Positions 1 through 64,000 are shown, counted from the first letter of the stretch. The stretch: DNA of 64,000 bases from Massalongia carnosa (GCA_965645245.1 OZ287078.1:1736001-1800000), one strand, 5' to 3'. Numbers and translations are program-made. The notes: generated from the sequence alone by a model not told the origin.

Positions 1-910
1 GCCTTTCGTGGGCTGACGCGGGCGCCCCGCCGCCATGTCCCCAGGACTGCGCTTAGGCGCTCTACCACTCCCTATGAGGGTATCATCAGAGGTGGGTGGG
101 GGGGGTGTTGGTGGCGAGATGGCTGTTGATGTGGGATATCGCGAAATAGTGGGTTGCTCAAAGGTGCTTTGTTGGAAGATCATAGCTTGTATTAGTTACC
201 CTTCGGTATCGATGTATGTACACACCTTGTATCAATATCTAGAAATAAAGCAATAAATTCTGTACAAACCCGTTCTGCTCCCCTCCAATCTCGAAACTTC
301 TCCAAGAATATTCCCCGATCCAGGTCGGTCGGTCTCACTTGGACGACTCGCCGAACTGGAGCAAAAACAACAAAGCATCCGACACAGTAAAACGGCACAT
401 ATCCAGTTGAACTCCGTACCCATAACAAGCCAAGCTTCGTGGTTTTAGTTAGGCTTTGCAAATCCTTCACTCGTTTAGAATCGTTGTCTGTACTAATCAG
501 CTAAAGAGTGCTCGCTCGATCACTCCAAGGGCTGAATATCTCTCTATCTACCTAACTGCCTGAGTAAGGGCCTATCAGCCTATCAGGCGCGTCTTGAATT
601 GTCCTCTTTTGGCTCCATATAGATAGATACATATATACCTGTCTCTCTCTCTCTCTCTCTCTCGCTCTATCTGCCATCCAACTAACTTAATTATGCGAAC
701 ATGCGCAATAGTCGAAAGGAGGGGGGGGGGGAGAGGAGATAGAGTCTTATTCGAAGGAAAGGAAAGAGAAGAAGAGTTTGATTAGAGTGGGGTGGTGTAT
801 GCTCACCCAAATACCTGGAAGAGGGTGGGGGGGAGATGAAGGAGAACTTGTCATTGCGCGAGAGAAAATGCGAGAAAGCACGACGAAAGAGAAACGAATA
901 AGAAAGGAAA

Positions 911-1029
911 TGTTGGAATACTCGCTTAGCCCCATTAGTTCTAGCTCAGCCCTGCAGGCTGCCATGACTGCTATAAGCAGTCACCTCCGTAGTAATTTCA
1001 ACATTATGCCGTCAACTGTTTATTTAACA
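911..1029 (+). mobile_element. Solo LTR (119 bp) of the miniature LTR element at 42202-43092
   Basis: TG...CA termini; 5-bp TSD GGAAA at 906-910 and 1030-1034; sequence matches 42202-42320 and 42974-43092. Confidence 0.93.
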
Positions 1030-1518
1030 GGAAACACGCTAGAAATAGATTTATCCCGTCCGGCGCTAGTATCGGGGCTGTGTACGGAGTACCTATCTGC
1101 CAGGTATGTAAAGGCAGGCGGGACGGGGATGGGATTTATGTTTGTGTCCAGGGTTTCTTCTTGGAGGGAAGGAGGGGAGGTGAATTGAAAGGAAAAGAAA
1201 GGAAAAGAAAGGCTAGACATGGCAAGACATGAAAGAAGCAAAAAAGGGGAGGAATAGGGGAGAGGGGAAGTGGGAGGAAGGAGGAAGGGAGGAACAATGA
1301 AGATTGGTGATATGTCAAATTGATGGTCTATAGAAGTTCCCTGTATTTAGTTTGAGAAATCTAGATCTAGGCGGCGGACGAATTCTTTGCTATGAATTGG
1401 ATAAAGAAAAGCGTGCTTTATCACTCCGATCCAGAACCAGGCGCCAAACGTAGATAGATACCACAACAGAGTACAGAGTTCGGGCGCTCAGAGATAAGGC
1501 GGTGAGATGCTAGTCTAC

Positions 1519-3825
1519 CTACTGCGTAGCGCTCCCTTCTCGGTTCGCCTCCCTCAAGCACTCCATCACAGGGACATAGAGCCTGCCGCTCCTGATGGAC
1601 TGGTAAACGGCCGTCATCAATGAACTCACGGTCGGCGTCTCGATGGTTTCCCCATGCCTGGGCTGCACGCCGTTGGGCGTCGATTCATCGGCGAGCTCGG
1701 GCTCCGGCGTCCGGATCGTGTTTTCCTGCAGGAACGGAACCTGCAGCCGGCCGCGCACGAACCGGTACATGCGGCGCGAGGCGGGTCCGAGCAGCGATGA
1801 CGCGTCTGCGTGGGCGATGTAGTGGTCGCGGTTGAGACGGTATTCCTCAAGCGCTAGGAACGCGAGATGCATTCTCCATGCTTTCAAGGCCGTGAGCGTT
1901 TCCGCCGACGACGGCGCGAACGCAAGGATTGTGGATTGCAGCAAATCGATGATGGAGACAAACCGTTTTTCAGAGTCCATGCCGGTGGTTTGGTCAATGT
2001 GTTTTTTAAAGGCCACCCACACGGCCGCCTCACATTGCTTGAGCCATTCCTTGTCTTCAACGAGACCTTCAAAAGCCTTACGGGTTTCCTCCATCAGAAT
2101 GGGACGGAAGGCCTCGAGGAATTGGATATTCATGGCCCGCAGATCCAAAGCTTGACATAGAGCAATCAGGTGGATCGCCGAAATCTGAGCTAGCACATCG
2201 AGTGCGTCAAGTGTGTATCGAGCCGAAATCAGCGCAAGGGAATTCAACGCCTGGTTGCCCATCTCGGCTGTTTGAACATGGGTTCCCACTGGATTCGCAA
2301 GAAAGCCGAGTTCGGATTGCAGAGCGGCAACCATGATGTCGGTTCCTTTCCAGATGTAAGATTCACTCGGCTCGTCCACGACTAAATTTGGTGGAAGCCC
2401 GCGGTTTGTCGTCGGGTTGATGAGCTCGGTACACTGTACCGAAAGCATACGACCAATTGTTTGGCAGCCTTGACGGGTTTTCTCCATGGCAGACGTGAGT
2501 GCTTTGGCTTGGAAGTTGCCCCCATGCAGCATCTTATTACGCTCCGTGTCAACGAGCGGGTTGTCTGTGACAGAGTTTGCTTCAATGATCACTTGTTGAT
2601 GGGCGAGAAGCAAATCTTCGAGAACTGGCCCGACCCATTGCGATGCTGTGCGAATGGAATACCTATCTTGCCGTAGAGAGGCCTCCTCCGAGCCGTCGCT
2701 TCGATGCACCAACTTGGACTCCGCCAAGAAAGCATAAATATTGCGTGCCGACTCCTCTTGGCCGGGATGTGGACGGACCTTTGCGAAGAAGGGATCGAAA
2801 CTCTCATCTGTCCCCAACAAGGCTTCTACACTCATCGCTGTCAAGATTTGCGAAAGTACAGCTAGACAATGTGCCTCGTGCATGGCCAAAGCTGCCACTC
2901 CTCCTGATATGGCTGTGCCGTTCACAATGGCAAGGCCTTCTTTGGCACCTAGTTTAATAGGCGTGATATTGGCTTCAGCAAGAGCCACATCAGCTCTCAC
3001 AATACGTCGCTTCCCTGTTAATCTATCGCCAGCCCATGCCGTCAACGTCGGTTTTCCCTGCATCAGGCCACCAATATAGGATAATGGACTCAGGTCTCCC
3101 GACGCCGAGATGCTTCCGCGGATTGGAATTCGAGGGGTAATGTCATGCTCTAGGAGTTTGATAAGGGCATCCACAGTGGATAGCTGCACCCCTGATGCAC
3201 CGCTAGAAAGCGAGTTCAAACGGATCAACATGGACGCTCGAGCCCATGACTCTGGCATACAAGTGGCGGCTACAGGATCATCAAGCGGTAGAGAAGTAGC
3301 AACCACAGACGTGATATCATCAACATCGTCGGCTCGTATCTTATGCCATTGTCCTTCGGGTTGCGCGAGCATCCCGTAATGAAGACCTCGCGTCAGAAGT
3401 CGCTGAAGTTCATCGACTGCTTTTGTACGTGTGTTTGCGCTGCCTCCAAACCCCGTGTTGACGCCTTTGAGTTCATTTTCTCAGTATCAAATCCCGACAT
3501 CAAAAATACCCGCCTTTCAGGGCTTTTCACTAACCATAAATGATTTCCCCTTTCTCCAAGCTATCCCGAACGGCTTGAGCACTCTCAGCTACAGGTTTTA
3601 TTGCCGTTTCCCCTAGCCGTACCACAGCGCCATGCCTTGGTAACCGTCAAGCCATGAAAACTCAAAGCCAAAGGGTTTTACTCACCTGGCTACTGCCACC
3701 ACTGAGGCAAGATCGAGGCTGAGCCCATCAACGAAGATCTCGTCGCTTTTGGTCTGAACTTTCCTGGTGAAGGAGTCCCAGTGCGTCAACAAGGTTTGAT
3801 TGTAGGATTGACTGAATGACACCAT
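1519..3825 (-). CDS. Aromatic amino-acid ammonia-lyase (PAL/TAL family, MIO-dependent), 3 exons, about 728 aa
   Basis: Exons 3686-3825, 3535-3635, 1519-3464 with GT-AG introns; motifs VDGLSLDLASVVAVAR, YGVNTGFGGSA, GSISASGDLSPLSY (MIO-forming ASG), KEGLAIVNGT, QDRYSIR, HGGNFQ. Confidence 0.95.
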
Positions 3826-4566
3826 ATTGAATATTGCTATGTTTTCTCCCTTTGCAAATATGAAGAAGATGAAGGTTGGCGTCCCCGCCGGTTATTAAAT
3901 AAGCTTCCCAGTTCTATTGCCCAAATCTTACCGTCAGCCCATTCTTTCTATCGATCCACATCAGTCCTATACTGCATAGTAGCATACAGCATTTTGCGCC
4001 GTAAAAGGACGTAGAGTTTTGGAAGTGATGCATGCAGGAAGGGGGCCAGACTGAGAGCGAGCATCCTACCGGAACGAAGATATAAATAAATGAACGCTTT
4101 TTCATTCGCATCTCCATTCCCTTCTGGCTCTTCCCGACCTGCGGCCCGAGTCTCCCTTACGCATCCTTTCAAAGAGAGTCGCATGGGTGTAAAGTGGTTT
4201 TATTTTTATTTCCACAAACAGGTTCTTACCTGATGAAATCTAGGTCAGCGTGGTACACCGGCTGTGGACTGCTCCCGTCAAAGCTAAGGTTATCCGACCC
4301 GTACCGAGACTGATACCATACAACTCTCAAGCCAAGATTACCCGACATTCTTATTGCTTTCCTTACCGTACCGTACTGTATCAGCAAACATAGCGCTTAT
4401 GTTGCATGCAGTGAACCAACTTTGATCTGCCTGACGGCGTAGAGAGGTTCTAGAGCCCATGTCTGTACAATTAATTCTTATTTCTTGTTCGACTTCATCC
4501 TAGAAATGAATTTGTGCAAATACTATCGTACGATAATCTTAGCGCCATTGCTGGTCGACTCCTACC

Positions 4567-5989
4567 ATGCTAACCCCATTGTTCCAGATTACGGAGCACG
4601 TAATTCCATGCCAGCACATAAGAGAATACCCTCATGCCGTCAAGTCCGAGAATGCTATTCTCCAGCTAGCGATTAAAGAATATCGACCTCTCAATAATCT
4701 TGATGCCTCGCCGGGCTCGGTTACCATTATAGGAACGCACGCAAATGGCTTTCCAAAGGTGAGAGTAACGTAGATCTTCTGTTGACAATACTTATCGGCT
4801 TCGTCAGGAAACCTATGAACCTTTGTGGAATGACCTCTGCCAGGCTCTCGGGTTCAAAATTAGAGCAATCTGGATTGCGGATAGCTCTCATCAAGGAGCC
4901 AGCGGGGTTATAAATGAGAATCTACAAGGCGATGACCGTGAGTAAGCACTCGAGGAAGTGGCTCGCAGGCATTATCACTAAATGAAGTTTGCTATTCAGC
5001 GTCCTGGTTTGATCATTCTCGAGATCTACTTCACATGATTAACCACTTTTGGGAGCGCATGCCACGGCCCATTATCGGTATTGGTCATAGTATGGGTGCA
5101 GCACAACTGTATGACGCAATCGCTTGACCAGGCCATCAGCTCACTAAATTGACTATAACTCAGTGTGCAGCTAGCTTTGATTCATCCGCGGCTCTTCTAC
5201 GGCCTTGCTCTGATCGAGCCCGTTATCCAACGCAGTTCTCCTTCCAAAATGAACCCTGCTCTCTTAACAAGCCATCGATCCGACCTGTGGCCATCGCGAA
5301 GCAATGCCAAAGCATCGTTTAGCAAGCATCCATTCTTCCAAGCCTGGGACCCTCGCGTGTTGGACAAGTATGTGCAATACGGCTTGCGCAATACTCCTAC
5401 TGCACTCTATCCTGCAAAAGCTACTCTAGGATCTGTTACCCTCACAACCACGAAACACCAAGAGGCATGGTCATATGTGCGCTCAAATTTTGTTCCACTA
5501 CCCATCGAACCAAACGACCCGCTAGAGCGAATGATATCGCCAGATCTTGATCCGATCAATGAAGGAACGTACCAATTTCACCGCGCAGAACCTATTCTTG
5601 CATTACAGGGTTTACCCCACGTTCGACCCAGCATCTTATGGATGTTTGGTGCACGAAGCAACATCAATACTCCCGCTTTACAAGCTCAGAAGATGGCGCT
5701 TTCAGGGACAGGTGTAGGAGGTAGTGGAGGAGTCGACGCGGCCAAAGTGGAAAAGGCTGTCTTCAACGATGCGACGCATATGATGCCGTTTGAAAAGGTA
5801 GAGATGTGTGCACGGGTCCTCGCCGATTGGCTAGAAAAACAAATGTCTGGTTTCACAGCTGAGGAGGCATTCTACCGAGAATTCGCGAGCGAAAAATCCA
5901 AACCAGGAAAGCTGGCAATTTCAGATAAATGGCTAAATTGTGTGCGGCAGAAAGCGGATGTCAGAAGACACACCAAAGAAAACCTGTAG
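4567..5989 (+). CDS. Alpha/beta-hydrolase (fungal MpaH/Lpx1-like family), 4 exons, about 418 aa
   Basis: Exons 4567-4758, 4808-4937, 5000-5108, 5164-5989; EHVIPCQHIREYP, HANGFPKETYEPLW, nucleophile elbow GHSMG, late HMMPFE (candidate catalytic His). Confidence 0.88.
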
Positions 5990-6922
5990 ATCCGAGCAGC
6001 CGTTGAACACGGCAACATGTTAGCCCGTTGTACCTTCCGGCTATGTTACAATAGATGATAAAGCTGGGGATTCAACAGCCTTGAACCACTACACCAATCG
6101 ATTCTATACTCGTGTATTCGGTCTTATTTGACAAGGGTGAGTAAGACATGTATCTAGAAAGCCTTGAATATCATCCCATCCCTTAAAACGAACCTCGGCA
6201 TAATTAACGTGCATCTGCCGGATGCGGAAACCGCGTTTATCAAACGCGGTGACACGGCTCAACAGATTCCCGACGGAGCCTTAAATCTACCCGAAGCCAC
6301 CAGAAACGCGGTCATTTCGGAGTAGAATTTAGGCTTATCGCTGACCATCACGTCATGATTGGGCAGGTAGGTACGCAACGGTTCCGACAGGCATTCTTTA
6401 CGTCCGGTATGCATGTCATCATCCTAGTTATCTAGGCCTTGTTTGTCTCCTGAGCAGCCCTGAGGGAGTACTCTGTAGGTATCCAACACGAACTGTTGGA
6501 TGAGACAGCTACCATAGTTTATTAATAAACCATGCACGGAGCTTTCTCACCGTTCATCACCCCCGATCACCCGAACCTAATTTTACTGCCGCCGACTTCA
6601 CACAGCCGGGCAATCCGTGTGTGACGTATAGGTCATATCTATGTATTCATCAATCATAACTCAGAAAACCGTTCGGCCTGGTGAAACTTTATGTGAGGGA
6701 AGCCTCGAGATGACCGGTTGTCTGCATATACCCGGCGCGTCTTCCCCCCTCCCTCGAAAAAAACATCTAGACAGCCACCGTGCCATATTTGCCATATCCT
6801 TGCAGTCCCAACTAAATTCCAACTTGCTAGCAGCGTTGAGGCTTGTCCAAAGTCCTTTGAGGGTTTACTAGTAATTTGGAACTGCCATTCGCTGCTGAGT
6901 TGTACTATCAACGGAACAGAAA

Positions 6923-8391
6923 ATGGCGTCTGATGATCCCCCGCAAATCCGTCTACAAAATTTGCTGAGACTCGAAGAGAGTCATGCATCAGATGTTGTT
7001 CCCTTAGCACCACAAAAAGCTATACCAAAACCCCCGCCCGACGGAGGCTTCACGGCCTGGATACAATGCGCGAGTGCGTTTTTTCTCTTCTTCAACTCAT
7101 GGGGCATTGTTAACACATTCGGTACGTGTTCATGGTTCACAACGGTTCTAAAGCCTAACGATTTTCCAGGTGTATACCAAACTTTCTATCAACAGGATAT
7201 TCTTCGTGCCGAGTCGTCGTCTAACATCTCGTGGATCGGTTCGATTCAGGCCGGCCTACTCATGATTGGGGGTATTGCCGCAGGCCCCTTATACGACTAT
7301 GGGTATATGAAAGCACTGGTGCTTGCAGGGAGCTTTTTGGTAGTCTTTGGCATGATGATGACAAGCATCTGCACAAAGTATTGGCAGATCATACTTGCAC
7401 AGGGAATAATCGTTGGAATCGGCAATGGGCTCCTCTTTGTGCCAAGCATAGCTTTGTTGCCTACATACTTTACAGCACGGAGAGCCTTGGCAATGGGCAT
7501 TGCAGCGGCGGGGAGTAGTATTGGTAAGTCGGATCCTTGCGTAGAAGGTGATAATGCATGCTAATAGCTGGTTCCAAGGCGGAGTGGTATATCCCATCAT
7601 CTTCCACGAACTTCAGCCGCGAATTGGGTTTGGCTGGGCAACCCGTGTGATTGCGTTCATCATGTTAGCAACTCAACTCCTTCCTATCGCGGGCATGAGA
7701 ATGCGCATCAAACCATCAGCAGCTCGACGGCTATTTGACATTGTAGCTTGGAAGGACCCAGCATATGTTGCCTTCGCCTTAGCATCATTTCTTGGCTTCC
7801 TCGGGCTATACATTCCGTTCTTCTATGTTCAACTATACAGTATCGAGAAACACATTATGAAGCCAGATTTGGCCTTTTATCTGGTTCCTGTGCTTAATGC
7901 TGGTTCTTTCTTTGGACGGCTGGTAAGTCTTTCTATGAATATCCAGACCAAAGCAACGGTCGCTAACCAAATCCACTTATCAGATACCAAATTACATTGC
8001 TGACAAAACGGGTCCACTTAATACCATGACTTCTTGCTCTCTAGTTGCCACCATCGTTGCATTCGTCTGGATCGGGATCGATTCAACCGCAGGGGTCTTT
8101 ATTTTCTGCACGCTTTACGGCTTTTTCTCCGGTTCGTTTGTTTCTCTATCCGCAACTGTCGTGGCTTCAGCGCTGTGTCCTCACTTGGGTTTGCTTGGTG
8201 TTCGTATGGGAATGCTTTTCCTTCCTACAGCCGTGGGTCTGTTTATTGGAAATCCAATTGCGGGAGCAATCCTTAAAACCAACTGGGTTGGCCTTCAGGT
8301 TTTCTGTGGAGCTACCGTAGGGTTGTCAACGGCGTCCATGTTTGTGGCAAGGTTCATCAAAGTCGGGGCAGGGGTTCGGGCCAAGTGTTAG
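6923..8391 (+). CDS. MFS transporter, monocarboxylate-porter (Mch/MCT) family, 4 exons
   Basis: Exons about 6923-7121, 7170-7523, 7579-7922, 7984-8391; PPDGGFTAW, SWIGSIQ, GPLYDYG, YFTARRALAMGIAAAGSSIGGVVYP; many hydrophobic helices. Confidence 0.92.
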
Positions 8392-10585
8392 TCAAGGAAA
8401 CGAATATCACGCGCGGTTTTGATGATAGAATGCATCATTAAGGGTAGAGTTATAGCCTAGACTACAATCAATATTAGTTCAAATATATTCACATCGGATG
8501 TTAGCGTCTAATACACCTTGTAAATACAAGCCATCGAAATATTTCGTGGAATTATCAACTGACCATGTTTATCGGGCGAATCGAATACTTTTCGAGCCTA
8601 TGCCACAACATTACAAAAATAACCTAAAGAGCTCACATCTTTTAACCTTGATACCTTATGAAGGCAACTCTGTGGTAACCCATAACCTGTACTATCACCC
8701 ATGCATTTTGAGACATGAACAGGTTAGAGCATAATGATCCCACGCCAGCAAGCAGGGTCTTCCTGCCCCCTCCCCTAAAAAGCAAACGAGTAATACCGCC
8801 AGAAAACCAGGCAACGTAAGAGCGTCGCAAAAGCAAGGCGTAAGGCTAAGCCATATGGCACCAGCACGCAATGAAGGATCAGCAGAGAGAGGCTTTGACC
8901 CAGGGGATGGAATCCACTCCACGAGGCCGCTGGGTGATACAAAAAAACCCAATCGGTTACAATCTCACCCTAACCCAGCCCCCACTTGTTATCGTCACCT
9001 CACCCCATCAGCAACACAACGACTATCCTCTTCGCCAAGCGCGCGCCTTCCTGACGTGAGCGGAAGCAGACTCGCTGATGGAGCTGAGCTGACTTTTCCA
9101 GGAAGGGCTTTCCCATCCGCACGCCGATAAGGCTCAACTTTGGTCCTTCGTTCATGCTCCGACTCCCTAGGAGTCAGAGGATGATCGTAGAAATTGGGGG
9201 TTTTGGAGAGCCTATTCTGGTTCACAGGTGATAATTCGTAGCGACTCGTAAACGCGGAGGAGTGGAAGGAGCGATTAGGCCTGTGTTGCGTTTCGTACGC
9301 CGTAAGCTTGCGTTTGGGGCGAAAGCTTGTTTTGATTGCATCCTCGAGCCCAATGTTCGATATTCCGGTATTGATGATACACGAAGTGATACGTTACGTG
9401 TATTTTAATCCTCTAAGCTTGGACCTTGAGTGATCAAACATCATCCACATTGAAAACAAGAAAAAGAAACCTAGGTTGATCGAACCTCGATGTTTAAACT
9501 TCTGATTTGCTGATAGGCATCATTAACCCCAAAGAGCGGTCCATGAAACCTGCATCATCCCTCTCGTTCAATGTTCCCGTCCATGCCGCATCAACATAGC
9601 CTGAATCGTTACATCGCGCTCAGCAGCCAGCCATTTTACTACTATACGAGCAAGGCTATTCTAAAGTCGGTAGATTAATAGGATCATCAAGAATGTCTCG
9701 GATGAGTCAATATTTTCTATTTTGACATCTCATTGCGTTTAGATACCTTGGATAGAGTTTCAGTCAGAGTACATCTCTACTACTGGAGGAATATCATCGA
9801 CTTCTCCAACGATGATGATAACGAGCTACACTCGTGGCCACTAACTATTAGCTGCAGATGTGCTATAAGCCATGTTCAAGGCGTCTGTGTTAGGGTTGCC
9901 AACGAACATATCGTATAACGGTGTCCGCGTACCTACTAGGAAGTCCGAATAAGGATTTTTCGATTTAGCGTTGGACAACCTGATTGTCATAGAGCTAAAG
10001 CCCACTGTTTGCATGGAACCACTAATTTTTTAGCATATTTCATTTATCAGTTGGTTCTACCCAAGGCGTAAAACTCTTGCGGTGTAAGACCATCACTAAT
10101 CACCCACTCACTGCTGTCTTGAAAACTCTATTACGAGCCTAAATTTATCAAGCTGAAAATCAGGGTAACTTCATTGGGATTGAATCAAGAAGAGTTTGAT
10201 GACCTTCGTGAATTGAGAACGGAGCAAGAAGCCTGATGGGATCATTTCTTTTTCTCTCGGGAAAGTGGGTATCCATGAGGACGAAGTCGAACAGATCATA
10301 CTCGCTTGCAATAGACAGAAATTTAGCTAGACATGGCAATGAAACACCGAACTACAGTGCTAGGATGCTACGCCTCCGGCCGCTGAGAGGCAAACTTTCT
10401 AAGGTCTAAAGATTGACTTCGATCTTCGGAGTCGAAGGATGGGGCCTCTTTGCTTTTATTAATACTCTATCGAAAGGAGTTTTTCTGTTCCCAAGCTCTT
10501 ATGTTTTCCCATTGAATATTTTCTCTCTCTTCTTGTTTCTTGATTTCAAATTCATACTCTTTACAACGAAATTTCGACAGCTAAG

Positions 10586-12014
10586 ATGGCGCTATCACTA
10601 CTCAGATTCGTAAAATTCCCTCAGCTACTCAACAGGCAAACACCTACCCATGCGCACCCTCACATGGCGTTGCTGAAACAACAAGGAGCCAATTCGATAG
10701 CGCAGGAGCTTGTGGTTTGGCGATGGATCAGCACAATATCATTTATCAAGAACTCGGATGCTCAGCACTGGTGGAGTACAGTTGGCTATGCACTTGCAGT
10801 TCTATTACATCAAGCAGATTATGATGTCGAGTCTCAGTACCGTCATCTAATATTCTTCGCCTTTGTTATCACCCCAGAACTCGGAGCTGCTCCTAATACG
10901 CAGCTCTCAAATCACCATTGGAAAAGTTTCATGACCGATGATAACACGCCCGTTGAGCTCAGCTGGGATTGGGGTGTTGAAGGGGATCTTCCTACCGTCC
11001 GATACTCTATTGAGCCCATTGGATCAGACGCTGGAACTCCCAGTGATCCATTTAACCAATTTGCGGGCCCTCAATTCGTTCGACAACTCAGTAAGGCGCT
11101 TCCGGGCACTGATCTAGAATGGTTTGAGCACTTTTCCAAGGAGTTCCTGATATTCGCCAATCAAAGTGGTTCAGCTGCTGAAAAGCATGAGTCAAGATTC
11201 TTCGCCGCGTTTGATCTTCACCAAAACGACATTATCCTCAAGGCTTACTTTTTCCCGGCCTTCAAAGCTATCGAGACTGGGAAATCCAGACTGACAGTCA
11301 TCTCCGAAGCGTTTACCCGGCTGCCCAATTATCGCGCAATAGACTATCAGGCCTTTCGTCTTCTCCAAGACTACATTGAATCGCCTCCCACGGACGCTGC
11401 GATGGAGGTAGAGATGCTCGCGATTGACTGCGTGCGCCCGGTGGAGTCTCGGTTTAAGATTTACACTCGATCCCGATCCACCAGCTTTGATTCGGTAAAA
11501 CTGATCATGACCTTAGCCGGAAAGATAAGAACTCCGGAGATGTCCAAGGGACTTGATGAGCTTAGGATTCTGTGGGAATTCCTGTTTGGGCTCGATCGCG
11601 CTTCTAGCGAAGAATTGCCGCACACGGGACACCGCACGGCGGGGATCTTGTACAATTTTGAGCTCAGACCCGGTACAGCTTTACCGGTTCCCAAAATTTA
11701 CATCCCTGTGCGCCATTATGCCGCGAACGACGACTACGTTATCGACAGACTCCAGACCTACCTCTTGAGGTGCCGAGGCCGCCCTGAGCTTATGGAGAAA
11801 TACCATGAAGCCATAACGGCCCTCTTGTAAGTTGACCATGGCATTCTTCATTTCCTCGTGGAAATCTAACAAGCACCGAAAATCTAGTTCTCCCCGCTTC
11901 CTGCAAGATAACGCCGGCGTGCAGACCTATCTTGGTTGCGCTATCAAGGACGGGTCGCTAAGGCTTGTCTCGTATATTAACCCACAAGTATGTAAATTGT
12001 CGCATGTTGGTTGA
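10586..12014 (+). CDS. DMATS-superfamily aromatic prenyltransferase (SirD/TyrPT/7-DMATS-like); start may be ATG 10664
   Basis: WKSFMTDDNTPVELSWDW, VRYSIEPIG, LKAYFFP, SRFKIY, PKIYIPVRHY; intron 11827-11887, then GVQTYLGC...SYINP. Confidence 0.92.
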
Positions 12015-12846
12015 ACTTAGGCTTTCCGAGTGGTGTTTTTTCATTGGCTGGCAGGCGGAGAATTTGATGGTTCATAGATTCAGAGTAGTACGATGTCATC
12101 TCCCATAAGCGTTAGAAGCAAAGAAATTTAGAGTATTAGATAGAGCAGGAAATTGAAATCTCGACTGAATCCCATTCTACTTCTTGAGGCCTGATTTTCA
12201 TGCCCAGACTATACGATCTGAGCTGAAAAGGAATATTCCCTCATCTGGCAACTACGTAAGCCCTAAGTATACGAAGTAGAGTTTTCAGGAACTTTACTCG
12301 GTATCTCGCGTACTCGCCGACGGGCCCTGATGATTCCATCTTCGCATACCGAGTATTGAGTGCAACAGTCAGACTGTGTGATCAGGGCAAGACGCATAAC
12401 TGCAGCATAGGGTGTCCGTCAATCCTGGATCGGCCGGAGGTGCGTACACCAACCAGGTCCTCCGAACTTTGCTGGATTTTCGGGTAACTCCTTTAACTTT
12501 TGATTACCCCGTACTGTATTGGTAATTATATACGGCCGCGGAAAGATTACGTTACGGGTTGGGGTAGGGGAATGAATTGTCACCCTCCGTTTTTAAGAGC
12601 TGAATGCTGTGAGAATCCCACGCTGAAAGGAGGATATGGATGGATGGCTGAATGGATAATATATAAAAATGGTCATTTTCCTCGTTGCTGGGAAATTTCA
12701 GAGGTTGTGCATCACATTTTCCCGCATTCCTACAACTTGCCACCAACAGTCAATTTCCCTAAAGTACCTGTTGACTTTGCAGTAAGTCGCGTATCATCAC
12801 ACGCCCCCAACAGCTCTAGTTTTCTCTTCGCCGTCTTCTATCCGTC

Positions 12847-14352
12847 ATGCTTGCATATAACATTCCCGCCTTCGTCGCTTGCTTTTGCCTGCTGTTCATC
12901 TACGGCGTGCCGGCCGTGCGGAACCACCTTGCCCGCAAGCGAGTCAGCCGGGAGCGTGGCTGCCAGCCTCCCCCCTCAGTCGCGCAGAAGGATCCAATTT
13001 TCGGCTTGGATGTCGTGCTGCAGCTGTTCCGCTCGTACGAGGGTGGGCGCCGCAACGTCGCCTTCAAGAAGCAGATCGAGACCTACGGATCCACCTTCCA
13101 GTGGAAGACGTACGGCACCACGCGCATCTTCACCATCGAGCCTGACAACCTCCGGGCCGTCTTCTCCACCGATTTCAAGAACTGGGGCTTGCAACCCCTC
13201 CGGCTCGGGCCATGGGAACCCTTTGTCGGAAAGGGGATCATGGACAGTGACGGCGCGTTCTGGAAGCACTCCCGCGCCCTGATCCAGCCGACGTTCTCCA
13301 GAGAGCAGATTGCTGATCTTGAGTCTTTCGATGTCCACTTGCAGCGAATGCTTGAGTTGATCCCGAGAGACGGAACCACCACGGTGGACATGCAACCGCT
13401 TTTCGCTCGCTTGATCCTTGACGTCTCGACCGAGTTCCTGTTCGGTGAATCCGTGGAGTGCCTCACGACTAAAACCACGCTCGACGCGACTTCGTTCCTG
13501 AAAGCCTTCAACTACGGCCAAGCTGGGATTGGGAAACGCTTGCAACTCCCGCAATGGACGCTGTTCACCCGCGACGAAAAGTTCTGGAGCTCCTGCAAGA
13601 TCGCTCGTGATTTCGTCGACAAATATGTCGATCAAGCTTTGCGCCGCAGCGAATGCCCCACGCCCGACAAACCGGGCAAGTACATTCTGGCCTGGGAGCT
13701 GGCCAAAGAAACCAAGAACCGAGACGACATCCGGAACCAGCTACTGAACGTGTTCCTCCCCGGCCACGACGCCATCGCCGTGCTTCTGACCAACTGCTTC
13801 TTCAACCTCGCGCGCCACCCGGAGGTGTACGCCAAGCTCCGGCAAGAAATCATCCCGCTGGGCGATTCCGAATTGACCTTCGACCGCATCAAAAGCCTCA
13901 AGTACCTTCGTAGCGTGATCGACGAAACCTTCCGCCTCACCCCGACCGTGGGCCAAACCGCGCGCATCGCCCTCCACGACACCGTCCTCCCTACCGGCGG
14001 CGGCCCCACCGGCACCGCGCCCATGTACGTGAAAAAGGGCAGCAACGTGCAGATGAACTTTTACGCGCTCCATAAACGCGTCGAGGTCTACGGCGCCGAC
14101 GCCGAAGTCTTCCGCCCCGAGCGCTGGCAATCCCTGAAGCTGTCCCACTGGGACTACCTCCCCTTTGGCGGCGGGCCCCGCATCTGCCCTGCTCAGCACA
14201 TGACCTTCGCCCAGGCCGGCTTCACCATCGTGCGCATCCTGCAGCAGTTCCGTGCCATCGAGAACCGCGATCCATGCCACGAGTTCATCGAGCAGTACAA
14301 GATCAGCACCGAGAGCAAGAACGGTGCGAAACTCGTGTTAATCCCGGTTTAG
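12847..14352 (+). CDS. Cytochrome P450, CYP52-like clan, single exon, 501 aa
   Basis: N-terminal TM anchor, DPIFGLD, WKHSRALIQPTF, ExxR (ETFR), LPTGGG, PERW, heme motif FGGGPRICPA. Confidence 0.95.
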   Translation: MLAYNIPAFVACFCLLFIYGVPAVRNHLARKRVSRERGCQPPPSVAQKDPIFGLDVVLQLFRSYEGGRRNVAFKKQIETYGSTFQWKTYGTTRIFTIEPDNLRAVFSTDFKNWGLQPLRLGPWEPFVGKGIMDSDGAFWKHSRALIQPTFSREQIADLESFDVHLQRMLELIPRDGTTTVDMQPLFARLILDVSTEFLFGESVECLTTKTTLDATSFLKAFNYGQAGIGKRLQLPQWTLFTRDEKFWSSCKIARDFVDKYVDQALRRSECPTPDKPGKYILAWELAKETKNRDDIRNQLLNVFLPGHDAIAVLLTNCFFNLARHPEVYAKLRQEIIPLGDSELTFDRIKSLKYLRSVIDETFRLTPTVGQTARIALHDTVLPTGGGPTGTAPMYVKKGSNVQMNFYALHKRVEVYGADAEVFRPERWQSLKLSHWDYLPFGGGPRICPAQHMTFAQAGFTIVRILQQFRAIENRDPCHEFIEQYKISTESKNGAKLVLIPV

Positions 14353-17300
14353 TGTGGTTTGATTTAGTTGGGTTTAACCTCGTTGTGTGTATACCGGAAA
14401 AGTTTTGCGGGAATTGATCGATTTTGTTGGAGCTGTCGGCCAGAAAGGCGTTGGGGATGGGGATGGGTTCATGTTGAATATGTAGATTGATTAGAACGAC
14501 TCCCTTCTTCTGATTTCTTCCTTGAAAAACGGAAAAATGGAAACGAACAAGCCATCGATTCTACATACTGCTTCCTCCGTTCCGTTTACTCTGTCTTCAT
14601 CTCTCTCCCAATATATAGGCGTTACGTATCACTCCCTTTTTGGGGGGGGGGGGGAAACGGAAGAAAAATAAAAACTAACCAACCAATCAATCAATCAAGT
14701 TTACAAACCGTCCCTCCTCAATGTTTATTTATTTATTTCGCACCGCCGATTCTCGGGGGCTTCGTCTCACCTCAATTATTTTCTGTCTTTGTTCGCTCCT
14801 TTTCGTTTTTTTGGGTTTCTTTGCTCTCTCTCTCTCTCTCTCTCTTCAAATTCATCGTTGTGAGGGATCCGACAAGACAGGACGAGACGTGATTATTTCG
14901 AAGAAGAGAAGAAGAAGAGAAGGGAGAGGGGAAAAGAAAGGATGGATTTAATATATACACATAGTTACATACGTACTAGACACATAATTACATCCCTTAG
15001 AGCCTTTAATTGAGGAAGGGGGAAATAAAAGAAAAGGGGGTAGGTAAGACGAGAGAGAAATGAACACATGAGAAATTGGGAGATTGGGATTTGAGGAGTC
15101 TGAGGCACGTTTCCTTCGGAAACATAATTGAAAGCATTGATAAACAACAAATGAAGACTTATGAGGAAGGGATCTGTTAGTAACCTCTCGGATGACACTC
15201 TATGTGATTAGATGTATTTTGTTGGTTTCGATGGCGGTTGCGCAGTTCTCCAAAGGAGTAAGATTGAAATTTTATGAATTTGCATGAAAATAATTACTTA
15301 TCTTTGATTTTGCTGATCGGACGGGATCCAGGTCGACCTCGTCATCGAAAATTTCGAATAATGCATGCTCACAATTTGCAATGCTTAGGCCCCCAGATCT
15401 TGCCGGATGGACGATATTCATAGACCTAAAGCATCGGTACCTTTAATTATCTTAAATCCATTTTCGACAAGCATCATTAGACGTACCCGCTCAGTGAAAC
15501 TTAGCATAACTTCATCGATAGCGAGATCAGCATCCCTCGGCCTTGAAAATATCGCAAGAGTCAAAATCGTGACCACAAAAAATCCTTGATGAACTTGAAA
15601 CCAGTCGGCGTGGTATTTGTTAGATAAACCATCTTCTCTAGCCTTGAAAAAGCCATGCTAAGAAAAAACATCGACATGGAAAGACTTACAGCTAAGATGC
15701 GAAAGCCGATTCGCATAAGACAGGAGCACCGAGTCAAGATTACGTATGTCAAACTCGCCGGACCCCAATTGATTGCGCATACACTCATTGGGAATAATAT
15801 TATCAAGTTCTCGATATTTTGTCGAGTTCGCCGGTTTACCACGATTTCACCGTATCCAGATACGTTCAGGGCGATAATACAAGATGCCGATGTGATTTTA
15901 TTTGGTATGTCATCCTTAGCCCAACCCTGCCCCCTAAAAGCTGAACCAGCAGCAGATTTTCGAATCGAGGAATTCAGCGAGAAAGGGTAGGCTTTCTCCA
16001 AGCTCATCATTCCCGTACGATAATGTAATGACGTCTCCACCGGACCATTCTCGATGATCAGCATGCGGTTTCCATGATAAAGTAAGTATTGTCTTCTGGG
16101 TCTAAATTCATGGTCCGTTGCGACCGTACCGCGCAACAGAAGGCTTGAGGATTCGGCGGTTTAGGTTCGGAATCGCACTATATGATATCTGGATATTGCG
16201 GCCAAGCATTGACTACAAATGCCATGAGATGAAGTGTTGTACTCGCAGAATTGTGAACGCGACGTTGGATGCGAAAAATGCATCACGGATCAGTTTGGAC
16301 TTCCGAACTTGAAAGGATTGAAATCAAGGTCTTCCCCGATGAAATAGAGTCAAGTACACTTGCTCAGAAATTCGATGCAAATCAAATTGACTCTTTAAGA
16401 ACAATTAAATTGATGGGCAGAGAAAGTTTCGCATAATAACTGATCAGCGGATTTTACATATTCATGAAGTCCACATCATTTGGATCAACACGCAAGGAGG
16501 TTCAGTGTTGAAGTAATCCAATAAAACCAAAACCAGAAACAGGTCTTTACAACGTGCTGGTGAAGTTTCAGAAATCGACAAACTTGAAGCTTGAAAAGGA
16601 TGAAGACGGGTGCGAAGGAATATTAACTTATCATTAGGATGAGCGAAGTCGGGTTCCATGCCAGATTCTCAAGTAAGGAGAGCTGATTAGAGCGAAATGA
16701 TAATGAGTAGATTACGTATCCCCTTTTGTTGATTGTTGATGGTACTCGGTATAACGTTGAAACTACGACGGAAGTGACTACTGTCAAATATATAAGGGTC
16801 AAAAGGCTCAGGGAATTGGGTAGATGTTGATTGTATTTGTGGAGGATGTGGAAAAGTGGGAATCTATCTAAGGGGGAGGCCACGTGTCTAGTCGGGCCGG
16901 AATAACCCTTCGGATATATCATCCTGAGTTACCACTGATGTTTAGGATTAGTTATCCTATAATTTGACAACTACCTACTAATGAAAAGTATTGGGGTCGA
17001 GACTTGATCACCTTGGTGCATGACACGAATATTTAGAAGGGATAATTTTGATTATTATCTGTTTATGAACTCCCACTGGCTAATCTACCCTAAGCCTATT
17101 CCGGTTAAACAGTTACCAGTTGCCTTTTGTCCAACAAAAATAGCTGCAGGGCTGAGCTAACTAACGTTCGTTAATACGAATGGGGCCAAGTGAATATTTC
17201 AACATGATGATTCATCCTTTCAAACTCTTACATGATTCTTTAATGTTCAGTTGCATGAGGAGTGATGACTCGAAGGGTCCTTAATGAGATATTACTTTCA

Positions 17301-17355
17301 ACGTAGTTGGTACCAGAAAAGATTGAGAAAATTACGCATCATGCCATTGGCCTCG

Positions 17356-20300
17356 TGTCAACCTTTCTGACCAATCACATGGATTCAGGAAGGATGAAAA
17401 GACTGTATTCTGTATGTGGGAAATGCCCACATCTAGCTACCTATATAGAAGGGAAAAGGGGTCATGGCGGCAACGATATCAACCCCGGCAAATTGAGGGG
17501 TAAAGGTGGGAAAGAAATGGCGTAGTCTTAGCGGCATCTGCCGCGACAGGGGGTCGAGGATCGGCGATGAGAATCGACCGCATTCAGGTTTGACACACCC
17601 CCCCAGGATGCGAAGCATCCTGACCAAAAGAAGAAAACATGAAGCAATTCCCATTCGAGAAAAAGGTGCTGAGGTCGATGGAGGTGGAGTGCTCTCGGGA
17701 GTCGGAAGATGCTGCTGACTCGGTGAATGTCTCGGCATGATAGGGACGTCTTTCGCAGTCAACGACGCGGGCACATCCAGTGCAGACGAATTTTCAACCG
17801 AAGAAGGGTCAGCAGATGACCGACTGCGTATCGCTGTCGCTTGCCATTGCTCCTCATCTTCTGCCAAATCAACAATGTAGGGAGCAGCATCGAAAACTTC
17901 CAGCTCTACAAATTCGGACATATTTTTTTCGAGAATCAGTTCCTTTTTGACGTAGGTAGAGAAATTCTGGTCTTCATCAAAAATGACGTCTCTATACCCA
18001 CTGACCGACCAGGTCTCGGGATTCCAGATTCGATAAATATTTGTAGAATCGTATCCGACCAGATAGCCAACAAATGCTCGAAGGGCTAGTTTCTCACTTT
18101 TTGGCGGGGCATCTTTGCCTTTCAGAAGTGGGTATGCCTTGCACCCAAAGACCTTGAGATGACCAATTTCGGAATTGTATGGCTTCTTCAGGGCTCGGTG
18201 CAGGGAAATGTGAGGCGATTTCCAATCTAGGCCTTTTATCGGCGTTCTATTTAGCAAGTGTCCAGCAGCGAGATAGCACTCGGGATACAGATCTTCTGGC
18301 AAATCGGCGCCGATGCGAATGCATCTAGCCTTCTGAGTCAAAAGGCTTCCTGCCCTCTCAGCCGACCCATTCTGCTCCTTAGTATGCTTTGCGGACCATT
18401 CAAACGCGATTCCCTGTTCCTCGACGAAGTCCTGAATGACGTCTCCAACTGACGTTTCCTGATCCATTCGAAAGGTCTGAATGAAAAGACCGAATTCGGC
18501 TCCGAGTCGATCGCACCGATTAATGACATGCTTGACAATCCGAAGTAGTATCTCCTGCTTATGATCTTGCAGGGGGAAGACCCAATGAAACGAGGTGAAA
18601 TCATCCTGAAAATGAGCGACGCAGGTGGTCCCATCGAAAGCAGTCCTTTTCAAAATAATGAGGTCAAAATGAAGACGCTGGAATGGTTTAGTGGCTTTAG
18701 TAGCCGAGACTCTTGATACTAGTGTATGCATTTTTGACAATGCGCACGTCTCACATTTCACTGTCTTTGGAGCATCTTGACCACTGTCACCTCTTGAAAT
18801 CTCGATCATCTTCTGATTCGACAACTGGTTAATGACTTCCGGTTGGCAATGTCCTAGGCGGAGATGAAATTTCCATGGCGTGCCTTTTGGGATGGCATCT
18901 GCCGAGACTCGGGAACCGACGAAATTTGCGAAAGCACCGGCATGACCAACTGGATGATACTCGACGGTATAGAGACCAAAGTGCTCTTCCAATTCGAAGA
19001 TTGGAATGCCTTTCTTTTCAATCCTGTCCGTATGCATATTCCAAAGGAATCCTTTCTTTTTCAACTTGCTGACCGAAATCAGAGTCACCGAGGAAGCGGG
19101 GACATAGGCCGTATTCTGAAAATGCAGTGGCTGATTCTTCCCATTTAGTGTCCCATTTACTAGCATCGTCCCAAATCCTTCAACAAGGAGATCTCCGTCG
19201 GGAGTCGAGACCCATTCGTATGCCGGGATGATTTCGTCAATAAACCGGGATTTGTCCCAGGTCAGATGATTGGAGCATCCCGAGTCGTAGGAGACACTGA
19301 GATGAAGCAGATTGTCGCGATCCGAGATCGTATTTCCAAAAGAGACTGGAGCATTCTCGACAACAGGGAGCTCGGCGGGAGCATTGCCATTGCCTCGGCC
19401 ACGACCTCCACCTCCGCGACCCCTCGACCTCCACCTCTTCCTCGATATCGAGGTTTCAAAGGTTCATCAGGCTCGGAGATGCCGTTGAGAATGTCGGATG
19501 TAGCGGCGCGTTTGACATATCAATAAAGCTTGGAATTGGACTCGATTTTCTGTCGGATGTGGTCGCGTATCTCCTTATTGAATTTCCATCCCGAGATTCT
19601 AGACTCGACTGTCAAATAAGGGCATCTTTTCCAGGAGTGAGTTTCGCCGCAAAGGCATTCGTTATTGCCGTACTTGCTATCGTCGGAAGTGGAATTTCCC
19701 TGATCGGAAGAAGACTGTCCTTGCAGAGAAGCGGAATTCGCCGAGAGCTGCTGACGACGACCAGTGCTGATTGCATTTTCTTCTATCTCGGTCCGATACT
19801 CATTGGCGGCCTCGAAGAATTTAAGGGGACGACCTGATACATTTCGTATCTTGATCCAGGTGTCGCAAAAGAATGGTGCCCATGTCCGAGCGGCTTTCAG
19901 AAAGTGCTGAGTGTAGATATACTCACTATAGATGGGTTCAACTTTCAAAGCAACGATTTCTTCCCTCAGCGTTTCCCATTGGCAGATCCAGGATTCGATC
20001 TTTCCTTTCACCGGGTGAGAATTTCTTAACTCGTCGTATTGACGATCGATCTGCCTTTGAACTTCGTCCGGATTCTTTTTGAATTTGTGGGCCAGGGACT
20101 GAAGAATTTCTCGAACCGAGGATGATCTGACATTCCTGGCGACATAATCTTTAGCCGACTCCAGGATGATCGTATGAACCTTCTCAATTCCTATGGCTGC
20201 GGCCCTGGCATCTGCCTGAAGCCCTCGATGTGACCGTTCATCTGCGTTGTACGACTCCTTCTGTGATTCCGAGAGATCGGCATACCGAGAACATGGTTCG

Positions 20301-20909
20301 GGAATCAGGACCGGCGGGCCATTTGAATCGCCGAGAACTGTCCCTTGAGAAGAACCTTGAGAAGCGACAATAGCAGGCGTAGGGGTATTGGTAGAATCAG
20401 TGCCAGGCGTATTTGCCGAGACGACTTTGACGTAATCACTGTATTTGGGAAATTTGGGAATGGTAGGTTCCGACTCTGATCCTTCCGGATCGACGTACTC
20501 CCATACCTGAGATCGTACCGCGATACTCTTGATTTCCGACAACCAGGAATTGTAGGTCCTAGGCGTCAGAGCCGAGACGATGAGTTTCCGAGACGATCCC
20601 GACGACGAGTCTTCCATTTGGGATAACCGACCAATGATGGAGACAGATGGGAAAAACAGGGAAACGACCAAAAAGGCAAAGGAAAACAGAAGCACGAGGA
20701 ATAAATCAACTCTGCGATGCTCCATGAAAGATACGATAATTCCGGTGGCGATACTCAGCCTGCCTAGGATATTTCGGGGTCGATGAAGTCAGCGATAAAT
20801 CAGCTTACCAATAACTAAAGATAAGATGAAGGCAGCGAAAAATTCAGCTAACCCGGGCTCATAACTGTCAACCTTCCTGAATCCATGTGATTGGTCAGAA
20901 AGGTTGACA
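17356..20909 (-). mobile_element. Copia-derived element (gag-PR-IN, no RT/RNase H) with 38-bp terminal inverted repeats and 5-bp TSD
   Basis: 17356-17393 is the exact reverse complement of 20872-20909; TSD CCTCG at 17351-17355 and 20910-20914; empty site at about 42008; PBS-like GTTATGAGCCCGGG on the minus strand at 20852-20865. Confidence 0.9.
17433..20725 (-). pseudogene. Copia-type gag-protease-integrase polyprotein (stop at 19520-19522, frameshift near 19420)
   Basis: Gag knuckle CLCGETHSWKRC; protease YDSGCSNHLT (about 19265-19290); HLRLGH...CETC Zn finger; rve core LHFDL...RMDQE...NGSAER; SH3-like LKVFGCKAY...GYDSTNIYRIWNP; no YVDD RT motif follows. Confidence 0.88.
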
Positions 20910-21681
20910 CCTCGTTTCAAGAGAACTCGATGCCGCCAAATCATTAGCTGAACGAATCCTTTCAATTGTCCCTGATGAAAGCTGTGTTTATGATTGTGAA
21001 TTGCCTTTAAGGTACGGTCTCCCATACAAATGCTGATTGTATAAATGCATCATCGACTCGATCCATATTCCCGTTTCCCTCATTCACGGCCGCTAGTTTT
21101 TTGATGGCCCACCTTATGCGGTCTTTTGACAAATGACCTTCGATCTCGCTCGCGGCTCGGAGCCCGAGGTCGAAAAGATCGTCGATGAGGTTAAAGGGAA
21201 GAGAGAGATTGAGGCGAATAAGGATGAGGTCGAGCTCGAAGGAGGCGTGTTGAGTGAGGATAAATTTCGCCGCGGGGGCCTTGCTTTGCTACATTCTGTG
21301 GCAAATCAATCTAATGACCTGCATCAATCAATAGAAGATTCTCATCGAAGGAAGGAGTACGCTCGCGAGCATGCTCACATCGTTGAAAAGTTCAATAAGA
21401 AATGGCAAAAGAAGGAGCTGATAAGACCTCTCATCCCCACCACATTCCCCGACGAAATACGGCCCAAAGAAAACCTCATGTATAAGAAAGGAGGGAGTCA
21501 TCGACGTGCCTACACTGATCGCACCATTTACAGTTAGTGCGAGGGGGTGGTGCCTTCGCAGCGACGATAGTATGCCTCCTGAATGGCATCCTAAGCCCAA
21601 TGCGGTTAGACCGCAGCAGCGCGGAAGAGGCAACACACGAGCTGGTGCGTGCGACCGAGCTAAACCTTAATGGTCCACCTA

Positions 21682-23920
21682 ACCATGCGACCGAGGTAAA
21701 TCCGATGGACCGCACCCCGAGCGGAGCTCGGGGTGCGGCTCACCTCTATGACGCTATCATCTCCACGCATTTCTCAAACTATTTACATTATATCCATTGA
21801 TTGACCCTTTCAAAATGAAGGTATTCAAAATCAAAGGCTGACGTTTATCTATCCAGCTTTCGGCCTTTTAACCCACCAAGCCAACCCGTTTAGCTTTCGC
21901 TTTTCCATAGAGAAATATTTTCTTTTGTCTAGCCGTCTCAGCACGCTTTTGACGACCCTCCTCCTTTCCACCTCTTCTTGGGTACGATGTAGGTGATTGT
22001 GCCTCACATCTCGAGCGGTAACGATTCCTCCCTTCTGAACAACGGTGCCAGCAAGCTTTTTTCGGGCCCTTTTAGCCAATGCAGCTGTATGTGTGGTTTG
22101 CAAGTCGCGTTGCGTCAATTCTAGTAAATTAGCGTTTGCAACCGACCCTTTGATAAAACGTCGCATTCTTTCTGGAGTAATTTCTTCATTATTATTCATT
22201 CGTTGAATAATGGTTTTCTCTTCCATAGCAACGTCTTTGGGCTTTTTGGGGGTATGAGGTAGGATTATTGTCTCCGAAGATGATATTGGTATTGGTGGTA
22301 ATGCCGGATTTAAAGTACGAATTTTGGTCAAGACTACCTCCGGGTTTTAAGGTATCAACCCAGTTTTTTCCCAGGCTGATTTGTTAGAAGATGATTTGAA
22401 TGCCTTTGTACGAAATTGATTGAATGCGGCCAGAAAATCCAGACGATTGAAGTCAACGTCACCCAACCGAATGGCGTTGTCAACCGCTTCTGCATGATAA
22501 TGTTTCATTGGCTGAAAAAAACCAACGTCTAATGGCTGCGTCAAATGGGTTGAATGGGGGGGGGGGGGAATCTGAATAAACAGATCTTATTTTCTTTCGA
22601 ATATTCCCAAAATTCATACGTTAGATGAGATCCATATCCATCTAACAAAAGAAGCCTAAACGCTCCTTTTTGAACCTTTTTTGAATGAGCATTAAAATGC
22701 TTTAACCACTCTAATTGTCAGGGCATAGAAGGAATAAGGGCTAAGCTAACTAAGCGGGGCTTAGTTCTACGGCTAGGCTTAGGCATATGGAAAGCAGTTG
22801 GTCTGCGTTACGCGGCTGGTATCTACTGCCGAGAGTATAGTACGAGCGATCGAGATATACGAGGATGCTCGTACGATTAGTGAGCGGATAGTACGATACA
22901 GTCAGCACAGTGTCCACGATACAGTCAGCACAGTGTCTACGATACAGTCAGCACAGTGTCCACGATGCAGTCAGCAGAGTGTTTAGCCGGCTTATCCGGT
23001 AGGAGTAATGGGCGGTCAAGATAGTTACAGTATCAAGGGCCCAGAGGGTCAAGGGCTTCGGTCCGGGTATATAAGGAGGCTGCTCGAGGGAGATGCAATC
23101 TTCAACGATTAGTCTTCCGCTTTACCTACATACTTCTTTTAGTATATTAGTATAGCAAACCATTAGTGTCTTCACATTGTCACATATCCCTAGGCCTGGT
23201 GTCTGATAATCACCAGGTCTGACTCTTACACTAATGCTAGAAAATCATTCGAATAGCCGCTATCGCTTGTAGTCAACACGATATCATCTTTCAAATCATT
23301 CTCTAAGGCCCATTTGTGAAGTATGTTGACCCCTTTCAAAATAAAAAAGGATGGAACGCTTCCGCCAACTCCATTGATGCATTCGACCGAACTTATATAG
23401 TCTCAATTGTCTGGATCAGCGATTATAATTCGTTTATGTGATGATAGTGTCACTACTAAATGGGTTACCCCAAAGCTAACTCGAAAGCCTGTCTTATCCA
23501 TATTCCATATATCATCTGAAGTTATACCAAAAAGGGCTACAGTCCATTGAAATGAAGAGAAATAAGTTTGAATATCCGTAACATTGTGAGCGTTTTTCCT
23601 TTCGGCTGCTAATGGCTTGCCTTTTTGCATGAAAAATTGGGGATTTCTTTTCAAGAATCGTCCGGTCCAGCATTTTCCTACGCGGGTGAGAGAAGATGAA
23701 GACGAGGATGGATGTTGCAATTGCAACAAATAATCAGCTGCACCGCGAATCAATGGCAATCTCATTGATAATTCAATATCATCAAGAAATTCAATATACT
23801 ACTTCAGGGCTAGTTCTAGTGCGGCAGACAGCCTCATATTGACTGCATAAAGTCTGAGGTGAGCCGCACCCCGAGCTCCGTTCGGGGTGCGGTCCATCGG
23901 ATTTACCTCGGTCGCACGGT
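21682..23920 (-). mobile_element. pogo/Fot1 (Tc1-mariner superfamily) DNA transposon, defective
   Basis: About 65-bp TIRs at 21682-21746 and 23856-23920; TA on both sides (21680-81, 23921-22); minus-strand transposase remnants WNMDKTGF, LLLDGYGSH, QPLDVGFFQPMK with stops and frameshifts. Confidence 0.9.
22716..23230 (+). mobile_element. Solo LTR (515 bp) of the Gypsy element at 47336-53910, inserted in the pogo transposase
   Basis: TG...CA; TSD CTAAT at 22711-22715 and 23231-23235; differs from the full element's LTRs at about 8 positions, mostly transitions. Confidence 0.95.
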
Positions 23921-23922
23921 TA

Positions 23923-26900
23923 CGGCAACCGTAGATCGAAGTTCAATGAACCTTTTGATGTTCAGTTCACAGCATGACAGTAGCTCCCTCCATCAAGGCC
24001 TGATTCCACGCAGGCTATTGATGACAGTTGGTGTGATTACCTGGATAACGTCTATGAAATTCCTTTACTCTAGTAGTTGCGTTATTAACGTACTCAGCGT
24101 ATTCCCTAGTAGGATCGTTCCATCCTATCCACTGCACAAGGTACTTCAGGCGTTTTCGCACAAGCTTGGAGTCGAGAATTTCCTCCACTTCATACTCATC
24201 CTCGCCGTCGACGAGGACTGCTGGGGGAGCCGGAGGGATGTGGCCAGGATGAGGATCGCGAGGGACAGGGGTCAGGAGCGAGACTGGAACACTGGATGGA
24301 TTTTCATACCGGGAGGGAGGTCGAGGCGATACGCGTATTTACTGACGACTTGGGACACCCTGAAGGGACCGAGCTTCTTCCAGTCCAGTTTGCGAGCAGG
24401 TCTCTGAGTACGTATGTTTTTGGCATTCAGCCATACGCTGTCTCCTACTTCATAAACCGGAGCTGGGACTCGATGTTCATTGGCGTTTGACTCATATTTC
24501 GCTTGCGAGAACTGCATTTCTTCTTGAAGCTTTCTGCTTATTTCCTGCATTCTGATGACAAAGCTCTCAGCGTTGAGACTTGCGGGTGACGATACTTGAT
24601 CCACAGGCTCGAATCCTATACGCGGATGAAATCCCATTTCTGCAAAGAAGGGGCTGAAGCCAGTGGTCTCCGAGGTCGTATTATTGCCGGTGAACTCTGC
24701 CAGCGGTAACCAGTCAACCCAATCGTCCTGTAAGTAGTCGGAGTACATCCGCTGATATTGTTCCATGGAGGAATTGACTCGCTCCGTCTGCCCGTCGGTT
24801 TCCGGGTGAAAGGCTGTAGACAGAAGACCCTGAATTCCCAAACGCTTGCACAATGATTTCCAAAAATCTGCGACGAAAAGCACTCCTCGATCTGAGATGA
24901 TTGTTCGTGGTAGCCCATGTAATCTCCAGATATCCTTCAGGAACAGTGCGGCGAGGCCCTCGACGTCGAGAGTGGTGAGGCAGGGCGAGAAGTGGCGTCT
25001 CTTGGAAAGACAAGCAACCACTACCATGATCGCATCGAACCCTTGCTCTCGGGCAGACCGGTGACAAAGTCCACTGAAATATCCTGCCAGCGTTGTTCTG
25101 GTACCGGCAGAGGCCTGAGTACTCCCATCTTTCCTTGACGAGAGGTCTTGCTTCGGGCGCAAACATGACAATGCTTCACGTACTTGGCTATGAACTGATA
25201 AAACCGAGGCCAATAATACTGACGTTGCATAAGATCAAAATTCTTTGCTCTTCCTGGGTGTCCCGCTACTGGGTTGTCGTGCATTATTCTACAGAGTTTC
25301 TTTTTCAGTGCATGTGAGTCCGGGACGCACATCTTCCCTCGATAATGCAGTCGACCATTGAATTATTCGCACTCCGCCAAGGAGATTTCTTTCGAGTGGC
25401 TTACTTTGTCTCGCAATAGTCCAAGAATTTTCGTCGGAAATGAGTCGACTTGAAGGCCTTCAGTCCAGATTTCTTCCAGAGTCCGTTCGGCCTCTTGCTC
25501 CGTTTGACGATCGTCAACTTGACTAGCATTGTCTACACTATTGCTCAGAAATTCCAGATTTCGAGGTTTCAAGACCACTTGATGTTGAATTTTCAATCGA
25601 GAGTCATCCTCCCCTTCAGGTAGGTCTTGAGACCTTCTAGTCAGTGCGTCTGGTTTTCCTCCACTCTTTCCTGGGCGGTACACGATCTTGAAATCAAAAC
25701 GGGAAAGATACTATGACCAACGAGCTTGACGGCGGTTTAGCTGCTTGGTTGTCATGAAGTACTCTAGATTCTTGTGATCTGAAATGACATGAATGGGAAA
25801 GGCAGCTCCTTCGAGCTCTGATCGCCATTCCTCAAAAGCACGAACGATAGCCATGAGTTTTTTGTCATAGATTTTCATAATTGATTTCTGCAGGGGAGTG
25901 TTTCTTGGAGAAAAAGGCTACCGGCCTCAATACTCCCTCAGCATCGTACTGTGACAGAACTCCTCCAACTACCCAGTCGGAGGCATCGACTTCAACTATA
26001 GTTTTCTTCTCTGGATCGAAATGCATCAAGACTTGATCGCTGACAAAAGCATCCTTTAGGGCCTGAAAGGCTTTCTCGCACTCCTGATACCAGGCAAAAA
26101 CAGTGTTCTTCCGAGTCAACTTGATCAACGGAGAGGCTATTTCAGAGAATCCTCTGACGAAACGACGGTAAAAGTTGGCAAAACCCACAAAGGCCTGAAT
26201 ATCTCTAACGTTCTTTGGCGAGGCCCATTCTTTGATGGCCAGAACTTTCTGAGGATCCATGCGTATACCATTGTCGGATATTATCAGTCCCAGGTAGGTA
26301 GTCTCGGTGACGAAGAACTCGCATTTCCCAATATCTAACTGAAGTCCAGCGGCTCGAAGCGCTTCCAGCACTTTTCGTACATGAACCTTATTTTCCTTGA
26401 CAGACTTGCTGTAAATCAGGATATCATCAATATAGGCAGTGCAGAAGGCGTCGAGATATTCTCTAAGAACATCGTTGATATAAAGCTGAAAGGAGCCTGG
26501 TCCTCCACATAGTCCAAATGGCATTACATTGTACTCATAGAGACCAAATCGCGTCTTGAACGCCGTCATCCACTCTTGTCCCTTCTGAATGCGCAGCTTG
26601 TTGAAGGCTGCCACTATGTCGAACTTGGAGAAGATCACCGCTTTGGCTAGTCGGTCTAGGGTTTCCTGAATCAGAGGTAGTGGATAGCGATTCTTAACTG
26701 TAATGGCATTCAGGCCTCGGTAATCTACATAGAAACGAAGTCCTCCGGAAGGCTCTCGGGCGAACAGAACAGGAGAGGAGGCAGGCGATGAGCTAGAGCG
26801 GATGAATCCCTACGCGAGGTTTTCCTTTAGGTATTTCTGTAAAACTTGTAATTCAGGGGCTGACATCTTGTACAGTGGGCCCGAAGGAGGAACAGCTCCC

Positions 26901-28984
26901 TCGGTCAGAGTGATCTTGTGATCATAAGAACGATGTGGTGGAAGTTTATCGGCTTCCTTCTTGGAGAAAACATCTAGTAAGTCATGGAATTCCTTGGGCA
27001 CAACAGTGGCAGGATCAACATAAATCTTGGGTTTTAACGTCTTCTCGACGTCCTCCAGGGATGCAGCAGAAAGGTTAACGGCTTGACTAGCCTTAACCGC
27101 TTCGTCAATTTCATAAAGGGAAGCAGTGAATATCTCATTCTTCCGATTCTTCATTAGGGTCGAGAAAGGGGCGGCCCCGATCATGGAAAACTCAAATCTG
27201 GAGACAGGATAGAGGACAGAACAGGAGACAGAACAGGGGACAGTAAAGGATGCATGAGCTTCGAGGGTTCAAGACTAGCGTTAACACGGAGGTTCTTAGG
27301 TTCAGAGGGTTCGACCACCTCCCACTTGATATCCTGGACAGGCATGTACAATTGGGCAGGCTCGAAAGGTTCAATAGCCTCGAGAGGGACCTTGTCCTCA
27401 AGAGGTTCAATAACTGTAGGTTTCAAGAAAGAAGCAGCCTCGAGGGGAGGCTCTTCCGAGAGGTCATGGGTACCAGGAATGACAAGAGGTGAGCGTTTTT
27501 TCATTAAAAACTCCTGAAAACAGTGAGGGGACGAAAAGGTCAGACTATTATGCACCCAGCTAATGGATGGATCGTGGATTTGAAGCCATTTGACTCCCAG
27601 AACAACAGGATAGTGACCCAACTGGGTAACGAAAAACGAACCACGTTCCGTGTGATTCTTGACGTTCATCCCCAAATTAGCCAGATGGGTCAACATTCCT
27701 CCAGCGGATGGGCGACCATCCACTACGTTGAGGACACGAGGGTGAGCAAGGGGGGTAAGGGGCAGGGAGTTTCTTTGCGCGAAGGAGGCATCAATAAATG
27801 CATAACCAGCGGCACCGCAATCGATCAGGGCATGGGTGTAGAAGGAACGGTTGTCAACAGAAAGTCTAATAGGTATGACGAGGTGTCTACCATCTAACGA
27901 ATCTTCTGATAGAGAAAAAACCGAAATTGACACTGGAGGTCCTTCCAATGGTCTTCGAGCGCGACTTAGCTCGAAGACTCTACATTTTCCGCCTGTTCAG
28001 CGAGAGTGACCTCATTGAGGCGTGATGGCCTCGGCTTTCCCGAACCCTTGGCTAACTTTGGGCAGTTCGTAGCGAAATGTCCAGACTCTCCGCAATAACG
28101 ACAGAGGCCCTCGGTCATCCGTCGACTGACCTCGCTGCAGGTAGTTTCCCTCGCCCAACGGCTGAGAGGTCCATGGGGTCAGAGGCCGGAGCCGCAGAAG
28201 GGGACGAGGGGGCGGACGAAGAGGCACGAGGCAAAGCAACACCTCCTCCCATCGGCGGGCGAGGAGTACTTCCTACAGAGCGCGACGAAGGGGACCGAGA
28301 CGAGAAGGGCTTCCGGAATGAGGCGTTGACATTGCGCTGACGGGTGTCCAGCTTCTGCAGTAAAGAAATCAGTCCGTTCAGGTCGTTCGGTAGATCCTGA
28401 GTGACCATCAACTGCTTAAGCTCGTCGCTCACCCCGTCTAGAAGGGCTGAACGTTGGGCTTCCTCGTCAAAGTTGGTGTCAGGGACTAAGCGCTGAAAAT
28501 CGGAGAGGTACACATGAAATTCTCGATTGCGCTGACGGAGGGAGCGGAGTTCTCGTTGAGCGGTTGCCTTCTTATCTGGGTCGCCGAAGGATCTCTCTAA
28601 CATCACTAACAGGGCTGGAACATCCTCGAGAGCGATCTCGTTCTCGGACTTGACATATGGCTGAATTTGGAACAATGCCAAACCTTCCAGTCGACTGATA
28701 GCATAAATAAGACCCGCCTTGGGGCCTGCATATCGATCAGCGTTAACGAAGAGCTTAAGGTGAAGTTGAGTGATCCAGGAATGAAGCTCCTCCTTGTTTC
28801 CCGAAAACTTTGGAATATCAGGAAGCTTTTCAGAACGGCTGTCTCCCCTGGCTGTGGTTTGACACTGATGCTCTTGGATTTGCTGACGGAGGGTAGAGAC
28901 AATGGCGCGAGCAGAAAAGTTTTCATTATTGGAGACCCGGAGCTGCTCATACAGTTCGTTAAATGATTCGTTATGCTTACCCAT
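23923..28984 (-). mobile_element. Degenerate Ty3/Gypsy chromovirus (gag, PR, RT, RNase H, IN, chromodomain)
   Basis: Gag 28115-28984 plus knuckle [49 protein letters not shown]...TDGQTER; chromodomain EYEVEEILDS near 24180; multiple stops and frameshifts; PPT-like tract, then TGTCA at 23979 (probable 3' LTR start). No 5' LTR recognised. Confidence 0.9.
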
Positions 28985-29808
28985 AATAGGGCAGGAAATA
29001 ATGGGGAGGCCTATTCCGCAAATGCCAATTTTACCTAGTGTCCATCAACAAAAAGCCGGCATGTTGAAACAGTTCTCCCTTGTATGGGAAGTGGCAGTAG
29101 GACAGTGGGCTCATGCAGACACAAAATGGGCCAATTTGATCGCTCCGGAACAAGGGGCGCGTTTTCGAGCCAGATTATTTGAATGGCGTGAAGCGACCTT
29201 TCCACCGCATCGACGCGCGGTACTGGATCAGCTATGGACGCCTCGACAATGGGAAGAGATTTGGGCGCGTCAGAATCCATGGGATGATCAGATACAGATG
29301 TGGGAGGAGGATATAGATCATGAGCCGAACGGATCGGACGAATAGGAAAGTGGGGGGGATGGGGAGGTTAGAGAGAAAGGAGGCGAGCAGTATGTGAGGG
29401 AGGGGTGAAGGGTTTGGTGATGTTATAGAGGCTAACGGGGATGGATCGATCTAATGCTTGAGGATTAGTTATGAAGCTTTTGAGGATTCTGTGCCACTCT
29501 GCAGTGCCATTTTTTATCGGCTTGCATTTATCTCATCCGCTCACAGCACTACGTCTAAGATGTCATCCCCGTTCAGGAGTCTCGTGACCCATAATCGGAG
29601 TCTATAAAAGCAGCAGAAAAGCATTAGAAAAAGTGGGAGCGAGAATGATAATGAGTAGCGTCAGCGTGCCCACTCCTAGTGGCAGGTCGGGGGAGGTGTC
29701 GATCACTGGGTAAGTGCCAAGCTTCGATTATTATCTAGGAATGATGAAGAGACTGAAACCTTTAGGTTAAAAAGAAAAGACGGTATAAATCTAGAGGATG
29801 TGATACAT

Positions 29809-30448
29809 GATGATGATGATTGATTCTTGTACCGATCTGACACCGGCCGAAGGCCGACCCATGCGGGCTATCTACTTATTCTTACAGGGAAAACCTTTTA
29901 AAGGGATAAAAACCATGCAGACTGCGCCATTATCCCAAAGGTGTTCCGTTTCTGGACTGCATTCTTCGCTCGATATTCTGTGAAATCCTTGACAAAATGA
30001 GAGTTATCACTCGTATAACAGTTGCGATGCTAGTGAGAATTGGGTCAGCAAATTTGCTTTTATTATCCATGTGGTTAGTTTTTTCAACATTTTCGACGAG
30101 CTCATGATCGTTCGATAGTCGTTGGTGCCTATTTGTTTTAGCACTTCGTATCTGCCGTCGATTAGCCTGCAATGTAGAATGATGTGTTTGGCTGTCTGCT
30201 TCTGCCATCCGCACGAGCAGGCCGGGGTCATAACGCCCGGTACCCGACGATTGAACAGGAAGTTTGCCAAGCCTATTTTTTCGGTGCGGATTTGCGTGGT
30301 TAGCGCGCTTTCCGCTTTCATCAGGTTGTTGTGAATCTTCAGTCTCGTCCTACTGAGAGATCCCAACTGTGCCTCTGTCGGGCGGGGAATGCGGTTCTGG
30401 TACGTCTTCCATTTGGAGTCCCAGCGTTCCTTGATGCGTTCTGTGGTG
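29809..30448 (-). mobile_element. 5'-truncated Tad1-like LINE (ORF2 C-terminus plus 3' UTR)
   Basis: QIRTEKIGL...CSCG...TAKHIILHC; (ATC)n tail; 13-bp TSD GGATGTGATACAT at 29796-29808 and 30449-30461. Confidence 0.9.
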
Positions 30449-30769
30449 GGATGTGATACATAATAACAACCTAGAAATTCCATCAAGAAGCGCATGTTTC
30501 AATTCAATGTTTTCCCACGACATAGCTTCTTGTCGGCTTTTTGCTTCAGCGTTCTGTCGAAGGATCTAGCTAACTAGTGTTTGCTTGAGTAGTTCCTGAT
30601 TATGCCGCTTCTTAGTACGATCTGATTGTGCTTGTCGCCTCGCTCGCTCGACTTTGGATGTCATCATTTCATTTGAGCTACGGACCTAAGCACAGCTTAA
30701 TATGTTTAACTCGGATAAAATTTCAACCGAAAATCGATTTGAGAAAACCATTGATAATGCTTGCAGTCG

Positions 30770-30995
30770 GCCTCCTTTCACCGTCCTTGATTCGTGTATG
30801 CCAATCCAGGTTGACTATACTGATTTGAGTGTCTAGATGCTCCTCTCCCAGTATCCCCGAGCCTGTCTTCATCACTTGTACCTCTAGCTCCTCAGCCTCC
30901 TTTCACCGTCCTTGATTTCAGTAGGTCAATGCTAGTTTGGCCATGTTGCTCAGCGTGGAAGGATGCTCCGGCCTCAATATCCTCTTTCTTGTCTC
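30770..30995 (-). pseudogene. TPR-repeat remnant of the kinesin-light-chain type found in fungal NLRs
   Basis: Minus-strand translation ETRKRILRPEHPSTLSNMAKLALTY*NQGR*KEAEELEVQVMK...LGEEHLDT. Confidence 0.7.
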
Positions 30996-31956
30996 TGCCG
31001 CTTCAGCAACAGTCTCAGCAGTGGAAGAAATCCTCATTAGAATCTTTCTAGGAGAGTTAAGATGATCAGGTAGTAGTAGAGTGAGTATTTGAGAAAGAGA
31101 GGAGGATCAACGGTGTTATGGTGTTAAAAAGTGTCACAAGATGTCGAGGAATTATCTAAGTCGTCGCGACGAGAGGCCCAAAACCGCTACTCTTTCTCAA
31201 GGCTCGCTATTGGATTCTTAGGTGTCTCTCGAGCTCATTCTCCCAGGAGGCCTAGTACAGACTTCTGTATCTAGGGATAAATCTGATTGTCGATGAGGTT
31301 GAGATTTCTGTTTTACGACAGCTTTAGATATATTGGGGATAAATGCACTGGCCCAAGAATGCGGATAAAATGGCAGAGGAGCATGGTAGTAGACATTGAT
31401 TTCTACGAGAAAAGGCGAATTTATTACAAAAAGATAGAAAAAACCAACTAACGCTCCATCTATTGTAGATGACTTTCCTATCGCACCTCATTATAGACAT
31501 CTTCTTGCTTATTTGCGTGCCTATTTGCAGCATCCTTATTCTGCAGTGAATCTACTCGATTTTGCTTGGCGTACCTTCAGAAAACCGAGAGGGAATGGCA
31601 GCGTCGTCATAGTATTTGTAATGAGATATTTTAAAAAAGGTACAAAATTTCGCATAAAAGGTTGCTCTCTAGTAACATATTGAAATATCTGAGAAATTGT
31701 TCACTGGACAATTTTGATCCTCCTGTCAAAGAAAATGAACTCACTTTCATCAAACGCTGTCGATTCGTCAGTTACGCTTTCCCCAAATGGCATTATAACC
31801 ACTGGTTGGCTCTGGAGATGGGATATAGAGATCGACACGACTGCACTCACCTTTCGAGTTCCATTCACGCCAGATCAGAAATCTTCGCCTCATGGCTTGC
31901 GCTTTTTGTCAGAGATCACGGCTACGGCAACTCGCTTTGAAACTGAAATCACAGGG

Positions 31957-33144
31957 CTATGAGGTCCTTGTCAACAAGATATATGGGTATCTGCATGAGG
32001 ATGCGCAGAACAAGGAAGCTATTGAGCCATAATCCGCTTGTAGCGTACTCATATGAGGCTTTGCATGTGTCGTGGAATAGTCAAGGAGCATTCTCGCCTC
32101 AAAGTCCACATAATTTGATAGAGCACAATCCGTAGCAATCTCGGAAGAAGGCGGTGGAAGGGAAGAGGGTTCAGAATATTCCTCCTGGTTCGCAGTGTTT
32201 ATGTAATGAGGCAGCACATTCGTTTCAATACCTGCCTCCCATGTACAGAAGAGGGAGTTTATCGAAGCTCCAGGATGAGTTATACTCGAAAAAGCCATTG
32301 AGCTATAAAGTGGCTGTTGATCAGAGAACGAATTATTCAGTTGCGACCGATCATCGCGTATGATTGGCTCCAAAGTAACTGTTTGTTCAAACAATCGGGA
32401 TGACTTCCCAGCGTTCAAATTGCCCCTACCTGGGGTACCGCGTTGTAATCGATAGCTGCATCCCATCTGCAGAATAAAGAATCGGTCATGTCACGCCTCG
32501 TCTGACCCCCACCTGTAAGAAACACAGAAGAGTCGTCAGGTTGTTGAAGGGATTGCTTCCCAACTAGTGTCATACTACTGCTCGAGTCTAATAAATCACT
32601 TAAACCCCACGATCCGAAGACGTGTCTGAGGTTATTCAATGGCACAGTATCGTACGACTCGCTGGGCTGAAGCCACATATCGGGCATAAAGCTTTCGTGA
32701 CATCTCGTATACGCTGTAGACTCTTCTTCATATGATGGGGTTGGACAGGTTGTAGGCTCTAATGGCGGGATAATATCATCCTGGGGCTCGCAAAGAGCTT
32801 GTTTTGAGTGGATTGAGACTATGTTGGCCTTTCTCCTATGAGCTCTGCGGACATGCTGGTCCAAAAGACGCCTTTGGTTAACAGTCTTTGGACATAGTAG
32901 GCAACGGAAGACTTTCTCGGAATCTTTAAAAACCCCCATGAGCATGGCTAATAATGATTAGATATCGTTCGATGTACGTACGCGAATCTTCATGCCTTTT
33001 CCACGTTGACTTTCGAAGGAATCGTTTCCCACAGACTCTACAATAAGATGCTCCTAACGCTGCCGAAGAGAAGTTGATGGTCAGATAAGCTCTATGGATA
33101 TCGCACTTAGCACCAAGCTCTATGGATACCGCACTTAGCACCAA
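31957..33144 (-). pseudogene. C2H2 zinc-finger protein, probably frameshifted
   Basis: CRVCGKRFLRKSTWKRH and FRCLLCPKTVNQRRLLDQHVRRAH in adjacent ORFs, then low-complexity sequence across a frame change near 32440. Confidence 0.55.
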
Positions 33145-33709
33145 ATTCGCGAAGATGTTCTCTCAGAGAGTCTTTGCATCGACTACCAGAATAAGATCGA
33201 GAACAGGAAGATACTGGACAATTCTCTCGATCGGATTTCGACATGCTGAAGGGAGTATGTAAAGCTGTGGATGTAACAAACACGGAGGAATGCTCTTGCT
33301 TGGAGCGTTGCGGTGTTTAGTCAGCGGCCCAACTCAGCCATGATTCTCTAGTATCCAATTATCATCACGCAATTTGGAACAAGCCACTGGTTATCCAGCC
33401 ACGCGTAATATTAAGTTCTATCTCTAGTACGAAATAAATCTTGAGACCAAACCAAGCACAGTATGGCCCCATTCCTACTTTCCAATTGTTAGACTAGTAT
33501 ACAAACCATCATGTAACGCGTCAATTGCACTGTCAATTCTGCCTCGATATGAATATGAATTGACCATTATGTTGTTGATTGTTGAAGTTGAGGTGTAAAA
33601 TGTTGAAAATGCACTGAGGGGTGCTCTCTGCATTCCGAAAGTGGTCTAGCACGATTACGGAGTACTCCAACATAAAAACCATCTTCTATCCCTCTCGAAT
33701 TCAATCGAC

Positions 33710-35783
33710 ATGGCCGCTGACCAACGAAAACCTGACGCCCAGAAATCAGGGCGGCAAACTTTGAATCGTGAGATGTTCCATTATAGTTCGTCCATTTCGC
33801 TCTTACTCACCTCTGAACAGAAAAGTGCCCTCAAGATATCACAAAGCATCAACCTCAAAAGAAGCGAGCGAACTTCCAAGACCAAACCATTCAGCAGCAT
33901 TCATTTTCCTCTCTGTCAACAAGCAATACTCACAGCTCGGTACGTCCTCTATTCGTTGTAATGTTACCGTGGAAAATTAATCGTAAAAAAAACTGTTCAC
34001 AGGACTTACCGACTTGCGAGAAGCCTTCAGGCCTAGACCAAAGACTCGATCAAAAGCGAAAGCGATCACAAGGAGTTGAAGATCTAGTCCCTCAAACTAA
34101 GGGTCAGCCCTTTGATCTAGAGAGAAAGACTTTCACAAGGGAGAACGAAGAACATCATCAGCTACCATCACCATCAACAAGCAACCCACACCAGCAATCA
34201 TCTGAGAAGAAAAGGAGGAGAGCTGTTTCCCCAGAATCGCGCTCGGAGGAAGTCAATAATCGCTCTCCGAAAAGGCGCAAGGCCTTACGGCAAACAGCAC
34301 AACAATCAGGTACGAGTACATACAGTCCCATTTTTGAGAGGCCTGAAGAAGGGCACGAAGCCTCAGAAAGCGAAGAGGAAGAGAAAGACGACCCTATCAG
34401 CTATTGGACCGCGAACCATACCTGGCCCGACAACTTTGCAGAGTCTCATGCAATTTCTTCGAACAACACCAACAAACGACCGCGAACGTCGGATCATTCT
34501 CAAAGCAGCAAGGATGAAAAATCCCGGAGCTATTCTCAGAGCCGTAAGGATGGAAATGTCCCGGAGCAATATACTAAATCGTACGAAACGTACATTTTCA
34601 CACAAGGTCTGGACATGAATTATATCAAAGGCAGAGAACTTGTTTCTCCAGACAGCAAGGCCAAGATCTTCGAAATATGGAATGCGTGGCCATCTCTCCT
34701 ACTGTTTATTCCGAGGACAAAATACTCCAGGTGATCGAACTTTGCCAGAATGCAAATGAAGCAATGGTAAGCCGAGATGTTACGACGCTGATTTTGCCGC
34801 CAATCAAAGCACTACATCTAACGGACGAAGCAAATATTTTCAAAGATTTTACCGATCAAGTTAGAGCGCAGTGGCATGAGAGTTGGGTTCTGGCAGGACC
34901 TCGGCCTGAACCTGACCTGGCCATTGGCTTCCTCCATTCCGCCTTTACGGTATCAGAAAATGAAAAATTAACCAACTACACATCCTTTGAAAACTTGACG
35001 CGACCAACCAATGAAATGTGTTTCCCGTTCCTGATGTGCGAGGGCAAGTGTGGCAACATGGGACTTGACTATGCTGACCGGCAGAACATGCACAGCTGCA
35101 GTGTGGCGGTCAAGGCGCTTCTGAAGCTCGAGCAAAAGGCGGATCAGTACCGAGAGGACAAGCAATTCGAGAGCTTGCTTGGCAAGATCGTTGTCTATTC
35201 TATCTCACACGATCAAAAAGATGCCCGCCTCTACGGGCATTATGCCTTGGTTGAAGAAGAAAAATGGACGTATTATCGCCATCATATTCGGAAATTCGAC
35301 ATTGCAAACGAGGAGAGGGACCTGCTGGCCCTCCACAATTTTGCTCGCAATATCCTAATGATACACGCTTCAAAACTGTTGAAACGGCTTCAGAAAGCAA
35401 TCGCAGCTCTCCCAGTCTCCTCTACGCTATCATTCTCTGCAGGTACGATGAACTTGGAGGACGACTCGCGAGGCTTCCAACAACCCTCGCAGGGTCGAGA
35501 TGCCGAAGGTTTCGCGATTCCCGTTCTTCCTGCCAGCGCCCAAAAACTGTTCGAAGAGCAAAAGGAGCAGATGGACAAGCTCCTTCAGCAGATGGAACGG
35601 CAAAGGGAGGAGAACAAGGAGAAGGAGGAAAGGCAAAGGGAGAAGGAGGAAAGGCAAAGGGAGGAGATGGAGCAGCAGAGGAAAGAGAACAAGGAGCAGA
35701 TGGATGAGCTAAAGAAGGAAAAGGATGAGCTGAGGGAGCAAATCAAGGGACTCATGAACATACTCAAACAGACGAAGATCTAG
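33710..35783 (+). pseudogene. DUF7924-like (putative PD-(D/E)XK-fold) protein with coiled-coil tail, copy 1
   Basis: PRPEPDLAIGF, FPFLMCEGKCG, ADRQNMHS, YSISHD, LYGHY; 7-bp deletion near 34660 relative to copy 2 shifts the frame. The 5' boundary is uncertain. Confidence 0.65.
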
Positions 35784-36195
35784 ATTTAGAATACTGGATG
35801 CTCATCCGGCTTGGCAGATAGGTATGTGGATTGTTTCGTGAACCATATTTTTAGAATCTAGGAATGATCCTAGAATCCTGACATGGTAGGTAGTCTCCGA
35901 CGAGAGGGTTGAGAGATGCAGTTACAGGAGGGAAGATGGGATAGGAACAGGTATTATCAGATCTCTTAGAACTTTGATTCCTGTCAAGCTTAGTATTGCT
36001 CTGAAGTAGCTAGAGACTATCTAGTGTATGCTATGAGTATTAACATGAGTTGATTCTGGACGTCTCATAACGGCGATCTTCAGCTACCTTATATACTTGA
36101 GGTTCAATGAACCATTCCCATGTGAACCCATGACCGATATGTTCAATAAGCGTATCACGTGACGTATGCGACGCCAAGACTTACGGCTATTAACT

Positions 36196-36661
36196 CAAAC
36201 GTCCCCAAATCACCTATGTGCCAATGCCTCGTGCGCCGTGAGCCTCTTCGCTGGATCAACGTTCATCAAACCACCAATAAGATCTCTGAAGTCCGTGTCT
36301 ACGCCTTTCCACAAAGAGAACAGCTTATGCGGGTTAGCCGTGTTAAAGCTGTCTTGAATAACTTTAAGAACTTCGCATCAAGGACTGTCGCCAAGATGCT
36401 TCAAGAGCCCATTCAGTCCGTCCTCGTCCGCAAAATAAGAGATCTGGCGCTCGAGGACGACTGCTAATGGCTCCTCGCCGTCAGCCGGCTCCTCTTCGTC
36501 GACGGCGAAGATGACTCTCTTAAACACTGCGTAAATGCACTGCATGACGACACTAGTGAACAGCCACTCTAAAATACGAGGGATGGTAGATGACTTACAA
36601 CAACACCGAAAGAGAATATATCGGAGTACTTAACGCGACCTTGAGCATGTGCTTCCGGGCT
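36196..36661 (-). pseudogene. Ser/Thr protein kinase, C-terminal half
   Basis: SPEAHAQGRVKYSDIFSFGV ... LERQISYFAD ... DPAKRLTAHEALAH. Confidence 0.8.
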
Positions 36662-37038
36662 GATCTAGTCAAGACTTATAGCGTATATAACGACGATAGT
36701 ATGAACAACTTTGGTGTACAGTGAAAGGATTCATCGTGCCTGATGCTACCTATGCTGTTGCCTGGGCTACTTTGCATCTCATGCCCTAGTATATGCTATC
36801 GGAGGGCTGGAGATAGGGCGATTGAGAGATTGCTCTGACTACCATACGTACACTTCGTTCAATTTAGACCTTTTATCGCTTTGATGTCTCTATCACGCTA
36901 GTTCTCGCCTCTAGCAAAACAGAACGTACTTAGGTGTGGCTCAGTTTTCAACGTTCGGTTTGCTAACGGCTTCTTCCGCTACAAGCCCTTTTATCCGACT
37001 TCGTCGTCCTAACAGTACAATGAGATCAGTAACAGACC

Positions 37039-37688
37039 ATGCCTAACAGAAGAACGCGTCTACGACCACGGAGCCGGTTGGCCAGTCCGGCCATCGTTAT
37101 ATCATCCAGCGAGTCTTCCAAGAGAAAAGAAATCCGCCGCGCCGCGTCTGTCTTGCTATGTTCGTGCTCCTGAAACTCGACGACTGACGCTATCTAACTT
37201 GCTAGCCTCTGTCGACCTAGCGCTAAAAACCAGAAATTTATCTTGAAAGACGTCTCCCAGTCTGATTTCAAGCATTTTCAGGATATGTACTACTGCCTGC
37301 GCAACTGGCACTTATCTCCGCTTATCTTAAGACACGATCCCGGAGCGGTCGATATTTGTTTACAAATACTTCATAGATGATCTTCTAGGCCTCGCCCGAG
37401 AGGACTTATCGATCGCGCTTATAAAACAAATCCTCAAAGACACATTACGCGGACTTGCGGCGCTGCACGACCAGAACATTGTTCATTCTGATAAACTAGG
37501 CTCCTTCTGTTTATGGGGCTGATACTCTGCAGATAGCCAAGCGAATAATATCTTGGTCGAGCGGAAGAAGGATCATCACGGAATGGTTATTGAACAGGTT
37601 CAGCTCGCCGATATTGAAGACGCTGCATATATACCTCCTGGAAGCGATGTCACTGGTAAACAGATGGGCAACTGAGTGTGGCGGAGCC
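37039..37688 (+). pseudogene. Ser/Thr protein kinase, N-terminal half (inverted relative to the C-terminal half)
   Basis: FILKDV, ILKDTLRGLAALHDQNIVHSD, ANNILVE, VQLADIEDAAY, GN*VWRS; stops present. Confidence 0.8.
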
Positions 37689-37789
37689 TTGCATACAGCC
37701 ACCGAGCTTTCTATTGCTCAGTATTCAGCCCATCCTGTTTGTTGGATTTCTGGACTTACTCGAGCGCATGGGGAATGGAAGGCAAATAC

Positions 37790-38020
37790 GCGATGTAGGA
37801 CACCAGCGGTGAGGGGGGGGAGGATCGGTGATGGCGGTAGACATTTCCACCGACGAGCTGACCTTCGCCCACCGCATCGTGCAGGCCGCGGGCTTCGTGG
37901 GCCAGATCGAGCTGCTGCAAGGCAATTTCATGAACTTGACCGGCATCCCGCAGCACCACCATATTGGGGGTCCCCTAAGCAGTTCGACGCCATTGTGAGC
38001 TTCTGGGCCTTCTCCATCAC
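37790..38020 (+). pseudogene. Possible class I SAM-dependent methyltransferase fragment
   Basis: VMAVDISTDELTFAHRIVQAAGFVGQIELLQGNFMNL, then in another frame KQFDAIVS (resembles motifs II-IV). Confidence 0.45.
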
Positions 38021-40037
38021 TTCATTCCCCCCTGGACTGTTAGGTTGCGCTGCTCCGCCAATGACGGTGCTACCTGCCCCCCAGGGCGCGTGGTTCTCGA
38101 AGGATCTTTGACTTGACAAGTGGAGATGCCGAGCGATGTAGAACATATGTTCTGCAATCGGCATACATCGCTCGAGATAGGGAAAAGTTTTTCATTCCGC
38201 TCCTTCGATCATTGCAATCGTTTCTTCTCTATACTGTGAGATATACAGCATGCGCAAGAACTTCTCGACATTAGACAAGGTTCCGCGAGCAATCAAGTCA
38301 TTGTCAATGAATGTTCTAAAATTAGACCCTCGAAAGAAGCCGGGTTATTCTTAATCACATGATAGTCAAAAGTCAAGCCTAAATCTTTCTCTGTTCATTT
38401 CATTGTTTCAGCGATTTGCCATGTTGAGCATGAGCAAGCAGATTGATGCAGCTTTCATCCTTAATGTACTTCTTAACTAGATTCTTGACTAAATCTATCA
38501 AGTAATTTCTTTTTCTTAACTTCGGGGACACTAATGATTCCGAACAGATCTTATTTAAATCAGATGCCTGTGATGACTGAAGTAAATCATTTGAAGAAGC
38601 TGAAGTTTCTGACCCCCATAATAAGAATTTTTGGGAAAAAGAGACCCTATACCGCAGCTAAGCGGGTATTGAGTGTATATATATCATAAGAAACATAAAG
38701 GGGTGGTCAATGTATGATATATAATATAAGATGGGAAACAAGAAAATAAAGAAAGAAATAGAATAACATCCACGAAGCAGTAGAAGCCCGCCAGTGACGA
38801 AGTAACAGATGACAGTAAATGGAGAGCGAATGGATAGCAAATTAAGTGGACAGCAGATTAAGTAGTAGTTGGACAACAAATAAAGTAAGAATTTAATTAA
38901 TCAAATACATGAATTGACAAATGCACTACTTCACCTGCTGTTCATCTGCTGCTTCGTTTACTACTTCACCTGTGCCTACTGATGAATATGATGAAATTCA
39001 CGTGTAGGTATAATAGCATGATTGTCATTGAAGGTAATTATCTATGTGGGCTATCGACCTGCTTTTATAGCAGTCACAAAAAGCAGTCACATAACATTGA
39101 TGCTTTAGGCCTCCCATAGCTGCCTGTTAGGCACCTCCATAACTGTCTATTAGGCAGGTGCCTGGCAGGTACCCGTGGGACTCACGATGGATGCCTATAC
39201 TAGTGGTAGTCTGACCATCTAACCGATGGTAGCCTTATCATTTAACACCTACCTTAGGATAATCGTTTCAACGATAGACGTATTAATAGCGTTCCTACAT
39301 ACCACTGAGCGAAGTTTCCCTCGCCGCCAGCTCGCCTTCGCTGGCTGTTGCTTAGATACGCTGAAGGGGAATTGCTCTTTGTGCTCTGCTCTCTGGCCTG
39401 TGGGGCTGGTCTAGTACCTCCTTGAGTAGAGCGAGGATCGTGAGGCCGGAGTTACGGGGACGATTTTTACTCGTGTTTCGCGAGTTCGACGATGAAGGAA
39501 TACGCCATACGGGCCACACCTGTTATGCTAGCATGGAGGCCATCTTGGTGGCCATGCCATACCCCCAAAAACAAACGACTAAAAACAGCAGGCAACAATC
39601 AACTCGGATCTAGCACCTTCGCGTCATGTTGTAGTAATCACTAGATAAATTGGGCCTAGCCCCAACTCCAGCATTAATACCAGCTCCAGCATCAACATCA
39701 AACGCTCTAGCTCCAGTATCAGCTGCCCCAGCACTGTGATTGTGGGTTTGCACGTACTTCCCCTGCGCGTAGTCCCTACGGTAGCTCGGAAAATAACAGT
39801 GGGGGATACTCCTCCGACATGGTGCACGCTCAGCCGGATCAGTCTACGACGTCACCTCGCCTCCCCTTGCGCGTACTCAGTTTTAGAAAGTTCACCTATG
39901 CAGAATTTAGGTTGGCGATGACAGTCTAAGAGATCTGAATCCCTAAGGAGACTAAGTCCACAGGAGCTATTATACCTTACGAGCTCCAGGTCCTTACGAT
40001 AATGCTCTTAGGAGTGATTTCAGATAGGTAAAAGACA

Positions 40038-41396
40038 CTATCGCTCAAGGTCCAAGAGATTTGTTGGCCTCTCAGCGGGGTCTTGATTAACAAAGGCTTT
40101 TGCCTGTTCTCTGAAATCAATGCATATGCAGCGGATTCTGAGGTTGAGACGCGCCTCAACAGCAGCAACAAATTTCTCTCAATCAAGACACATTTTCCTG
40201 CTAACTAATATCGTTGCTTTACGCAGGGATACAGGCGGCTGCGCAAGGTAGAGTCCCTGAAGAAAGGCTGTAATCGTTCTGCTGTCAATCTCATATTGGA
40301 CCGTTTCCAAGACTTCGTCATCGAGAAAGACGTGCTTGCTGAAAAGATAGGCTATCAACTGTTTCTCGGCGTGAGAGGCAAAGAACTTCCCGGGACGCCT
40401 CTGATCGATTTCAGGACTTGCTGGTAGTTGGTGCTCAACTAACCGACATATTCGGAAGACCTCTTCAGTCCAGTCTCCCCGCTAACCGTGGTCAATTCCT
40501 CTTCATGGTGGCCCCATCCGCTCATAGCGTCGACCGGTGGGAACGGAAGCCCTCTGTGCAGTCGGGCTATAGTCTTGGGTTGCCTAGAGATAGTGAAGCT
40601 CTTGATTGGCGCAGACAGTTCTGATGACGAGGTTTGGGGTGATTGATGGAAAGAAAATTGGGAATAATCCGGATCAATAGAATTTGCTGTGCGAAGAGGG
40701 ATCAGAGACGGGGCGGATTGATTTTGGAGCAACTGGACAATTGCTTTGCGCTCCTTATCGGCGTTGTAGGTATGTTCCTTGTAGACTGCACCAACTCTTC
40801 TATCTCTTTCATCAGAATTTCTGTCACTGGGAGAGGCAAGGTTGGAAGCTGTGCGTCCATGGTGATCGCTAAGAGTCCTGTCTGCACCATGGATGGCTGA
40901 GTAAAACTTGGGCGTTCTCAGCCCTACCCCATAGAGCGGCTTCCATTAATAGAGTCCTTCCTCTCCTATTACGTCCATTGACTTTGGCACCATTATCCAA
41001 TAGAAGAGCCACCATGCTTGGTGATCTTTCTGCAGCGGCGTATAAAGTCGTGTCTCCATTCTCATCCATGCCCTGTATGAATATATGCTGCTCGGCTGTT
41101 GTCTTGAGGTAATTCTCCACTTCTCTGACGTGACCAAGGATGCAGTTGGATATAGTGTAGTCAATTATCTTCTGCGAGAGTGTACCGTCCGGATCAGTTG
41201 AATTGTGGCCAGGTAGTGTGAAGATTTTCATTTCTGTGGCATCGTTGAAGGAGACCGATTGTTCATATTCGTCCATGAGATTCAAATTTGATGCTAGACT
41301 TCCAGCAAGCTTTGTAATTTCTTCGGGTTCTGGGTCCTGCGGAATTCCTACAGTCACGAATCTCCCCCCTTTCCTTATCAATCTCGTATGCCACAT
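40038..41396 (-). pseudogene. Ankyrin-repeat plus zinc-dependent deaminase-domain protein
   Basis: Ankyrin repeats GDTTLYAAA...LLLDNGAKVN...GRTLLMEAALWG; AMSGW; FASHAEKQLIAY (His codon 40371-40373) in frame with SRKMCLD* (stop at 40179-40181 where the second Cys is expected); frameshifts upstream. Confidence 0.78.
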
Positions 41397-41624
41397 GCTG
41401 TGTTGTTCGACTTAACGGAAAGCTGAATTGATAACAATGGGCGATCTGATAATACCTGTTCCTATTCCACCTTCTTCCTTATAACTGCATCTCTCAACTC
41501 TCTCGTCGGAGACTGAACAACCCGTAGGGAAGAACTTCGTTTTTCACTAAGAAGCACGTACCTATCATGTCAGAATTCTAGAATCTGTGAACCTACTGTA
41601 AGTGATGATCTTAGGTGGTGGCTC

Positions 41625-44396
41625 CGAGGTGCTTAGGGACAGTCCCCCCCCGACCGTCCCCCCCCCCCCCTTTGTGTAAATCTTTGCTAGTAAACAGCCA
41701 TTTCAATGCTTATCCAGGGTGCGTACAAGCTAGTAATGCAACTGCCAACAGCACACTAAACTCTTTTCGGTTTAAATCGTATGACGTGTTATTGCTACTA
41801 ATATACCCTCACCCTCACCCTCACCACCCTCACTTACCATTTGCACTTGCCTATAAGACAATCGGTGCAGAAAATATGTGATGAGGTGCGGAAAAAACAA
41901 TTAGATCAGGAGATTTTGTGCAATCAACAGCGAATACGCAATCCTAGATTGATCGATAGAAATGCTTTTACGTTACTCATTGGGAAAATTACGCATCATG
42001 CCATTGGCCTCGTTTCAAGAGAACTCGATGCCGCCAAATCATTAGCTGAACGAATCCTTTCTATTGTCCCTGATGGTGGAAGCTGTGTTTATGATTGTGA
42101 GTTGCCTTTAAGGTACGGTCTCCCATGCAAATGCTGGTTGTATAAATGCATCATCGACTCGGTCCCTATTCCCGTTTCCCTCATCCACCCCCGCTGGTTT
42201 TTGTTGGAATACTCGCTTAGCCCCATTAGTTCTAGCTCAGCCCTGCAGGCTGCCATGACTGCTATAAGCAGTCACCTCCGTAGTAATTTCAACATTATGC
42301 CGTCAACTGTTTATTTAACAGGTTATGAGTCTCGGGTTTGTGCTTTGCGCCCCTCCGACGGCATCCTTCATGCATAGACTACATACTATCATGTCGTATC
42401 AAGAAGATGATGAGGTGAAAGTTCAGACGTGGAAAGTGCGAAAACGAAGCGGAAACGACATCGAAAGGGATGAGAAACGAAGCGGAAACGAAGCGGAAAC
42501 GTCATCGAAAGTGGTGTACGTACGAAACGTGCTGAAGAGGACATCTACAATGGGCGGTGCCTCGAAGACTTCACATCTTGCATTACTGGTCAGATCAGCA
42601 AGGGGAGATAAAAGCCCTGCGATCAGGCCACCAACGTCAATGGTCTGCGGGAAAATGTCTAACAGAGACATCGAGAAAAGCCCTGCTCAGGCCATCAACA
42701 AAACACGTCCATAGTACTCTTCCCATCCACCCATACACTCACAAAAGCTACGTTTCGAGAGATGGTTATGGGTTTAATGAGGCTACAAAGCAGGACAACA
42801 AAAGACATAAGAAAGAACTACGTGCTTAAGGGAAATGGAGTCAGAGGGAGCTAGATTCGTTCCACAAGGGGAGCGAATCGGACACAGCTGGATGAATCAC
42901 TTCGCAAGGGGAGTGATAAAAGCTGGATAATTTCAATTTTGGAGGCGAAAGGGGAGCCACGCTCGAAGGGGAGTGTTGGAATACTCGCTTAGCCCCATTA
43001 GTTCTAGCTCAGCCCTGCAGGCTGCCATGACTGCTATAAGCAGTCACCTCCGTAGTAATTTCAACATTATGCCGTCAACTGTTTATTTAACAGTTTTTGA
43101 ATGGCCCACCTTATGCGGTCTCTTGGCAAATGACCTTCGATTTCGCTCGCGGCTCGGAGCCCGAGGTCGAAAAGATCGTCGATGAGGTCGAAGGGACGGG
43201 AGAGATTGAGGCGGATAAGGATGAGGTCGAGCTCGAAGAAGGTGTGTTGAGTGAGGATAGATTTCGCCGCGGGGGCCTTGATTTGCTACATTCTGTGGCA
43301 TATCAATCTATTGACCTGCATCAATCAATAGAAGATTCTCATCGAAGGGAGGAGTACGCTCGCGAGCATGCTCACATCGTTGAAAAGTTCAATAAGAAAT
43401 GGCAAAAGAAGGAGCTGGTAAGACCTCTCATCCCCACCACATTCCCCGACGAAATTCGGCCCAAAGAAAACCTCATGTATAAGAAAGGAGGGAGTCGTCG
43501 ACGTGCCTACACTGGTCGCGAGGCAGCTGAGGCTAGAGAAACTGAACAGCGACGTACTAGGCGAAGGGACTATTGAACAAGGGAGGAGGCTTAGATATAA
43601 TAGATTGCGTGCTGGGGGCGACGATGAGGTTGAAGGTGAAACAGAAGGTAAAATTCACGATGGTGGAAAGTTATTGCGCTCGGGTCGGCTAATATTGGGT
43701 ACAATAGGTTTAGGAGAAAACTTAGTTATGGAGAGAATCAAAAACGCGTCTATCGTCTCCGACGACGATGACGAGGTGCAGTATATAAGCACTCAGCCCA
43801 TTCTCGGTCGTTCTATGGATCCTATGCTTCCTTCGGATGACGAAAATGATATTATTCTTACATCAGAAGCCTCGTCGGATTCGCTCGAAGATATTGACGA
43901 TGTGCTTGCCAGCATAGTCAAAAAGCCCTACCTCAGGCAGCGCTGGCTCCATCTCTTTATAGTCTTAGCCAAAACGTGCGCGCCAGTCAAATTCTCCCTA
44001 CTTCCTCGGCAACAACGCGAAGGTCTCGGGGTGTGGCGAAGAAATCAAAGGCTCAGTTGGAGTTGGAATCTCAGCAAAGAGTCGAGAAATCAGTCAAACA
44101 GGCTAGGGCTCAAGCGAGAAAGGAAACGGCGATGAGAAAGGTGGCTAAAACCATGAAGCCTAGAAAAGATGATGTATCGCAGTTGGCTGACGAGTTTTTG
44201 GAGTTGAAGTCATCGCAATCGGTAGATTTGTAGGTGTGGAATACACTTAGTCAGTAACAGCAACGTTATTAATACGTAGTGTAACTGCTAGCTTGTATGC
44301 ACCCTGGATGAGTAGTAAAAAGGCTGTTTACTAGTAAAGATTTACACAGGGGGGGGGGGGGGGACGGTCGGGGGGGGACTGTCCCTAAGCATCTCG
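41625..44396 (+). mobile_element. Non-autonomous Mutator (MULE) DNA transposon, internally deleted
   Basis: About 120-bp imperfect TIRs (CGAG(G/A)TGCTTAGGGACAGTCCC...); 9-bp TSD TGGTGGCTC at 41616-41624 and 44397-44405; SWIM-like remnant CVYDCELPLRYGLPCKCW...IHPRW; no DDE core seen. Confidence 0.92.
42202..43092 (+). mobile_element. TRIM-like miniature non-autonomous LTR retrotransposon (891 bp)
   Basis: Matching 119-bp LTRs 42202-42320 and 42974-43092; TSD GTTTT at 42197-42201 and 43093-43097; PBS-like GGTTATGAGTCTCGGG at 42321; PPT GAAGGGGAG before the 3' LTR. Confidence 0.93.
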
Positions 44397-44639
44397 TGGT
44401 GGCTCAGGGGCCTAAGGGATAGCATGGTCTTATTAGGCCTAGTTTGGGCTAGCTCGCCGCACATAATGTAATATTAGCTACTGAGATAGAGCTTTTCTTC
44501 TAGACATTCATATTATCAAGAGTTCACCTCTATTCACGAACCTCACTAGGTTCAACAGAATCATCACTAGATTCTAAAATTATGGTTCACGAATCAATCC
44601 AGGTAACTATCAGCTCGGCCGGATGAGCACTCAGTACTC

Positions 44640-46830
44640 TAAACCTAGCTCTTCTTTTGTTTGAGTATGTCTATGAGCTCCTTGATTTGCTCTCCCAGCT
44701 CATCCTTTTCCTTCTTTAGCTAATCCATCTGCCGTTCCATCTCCTCCCTTTGCCTTCCCTCCTTCTCCTTGTTCACCTCCATTTACCGTTCCATCTGCTG
44801 TTCCATCTCCTCCCTTTGCCTTTCCTCTTTCTCCCTTTGCCTTTCCTCCTTCTCCTTGTTCTCTTTCCTCTGCTGCTCCATCTCCTCCCTTTGCCTTTCC
44901 TCCTTCTCCTTGTTCTCCTCCCTTTGCCATTCCATCTGCTGAAGGAGCTTGTCCATCTGCTCCTTTTGCTCTTCGAACAGTTTTTGGGCGCTGGCAGGAA
45001 GAACGGGAATCGCGAAACCTTCGGCATCTCGACCCTGCGAGGGTTGTTGGAAGCCTCGCGAGTCGTCCTCCAAGTTCATCGTACCTGCAGAGAATGATAG
45101 CGTAGAGGAGACTGGGAGAGCTGCGATTGCTTTCTGAAGCCGTTTCAACAGTTTTGAAGCGTGTATCACTAGGATATTGCGAGCAAATTGTGGAGGGCCA
45201 GCAGGCTCTCCTCGTGTGCAATGTCGAAATGCCGAATATAATGGCGATAATACGTCCATTTTTCTTCTTCAACCAAGGCATAATGCCCGTAGAGGCGGGC
45301 ATCTTTTTGATCGTGTGAGATAGAATAGACAACGATCTTGCCAAGCAAGCTCTCGAATTGCTTGTCCTCTCGGTACTGATTCGCCTTTTGCTCGAGCTTG
45401 AGAAGCGCCTTGACCGCCACACTGCAGCTGTGCATGTTCTGCCGGTCAAGTCCCCTGTTGCCACAGTCGACCTCGCACATCAGGAACGGGAAACACATTT
45501 CATCGGTTGATCGCGTCAAGTTTTTAAAGGATGTGTAGTTGGTTTATTTTTCATTTTCTGATACCGTAAAGGCGGAATGGAGGAAGCCAATGGCCAGGTC
45601 AGGTTCAGGCCGAGGTCCTGCCAGAACCCAACTCTCATGCCACTGCGCTCTAACTTGATCGGTAAAATCTTTGAAAATATTTGCTTCGTCCGTTAGATGT
45701 AGTGCTTTGATTGGCGGCAAAATCAGCGTCGTAACATCTCGGCTTACCATTGCTTCATTTGCATTCTGGCAAAGTTCGATCACCTGGAGTATTTTGTCCT
45801 CGGAATAAACAGTAGGAGAGATGGCCACGCATTCCATATTTCGAAGATCTTGGCAAGCCGCCTTGCTGTCTGGAAAAACAAGTTCTCTGCCTTTGATATA
45901 ATTCATGTCCAGACCTTGTGTGAAAATGTACTTTTCGTACGATTTAGTATATTGCTCCGGGAAATTTCCATCCTTACGGCTCTGAGAATAGCTCCGGGAT
46001 TTTTCATCCTTGCTGCTTTGAGAATGATCCGACGTTCGCGGTCGTTTGTTGGTGTTGTTCGAAGACATTGCATGAGACTCTGCAAAGTTGTCGGGCCAGG
46101 TATGGTTCGCGGCCCAGTAACTGATAGGATCGTCTTTTTCTCTCTCTTTCTCTTCGCTTTCTAGGGCTTCGTGCCCTTTTTCCAGCCTCTCAAAAATGGG
46201 ACTGTTTTTTTCAGGTACAGTTTTCTGGAACTGCATCGTTTGCGGTGTTTGCCGTAAGGCCTTACACCTTTTCGGATAGCGATTATTGGTTTCCTCCGAG
46301 CGCGGTGTGGAAGGATGAACTGGGTGGTGTGCGTGGTCCACTACTGCTAGGAGTGCAAGAGAACAAACAAACAAGAGAAGAACAGAACAATAGAATAAGA
46401 ACTATAGCTAGACTGATCACTGTAAGCCTCGCGCCTCGTGCCTGATGCCTGTGAACTGTATGTGTTGATGCTATGTGTTGTGTAGCTATTGCTACGAGCA
46501 TGCTTGCTCTAAAAGGAAAAGAACTATCTATAACTAAACTAAAAGAAAGACTGTCACCTGACTTCCCCTCTACCTTTACCGAGTATCAGCCGAAAAGAAC
46601 CAACTCCCGAACCGCTAGCAATTTGAATTTAGAGTATCACCGCTCCACCCCTACAGCGGTTTTATGGAAAAAATCCTCCTCCTTTTCTTCCTAGATGATT
46701 GCTCGTGTGAGTTGCTTTTTGATGGTGATGGTAGCTGATGATATTCTTCATTCTCGCTTGTGAAAATTTTTTTCTCTGGATCAATGGGCTGGTCCTTAAA
46801 TTTGAGGGACTAGATCTTCAGTTCCTTGTT
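44640..46830 (-). pseudogene. DUF7924-like protein, copy 2 (inverted paralog of copy 1)
   Basis: Near-identical translation to about 34075-35783; its own nonsense change (TTA>TAA at 45544) and indels; interrupted by 46306-46655. Confidence 0.7.
46306..46655. mobile_element. Probable solo LTR (350 bp) of a further family
   Basis: TGT...ACA termini; GCGG duplicated at 46302-46305 and 46656-46659; absent from the paralogous position in copy 1. Confidence 0.65.
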
Positions 46831-47927
46831 ACTTATTTACAGATGACGATATTTCGTTTTGAAAGATAAAACAACTTTTTTTCAAGGTTTATTATCGATG
46901 AACGTCTTGATTTCGATATTCATTGCTTTTTTCATAATTTTTCTCAGATCGAATCTTTAATGTTTTCTTGTAAGATTTAGTCTCGAGTATGATTTTTTCA
47001 AATGAATAAGCATTAATCAATCAAACAGGTTCGAATTTGAGATAATTATCTTCATTTTCATTGTTGTCGTCGACGAATATCATTAAAAAAGCGCGCGATA
47101 TATTTTAAGTCGATTCTTCGAGAGTTGAATCTTCATCAGATCGCTTTTGCTTCAAGATTATCACATGAAAGAATATGTTAATATTAGTCTTAAATACAAC
47201 TGCGATTGAGATTGAATTATTCGTTATAAGATGCTCTTCGATAATTGAGATTGATGATACCTTTTCAGTGATATCATCTTTCGAATTTGATTGATGATGT
47301 GACGAAGGGAGATAGTGAATAGATTTCTACCATTGTGTCAGGGCATAGAAGGAATAAGGGCTAAGCTAACTAAGCGGGGCTTAGTTCTACGGCTAGGCTT
47401 AGTCATATGGAAAGCAGTTGGTCTGCGTTACGCGGTTGGTATCTACTGCCGAGAGTATAGTACGAGCGATCGAGATATACGAGGATGCTCGTACGACTAG
47501 TGAGCGGATGGTACGATACAGTCAGCACAATGTCCACGATACAGTCAGCACAGTGTTTACGATACAGTCAGCACAGTGTCCACGATGCAGTCAGCAGAGT
47601 GTTTAGCCGGCTTATCCGGTAGGAGTAATGGGCGGTCAAGATAGTTACAGTATCAAGGGCCCAGAGGGTCAAGGGCTTCGGTCCGGGTATATAAGGAGGC
47701 TGCTCGAGGGAGATGCAATCTTCAACGATTAGTCTTCCGCTTTACCTACATACTTCTTTTAGTATATTAGTATAGCAAATCATTAGTGTCTTCACATTGT
47801 CACATATCCCTAGGCCTGGTGTCTGATAATCGCCAGGTCTGACTCTTACAATTCTAATCGTTCTATCCTTCAAGGAGTGACGATCCGTTGACACATTTAT
47901 ACACCTTCTATACACTATCGTCCCGCC

Positions 47928-49169
47928 ATGTCCGCGCAAGAAGTTGCCTCTGATACCATGATGCCGGAGGAGCGGATCGAAGAACTTTCGGATTCTGAGG
48001 GCCCTGGAAGAGGAGCCCTGACCCCAATGGAAAAAGTAGTCGAACCCATTCAACCCCTGACGTTGGACGAACAGATAGCGCAAGCTGAGCGCAGGCGTAG
48101 CGAACTTAAGAAGGAAGTACGTCTGAGGAATTTGAAAGCCAGTATTGAGCAACTGCAAGAACAAACTCAAAAGCCTTCGAAACCTCCAAACCCTACCGGA
48201 TCATCCAAGGAACCGGTAATGAGAGGAGCCATTAACCCTCGTTCTGACGACGATGTAGAGATGACGAGTAGCCAGTCAGTACCTGTTGTTGTTTACAGGA
48301 GACGCGCTGCTAGACCCGAGAAAGTCAGTCCCTATCATGGAAAAACGGTCAAGGAACATCTGGATTATGAGCGGAACTGTAGAGTGGCGTTTCGCGTGGC
48401 AAAAGAGGACTTCCCAGATGATGAATCCAAGATCGCTTTCGCAATGCAATCGCTGGAAGGGGAGCCTAAGGAAGCTTGGCATCGATATGAGGCAGACGGT
48501 GAAATGCACAATTATACCTTCGAAGAGTACTTGAAATTCTTGTTAAATATTGTCGAGGACCCAGTTAATCGAGGTCTGCATATGGCCCAATTATTTGCCG
48601 AAGCCAAGCAAGGAGAGAAGCAAACGGTAAGAGCTTTCGAGGCGCACTTGAGTAGCCTCGAGGACCAGTTGCCCTCCTATACCGAAGAACAAAGAGCGAC
48701 TCATCTGTTTACTAAGTTGCGGCCGTCTATTAGAGCAGCTATAGGCAACTATCAGAATATTCCAAGGACTAGAGAAGCTCTGGTGACTCTGGCCAGTAGG
48801 CTGGAAAACAATCAGAAAAGAGAAAACGATGTCTTAACGACGTCGAAGCATGAGCGTCCAAATGGTTCTCACCCCCCTCGCACTAAATCACATAGAGATA
48901 AGAGGAACGAGGAGATAAAGGACACTGACAAACCAAAACCTACGAAAGACGGTAAAAGGGGTCAGAAAAGAAAGCATGCTGAGACAAAGGAAAGTACCGA
49001 CGAGGTGACATGTTATCGCTGCGGAGAACAGGGTCACTACGCCAACAAGTGTCCCAACCCTCCTAAAGACGACAAGGAGCCGAAGCACGGTGTGAACGCC
49101 GTCGCAAAGTCGGGAAAAGCCAAACCTCCACGGAAAGCTCGCCAGCCGATGGAGGGAAACGATCAGTAG
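47928..49169 (+). CDS. gag: Gypsy Gag
   Basis: 413-aa ORF; CCHC knuckle CYRCGEQGHYANKC. Confidence 0.92.
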   Translation: MSAQEVASDTMMPEERIEELSDSEGPGRGALTPMEKVVEPIQPLTLDEQIAQAERRRSELKKEVRLRNLKASIEQLQEQTQKPSKPPNPTGSSKEPVMRGAINPRSDDDVEMTSSQSVPVVVYRRRAARPEKVSPYHGKTVKEHLDYERNCRVAFRVAKEDFPDDESKIAFAMQSLEGEPKEAWHRYEADGEMHNYTFEEYLKFLLNIVEDPVNRGLHMAQLFAEAKQGEKQTVRAFEAHLSSLEDQLPSYTEEQRATHLFTKLRPSIRAAIGNYQNIPRTREALVTLASRLENNQKRENDVLTTSKHERPNGSHPPRTKSHRDKRNEEIKDTDKPKPTKDGKRGQKRKHAETKESTDEVTCYRCGEQGHYANKCPNPPKDDKEPKHGVNAVAKSGKAKPPRKARQPMEGNDQ

Positions 49170-52100
49170 AAAGCGAGCCAAGCCTAATTCCTGAGGGGAC
49201 TATAACGAGGGGAGTCCAAAAATACCCGGCGACAGTGTTGCTTGATGGAGCAGCCGAGATTAATGTGATTAATCAGGGATTCGCCGTCGCTTCAGATCTT
49301 AGACCTATTGAAAGCGAACTACCTGCTCCTCAATTCATGGATGGTAAAGAGGTTTACTGCTATGGAGCTTATGAGGTAGTAATGGCTCTCGAGGATACTT
49401 GGCAGCGACAGCGCACCTTTACCAGCGTGTTTTACGCAATTGACAAATAGGGCCCTGACTTGGTGTTGGGTCTCCCTGGTCTCAAACAGCTGGGTATCGT
49501 AATCGATTATGGAGCGAAGCGCTGGCGTTATGGCTTTCAGTCTGATATGTTCGAGTTGTGCAAGCCTAAACAGTTTGCGAAGACCCTGGATTCCGGGGCA
49601 CCACTCTATGCTATAGTGGCTCAACCCAATGCACCTTCTTCCGAAAGACAACCTGTTAATGTTGGCGCTGTTGATGAGAACAACAGCCGGAACACCAACG
49701 AAACGCAGGGGATACCTGTGGAATTTGCTGAATTCCAGGATGTTTTTTCTAAGGACAGAGCCAATCAATTAGCTACGCACAAGGACTGTGACCACGCTAT
49801 CGATTTAGAAGGCGGTGATCCACCTTATGGTCCTTTATACAACTTATCGAATACGGAGCTTAAGACTCTTCGGGAATATCTTGACGACGCCCTGGCGAAG
49901 GGTTGGATCCGGCACTCCACCAGTTCTGCAGGTGCACCAATACTATTTGTGCCTAAGAAGGACGGTACTCTGCGCCTCTGCGTTGACTATCGAGGATTGA
50001 ATAAGGTGACCAAAAAGAATCGTCATCCGCTCCCTCTTATCACGCAGATACTGGATCAGTTAAACGGGTGTTCCTATTTTACCAAAATGGATTTGCGAGA
50101 TGCTTATCATCGTCTCCGAATCCGCAAGGGCGACGAGTGGAAGACGGCATTTCGATCCCGTTACGGACACTACGAGTATATGGTTATGCCTTTTGGATTA
50201 GCCAACGCCCCTGCAACTTTTCAAGCTTACATCAATAAAGCTTTATCTGGGATCGTGGATGTTTTCTGCGTAGTCTATCTGGACGATATATTGGTATTTT
50301 CCAAAGATAGAACCAGCCATGTGGAGCATGTTAAAGAGGTGTTACGTCGTCTAAGGAAACACGATCTCTATGCAAATCTTAAAAAGTGCGAGTTCTTTGC
50401 TCCGGCCGTGGAATATCTAGGGTTTATCATTAGCAGCGATGGTATCTCCATGGATCCACGCCGGGTTGAAACCGTGCGGGATTGGCCTGCACTTCAGTCC
50501 TTTCGAGACATTCAGGTCTTTCTAGGATTCGCCAATTTCTATCGACGTTTCATACGTCATTATTCTCAAATCACTAGGCCATTGACTGACATGCTGAAAG
50601 GCATGCAGGCTGGGATAAAAAGGGGTACTTTTTATCTTACGGCCGAAGGAGCGGAAGCGTTTAGCAAGCTGAAAGAAGCCTTTCAGGGCGCGCCCATCTT
50701 GGTTCACTTCGATCCAGAACTGCTCATTCGCCTAGAGACCGATGCATCGGATTTCGGAATCTCTGGCATTATCTCCCAGTTGCAGAAGGATGGGCAATGG
50801 CATCCCGTCGCTTTCTACTCGCGGAAGATGATACCGGCCGAGCGCAACTATGAAACCCATGATCAAGAGTTGCTGGCCATTGTGATGTGTTTTAAACACT
50901 GGAGGCATTACCTGGAGGGTAGCCTGCACCCCGTTGAGGTCCTGCCAGACCACAACAATTTGAGGGGTTTTATGAATATTAAGGTGTTGAGTGGTCGGCA
51001 AGCGCGATGGGCTATGAAATTAGCCGCTTATGATTTCGTAATCATGCATCGCTCGGGAAAGACCAATCCTGCCGATGCACCGTCTAGGCGCCCTGATTAT
51101 CAGAGCATCAACACCGAGGTGACGAGATTGTTGCCTACTCTTCAAAAGAAGCTGAGCAAAATAGATTCCTTATGCGTAGGTTATACGCCGGGAATTCGTA
51201 CGGTGCTTGCCGCACTTAGGTATGATCTTCGCTCAAAGATAGCTTCGTCCGGGATTGAACCCCTGGAGAATTTAGAGGGTGAAACCTCTAAATCAATTAC
51301 TTCTCTTGACGAAGAGAGTGATACTTTTGAGGTCGGCTTGACGCAATGTATTCCCCGGGCTGTAGCTGTTGCCTTATCAGATGAAGAAAAGCCTCTGGAA
51401 AGTGCTTCCAAGTCAGTGCTTGAACTCATCAAGGCGCTACAGGGGAAAGACGCATTCGTGTCTAGCAGGCGAGAGACCGTTGCTAAGTCTTTGAAGCGCA
51501 AGGGTGGTCGCTCCCCCGAAGCAATTTGGACTATAGATAGCAATGATCTTCTCAATCATCGTGGCAGAATTTACGTGCCCGATGAAGAATCTATTCGTGC
51601 GGAGCTGTTGCGGCGTCATCATGACGACGAGCTCGCGGGTCATTTTGGTGCGGAGAAAACAGCTGAGTTGCTTACCCGCAAATACTATTGGAAAGGACTT
51701 AACAAGACTGTGAAGAAGTACACGGAATCCTGCGACATTTGTCAAAGGACGAAGGCGCCTAGGCACCGACCTTACGGGGTTATGCAATCGCTTCCACGTC
51801 CTTCCGGTCCTTGGAAAGAAATCACTATGGATTTCATAACTGGGTTTCCACCTAGCAAGCGTTTCGGCAGGGTTTATGACTCGTGCCTAGTAATTGTGGA
51901 TAGATATACCAAAATGGCGCTATACATCCCGGTTACGAAAAAAATCAATGCAGTGGACCTTGCAGAAATTCTGTTTGAATCGGTAGTATTACAGTTCGGC
52001 ACTCCTGAGGGCATAGTATCGGATAGAGGGTCGGTCTTTACCAGTGAGTACTGGTCAGAAATTTGTTTTCATTTAAAGACGAAACGCCGGCTTAGCACGG

Positions 52101-52918
52101 CCTTTCACCCTCAAACTGATGGCCAAACCGAACGACAAAACCAGACCCTTGAACACTATTTGAGAGTTTACTGCACTGACAATCAATCCAACTGGGTGGC
52201 ACTATTGCCCCTAGCACAATTTGTCTACCAAGTCAGTTATCAAAGTACGCTTGGGTGCAGCCCCTTTTATTGTATGTACGGCTATAACCCGGAGATTCGC
52301 TACGAAGTCGGGGACGACATCGCTGTGGAGAGGGTGCCCGCTGCGAAAGAACGAGTAAAGCAATTACACGAGTTCAGATATTCTTTAGAGGCACGCTGGA
52401 AAAGCGTATCCGAAGCGCAGGCCAAGTACTACAACAGGAAACATCTTGAGAAAGATTTCAATGAAGGGGACTTGGTAATGTTATCTGCCAAGAATCTAAA
52501 ACAAAAAAGGCCTAGTAAGAAACTTTCACATAAGTTTTTAGGTCCTTTTCGCATTCTAGAAGCAGTCGGCAAGCAGGCGTATCGTCTTGCTCTTCCTACG
52601 ACTTATAGAATTCACCCGGTCTTTCATGTCTCTTACCTAGAACCTTACAAGCGAAGAGATGGTCAAGAGCATATACCGTTTCTACCCCCACCTGAAATTA
52701 TTAACGATGAACAGGAATGGGAAGTGGAAGAAATTATAGGTAGAAGGTCTGAGAAAGGGGAAATATTCTATAAGGTAAAATGGGTAGGATACCCTGAAGA
52801 ATATGATGAGTGGGTACCAGAGAAAGATCTGGATGGAGCCTTAGAACTGAAGCAGGATTTCGATGCAAAGCCGAAAGCAAAGCGCAGGCGAATCAAGAAA
52901 CTACAGGTTAGTCGCTGA
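49154..52918 (+). CDS. pol: Gypsy Pol (PR-RT-RH-IN-chromodomain) in the -1 frame, with one in-frame TAG at 49448-49450
   Basis: LLDGAAEIN, YLDDILVFS, ETDASDF, SDRG, TDGQTER, EWEVEEII...VKWVGY; slippery heptamers GGGAAAA (49112) and GGGAAAC (49154) in the gag overlap. Confidence 0.9.
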
Positions 52919-54632
52919 ATCCAGCGAAACCCTTCTTATTCGCCATCTCATCACCATCGGAACCTTCTGCTTTCTCGTCCGGCACCTCATCATCACCATC
53001 AGTATCTTCTACTTCCTCGTCCGACTCCTCATCACCCTTTTCTTCCTTGAGACTCTCGCTGGAGGAGGTTTCGGAGACAACAATCTCGTACTCCTCACCG
53101 TCTTCACCTAAATCAACAAACCACCAACGCTAGCGTTACCGAGCTCGGATCTCTGCTGATAATCGCCATCGTCCCCTTCTCCGCTACTTCTAGCGCTCGG
53201 AGCGGCATCGGCGACCCAGCATTACCGAGAAGCTAGTGATATTTACATCTACCTACGTCAAGCGCCAGGTATTCGCGCTTTCTACACAACAAACTTGCTA
53301 TCTACGCGACATCTTCTATCACGTCCCTACACACACCCTTCCGCGTTCGAGTACTGTACGTGCTGGAGGACCAGCACTATAGGAGAGGAGGCAATTGTCA
53401 GGGCATAGAAGGAATAAGGGCTAAGCTAACTAAGCGGGGCTTAGTTCTACGGCTAGGCTTAGTCATATGGAAAGCAGTTGGTCTGCGTTACGCGGTTGGT
53501 ATCTACTGCCGAGAGTATAGTACGAGCGATCGAGATATACGAGGATGCTCGTACGACTAGTGAGCGGATGGTACGATACAGTCAGCACAATGTCCACGAT
53601 ACAGTCAGCACAGTGTTTACGATACAGTCAGCACAGTGTCCACGATGCAGTCAGCAGAGTGTTTAGCCGGCTTATCCGGTAGGAGTAATGGGCGGTCAAG
53701 ATAGTTACAGTATCAAGGGCCCAGAGGGTCAAGGGCTTCGGTCCGGGTATATAAGGAGGCTGCTCGAGGGAGATGCAATCTTCAACGATTAGTCTTCCGC
53801 TTTACCTACATACTTCTTTTAGTATATTAGTATAGCAAATCATTAGTGTCTTCACATTGTCACATATCCCTAGGCCTGGTGTCTGATAATCGCCAGGTCT
53901 GACTCTTACACATTGCGCCACCTGTCCTTCCCGACCAAAAGGCACAATACTTAGTCCGTAGACCAAGCTCTATTCTACTATAACTGGGACTCCTGCTATG
54001 TTCGCTGTAGGTCCTGCCGTCCGTACCACGCTTGGTCGAACCGTTACAGATGATGAGTTTAATTTTGTTAATTAGAAACTTTTACATATAAAAATCTTTC
54101 TAGGGTGACCGCCGGGTTGGGTTTGAACCCTGCCCGGGCTCCCGACCCGATCACATCGGACGTTTTTGGACATGACGCTTGTCCGATCAGTTCTCTTGAC
54201 CGATCAGTTCTCTTGAAGATAATTCTTTTCTGTAGTAAGAAGAATAGTACTGTCGTCTTCGCAACGAACAGTTGTTCTCCCCTACTAACTCAGCCTTTTC
54301 CCGCACGTCAGGTCTGTAACTATCCTCGTAGATACAATAGATACTGAAACTGATGAGAGCACAGCTGAGTCATGATGAGCAGGCGGCGCTGTAACAATAA
54401 TATTTTAATTTGACACAATTAAAAAGAAAAAAATATTTACGTTTACTTAGCCAATTCATCTAGAAGAATTTACATAGAATACTAGAAGCATTATCGTAAC
54501 TAATCGCAGCTAACCAGAAATAATATCCCTTGTTGATAATCGAAAGTAGCGTACCTGTCAGAAGGAGAAGTGGATGATTATTTTATTATTTATGACTTCA
54601 CTTTCTTCTTTCATAATATTCTCTGGCTCACA

Positions 54633-56450
54633 ATGCCGGTGGAACTCATCATCGGAGGCATAGGTCTTGCGAGCCTGCTCTCTCTGTTCCAGACCTGCAA
54701 TAGAGCGTATGATGTTTTCATCCGATCTGCAAATGACATCGGCAAAGACGCACATCTACAGGTGTGCATCTTGAAGTTGAGAGACGGAGGCTGCAGCTCT
54801 GGGGCAGATATCTTGGGATTTCTCAGGCGCAGGGGTGCCAATTGCTATTGAGAGAATCATACGAGACGTAGAAATTCGTTGTTGCGCGTCTCGACGCTAT
54901 CAAGTTGTTATTGGATGACATCGACCTAATTATGATTCTGTACGGGGTCAGAATTTGCGAGGCTGGTCAGGATTCAAGCCCAGATCCAATGATTGGGCTT
55001 CAGGATCTAAATCTGGACGATATACGCAGCTGTGCCGCGGTGAATATTGCGGAAGTCAAACGGACGACGATGGAACGTTCGATCGTCGTCTCAACATCAC
55101 GGCTAGGAAAGCTCCATTGGGCACTGAGCGACAGCGTCAAGCTTAGGAGACTTGTTGATGACTTGCGACTGTTGAATGAGAGCCTGTGGATTGCGTTGCC
55201 CGTAAAAATGTGGATTGCGCTGGCAAAGGGTTTACCATCTGTGGTGCTTCAGGGGATTTTGGATCAGGCAACGCTGTCAAAAATGAAGAACAAAGCGAAT
55301 CGGAACAAAACAACGGAGTTGCTCGCTTCATGCGCAGATCTGAGGCGAGCTGCCTTAACCGCAGTGGTGAACGAGTCGAGTCCATCCTTTGCAAATGAAT
55401 TCCTGCTACCGTCAACCAGTGTGACGGATTTGGTGAGTTTCAAGTCTGGAGATACCAAGAAAGCCGGCCAGAATAGATTCATTGCCTCAGTCGCAAGGGC
55501 GGATGGAAGCAATGAACCCGCGATTCTGGAATGGAGATATGTGGACCGATCATTAAATTTCAATGACATGAAAACTATACGATCGCGCATCAAGACGCTT
55601 GCTGTGGTACTTAGCTCGGAGAGATCGGCCGATTTCGGGCTTCTCAGATGCATTGGCTACTTCAAAGACACGAAGTATCTTGCAGAAAAGTCTATTGAGA
55701 GATACGGTCTTCTGTTTAGGCCTCTAGCTATGTCAAGACTACCCCAACCATCAAACGCTGCATTGCCAACATCAATATCGTCTCGCCCTTACTCTCTGCA
55801 TGAGTACATAAATGGCACAACGACGCCTCCGTTCCTGGGTGATCGGTTCCAGATTGCTACGGCTCTCTGTAATATCATTCTTCAGCTTCATGCGTCTGAT
55901 TGGCTTCACAAAAGCAGCCAGTTCATCAAATGTTCTTTTCAGCCTGTCACCGACTTATTCATCATCCTCAGACCTCGATCCATCCCACCCATTCCTGCTA
56001 GGTTTCGACTTCTCGCGTCCTGACCGCCCTACCACACCCTCGCTGGAGAATCCTTTGGACCGAAGCAGCAACGATTACCGCCACCCGTCCTTGTGGCCGT
56101 CTGATTCTTCTCCAACCTCACCGCGATTCCGCAAACAGTACGGCATCTATGCGCTCGGAGTTGTGCTTCTCGAGATTGGTAACTGGAGTTTGATTGGGGC
56201 CCAGCCAGGTAAATACAGGAACTCAAGAAAGCCACAAGTCTGGCAAAACCGCTTACTCTTGTGTGCAGAAAGCCTTGGGTCTAGATGTGGCAGAATATAT
56301 CAAGTGGTCGAAACTTGTTTGACGGGTCGAGTCGTTGAACACGACTCGGTAGGGCAGGGTATTCGTATGAGTGAGTTTGAGGCAGAAGACTTCCCCCAAG
56401 CTTCTTTTCTTTTTGACGTTGTGTACAAGCTTGGTAGATATTTTGCGTGA
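54633..56450 (+). pseudogene. HeLo-domain plus kinase-like protein (HET-S/HeLo family)
   Basis: N-terminal hydrophobic helix MPVELIIGGIGLASLLSLFQTC, ERRRLQLWG, LHWALSDSVKLRRLVDDLRLLNESL; kinase-like CIGYF, WLHKS..SSNVLF, GFDFSRP, YRHP, IYALGVVLLEIG; frameshifts near 54770 and 55915, TAG near 54869. Confidence 0.8.
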
Positions 56451-56673
56451 GATTATCAGTGTTGATGTTATACTAAAACGTTAATCTAATAGACAAGGTT
56501 AGGTAATTGATGACTGCTTGACCAGAATAGACTAAGGGTAGTTTAGTTGATGGATGTTCATAAAATACCCACGATAGACAATAATCAAAATTATTCTCTT
56601 CAAAAATACTCATACATGCATCAAGTGATTAATTCACTTCAACAATCTGTGCGGTTTGGCTTGCAAGGCACTT

Positions 56674-58642
56674 TCACGGGGACAATGTTTGCATTTTTCG
56701 AACCCATGGATAAGGTAATTGCGTAGCCCAGGCATTCTTCACTGCCAGAGGAAGTGCATGCGTTGCACCTTTACTCCTCAACTGCATGCAAATATCGTTT
56801 CTTCCAGCTTCAAAACACTCCACCAAAAATTTCTTTGAAGCCCGATTTCCCCAGAGGTATGGGGGATCCGAGACAAACAAAACATCCAAGGGGTTGGCTC
56901 CTGAGGAGTTGAGATGATTTGGGTTTGCGCCGGCTTCCAGAAGCGCAGTTGCCATGTCTTTGCTTCCTACAAAGGCTGCAACATGATGTGCAGTGTTGCC
57001 ATGATTATCTCTACTGTCGATATGGTGCTGTTTGGGAAATTGGCGCAGCAGCAGATTGATGGTCCTTCTCCTCCGAGAACAAGCAAATAGTTCCGTGTCG
57101 AGTATGTCTCCACCGGAATTTATACCGCAGGCCATCATAAGGGCGGAGTATTTGTTGGTCTCGTCTACGATAAAGAGCAAATCCAGGGTCTCTCGGATTT
57201 ATAGCAAGCTGCAGAGGTACTCTACCGGCTTCTCGCCCACAGTCGTCGACCAAGCGATAAAGTGGCCGAACAACTATAGCTCTGCAAAGGCCATGCCTGC
57301 CAGACGGCTTGAGAGTAAAGTCTGGCGCTCGGTGTTACGTAGGGGTTTTGCGAAGAAGACGATCTGCAACTGCGAAATTACAGTTAGCCACTGCCGTCAT
57401 AAATGCAGTCATGCCATCCAACTCAGTCCTGTGGTCCAGGAGAGAATGAGCACCGTGGTCGAGAAGGATACCGGCTGACTCCGCGTTATTCGAGAAAACT
57501 GATAATAGATGTAAGGTGCTCCGTTGAAACCCGTCCATACTGGTTGCGTCACCCCCGTAGTCGAGAACGATGTGTAAAATTTTAGGATCACCCCTGACTG
57601 CAGCTTCGTGAACTAGGCGATGTTCGACCCAAGCTGGATGTGAGAGCGGAAGTTTTGCGTGCTTAAGGCTGCTTGGATCTGCGTCTTTTATAGTCGCCAT
57701 GCTCTTGCTGAGACCGTTGAGTACAATTTCTAGGATTTCTCTCCGACACTCAGACACAGCCCCTGAGACAAGGTATTGATAAAAAGCATCGACTTCAGCC
57801 CAATCACGGAACGGAATGGGTGTCGACAACAGTAGCTTAAGAGCCCTCTCTTGTTCTTTGGGTTTGGCATAATTATTCAGTATTCGCAGATCACTCCATA
57901 AAGTCATAACTGAAGACGCATCCTCTCTAGAAACCTTAAATTCCGGTTGTCTCGAAAACCTGTCAAGGAACTGCGATCTTCCAGGGAAGCAAGCAAATCT
58001 CACAGGTGTTACTTTATCAAGAACAAGCATATTGATATCCGCCCCTTTTTTCAAGAGAGCGTCTACATATATCTCATTTCCCATAGCCATTGCCCAATTG
58101 AGAGGAGGCCCTTTCACATAGAAACTTTTCAACCCGCCAAGAAAACTTGGTAGCGCCCTTTCTTGAGTTACTTGCGCATTGATATCGGCACCGCGTAGGA
58201 GGAATTCTTCCAATACTCGTGTAGGGTCCGGCAATAAGCCAAGCCAGTGCAGCGGAGTTTCACCGCCAGCATAAACCAAATCGACATCTACGTTAAGGTG
58301 CAGCAGTGCCAGTATTTTCCCCTCCCTCCCAACACAACAAGCCATGAGCAACGAAGTCACTCCATCGGCGTTCCGCACGTTCTTGTCGATTTTCAGGACC
58401 TAAGTGCAGTATTCTAGGACTGATGTGTCGGAGTTTTCCGATCCAGCGGTTAAATGCAATAACGTGTTTTCAAAAAACTCGTCCTGTCTTGCAGGTGATC
58501 CATCAACCATCGGGGAAAATTGCATTGACAGATCCGAGGTCGTCTCATACAAATCGCAAACCGCGTTGAATTTCGTGTTTACAAAGCTTGCCGTAGAGCC
58601 GTTGTAGACTTTACTTCTCGCCACAGCTACTGTTCTGGCTAG
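56674..58642 (-). pseudogene. Ankyrin-repeat protein, 3' part; 5' part displaced by the LINE insertion
   Basis: Repeats NTLLHLTA, GVTSLLMAC, GETPLHWL, GMTAFMTAV, GNTAHHVAA, GANPLD; in-frame stop at 58400-58402; frameshift near 57335; the frame runs up to the LINE tail. Confidence 0.82.
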
Positions 58643-59006
58643 GATTGATTGATTGATTGATTGATTCATACACCGATCCAAGGGCCGAAGGCCCTTATGC
58701 GGGAGTGCTAAACTACATCGGGGGGTGTCCCAGGGGATGGGTATCTAAGTCTGCTGAGGGCAGAATTGCTGCACTAAGCGCTGAAAGTACAAAAAATACA
58801 AAATCTCTTTTAGCTGTACAAGGGGTTGTGAATGCAAGGAACAGGGAAAAGAAGACACAGACAGAGGGACAAACCGCTTGAGACAAATCGATAAATAGAA
58901 CTCCAACGCCACCCTCCTGGGCCCCTGTGCTTGGTGTTGATACATGCAAGCCCTACCATGGTAGAGACTATTCTGTGAGCGGGATAAAACAAGAGCCGGC
59001 CTGCCG

Positions 59007-62000
59007 TTAACTCGTGGATTGTTCGGTTGCTATCCTCACGTCTCCAAATTGGCCGAGGAGACATGAGGATAGCATGAATTTGGATGCTGCCTTGGCCAGT
59101 CTGGGGGTGCTAAAAATTTCTTGGAGATCGAACACCTTCCGGCCTATCCAGATAGTCTCCATGCGCAATCGATGGTGCCTGACGCACTCCAGAAGCACAT
59201 GGTGAACTGTTTGATAACCGAAGCCGCATGGGCATTCGCCCGTTTCGGTGCGGCAAATATCTGAGAGATACTTGCGTAGACCAATCTTACCTGTTCTCAT
59301 CTGCACCAGGGTGGAACTCATTGACTTGTGAAGCCCCTGGTAGAGCTGCAAGACCTTGTTAGTGGGCTGGGGGAGGAACTTTTTCGTCATCTGTCCGCGT
59401 TTTTCTGCCTCCCAATCCCCAGCCCATTCTTTGCTGATCATTGTCCTCATGTTGCGTTTTATCGCCGACTTCACTGTGTGTCCGAGGAAGTCGAAGTGGG
59501 TGATGGAGGGACTCTGGCCAGGTTCTAACCAGCCTGATGCTTCTTTTGCTGCTTGGTCTGCTATCTCGTTGCCTTCTACTCCCGTATGCCCAGGTATCCA
59601 GCAGAGTCTGACTCTGGCCTGCATCTCCCGGCATGCGTGGAGTTTTCCAATGATCTCGCGTAGTATGAACTGACCTGATTGAGTTCCGGGGTCGGCTACT
59701 GATTTGATGGCTGATTGATTATCTGCAAAAACCGTTATTATCTCCCCTTGCCATCGTGCAATAGCCGCCGCCAGTCCCAGGTCGATGCCCACTAGTTCCG
59801 CGAGGTAAAATGTGGCTTCTTTGTTCGTTCCGAGGCGGGTTCCTACCCGTGTGTTGTCGCTGGGGATGACTGCTGCCGCACCAACTCCGAAGGGGTTATC
59901 ACTCCCATCCGTGTATATGACTATTTGGTTCGGCTCTGATGTCATCTTGTCATGCTTTTTGATTGCTTCCTCTTTACTGGAAGCAATGTGCGTTTCGGGG
60001 GGAGACCACCATGGTTCCACTATGAATGGAAGAATGACCTCTAACCGCCAGGGTTGAGGGCATTTCCCCGAAGTCATTAAGCGGGACTCTAGCTTAGCTA
60101 GAGGGCTCCAGTATCGATAGTGGGAGTCCGCTTGGCTTGTCCAGGCGCGGATCTCACGTATTATGGCGTAAAGGGGGCTTGAACGTATGCGCAGTAGTGA
60201 CTCGTTCACTGCCTGCTTCATGCGTTGCCGGCCAGGCAGGAGGTGAAGCTCCATATCCAAGGCCGGGCCCGAGGTTGTTCTAAATGCCCCTGAAATGATC
60301 AGTGCCGCCCGTCGCTGAATAGATCTGACGGCTTTGAGCACGGCGGTTGCTTGCGTGATAGTCCCGTATCCGCCCTCGGGAACATACCATGCAGAGCATC
60401 CAAAGGTGAGTTGCGGTAGTATGGTGGCTTGATAGATCCTTCGAAGGCTCGCAAGACTGGTGCCCCATGTGGAGCCCGCAAGGCTGCCTAGGGCCCCCAG
60501 TCTCTTTGAGGTTTTGGCTTCCAGTTTCCTTAAATGGGCGTGCCATTTGAGCTTGTCGTCGAATGTGGCGCCCAGGTAGGTGGCGGTATGCTGTGGCTTG
60601 ATGGTTTTGCCCGCTAGGGAGATAGCTCTCTCTGGGGGGTTCAAAGCCGTCTCTGAGGGTCCTTTGATAAAGTGCAAGAGCTGGAATTTGGCGGGGGCAA
60701 ATTTGGAGGCGTGTGTGTCCGCCCATTTCTGCTCTCTCGTCATGAACGAGGCTTCGAGATTTCTACAGTTCTGTTCTGCTGAAGTTCCAATAATTAGTTT
60801 GGATATGTCATCGACATAGCCCAAGTTCATCTTTTTGGGCCCTTCCTCTTCCATAAGGTCGGCGTTGTAGAAGAGATAAAGAATAGGAGATATAGGGGAT
60901 CCCTGAGGGACTCCAAAGTTCGTGGTGAATGGTTGCGAGGTGTAGTCGGGCATGGCGATGGTCGTTTTCCTTTCCTGAAGGAAGCTTTCGATCCATTTAG
61001 CTATGTTGCCGCCTATTCTTCTCTTCCGTAGGTTGTGCAGTAGTATTTCGTGGGATACGTTATCGTAAGCACCCGAGATGTCCAGCATGAGCACTGTGGC
61101 CACTTCGTTGTTAAGCCAGGCTGCGTGGATGGCCTCTAGGAGCAGATGGAGGCCATGTTCGGGTGATCTAGCTCGCCTGCCGCCTATATGGAGTCTGGGG
61201 AGTAGGCTCTCGGTCTCCACCGCGTGATTGATTCTGGTTGCAATGATCTTCTCCATAGTCTTACCTAAAGTGTTGAGCAAGGCTATGGGTCTGTATGAAT
61301 TCGGCAAACTGTAGTCGGCCTTGGCTGGTTTTCTGAGAACCACCGTGGTGGATTCTCTGAAAGCATTGGGGTGATGACCCAGTTCCCAGGTGGCGTTATA
61401 CAGAGCTACAAGTGTGGGCATGATGAGCGGTAACACATCTCTGAGGATTCTATTAGGCAGTCCGTCGGGGCCTGGGGCCGAGAGTGGTGCTGCCTTTGTG
61501 ATGGCTTTAGTTATTTCCCGAGCTGAGATGGGAGCAAATTGGATTGGCTCTGGATAGTGATAATCGGCCATGTCTTCAAGATTGGTCGCGTCCGGGATAG
61601 GAAAAAACTGTCTGCGAAGCAGTTCAGCCTTGCCCGAGGCCTCCGTCACTTTGGAGCCATCGCTTTTCATTAGGGTTGGGGTGAAGGCTTGGAATGGGGT
61701 CGACCTGTTCTTAGCCCATTTCGCACGCTTCCAGAGACCATCCGGAGTGCTGGTGGCCTCCTCTACCCTGTCCCTATGTGTTGTCTTAAGAGCTTTTTGT
61801 ACGATTTTGTTTTTGCTGTTTCTCGCCTCTCGGTAGGCTTCCCAGTCTTCCAGAGAGCGCGTTTCCTTATGCTTGCGCCTGAGACGTCTGCATAGGGTGA
61901 CTGCCTCTTTGCATTCCGGGGTAAAGCCAGGTTTTGAATGATTGCACCCTCTAGAAAGTGGGACTGCTGTCTCCACTGCGTGCTGGATAGCTTCAACTAA

Positions 62001-62861
62001 CTCATGGGCCAAGTTGTCGAGTTCTTGAACTGTGCTCACGCTCCTAGGTGCCGGGAGCTTGTCTGTCATCGTGTCTAGTAGCTTTTTCCTATCAGTCTTA
62101 GACCACATGCGAGAGGACCTTATGGCCCTCTTAACTGTGGTGATATAGAATGCTGTGCCAATGGGTAAGTGATCTGAGTCACAATCCAACTCTCTTCTCA
62201 CATCGCACATGAGTACGGCTGAAGCCACTGCGGGGGTTGCGAACGTTAAGTCTATCGTGCTCTGTGCTGATCTATGATCGTATGTTATGGTGCCAGGGGG
62301 GAGCAGAAGTTCTAGCTCGCTTTGATCGAGAATCTCCAGTAGTTGGTCTGCCTCCGGGTGTTGATGATGGTAGTCTTCGCCAGTCCATAGGGGATGGTGA
62401 AGATTGAAGTCCCCTACCACTATGTGTTCTCCCTCCACCTCTAGCGCCTTGCTTAGGTCTGGCAAGGTGCTGTAGTTTCCCTGAGAGGGGGAGGGATTGT
62501 AGATGTTATGGATATTGATGACTCGCTGGGTTTCGCCAGGAAATTCCAAGTGCAAAGTCATCAGATCGGGAGAGTGGAAGGTTACCTTCCAAGAGGCGCT
62601 TGCTATGTCTTTGTTGACGAACATGCATACTCTCGGAGGGAGCTCTTGTTGTCCTGTTTCGGGGGGATAGAGAAGGTGGAAAACATTTTTGACCGGATTG
62701 TGCGTGGTGTGTTGATAGGGGTTCCCCGCCCAGGGTTCCTGGATGGCCAGGATGCCGTATTTCATGGTTTCCTCCCTGCGAAGGAAGTCCGCCATGACAG
62801 TGTTCTTGGATTTGTTGCAGTTGTACTGAAGTATGGACAGATAGTGGGTGTATTCACTCAT
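59007..62861 (-). CDS. LINE ORF2: APE endonuclease, reverse transcriptase, RNase H, CCHC finger (1284 aa)
   Basis: LQYNCNK, IQEPW, GDFNLHH, SDHLPI; YRPIALL, GVPQGSPISP, YVDD; YTDGS, WIPGH..GNEIAD; CPCG..TVHHVLLEC. Confidence 0.96.
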   Translation of the reverse strand: MSEYTHYLSILQYNCNKSKNTVMADFLRREETMKYGILAIQEPWAGNPYQHTTHNPVKNVFHLLYPPETGQQELPPRVCMFVNKDIASASWKVTFHSPDLMTLHLEFPGETQRVINIHNIYNPSPSQGNYSTLPDLSKALEVEGEHIVVGDFNLHHPLWTGEDYHHQHPEADQLLEILDQSELELLLPPGTITYDHRSAQSTIDLTFATPAVASAVLMCDVRRELDCDSDHLPIGTAFYITTVKRAIRSSRMWSKTDRKKLLDTMTDKLPAPRSVSTVQELDNLAHELVEAIQHAVETAVPLSRGCNHSKPGFTPECKEAVTLCRRLRRKHKETRSLEDWEAYREARNSKNKIVQKALKTTHRDRVEEATSTPDGLWKRAKWAKNRSTPFQAFTPTLMKSDGSKVTEASGKAELLRRQFFPIPDATNLEDMADYHYPEPIQFAPISAREITKAITKAAPLSAPGPDGLPNRILRDVLPLIMPTLVALYNATWELGHHPNAFRESTTVVLRKPAKADYSLPNSYRPIALLNTLGKTMEKIIATRINHAVETESLLPRLHIGGRRARSPEHGLHLLLEAIHAAWLNNEVATVLMLDISGAYDNVSHEILLHNLRKRRIGGNIAKWIESFLQERKTTIAMPDYTSQPFTTNFGVPQGSPISPILYLFYNADLMEEEGPKKMNLGYVDDISKLIIGTSAEQNCRNLEASFMTREQKWADTHASKFAPAKFQLLHFIKGPSETALNPPERAISLAGKTIKPQHTATYLGATFDDKLKWHAHLRKLEAKTSKRLGALGSLAGSTWGTSLASLRRIYQATILPQLTFGCSAWYVPEGGYGTITQATAVLKAVRSIQRRAALIISGAFRTTSGPALDMELHLLPGRQRMKQAVNESLLRIRSSPLYAIIREIRAWTSQADSHYRYWSPLAKLESRLMTSGKCPQPWRLEVILPFIVEPWWSPPETHIASSKEEAIKKHDKMTSEPNQIVIYTDGSDNPFGVGAAAVIPSDNTRVGTRLGTNKEATFYLAELVGIDLGLAAAIARWQGEIITVFADNQSAIKSVADPGTQSGQFILREIIGKLHACREMQARVRLCWIPGHTGVEGNEIADQAAKEASGWLEPGQSPSITHFDFLGHTVKSAIKRNMRTMISKEWAGDWEAEKRGQMTKKFLPQPTNKVLQLYQGLHKSMSSTLVQMRTGKIGLRKYLSDICRTETGECPCGFGYQTVHHVLLECVRHHRLRMETIWIGRKVFDLQEIFSTPRLAKAASKFMLSSCLLGQFGDVRIATEQSTS

Positions 62862-64000
62862 AGTTCCTCTTCTGTCTGAGTACTGGGCTGCAAGCGACGG
62901 GTTGCCGATCTGGTGGTCATTGAAGAACTATCGTCGTTCTCCTTATCGCTCAAGACCTCCACAGCCTTCGAGGAGGGTTTCTTCTTTCCCTTCTTAGAAG
63001 CTGCTTGTGCCATGCTCCTGTTGGTAGAACTGGGGTTGTCTGCCAGGGGCTCTACCTCCCCATGCGCCCGCTTCTTCCCCTTGCGGAGAGTTGGCACGGT
63101 TTGCCAATCTTTCTCTCGTACAGAGCCCGTTCGAGGGCCCTGTTCCACCTGGGTTGAGGCTGGGGTCACCTCACTGCTTGTCGTGACCGTCGGCGTGGTC
63201 GATGCCGGCGGACTGCTCCGTTCTTGTTCCTGACCATTTAGGGTTTCCCTTGAGGAGGCCCTGAGAGGCCAGAAGGGGAGAGCTTCTTCTTTGGCCCGCT
63301 TCATTCGGGCCTTTTCCTTCTTTCGCTCCGGGCAAGACTCTGCGCTTGCCCCGTGGCCCTGCTTGCCACACGCATTGCATTTGAGAGTGACCGATTTGCA
63401 ATCGGTCATGTGGTGACTTTCGGAACATTTGAAGCATGTTTGATGCTTCTGTCGGCAAGCATGGCTCGTGTGACCATACTTACCGCACCGGAAACATTGC
63501 CTAAGCCTGGCCTCCGGAACATGTCTTTCCACCGCGAAAGATCTCCCATCCAAATATAGCTGCGAGGCCAAAATGGCATTGCAGTCTAATTCGTTCTCAA
63601 AGTATACCACCATGGATCTAGCTGTGCCTCCTGCCTTACTCGTGCGGGACAACCATTCTACTCCTGTTACCCTATTCCTAACGGGCATATGTGACTTATT
63701 TTCCTCCCAGTGGCGTTCCTTGATGTCTGTCATGCTTAGATTAGCCGGTACAAAGTGCGCGATTAAGCCGAAGCTTGGCTGTATTATAGTAGCTTTGCTC
63801 GATAGCCTGATGGCCCATCGGGTGTCTTTTCTTAGGCGTTCCGTGTCTGAGGCGTTGTTGACTATTACCTGTAGGTCTCCGCTAGGGAGGACCCTTGCTG
63901 CTATTGCTACGGCTGCTGCCTTGGCTGTGCCATTGGAAATAGGGGGGGCGGGAGCGTTTTGATTGGTCGGAATTCTCGTGTTGTTATGATCCTTTAACGC
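62858..64000 (-). CDS. LINE ORF1 (gag-like, CCHC knuckles), 5' end outside the window
   Basis: Frame open to base 64000 (RVLPSGDLQV); CFRCGKYGH..C, CFKCSESH..C, CNACGKQGH..C; its stop overlaps the ORF2 start as ATGA. Confidence 0.92.
   Translation of the reverse strand, partial: ALKDHNNTRIPTNQNAPAPPISNGTAKAAAVAIAARVLPSGDLQVIVNNASDTERLRKDTRWAIRLSSKATIIQPSFGLIAHFVPANLSMTDIKERHWEENKSHMPVRNRVTGVEWLSRTSKAGGTARSMVVYFENELDCNAILASQLYLDGRSFAVERHVPEARLRQCFRCGKYGHTSHACRQKHQTCFKCSESHHMTDCKSVTLKCNACGKQGHGASAESCPERKKEKARMKRAKEEALPFWPLRASSRETLNGQEQERSSPPASTTPTVTTSSEVTPASTQVEQGPRTGSVREKDWQTVPTLRKGKKRAHGEVEPLADNPSSTNRSMAQAASKKGKKKPSSKAVEVLSDKENDDSSSMTTRSATRRLQPSTQTEEEL

Follow-up and report, generated by a model that had tools for sequence, protein, structure and literature searches.

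Gene content and surroundings of the locus

Five adjoining genes are located between positions 1519 and 14352 of the window, the whole stretch of 64,000 nucleotides from Massalongia carnosa (GCA_965645245.1 OZ287078.1:1736001-1800000) analysed here, and are followed by a flank of a different nature:

1519..3825, minus strand: MIO aromatic amino-acid ammonia-lyase (728 aa, 2 introns; exons 3825-3686, 3635-3535, 3464-1519)
4567..5989, plus strand: MpaH-like alpha/beta-hydrolase (418 aa, 3 introns; exons 4567-4758, 4808-4937, 5000-5108, 5164-5989)
6923..8391, plus strand: MFS transporter (434 aa, 3 introns; exons 6923-7121, 7170-7523, 7579-7922, 7984-8391)
10586..12014, plus strand: DMATS-family prenyltransferase, SirD/TyrPT group (455 aa, 1 intron; exons 10586-11826, 11888-12014)
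12847..14352, plus strand: CYP52-clan cytochrome P450 (501 aa, intronless)
17433..64000, no strand: right flank rich in transposons (frames of LTR and LINE retroelements, with DUF7924, HeLo and ankyrin genes)

All five spliced frames are open and their introns, whose positions are predictions from the sequence, have GT-AG borders. The Pfam scan recognised the lyase (PF00221, E 3e-135), the DMATS (PF11991, E 2e-110), the P450 (PF00067, E 4e-55) and the MFS protein (PF07690, E 9e-9); neither of the two hydrolase pieces scanned matched a Pfam family, and the last exon of this gene matches the solved MpaH' at E 4e-33. The initial annotation, which described five adjacent intact genes including an MpaH-like hydrolase, is thus confirmed on these points. 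A single contig of run X1 covers positions 1219-16828 with zero differences, and one of run X2 likewise covers 1003-16837, both runs being from the same sample and possibly those from which the assembly was built. The contigs contain no splice joints and RNA is listed for none of the 4 runs, which speaks neither for nor against expression.

The frames retrieved on the right are of LTR and LINE retroelement, DUF7924, HeLo and ankyrin types (26 of the 27 frames of 170 aa or more were scanned), in agreement with the transposon-rich region first reported, and this flank bounds the cluster and is outside the pathway. On the left, inspection beyond the first base, as initially recommended, covered 50 kb (57 of the 68 listed frames scanned) and revealed a methyltransferase, a caleosin, a 6-phosphogluconate dehydrogenase, GNAT, Dcp1, GH20, NACHT, a transcription factor, a permease and transposases. 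Neither a PKS nor an NRPS turned up within about 50 kb of the five genes in either direction. None of 25 ketosynthase matches is on contig C12, and the AMP-binding matches scored on this contig are about 1.4 Mb away (13 of 67 candidates scored). The left-hand methyltransferase (3.6 kb left of the lyase) and caleosin were considered as cluster members and rejected, both being matched in 0 of 72 related loci.

A recurring gene set and its probable partners on a second contig

Co-occurrence was evaluated on 72 DMATS loci distributed in 43 groups. One group of 8 loci harbours all five genes together with an adenylation enzyme, a PTH11-like gene and a second P450, and in 3 of these 8 the flanks that were fetched contain all five. 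One other fungal lineage has the five genes together (41-60% identity) and six more lineages have subsets of them; the co-conservation on which the first interpretation depended is therefore observed. Among the four groups with a lyase, the adenylation enzyme is present in 4/4, and the hydrolase and the MFS gene in 3/4 each.

Related clusters usually carry a stand-alone adenylation enzyme and a PTH11-like membrane protein, neither of which had been anticipated. The best match of the former in this genome (56%) is on contig C8, the next two reaching 27-28%, and that of the latter is also on C8 (57%, E 6e-56; next of 45, E 3e-21). Since these two partner genes are intact (630 and 371 aa) and side by side on C8, the cluster appears split across the window contig and C8, an arrangement which illustrates how cluster predictions based on a single window can overlook partners on another contig. 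In the reciprocal check, the hydrolase and P450 of a related cluster have the window genes as their best matches. Neither relics of the adenylation, PTH11-like and second P450 genes in the intergenic gaps of the window nor DNA similarity between positions 1-17500 and the C8 region were detected. The pathway probably takes in both C8 proteins.

Alternatively, the five genes could be the reduced remnant of a larger ancestral cluster or serve mainly to provide O-prenyl-Tyr for a PfaA-type NRPS or PKS-NRPS encoded elsewhere, with no self-contained product of their own. Such a history would be compatible with the location of two conserved partners on another contig, the lack of an orthologue of the second P450 (best 44%, versus about 68% between orthologues), the adjoining transposon-rich region and the several NRPS genes of the genome, all the more as PfaA takes O-prenyl-Tyr as a building block (PMC13232330, cited here and below for its accessible part). 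We hold it to be very unlikely, given that all seven genes have intact frames, that the lyase would destroy the amino-acid building block and that no PKS/NRPS domain was found in six related loci scanned (up to 10 kb on each side).

Predicted enzymes and proposed route

Taken together, the most likely role of the five genes and their two probable partners on C8 is to convert tyrosine into a prenylated aromatic acid that is exported. More precisely, we give a probability of about 0.5 to a backbone-free ascomycete pathway, distributed over two contigs, whose exported product would be a prenyloxy-cinnamate or -benzoate oxidised at a prenyl methyl. The order of reactions followed below is the one we infer.

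The SFMTDD motif from which a Tyr/Trp-type enzyme was initially recognised is present in the DMATS (SFMTDDNTPVELSW), but alone it cannot settle between Tyr and Trp because Fusarium DMATS1, which we take to be a Trp N-prenyltransferase, carries it as well, together with a Phe/Lys pair. This pair, F206 and K370 in the window protein, occupies the positions of K174 and Q343 of FgaPT2, where Phe and Lys mark the 4-O-Tyr prenyltransferases (PMC11443524, cited here and below for its accessible part); as DMATS1 has both residues, the pair is judged from sequence to be necessary, not sufficient, for 4-O-Tyr prenylation. In quick trees without bootstrap (as for the P450; row L044 of the DMATS tree is a mis-extracted frame and L103 was left out), the window DMATS is placed outside the ppn-like DMATS clade, as its sister group (SH-aLRT 99), and does not cluster with the DMATS of the five-gene lineage (41% identity); it is 42-45% identical to the DMATS proteins adjoining the ppn-type P450 family. 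An enzyme acting on Trp, or on p-coumarate made by the lyase, and leading to an indole or a C-prenylated cinnamate, is highly improbable. The best solved match of the window DMATS is DMATS1 and Trp is also accepted by SirD and TyrPT, but the His associated with Tyr activity is missing from the lyase, PpnA prenylated L-Tyr alone among the Tyr catabolites tested (PMC13232330), and two lichen enzymes of the SirD group gave 4-O-prenyl-Tyr and its N-acetyl form as sole in vivo products (PMC11443524). By its residues and characterised relatives, the window DMATS would qualify as a Tyr O-prenyltransferase of the PpnA/NseA type and very probably adds a dimethylallyl group to the 4-OH of L-Tyr as the first step.

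The lyase displays ASG at 170-172 and the Tyr of the inner loop in IIYG, and scores 541.7 bits against TIGR01226 (cut-off 519). Its Gly107-Leu108 aligns with His137-Gln138 of R. toruloides PAL, in which H137V/Q138L improves the turnover of para-substituted substrates (PMC9226071). It has neither the Phe of classical PAL nor the His of TAL at the position of PcPAL 137, whereas the second lyase of the same genome retains His at the selectivity site; this site is Glu-Leu in the three other lineages with a readable motif, so the Gly is not shared. The pocket is predicted to be opened and would suit a bulky para-substituted substrate, free Phe and Tyr being probably disfavoured. With the precedent of PpnC, which accepts O-alkyl-Tyr only (PMC13232330), it seems likely that the second step is the deamination of O-prenyl-Tyr into 4-prenyloxycinnamate. 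The prenylation of Tyr followed by deamination put forward by the initial annotation is hence in line with both the PpnA/PpnC precedent and the active-site residues.

The hydrolase has an intact predicted triad (S138-E162-H349), and the single solved relative that scores significantly is an acyl-CoA hydrolase. The KENL end of the window protein differs from canonical peroxisome signals; the ends of four relatives read ERL, SRL, EKL and PNL, of which one (SRL) looks canonical. The C8 adenylation enzyme ends directly after its PF23562 domain, lacks carrier and reductase domains as well as a peroxisome signal, and has no solved relative among those searched, its Atlas matches being generic bacterial AMP-binding clusters. 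The ENL end and the adenylation enzymes without peroxisome signal are awkward for a peroxisomal route. In the third step, the C8 adenylation enzyme or a host CoA ligase would, on slightly favourable odds, activate the acid, and the hydrolase would free it at the cinnamate stage or, after one beta-oxidation round, as 4-prenyloxybenzoate.

The same two proteins could instead form a ligase/acyltransferase pair producing an ester or amide of prenyloxy-cinnamate, with no gating of beta-oxidation. The constant association of the adenylation enzyme with the lyase, its domain organisation and the degenerate signal of the hydrolase are consistent with this, and A. nidulans by itself turns O-prenyl-Tyr into coumarate and benzoate ethers (PMC13232330), so that dedicated genes may serve otherwise. 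We consider it rather unlikely, since the sole solved relative of the hydrolase points to CoA esters, an acceptor-making gene recurs in none of the loci and a monocarboxylate-like transporter suits a free acid. The MFS protein is indeed nearest to monocarboxylate transporters (TIGR00892, E 1e-15, far under the cut-off and for the N-terminal piece only), and in the prenyloxy-acid route it would export the acid as the last step.

The P450 presents PGHDA in its I-helix, with Ala309 replacing the usual Thr, ExxR at 360 and Cys447, and its Arg119 and Arg231 are respectively invariant and near-invariant. Initially described as atypical, it is so compared with P450s in general but not within its own family, where the absence of the I-helix Thr is the norm (99 of 120). 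Its nearest Atlas clusters include some labelled alkane-inducible or alkane hydroxylase (score 0.99), and nearer relatives contain GxGIFTxDG and AGRDTTA motifs, which we take to be typical of the CYP52 clan; it is assigned from these features to this clan, without a CYP family number. A relative at 54% identity bears the automatic name lepH, presumably a ring-expanding P450, so that a different chemistry is conceivable. The window P450 and two DMATS-linked P450s share a clade of 19 rows (SH-aLRT 100, quick tree), but an orthologue adjoins the DMATS in just 2 of the 43 groups, which makes this enzyme an accessory whose substrate is a guess. CYP52 members oxidise alkanes and fatty acids (PMC10608907) and, by analogy with the fatty-acid omega-hydroxylases of the clan, there is an even chance that the fourth step, before export, consists of binding of the acid and oxidation of a terminal prenyl methyl to an alcohol, possibly further.

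A different fate of the prenyl chain had been proposed in the initial annotation, the P450 stripping a prenyl methyl from O-prenyl-Tyr, before deamination, to give a homoallenyl or butynyl ether and then an acid of the eucalyptene/penipratynolene type. Loss of the I-helix Thr can favour peroxo-type C-C cleavage, and the window P450 lacks it. The succession of DMATS, lyase and P450 follows the same logic as in ppn, where PpnB begins with the hydroxylation of a prenyl methyl, the first step also proposed here (PMC13232330); as the initial annotation stated, P450s named PpnB and NseB make allenes/alkynes from O-prenyl-Tyr. A distant kinship of PpnB with the window P450 within the CYP52 clan is conceivable, and no positive evidence linking the two was obtained. 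Several observations nonetheless make this scenario unlikely. The orthologues of the five-gene lineage keep the Thr, and the DMATS falls outside the ppn-like clade. Among the 13 organism-named P450 matches (50-66% identity, best 120 of 1319), none belongs to the ppn/nse genera (Penicillium, Xylaria, Nemania, Apiospora), and the five that could be named of ten nearer relatives include no ppn/nse producer, one being a Xylariaceae isolate (40%). The prenyltransferase-adjacent P450s of P. polonicum, N. serpens, X. telfairii and A. arundinis are only 22-25% identical to the window P450 and this family has no orthologue in the genome (best piece 41%). At the reported PpnB pair V127/L380, the window protein has V127 but V380, and neither V127+L380 nor I126+F379 is found in any protein of the aligned nearer relatives. 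Action of this CYP52-clan enzyme on the amino acid before deamination is likewise unsupported.

Two other families were examined as candidates for PpnB and set aside. P0264, the only retrievable P. polonicum member of the prenyltransferase-adjacent family (25% to the window P450), failed the V127/L380 test and, for lack of this pair, may be PpnD; in the related clusters, the two positions of the pair are 258-261 residues apart in the second P450 family instead of 253.

That a Thr-less CYP52-clan P450 acquired prenyl C-C cleavage independently, unrelated to PpnB/NseB, and yields allenyl or alkynyl aryl-ether acids, with the adenylation enzyme, the hydrolase and the PTH11-like protein forming a downstream module not described before and still functional on two contigs despite the split, is a long shot. 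Overall, the first interpretation is supported as to the co-conservation, the O-prenylation of Tyr followed by deamination and the type of hydrolase, and is not supported as to the allene/alkyne chemistry; it missed the probable C8 partners.

Relation to characterised systems

No published description of this gene set appears among the top-ranked literature matches, a coverage excluding most subscription journals and MIBiG. The locus and its relatives provide a recurring set (DMATS, lyase, adenylation enzyme, MpaH-like hydrolase, PTH11-like protein, MFS and variable P450s) that makes the pathway question approachable in Aspergillus, as only five to seven small genes are involved. A lyase whose pocket is naturally opened to bulky para-substituted substrates, a trait wanted in PAL engineering, would be gained with it, and a large uncharacterised P450 family would be given a first function.

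Lichen-forming fungi commonly carry Tyr-type DMATS genes, two of which were expressed in a 2024 study without being assigned to a pathway (PMC11443524). The window DMATS belongs to the same subgroup as the lichen 4-O-dimethylallyl-L-tyrosine synthases As DMATS and Ri DMATS, SirD, TcpD and TyrPT, with the same Phe/Lys pair and, by eye, common SFMTDD/ELSW and PVRHY motifs; in the accessible part of that study, no pathway or end product is connected with any lichen DMATS, and "ammonia" is absent as a word from its main text. The hydrolase is of the same family as MpaH' of mycophenolic acid (PDB 7DBI; accessible part of bioRxiv 10.1101/524025), whose S139-D163-H365 corresponds to S138-E162-H349. 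MpaH' ends in GKL and gates the shortening of a farnesyl chain, whereas the window hydrolase, ending in ENL, would act on an aryl-propenoyl or benzoyl CoA ester.

The nse cluster (sinuxylamide, Nemania serpens; PMC13232330) shares with the window a Tyr O-prenyltransferase and a P450, but its N-acyltransferase blocks deamination, while the window has a lyase and no adjoining N-acyltransferase, the GNAT gene being about 12.5 kb left of the lyase, past housekeeping genes. A further resemblance is with ppn (penipratynolene, Penicillium polonicum; PMC13232330), which also combines the absence of a backbone enzyme with a Tyr O-prenyltransferase, a lyase of O-alkyl-Tyr, tailoring by P450 and an aryl-ether acid as end product. 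It differs by its two P450s, methyltransferase, oxidoreductase and BBE-like enzyme, compared with a single CYP52-clan P450 in the window and no oxidoreductase or BBE-like gene seen beside the five genes. Conversely, a hydrolase, a transporter, an adenylation enzyme and a PTH11-like gene are all missing from the ppn genes named in the accessible main text; that ppn yields its benzoate with no hydrolase named counts against the route proposed here. The gene set is a variant of this recently described type of pathway, with a chemistry close to known steps unless the P450 surprises.

Five adjacent genes and their surroundings

The initial annotation described five adjacent intact genes, and spliced models with GT-AG introns gave open reading frames for them at the same place.

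Genes of the cluster (window coordinates)
3825..1519, minus strand, ammonia-lyase, 728 aa, spliced model (GT-AG introns)
4567..5989, hydrolase, 418 aa, spliced model, matching solved MpaH' at E 4e-33
6923..8391, MFS transporter, 434 aa, spliced model
10586..12014, DMATS, 455 aa, spliced model
12847..14352, P450, 501 aa, without introns

Pfam assigns a family to four of the five, the hydrolase being placed by its match to solved MpaH'. The window (G000:C12:1736001-1800000) belongs to a 52 Mb genome of 25 contigs (assembly G000), and the region is covered without differences by contigs of one sequenced sample, which may be the assembly's own source. The P450 (12847-14352) displays a GC3 of 0.81 versus 0.47-0.58 in the other four genes, possibly a mark of strong expression or of a separate origin.

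The proposed absence of PKS or NRPS genes near the cluster held in the flanks scanned (57/68 frames on the left, 26/27 on the right). The left 50 kb, including the sequence left of base 1, contains housekeeping-type genes with a methyltransferase and a caleosin, and the right flank contains retroelement, DUF7924, HeLo and ankyrin frames. None of 25 ketosynthase matches lies on C12, the contig of the cluster, where the AMP-binding matches scored (13 of 67 candidates) are about 1.4 Mb off and a weak 27% match to an adenylation enzyme is found about 240 kb away.

The caleosin and SAM-dependent methyltransferase genes (G000:C12:1731610-1733898; L009:5610-7898) are located 3.6-5.9 kb left of the lyase, and no counterpart of them was found in the flanks of the 72 related DMATS loci. 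A repeat of ~125 bp at window 904-1032, with 62 further genome matches, many paired ~770 bp apart, resembles a small transposon terminus. Two related DUF7924 genes of opposite orientation (33817-35783, plus; 44700-46401, minus) occupy the transposon-rich flank, and HeLo-domain and ankyrin genes lie at 54872-58399.

Predicted prenylation, deamination and release

From its sequence, the DMATS is a member of the SirD/TyrPT group. According to PMC11443524, Tyr 4-O-prenyltransferases carry Phe where FgaPT2 has K174 and Lys where it has Q343, and two lichen enzymes yielded only 4-O-prenyl-Tyr and its N-acetyl form; F206 and K370 occupy these positions in the window DMATS. Its best solved match, Fusarium DMATS1, carries the same Phe/Lys pair and the SFMTDD motif, so that neither proves Tyr O-prenylation. 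A quick tree placed the window DMATS among unnamed relatives (53-63% identity), outside the clade of enzymes like those of ppn, the penipratynolene cluster of Penicillium polonicum, and separate from the enzyme of the five-gene group of metagenome loci. Another DMATS substrate is highly improbable, and the first step would very probably be Tyr to O-prenyl-Tyr.

Two more DMATS genes are present in the genome, one at G000:C13:1764566-1765651 with O-methyltransferase, 2OG dioxygenase and short-chain dehydrogenase genes nearby, the other at C5:1195648-1196712 among housekeeping genes and a transposase.

The MIO triad of the lyase is intact. Its selectivity site reads Gly-Leu versus His137-Gln138 in R. 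toruloides PAL, of which the H137V/Q138L variant converted para-substituted substrates more (PMC9226071). Since the second lyase of the genome retains His at this site and three related lineages have lyases with Glu-Leu, the cluster lyases are unlike classical PAL/TAL and the Gly is peculiar to the window lyase. PpnC, which according to PMC13232330 deaminates O-prenyl- and O-homoallenyl-Tyr and not Phe or Tyr, is by analogy a functional precedent, and O-prenyl-Tyr would give 4-prenyloxycinnamate. The second lyase (His type, 39% to the window lyase) adjoins an NRPS gene at G000:C2:2085700-2094100 (L104/L105).

The MpaH-like nature of the hydrolase was supported by the solved match and by a predicted triad S138-E162-H349 in place of S139-D163-H365 of MpaH', an enzyme with a GKL signal that gates beta-oxidation (bioRxiv 10.1101/524025); the window protein ends in KENL. 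The acid would be activated, then released as cinnamate or shortened benzoate, and the product exported, presumably by the MFS protein, closest to monocarboxylate transporters (partial score).

The P450 and the prenyl group

The statement that PpnB and NseB, the latter of the sinuxylamide cluster of Nemania serpens, make allenes or alkynes agrees with PMC13232330, where the two enzymes convert O-prenyl-Tyr by demethylation into an allene and an alkyne and PpnD isomerises the allene at the benzoate stage. The assignment of the window P450 to this type gained no support: by sequence it is a CYP52-clan protein, and among its best 120 of 1319 matches (50-66% identity) none of the named proteins comes from Penicillium, Xylaria, Nemania or Apiospora. 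Of the 13 organism-named relatives among these best 120, 12 belong to lichen-forming genera. The P0264 family, called after the P. polonicum protein P0264 (OQD61524.1) and found via a fused Apiospora gene call, is also represented in N. serpens, X. telfairii and A. arundinis, and in several species its locus tags adjoin DMATS genes; it shares 22-25% identity with the window P450 and has no orthologue in the genome. Its internal identities (66%, 69%) are similar to the values given for PpnB clades in PMC13232330; because it lacks the V127/I126 and L380/F379 residues of the check in that source, it may be PpnD. Allene or alkyne formation by the window cluster, as by PpnB and NseB, is unlikely, though a distant kinship of its P450 with PpnB is conceivable.

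The P450 had also been called atypical. It does lack the I-helix Thr, but so do 99 of 120 relatives, while its orthologues in the five-gene lineage keep it; the loss marks no special chemistry for the pathway. The conserved residues Arg119 and Arg231 might bind a carboxylate. Prenyloxy-cinnamates and -benzoates are comparable to medium-chain fatty acids with terminal methyls, so that an enzyme of the CYP52 clan would most simply hydroxylate a methyl, and a prenyl methyl would be oxidised. The whole predicted route, from Tyr to an exported methyl-oxidised prenyloxy acid, appears the most likely reading, with a probability of about 0.5.

Three unrelated P450 families lacking the I-helix Thr (PGHDA, AGHDV, AGSDA) occur beside Tyr-type DMATS genes: that of window 12847-14352, the P0264 family, and a third, the second P450 of three related loci (L033:13803-14896, L035:12825-13970, L074:7436-8877), a candidate prenyl-modifying enzyme of related clusters. 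At L016, L017 and L051 the Tyr-type DMATS adjoins an FMO-like gene; L016 also has a nitrilase-family gene and L017 a P0264-family P450, and this set may represent an oxime route from O-prenyl-Tyr. L038, L039, L053 and L063, a further type of cluster without a backbone enzyme, combine a DMATS with a distant CYP52-clan P450; at L038 an ATP-grasp enzyme and an ABC transporter are encoded as well.

Conservation, a probable partner pair and known clusters

A single metagenome scan by DMATS alignment gave 72 loci in 43 groups, 23 of them with at least 10 kb, with flanks of up to 10 kb per side. Co-conservation of the five genes was upheld by one group of 8 near-identical loci containing all of them (lyase 58%, hydrolase 55%, MFS 55% over the best piece, DMATS 41%, P450 60% identity), all five within the DNA covered at L026, L027 and L033. 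Within these flanks, the lyase occurs in 4/43 groups, the hydrolase in 5/43, the MFS gene in 4/43, the window-type P450 in 2/43, a second P450 family in 3/43, an adenylation enzyme in 5/43, including all four lyase groups, and a PTH11-like protein in 6/43. Seven further groups hold one or more of the four window genes other than the DMATS, among them L049 (MFS only, short contig); 34/43 groups show none of these genes, for many of which contig shortness accounts.

Neither the adenylation enzyme (PF23562, lacking carrier and reductase domains) nor the PTH11-like gene (PF20684) was found in the window or its gaps, and the cluster appears to be split in this genome. Their best genome matches are intact neighbours of 630 and 371 aa on contig C8 (G000:C8:1870444-1875148; L095/L096), at 56% versus 27-28% for the next matches and at 57%, E 6e-56, where the next of 45 reaches E 3e-21; the hydrolase and P450 of a related cluster retrieved the window genes as best matches. 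Given this best-match and co-occurrence pattern, we infer that the C8 pair functions together with the C12 genes. It adjoins an MCM gene; 5-9 kb beyond come a further P450 and an NmrA-like gene. That the adenylation enzyme and the hydrolase together form an ester or amide is an unlikely alternative. For the second P450 family, no orthologue was found in the genome (best match 44%). A role of the cluster as a remnant or as a feeder for another pathway is very unlikely.

No description of this gene set was found in the top search results of the open-access literature. The window cluster is best likened to the front half of ppn; it is not a ppn member, because it lacks ppn's second P450 along with its methyltransferase, oxidoreductase and BBE-like enzyme, and contains another recurring module instead.
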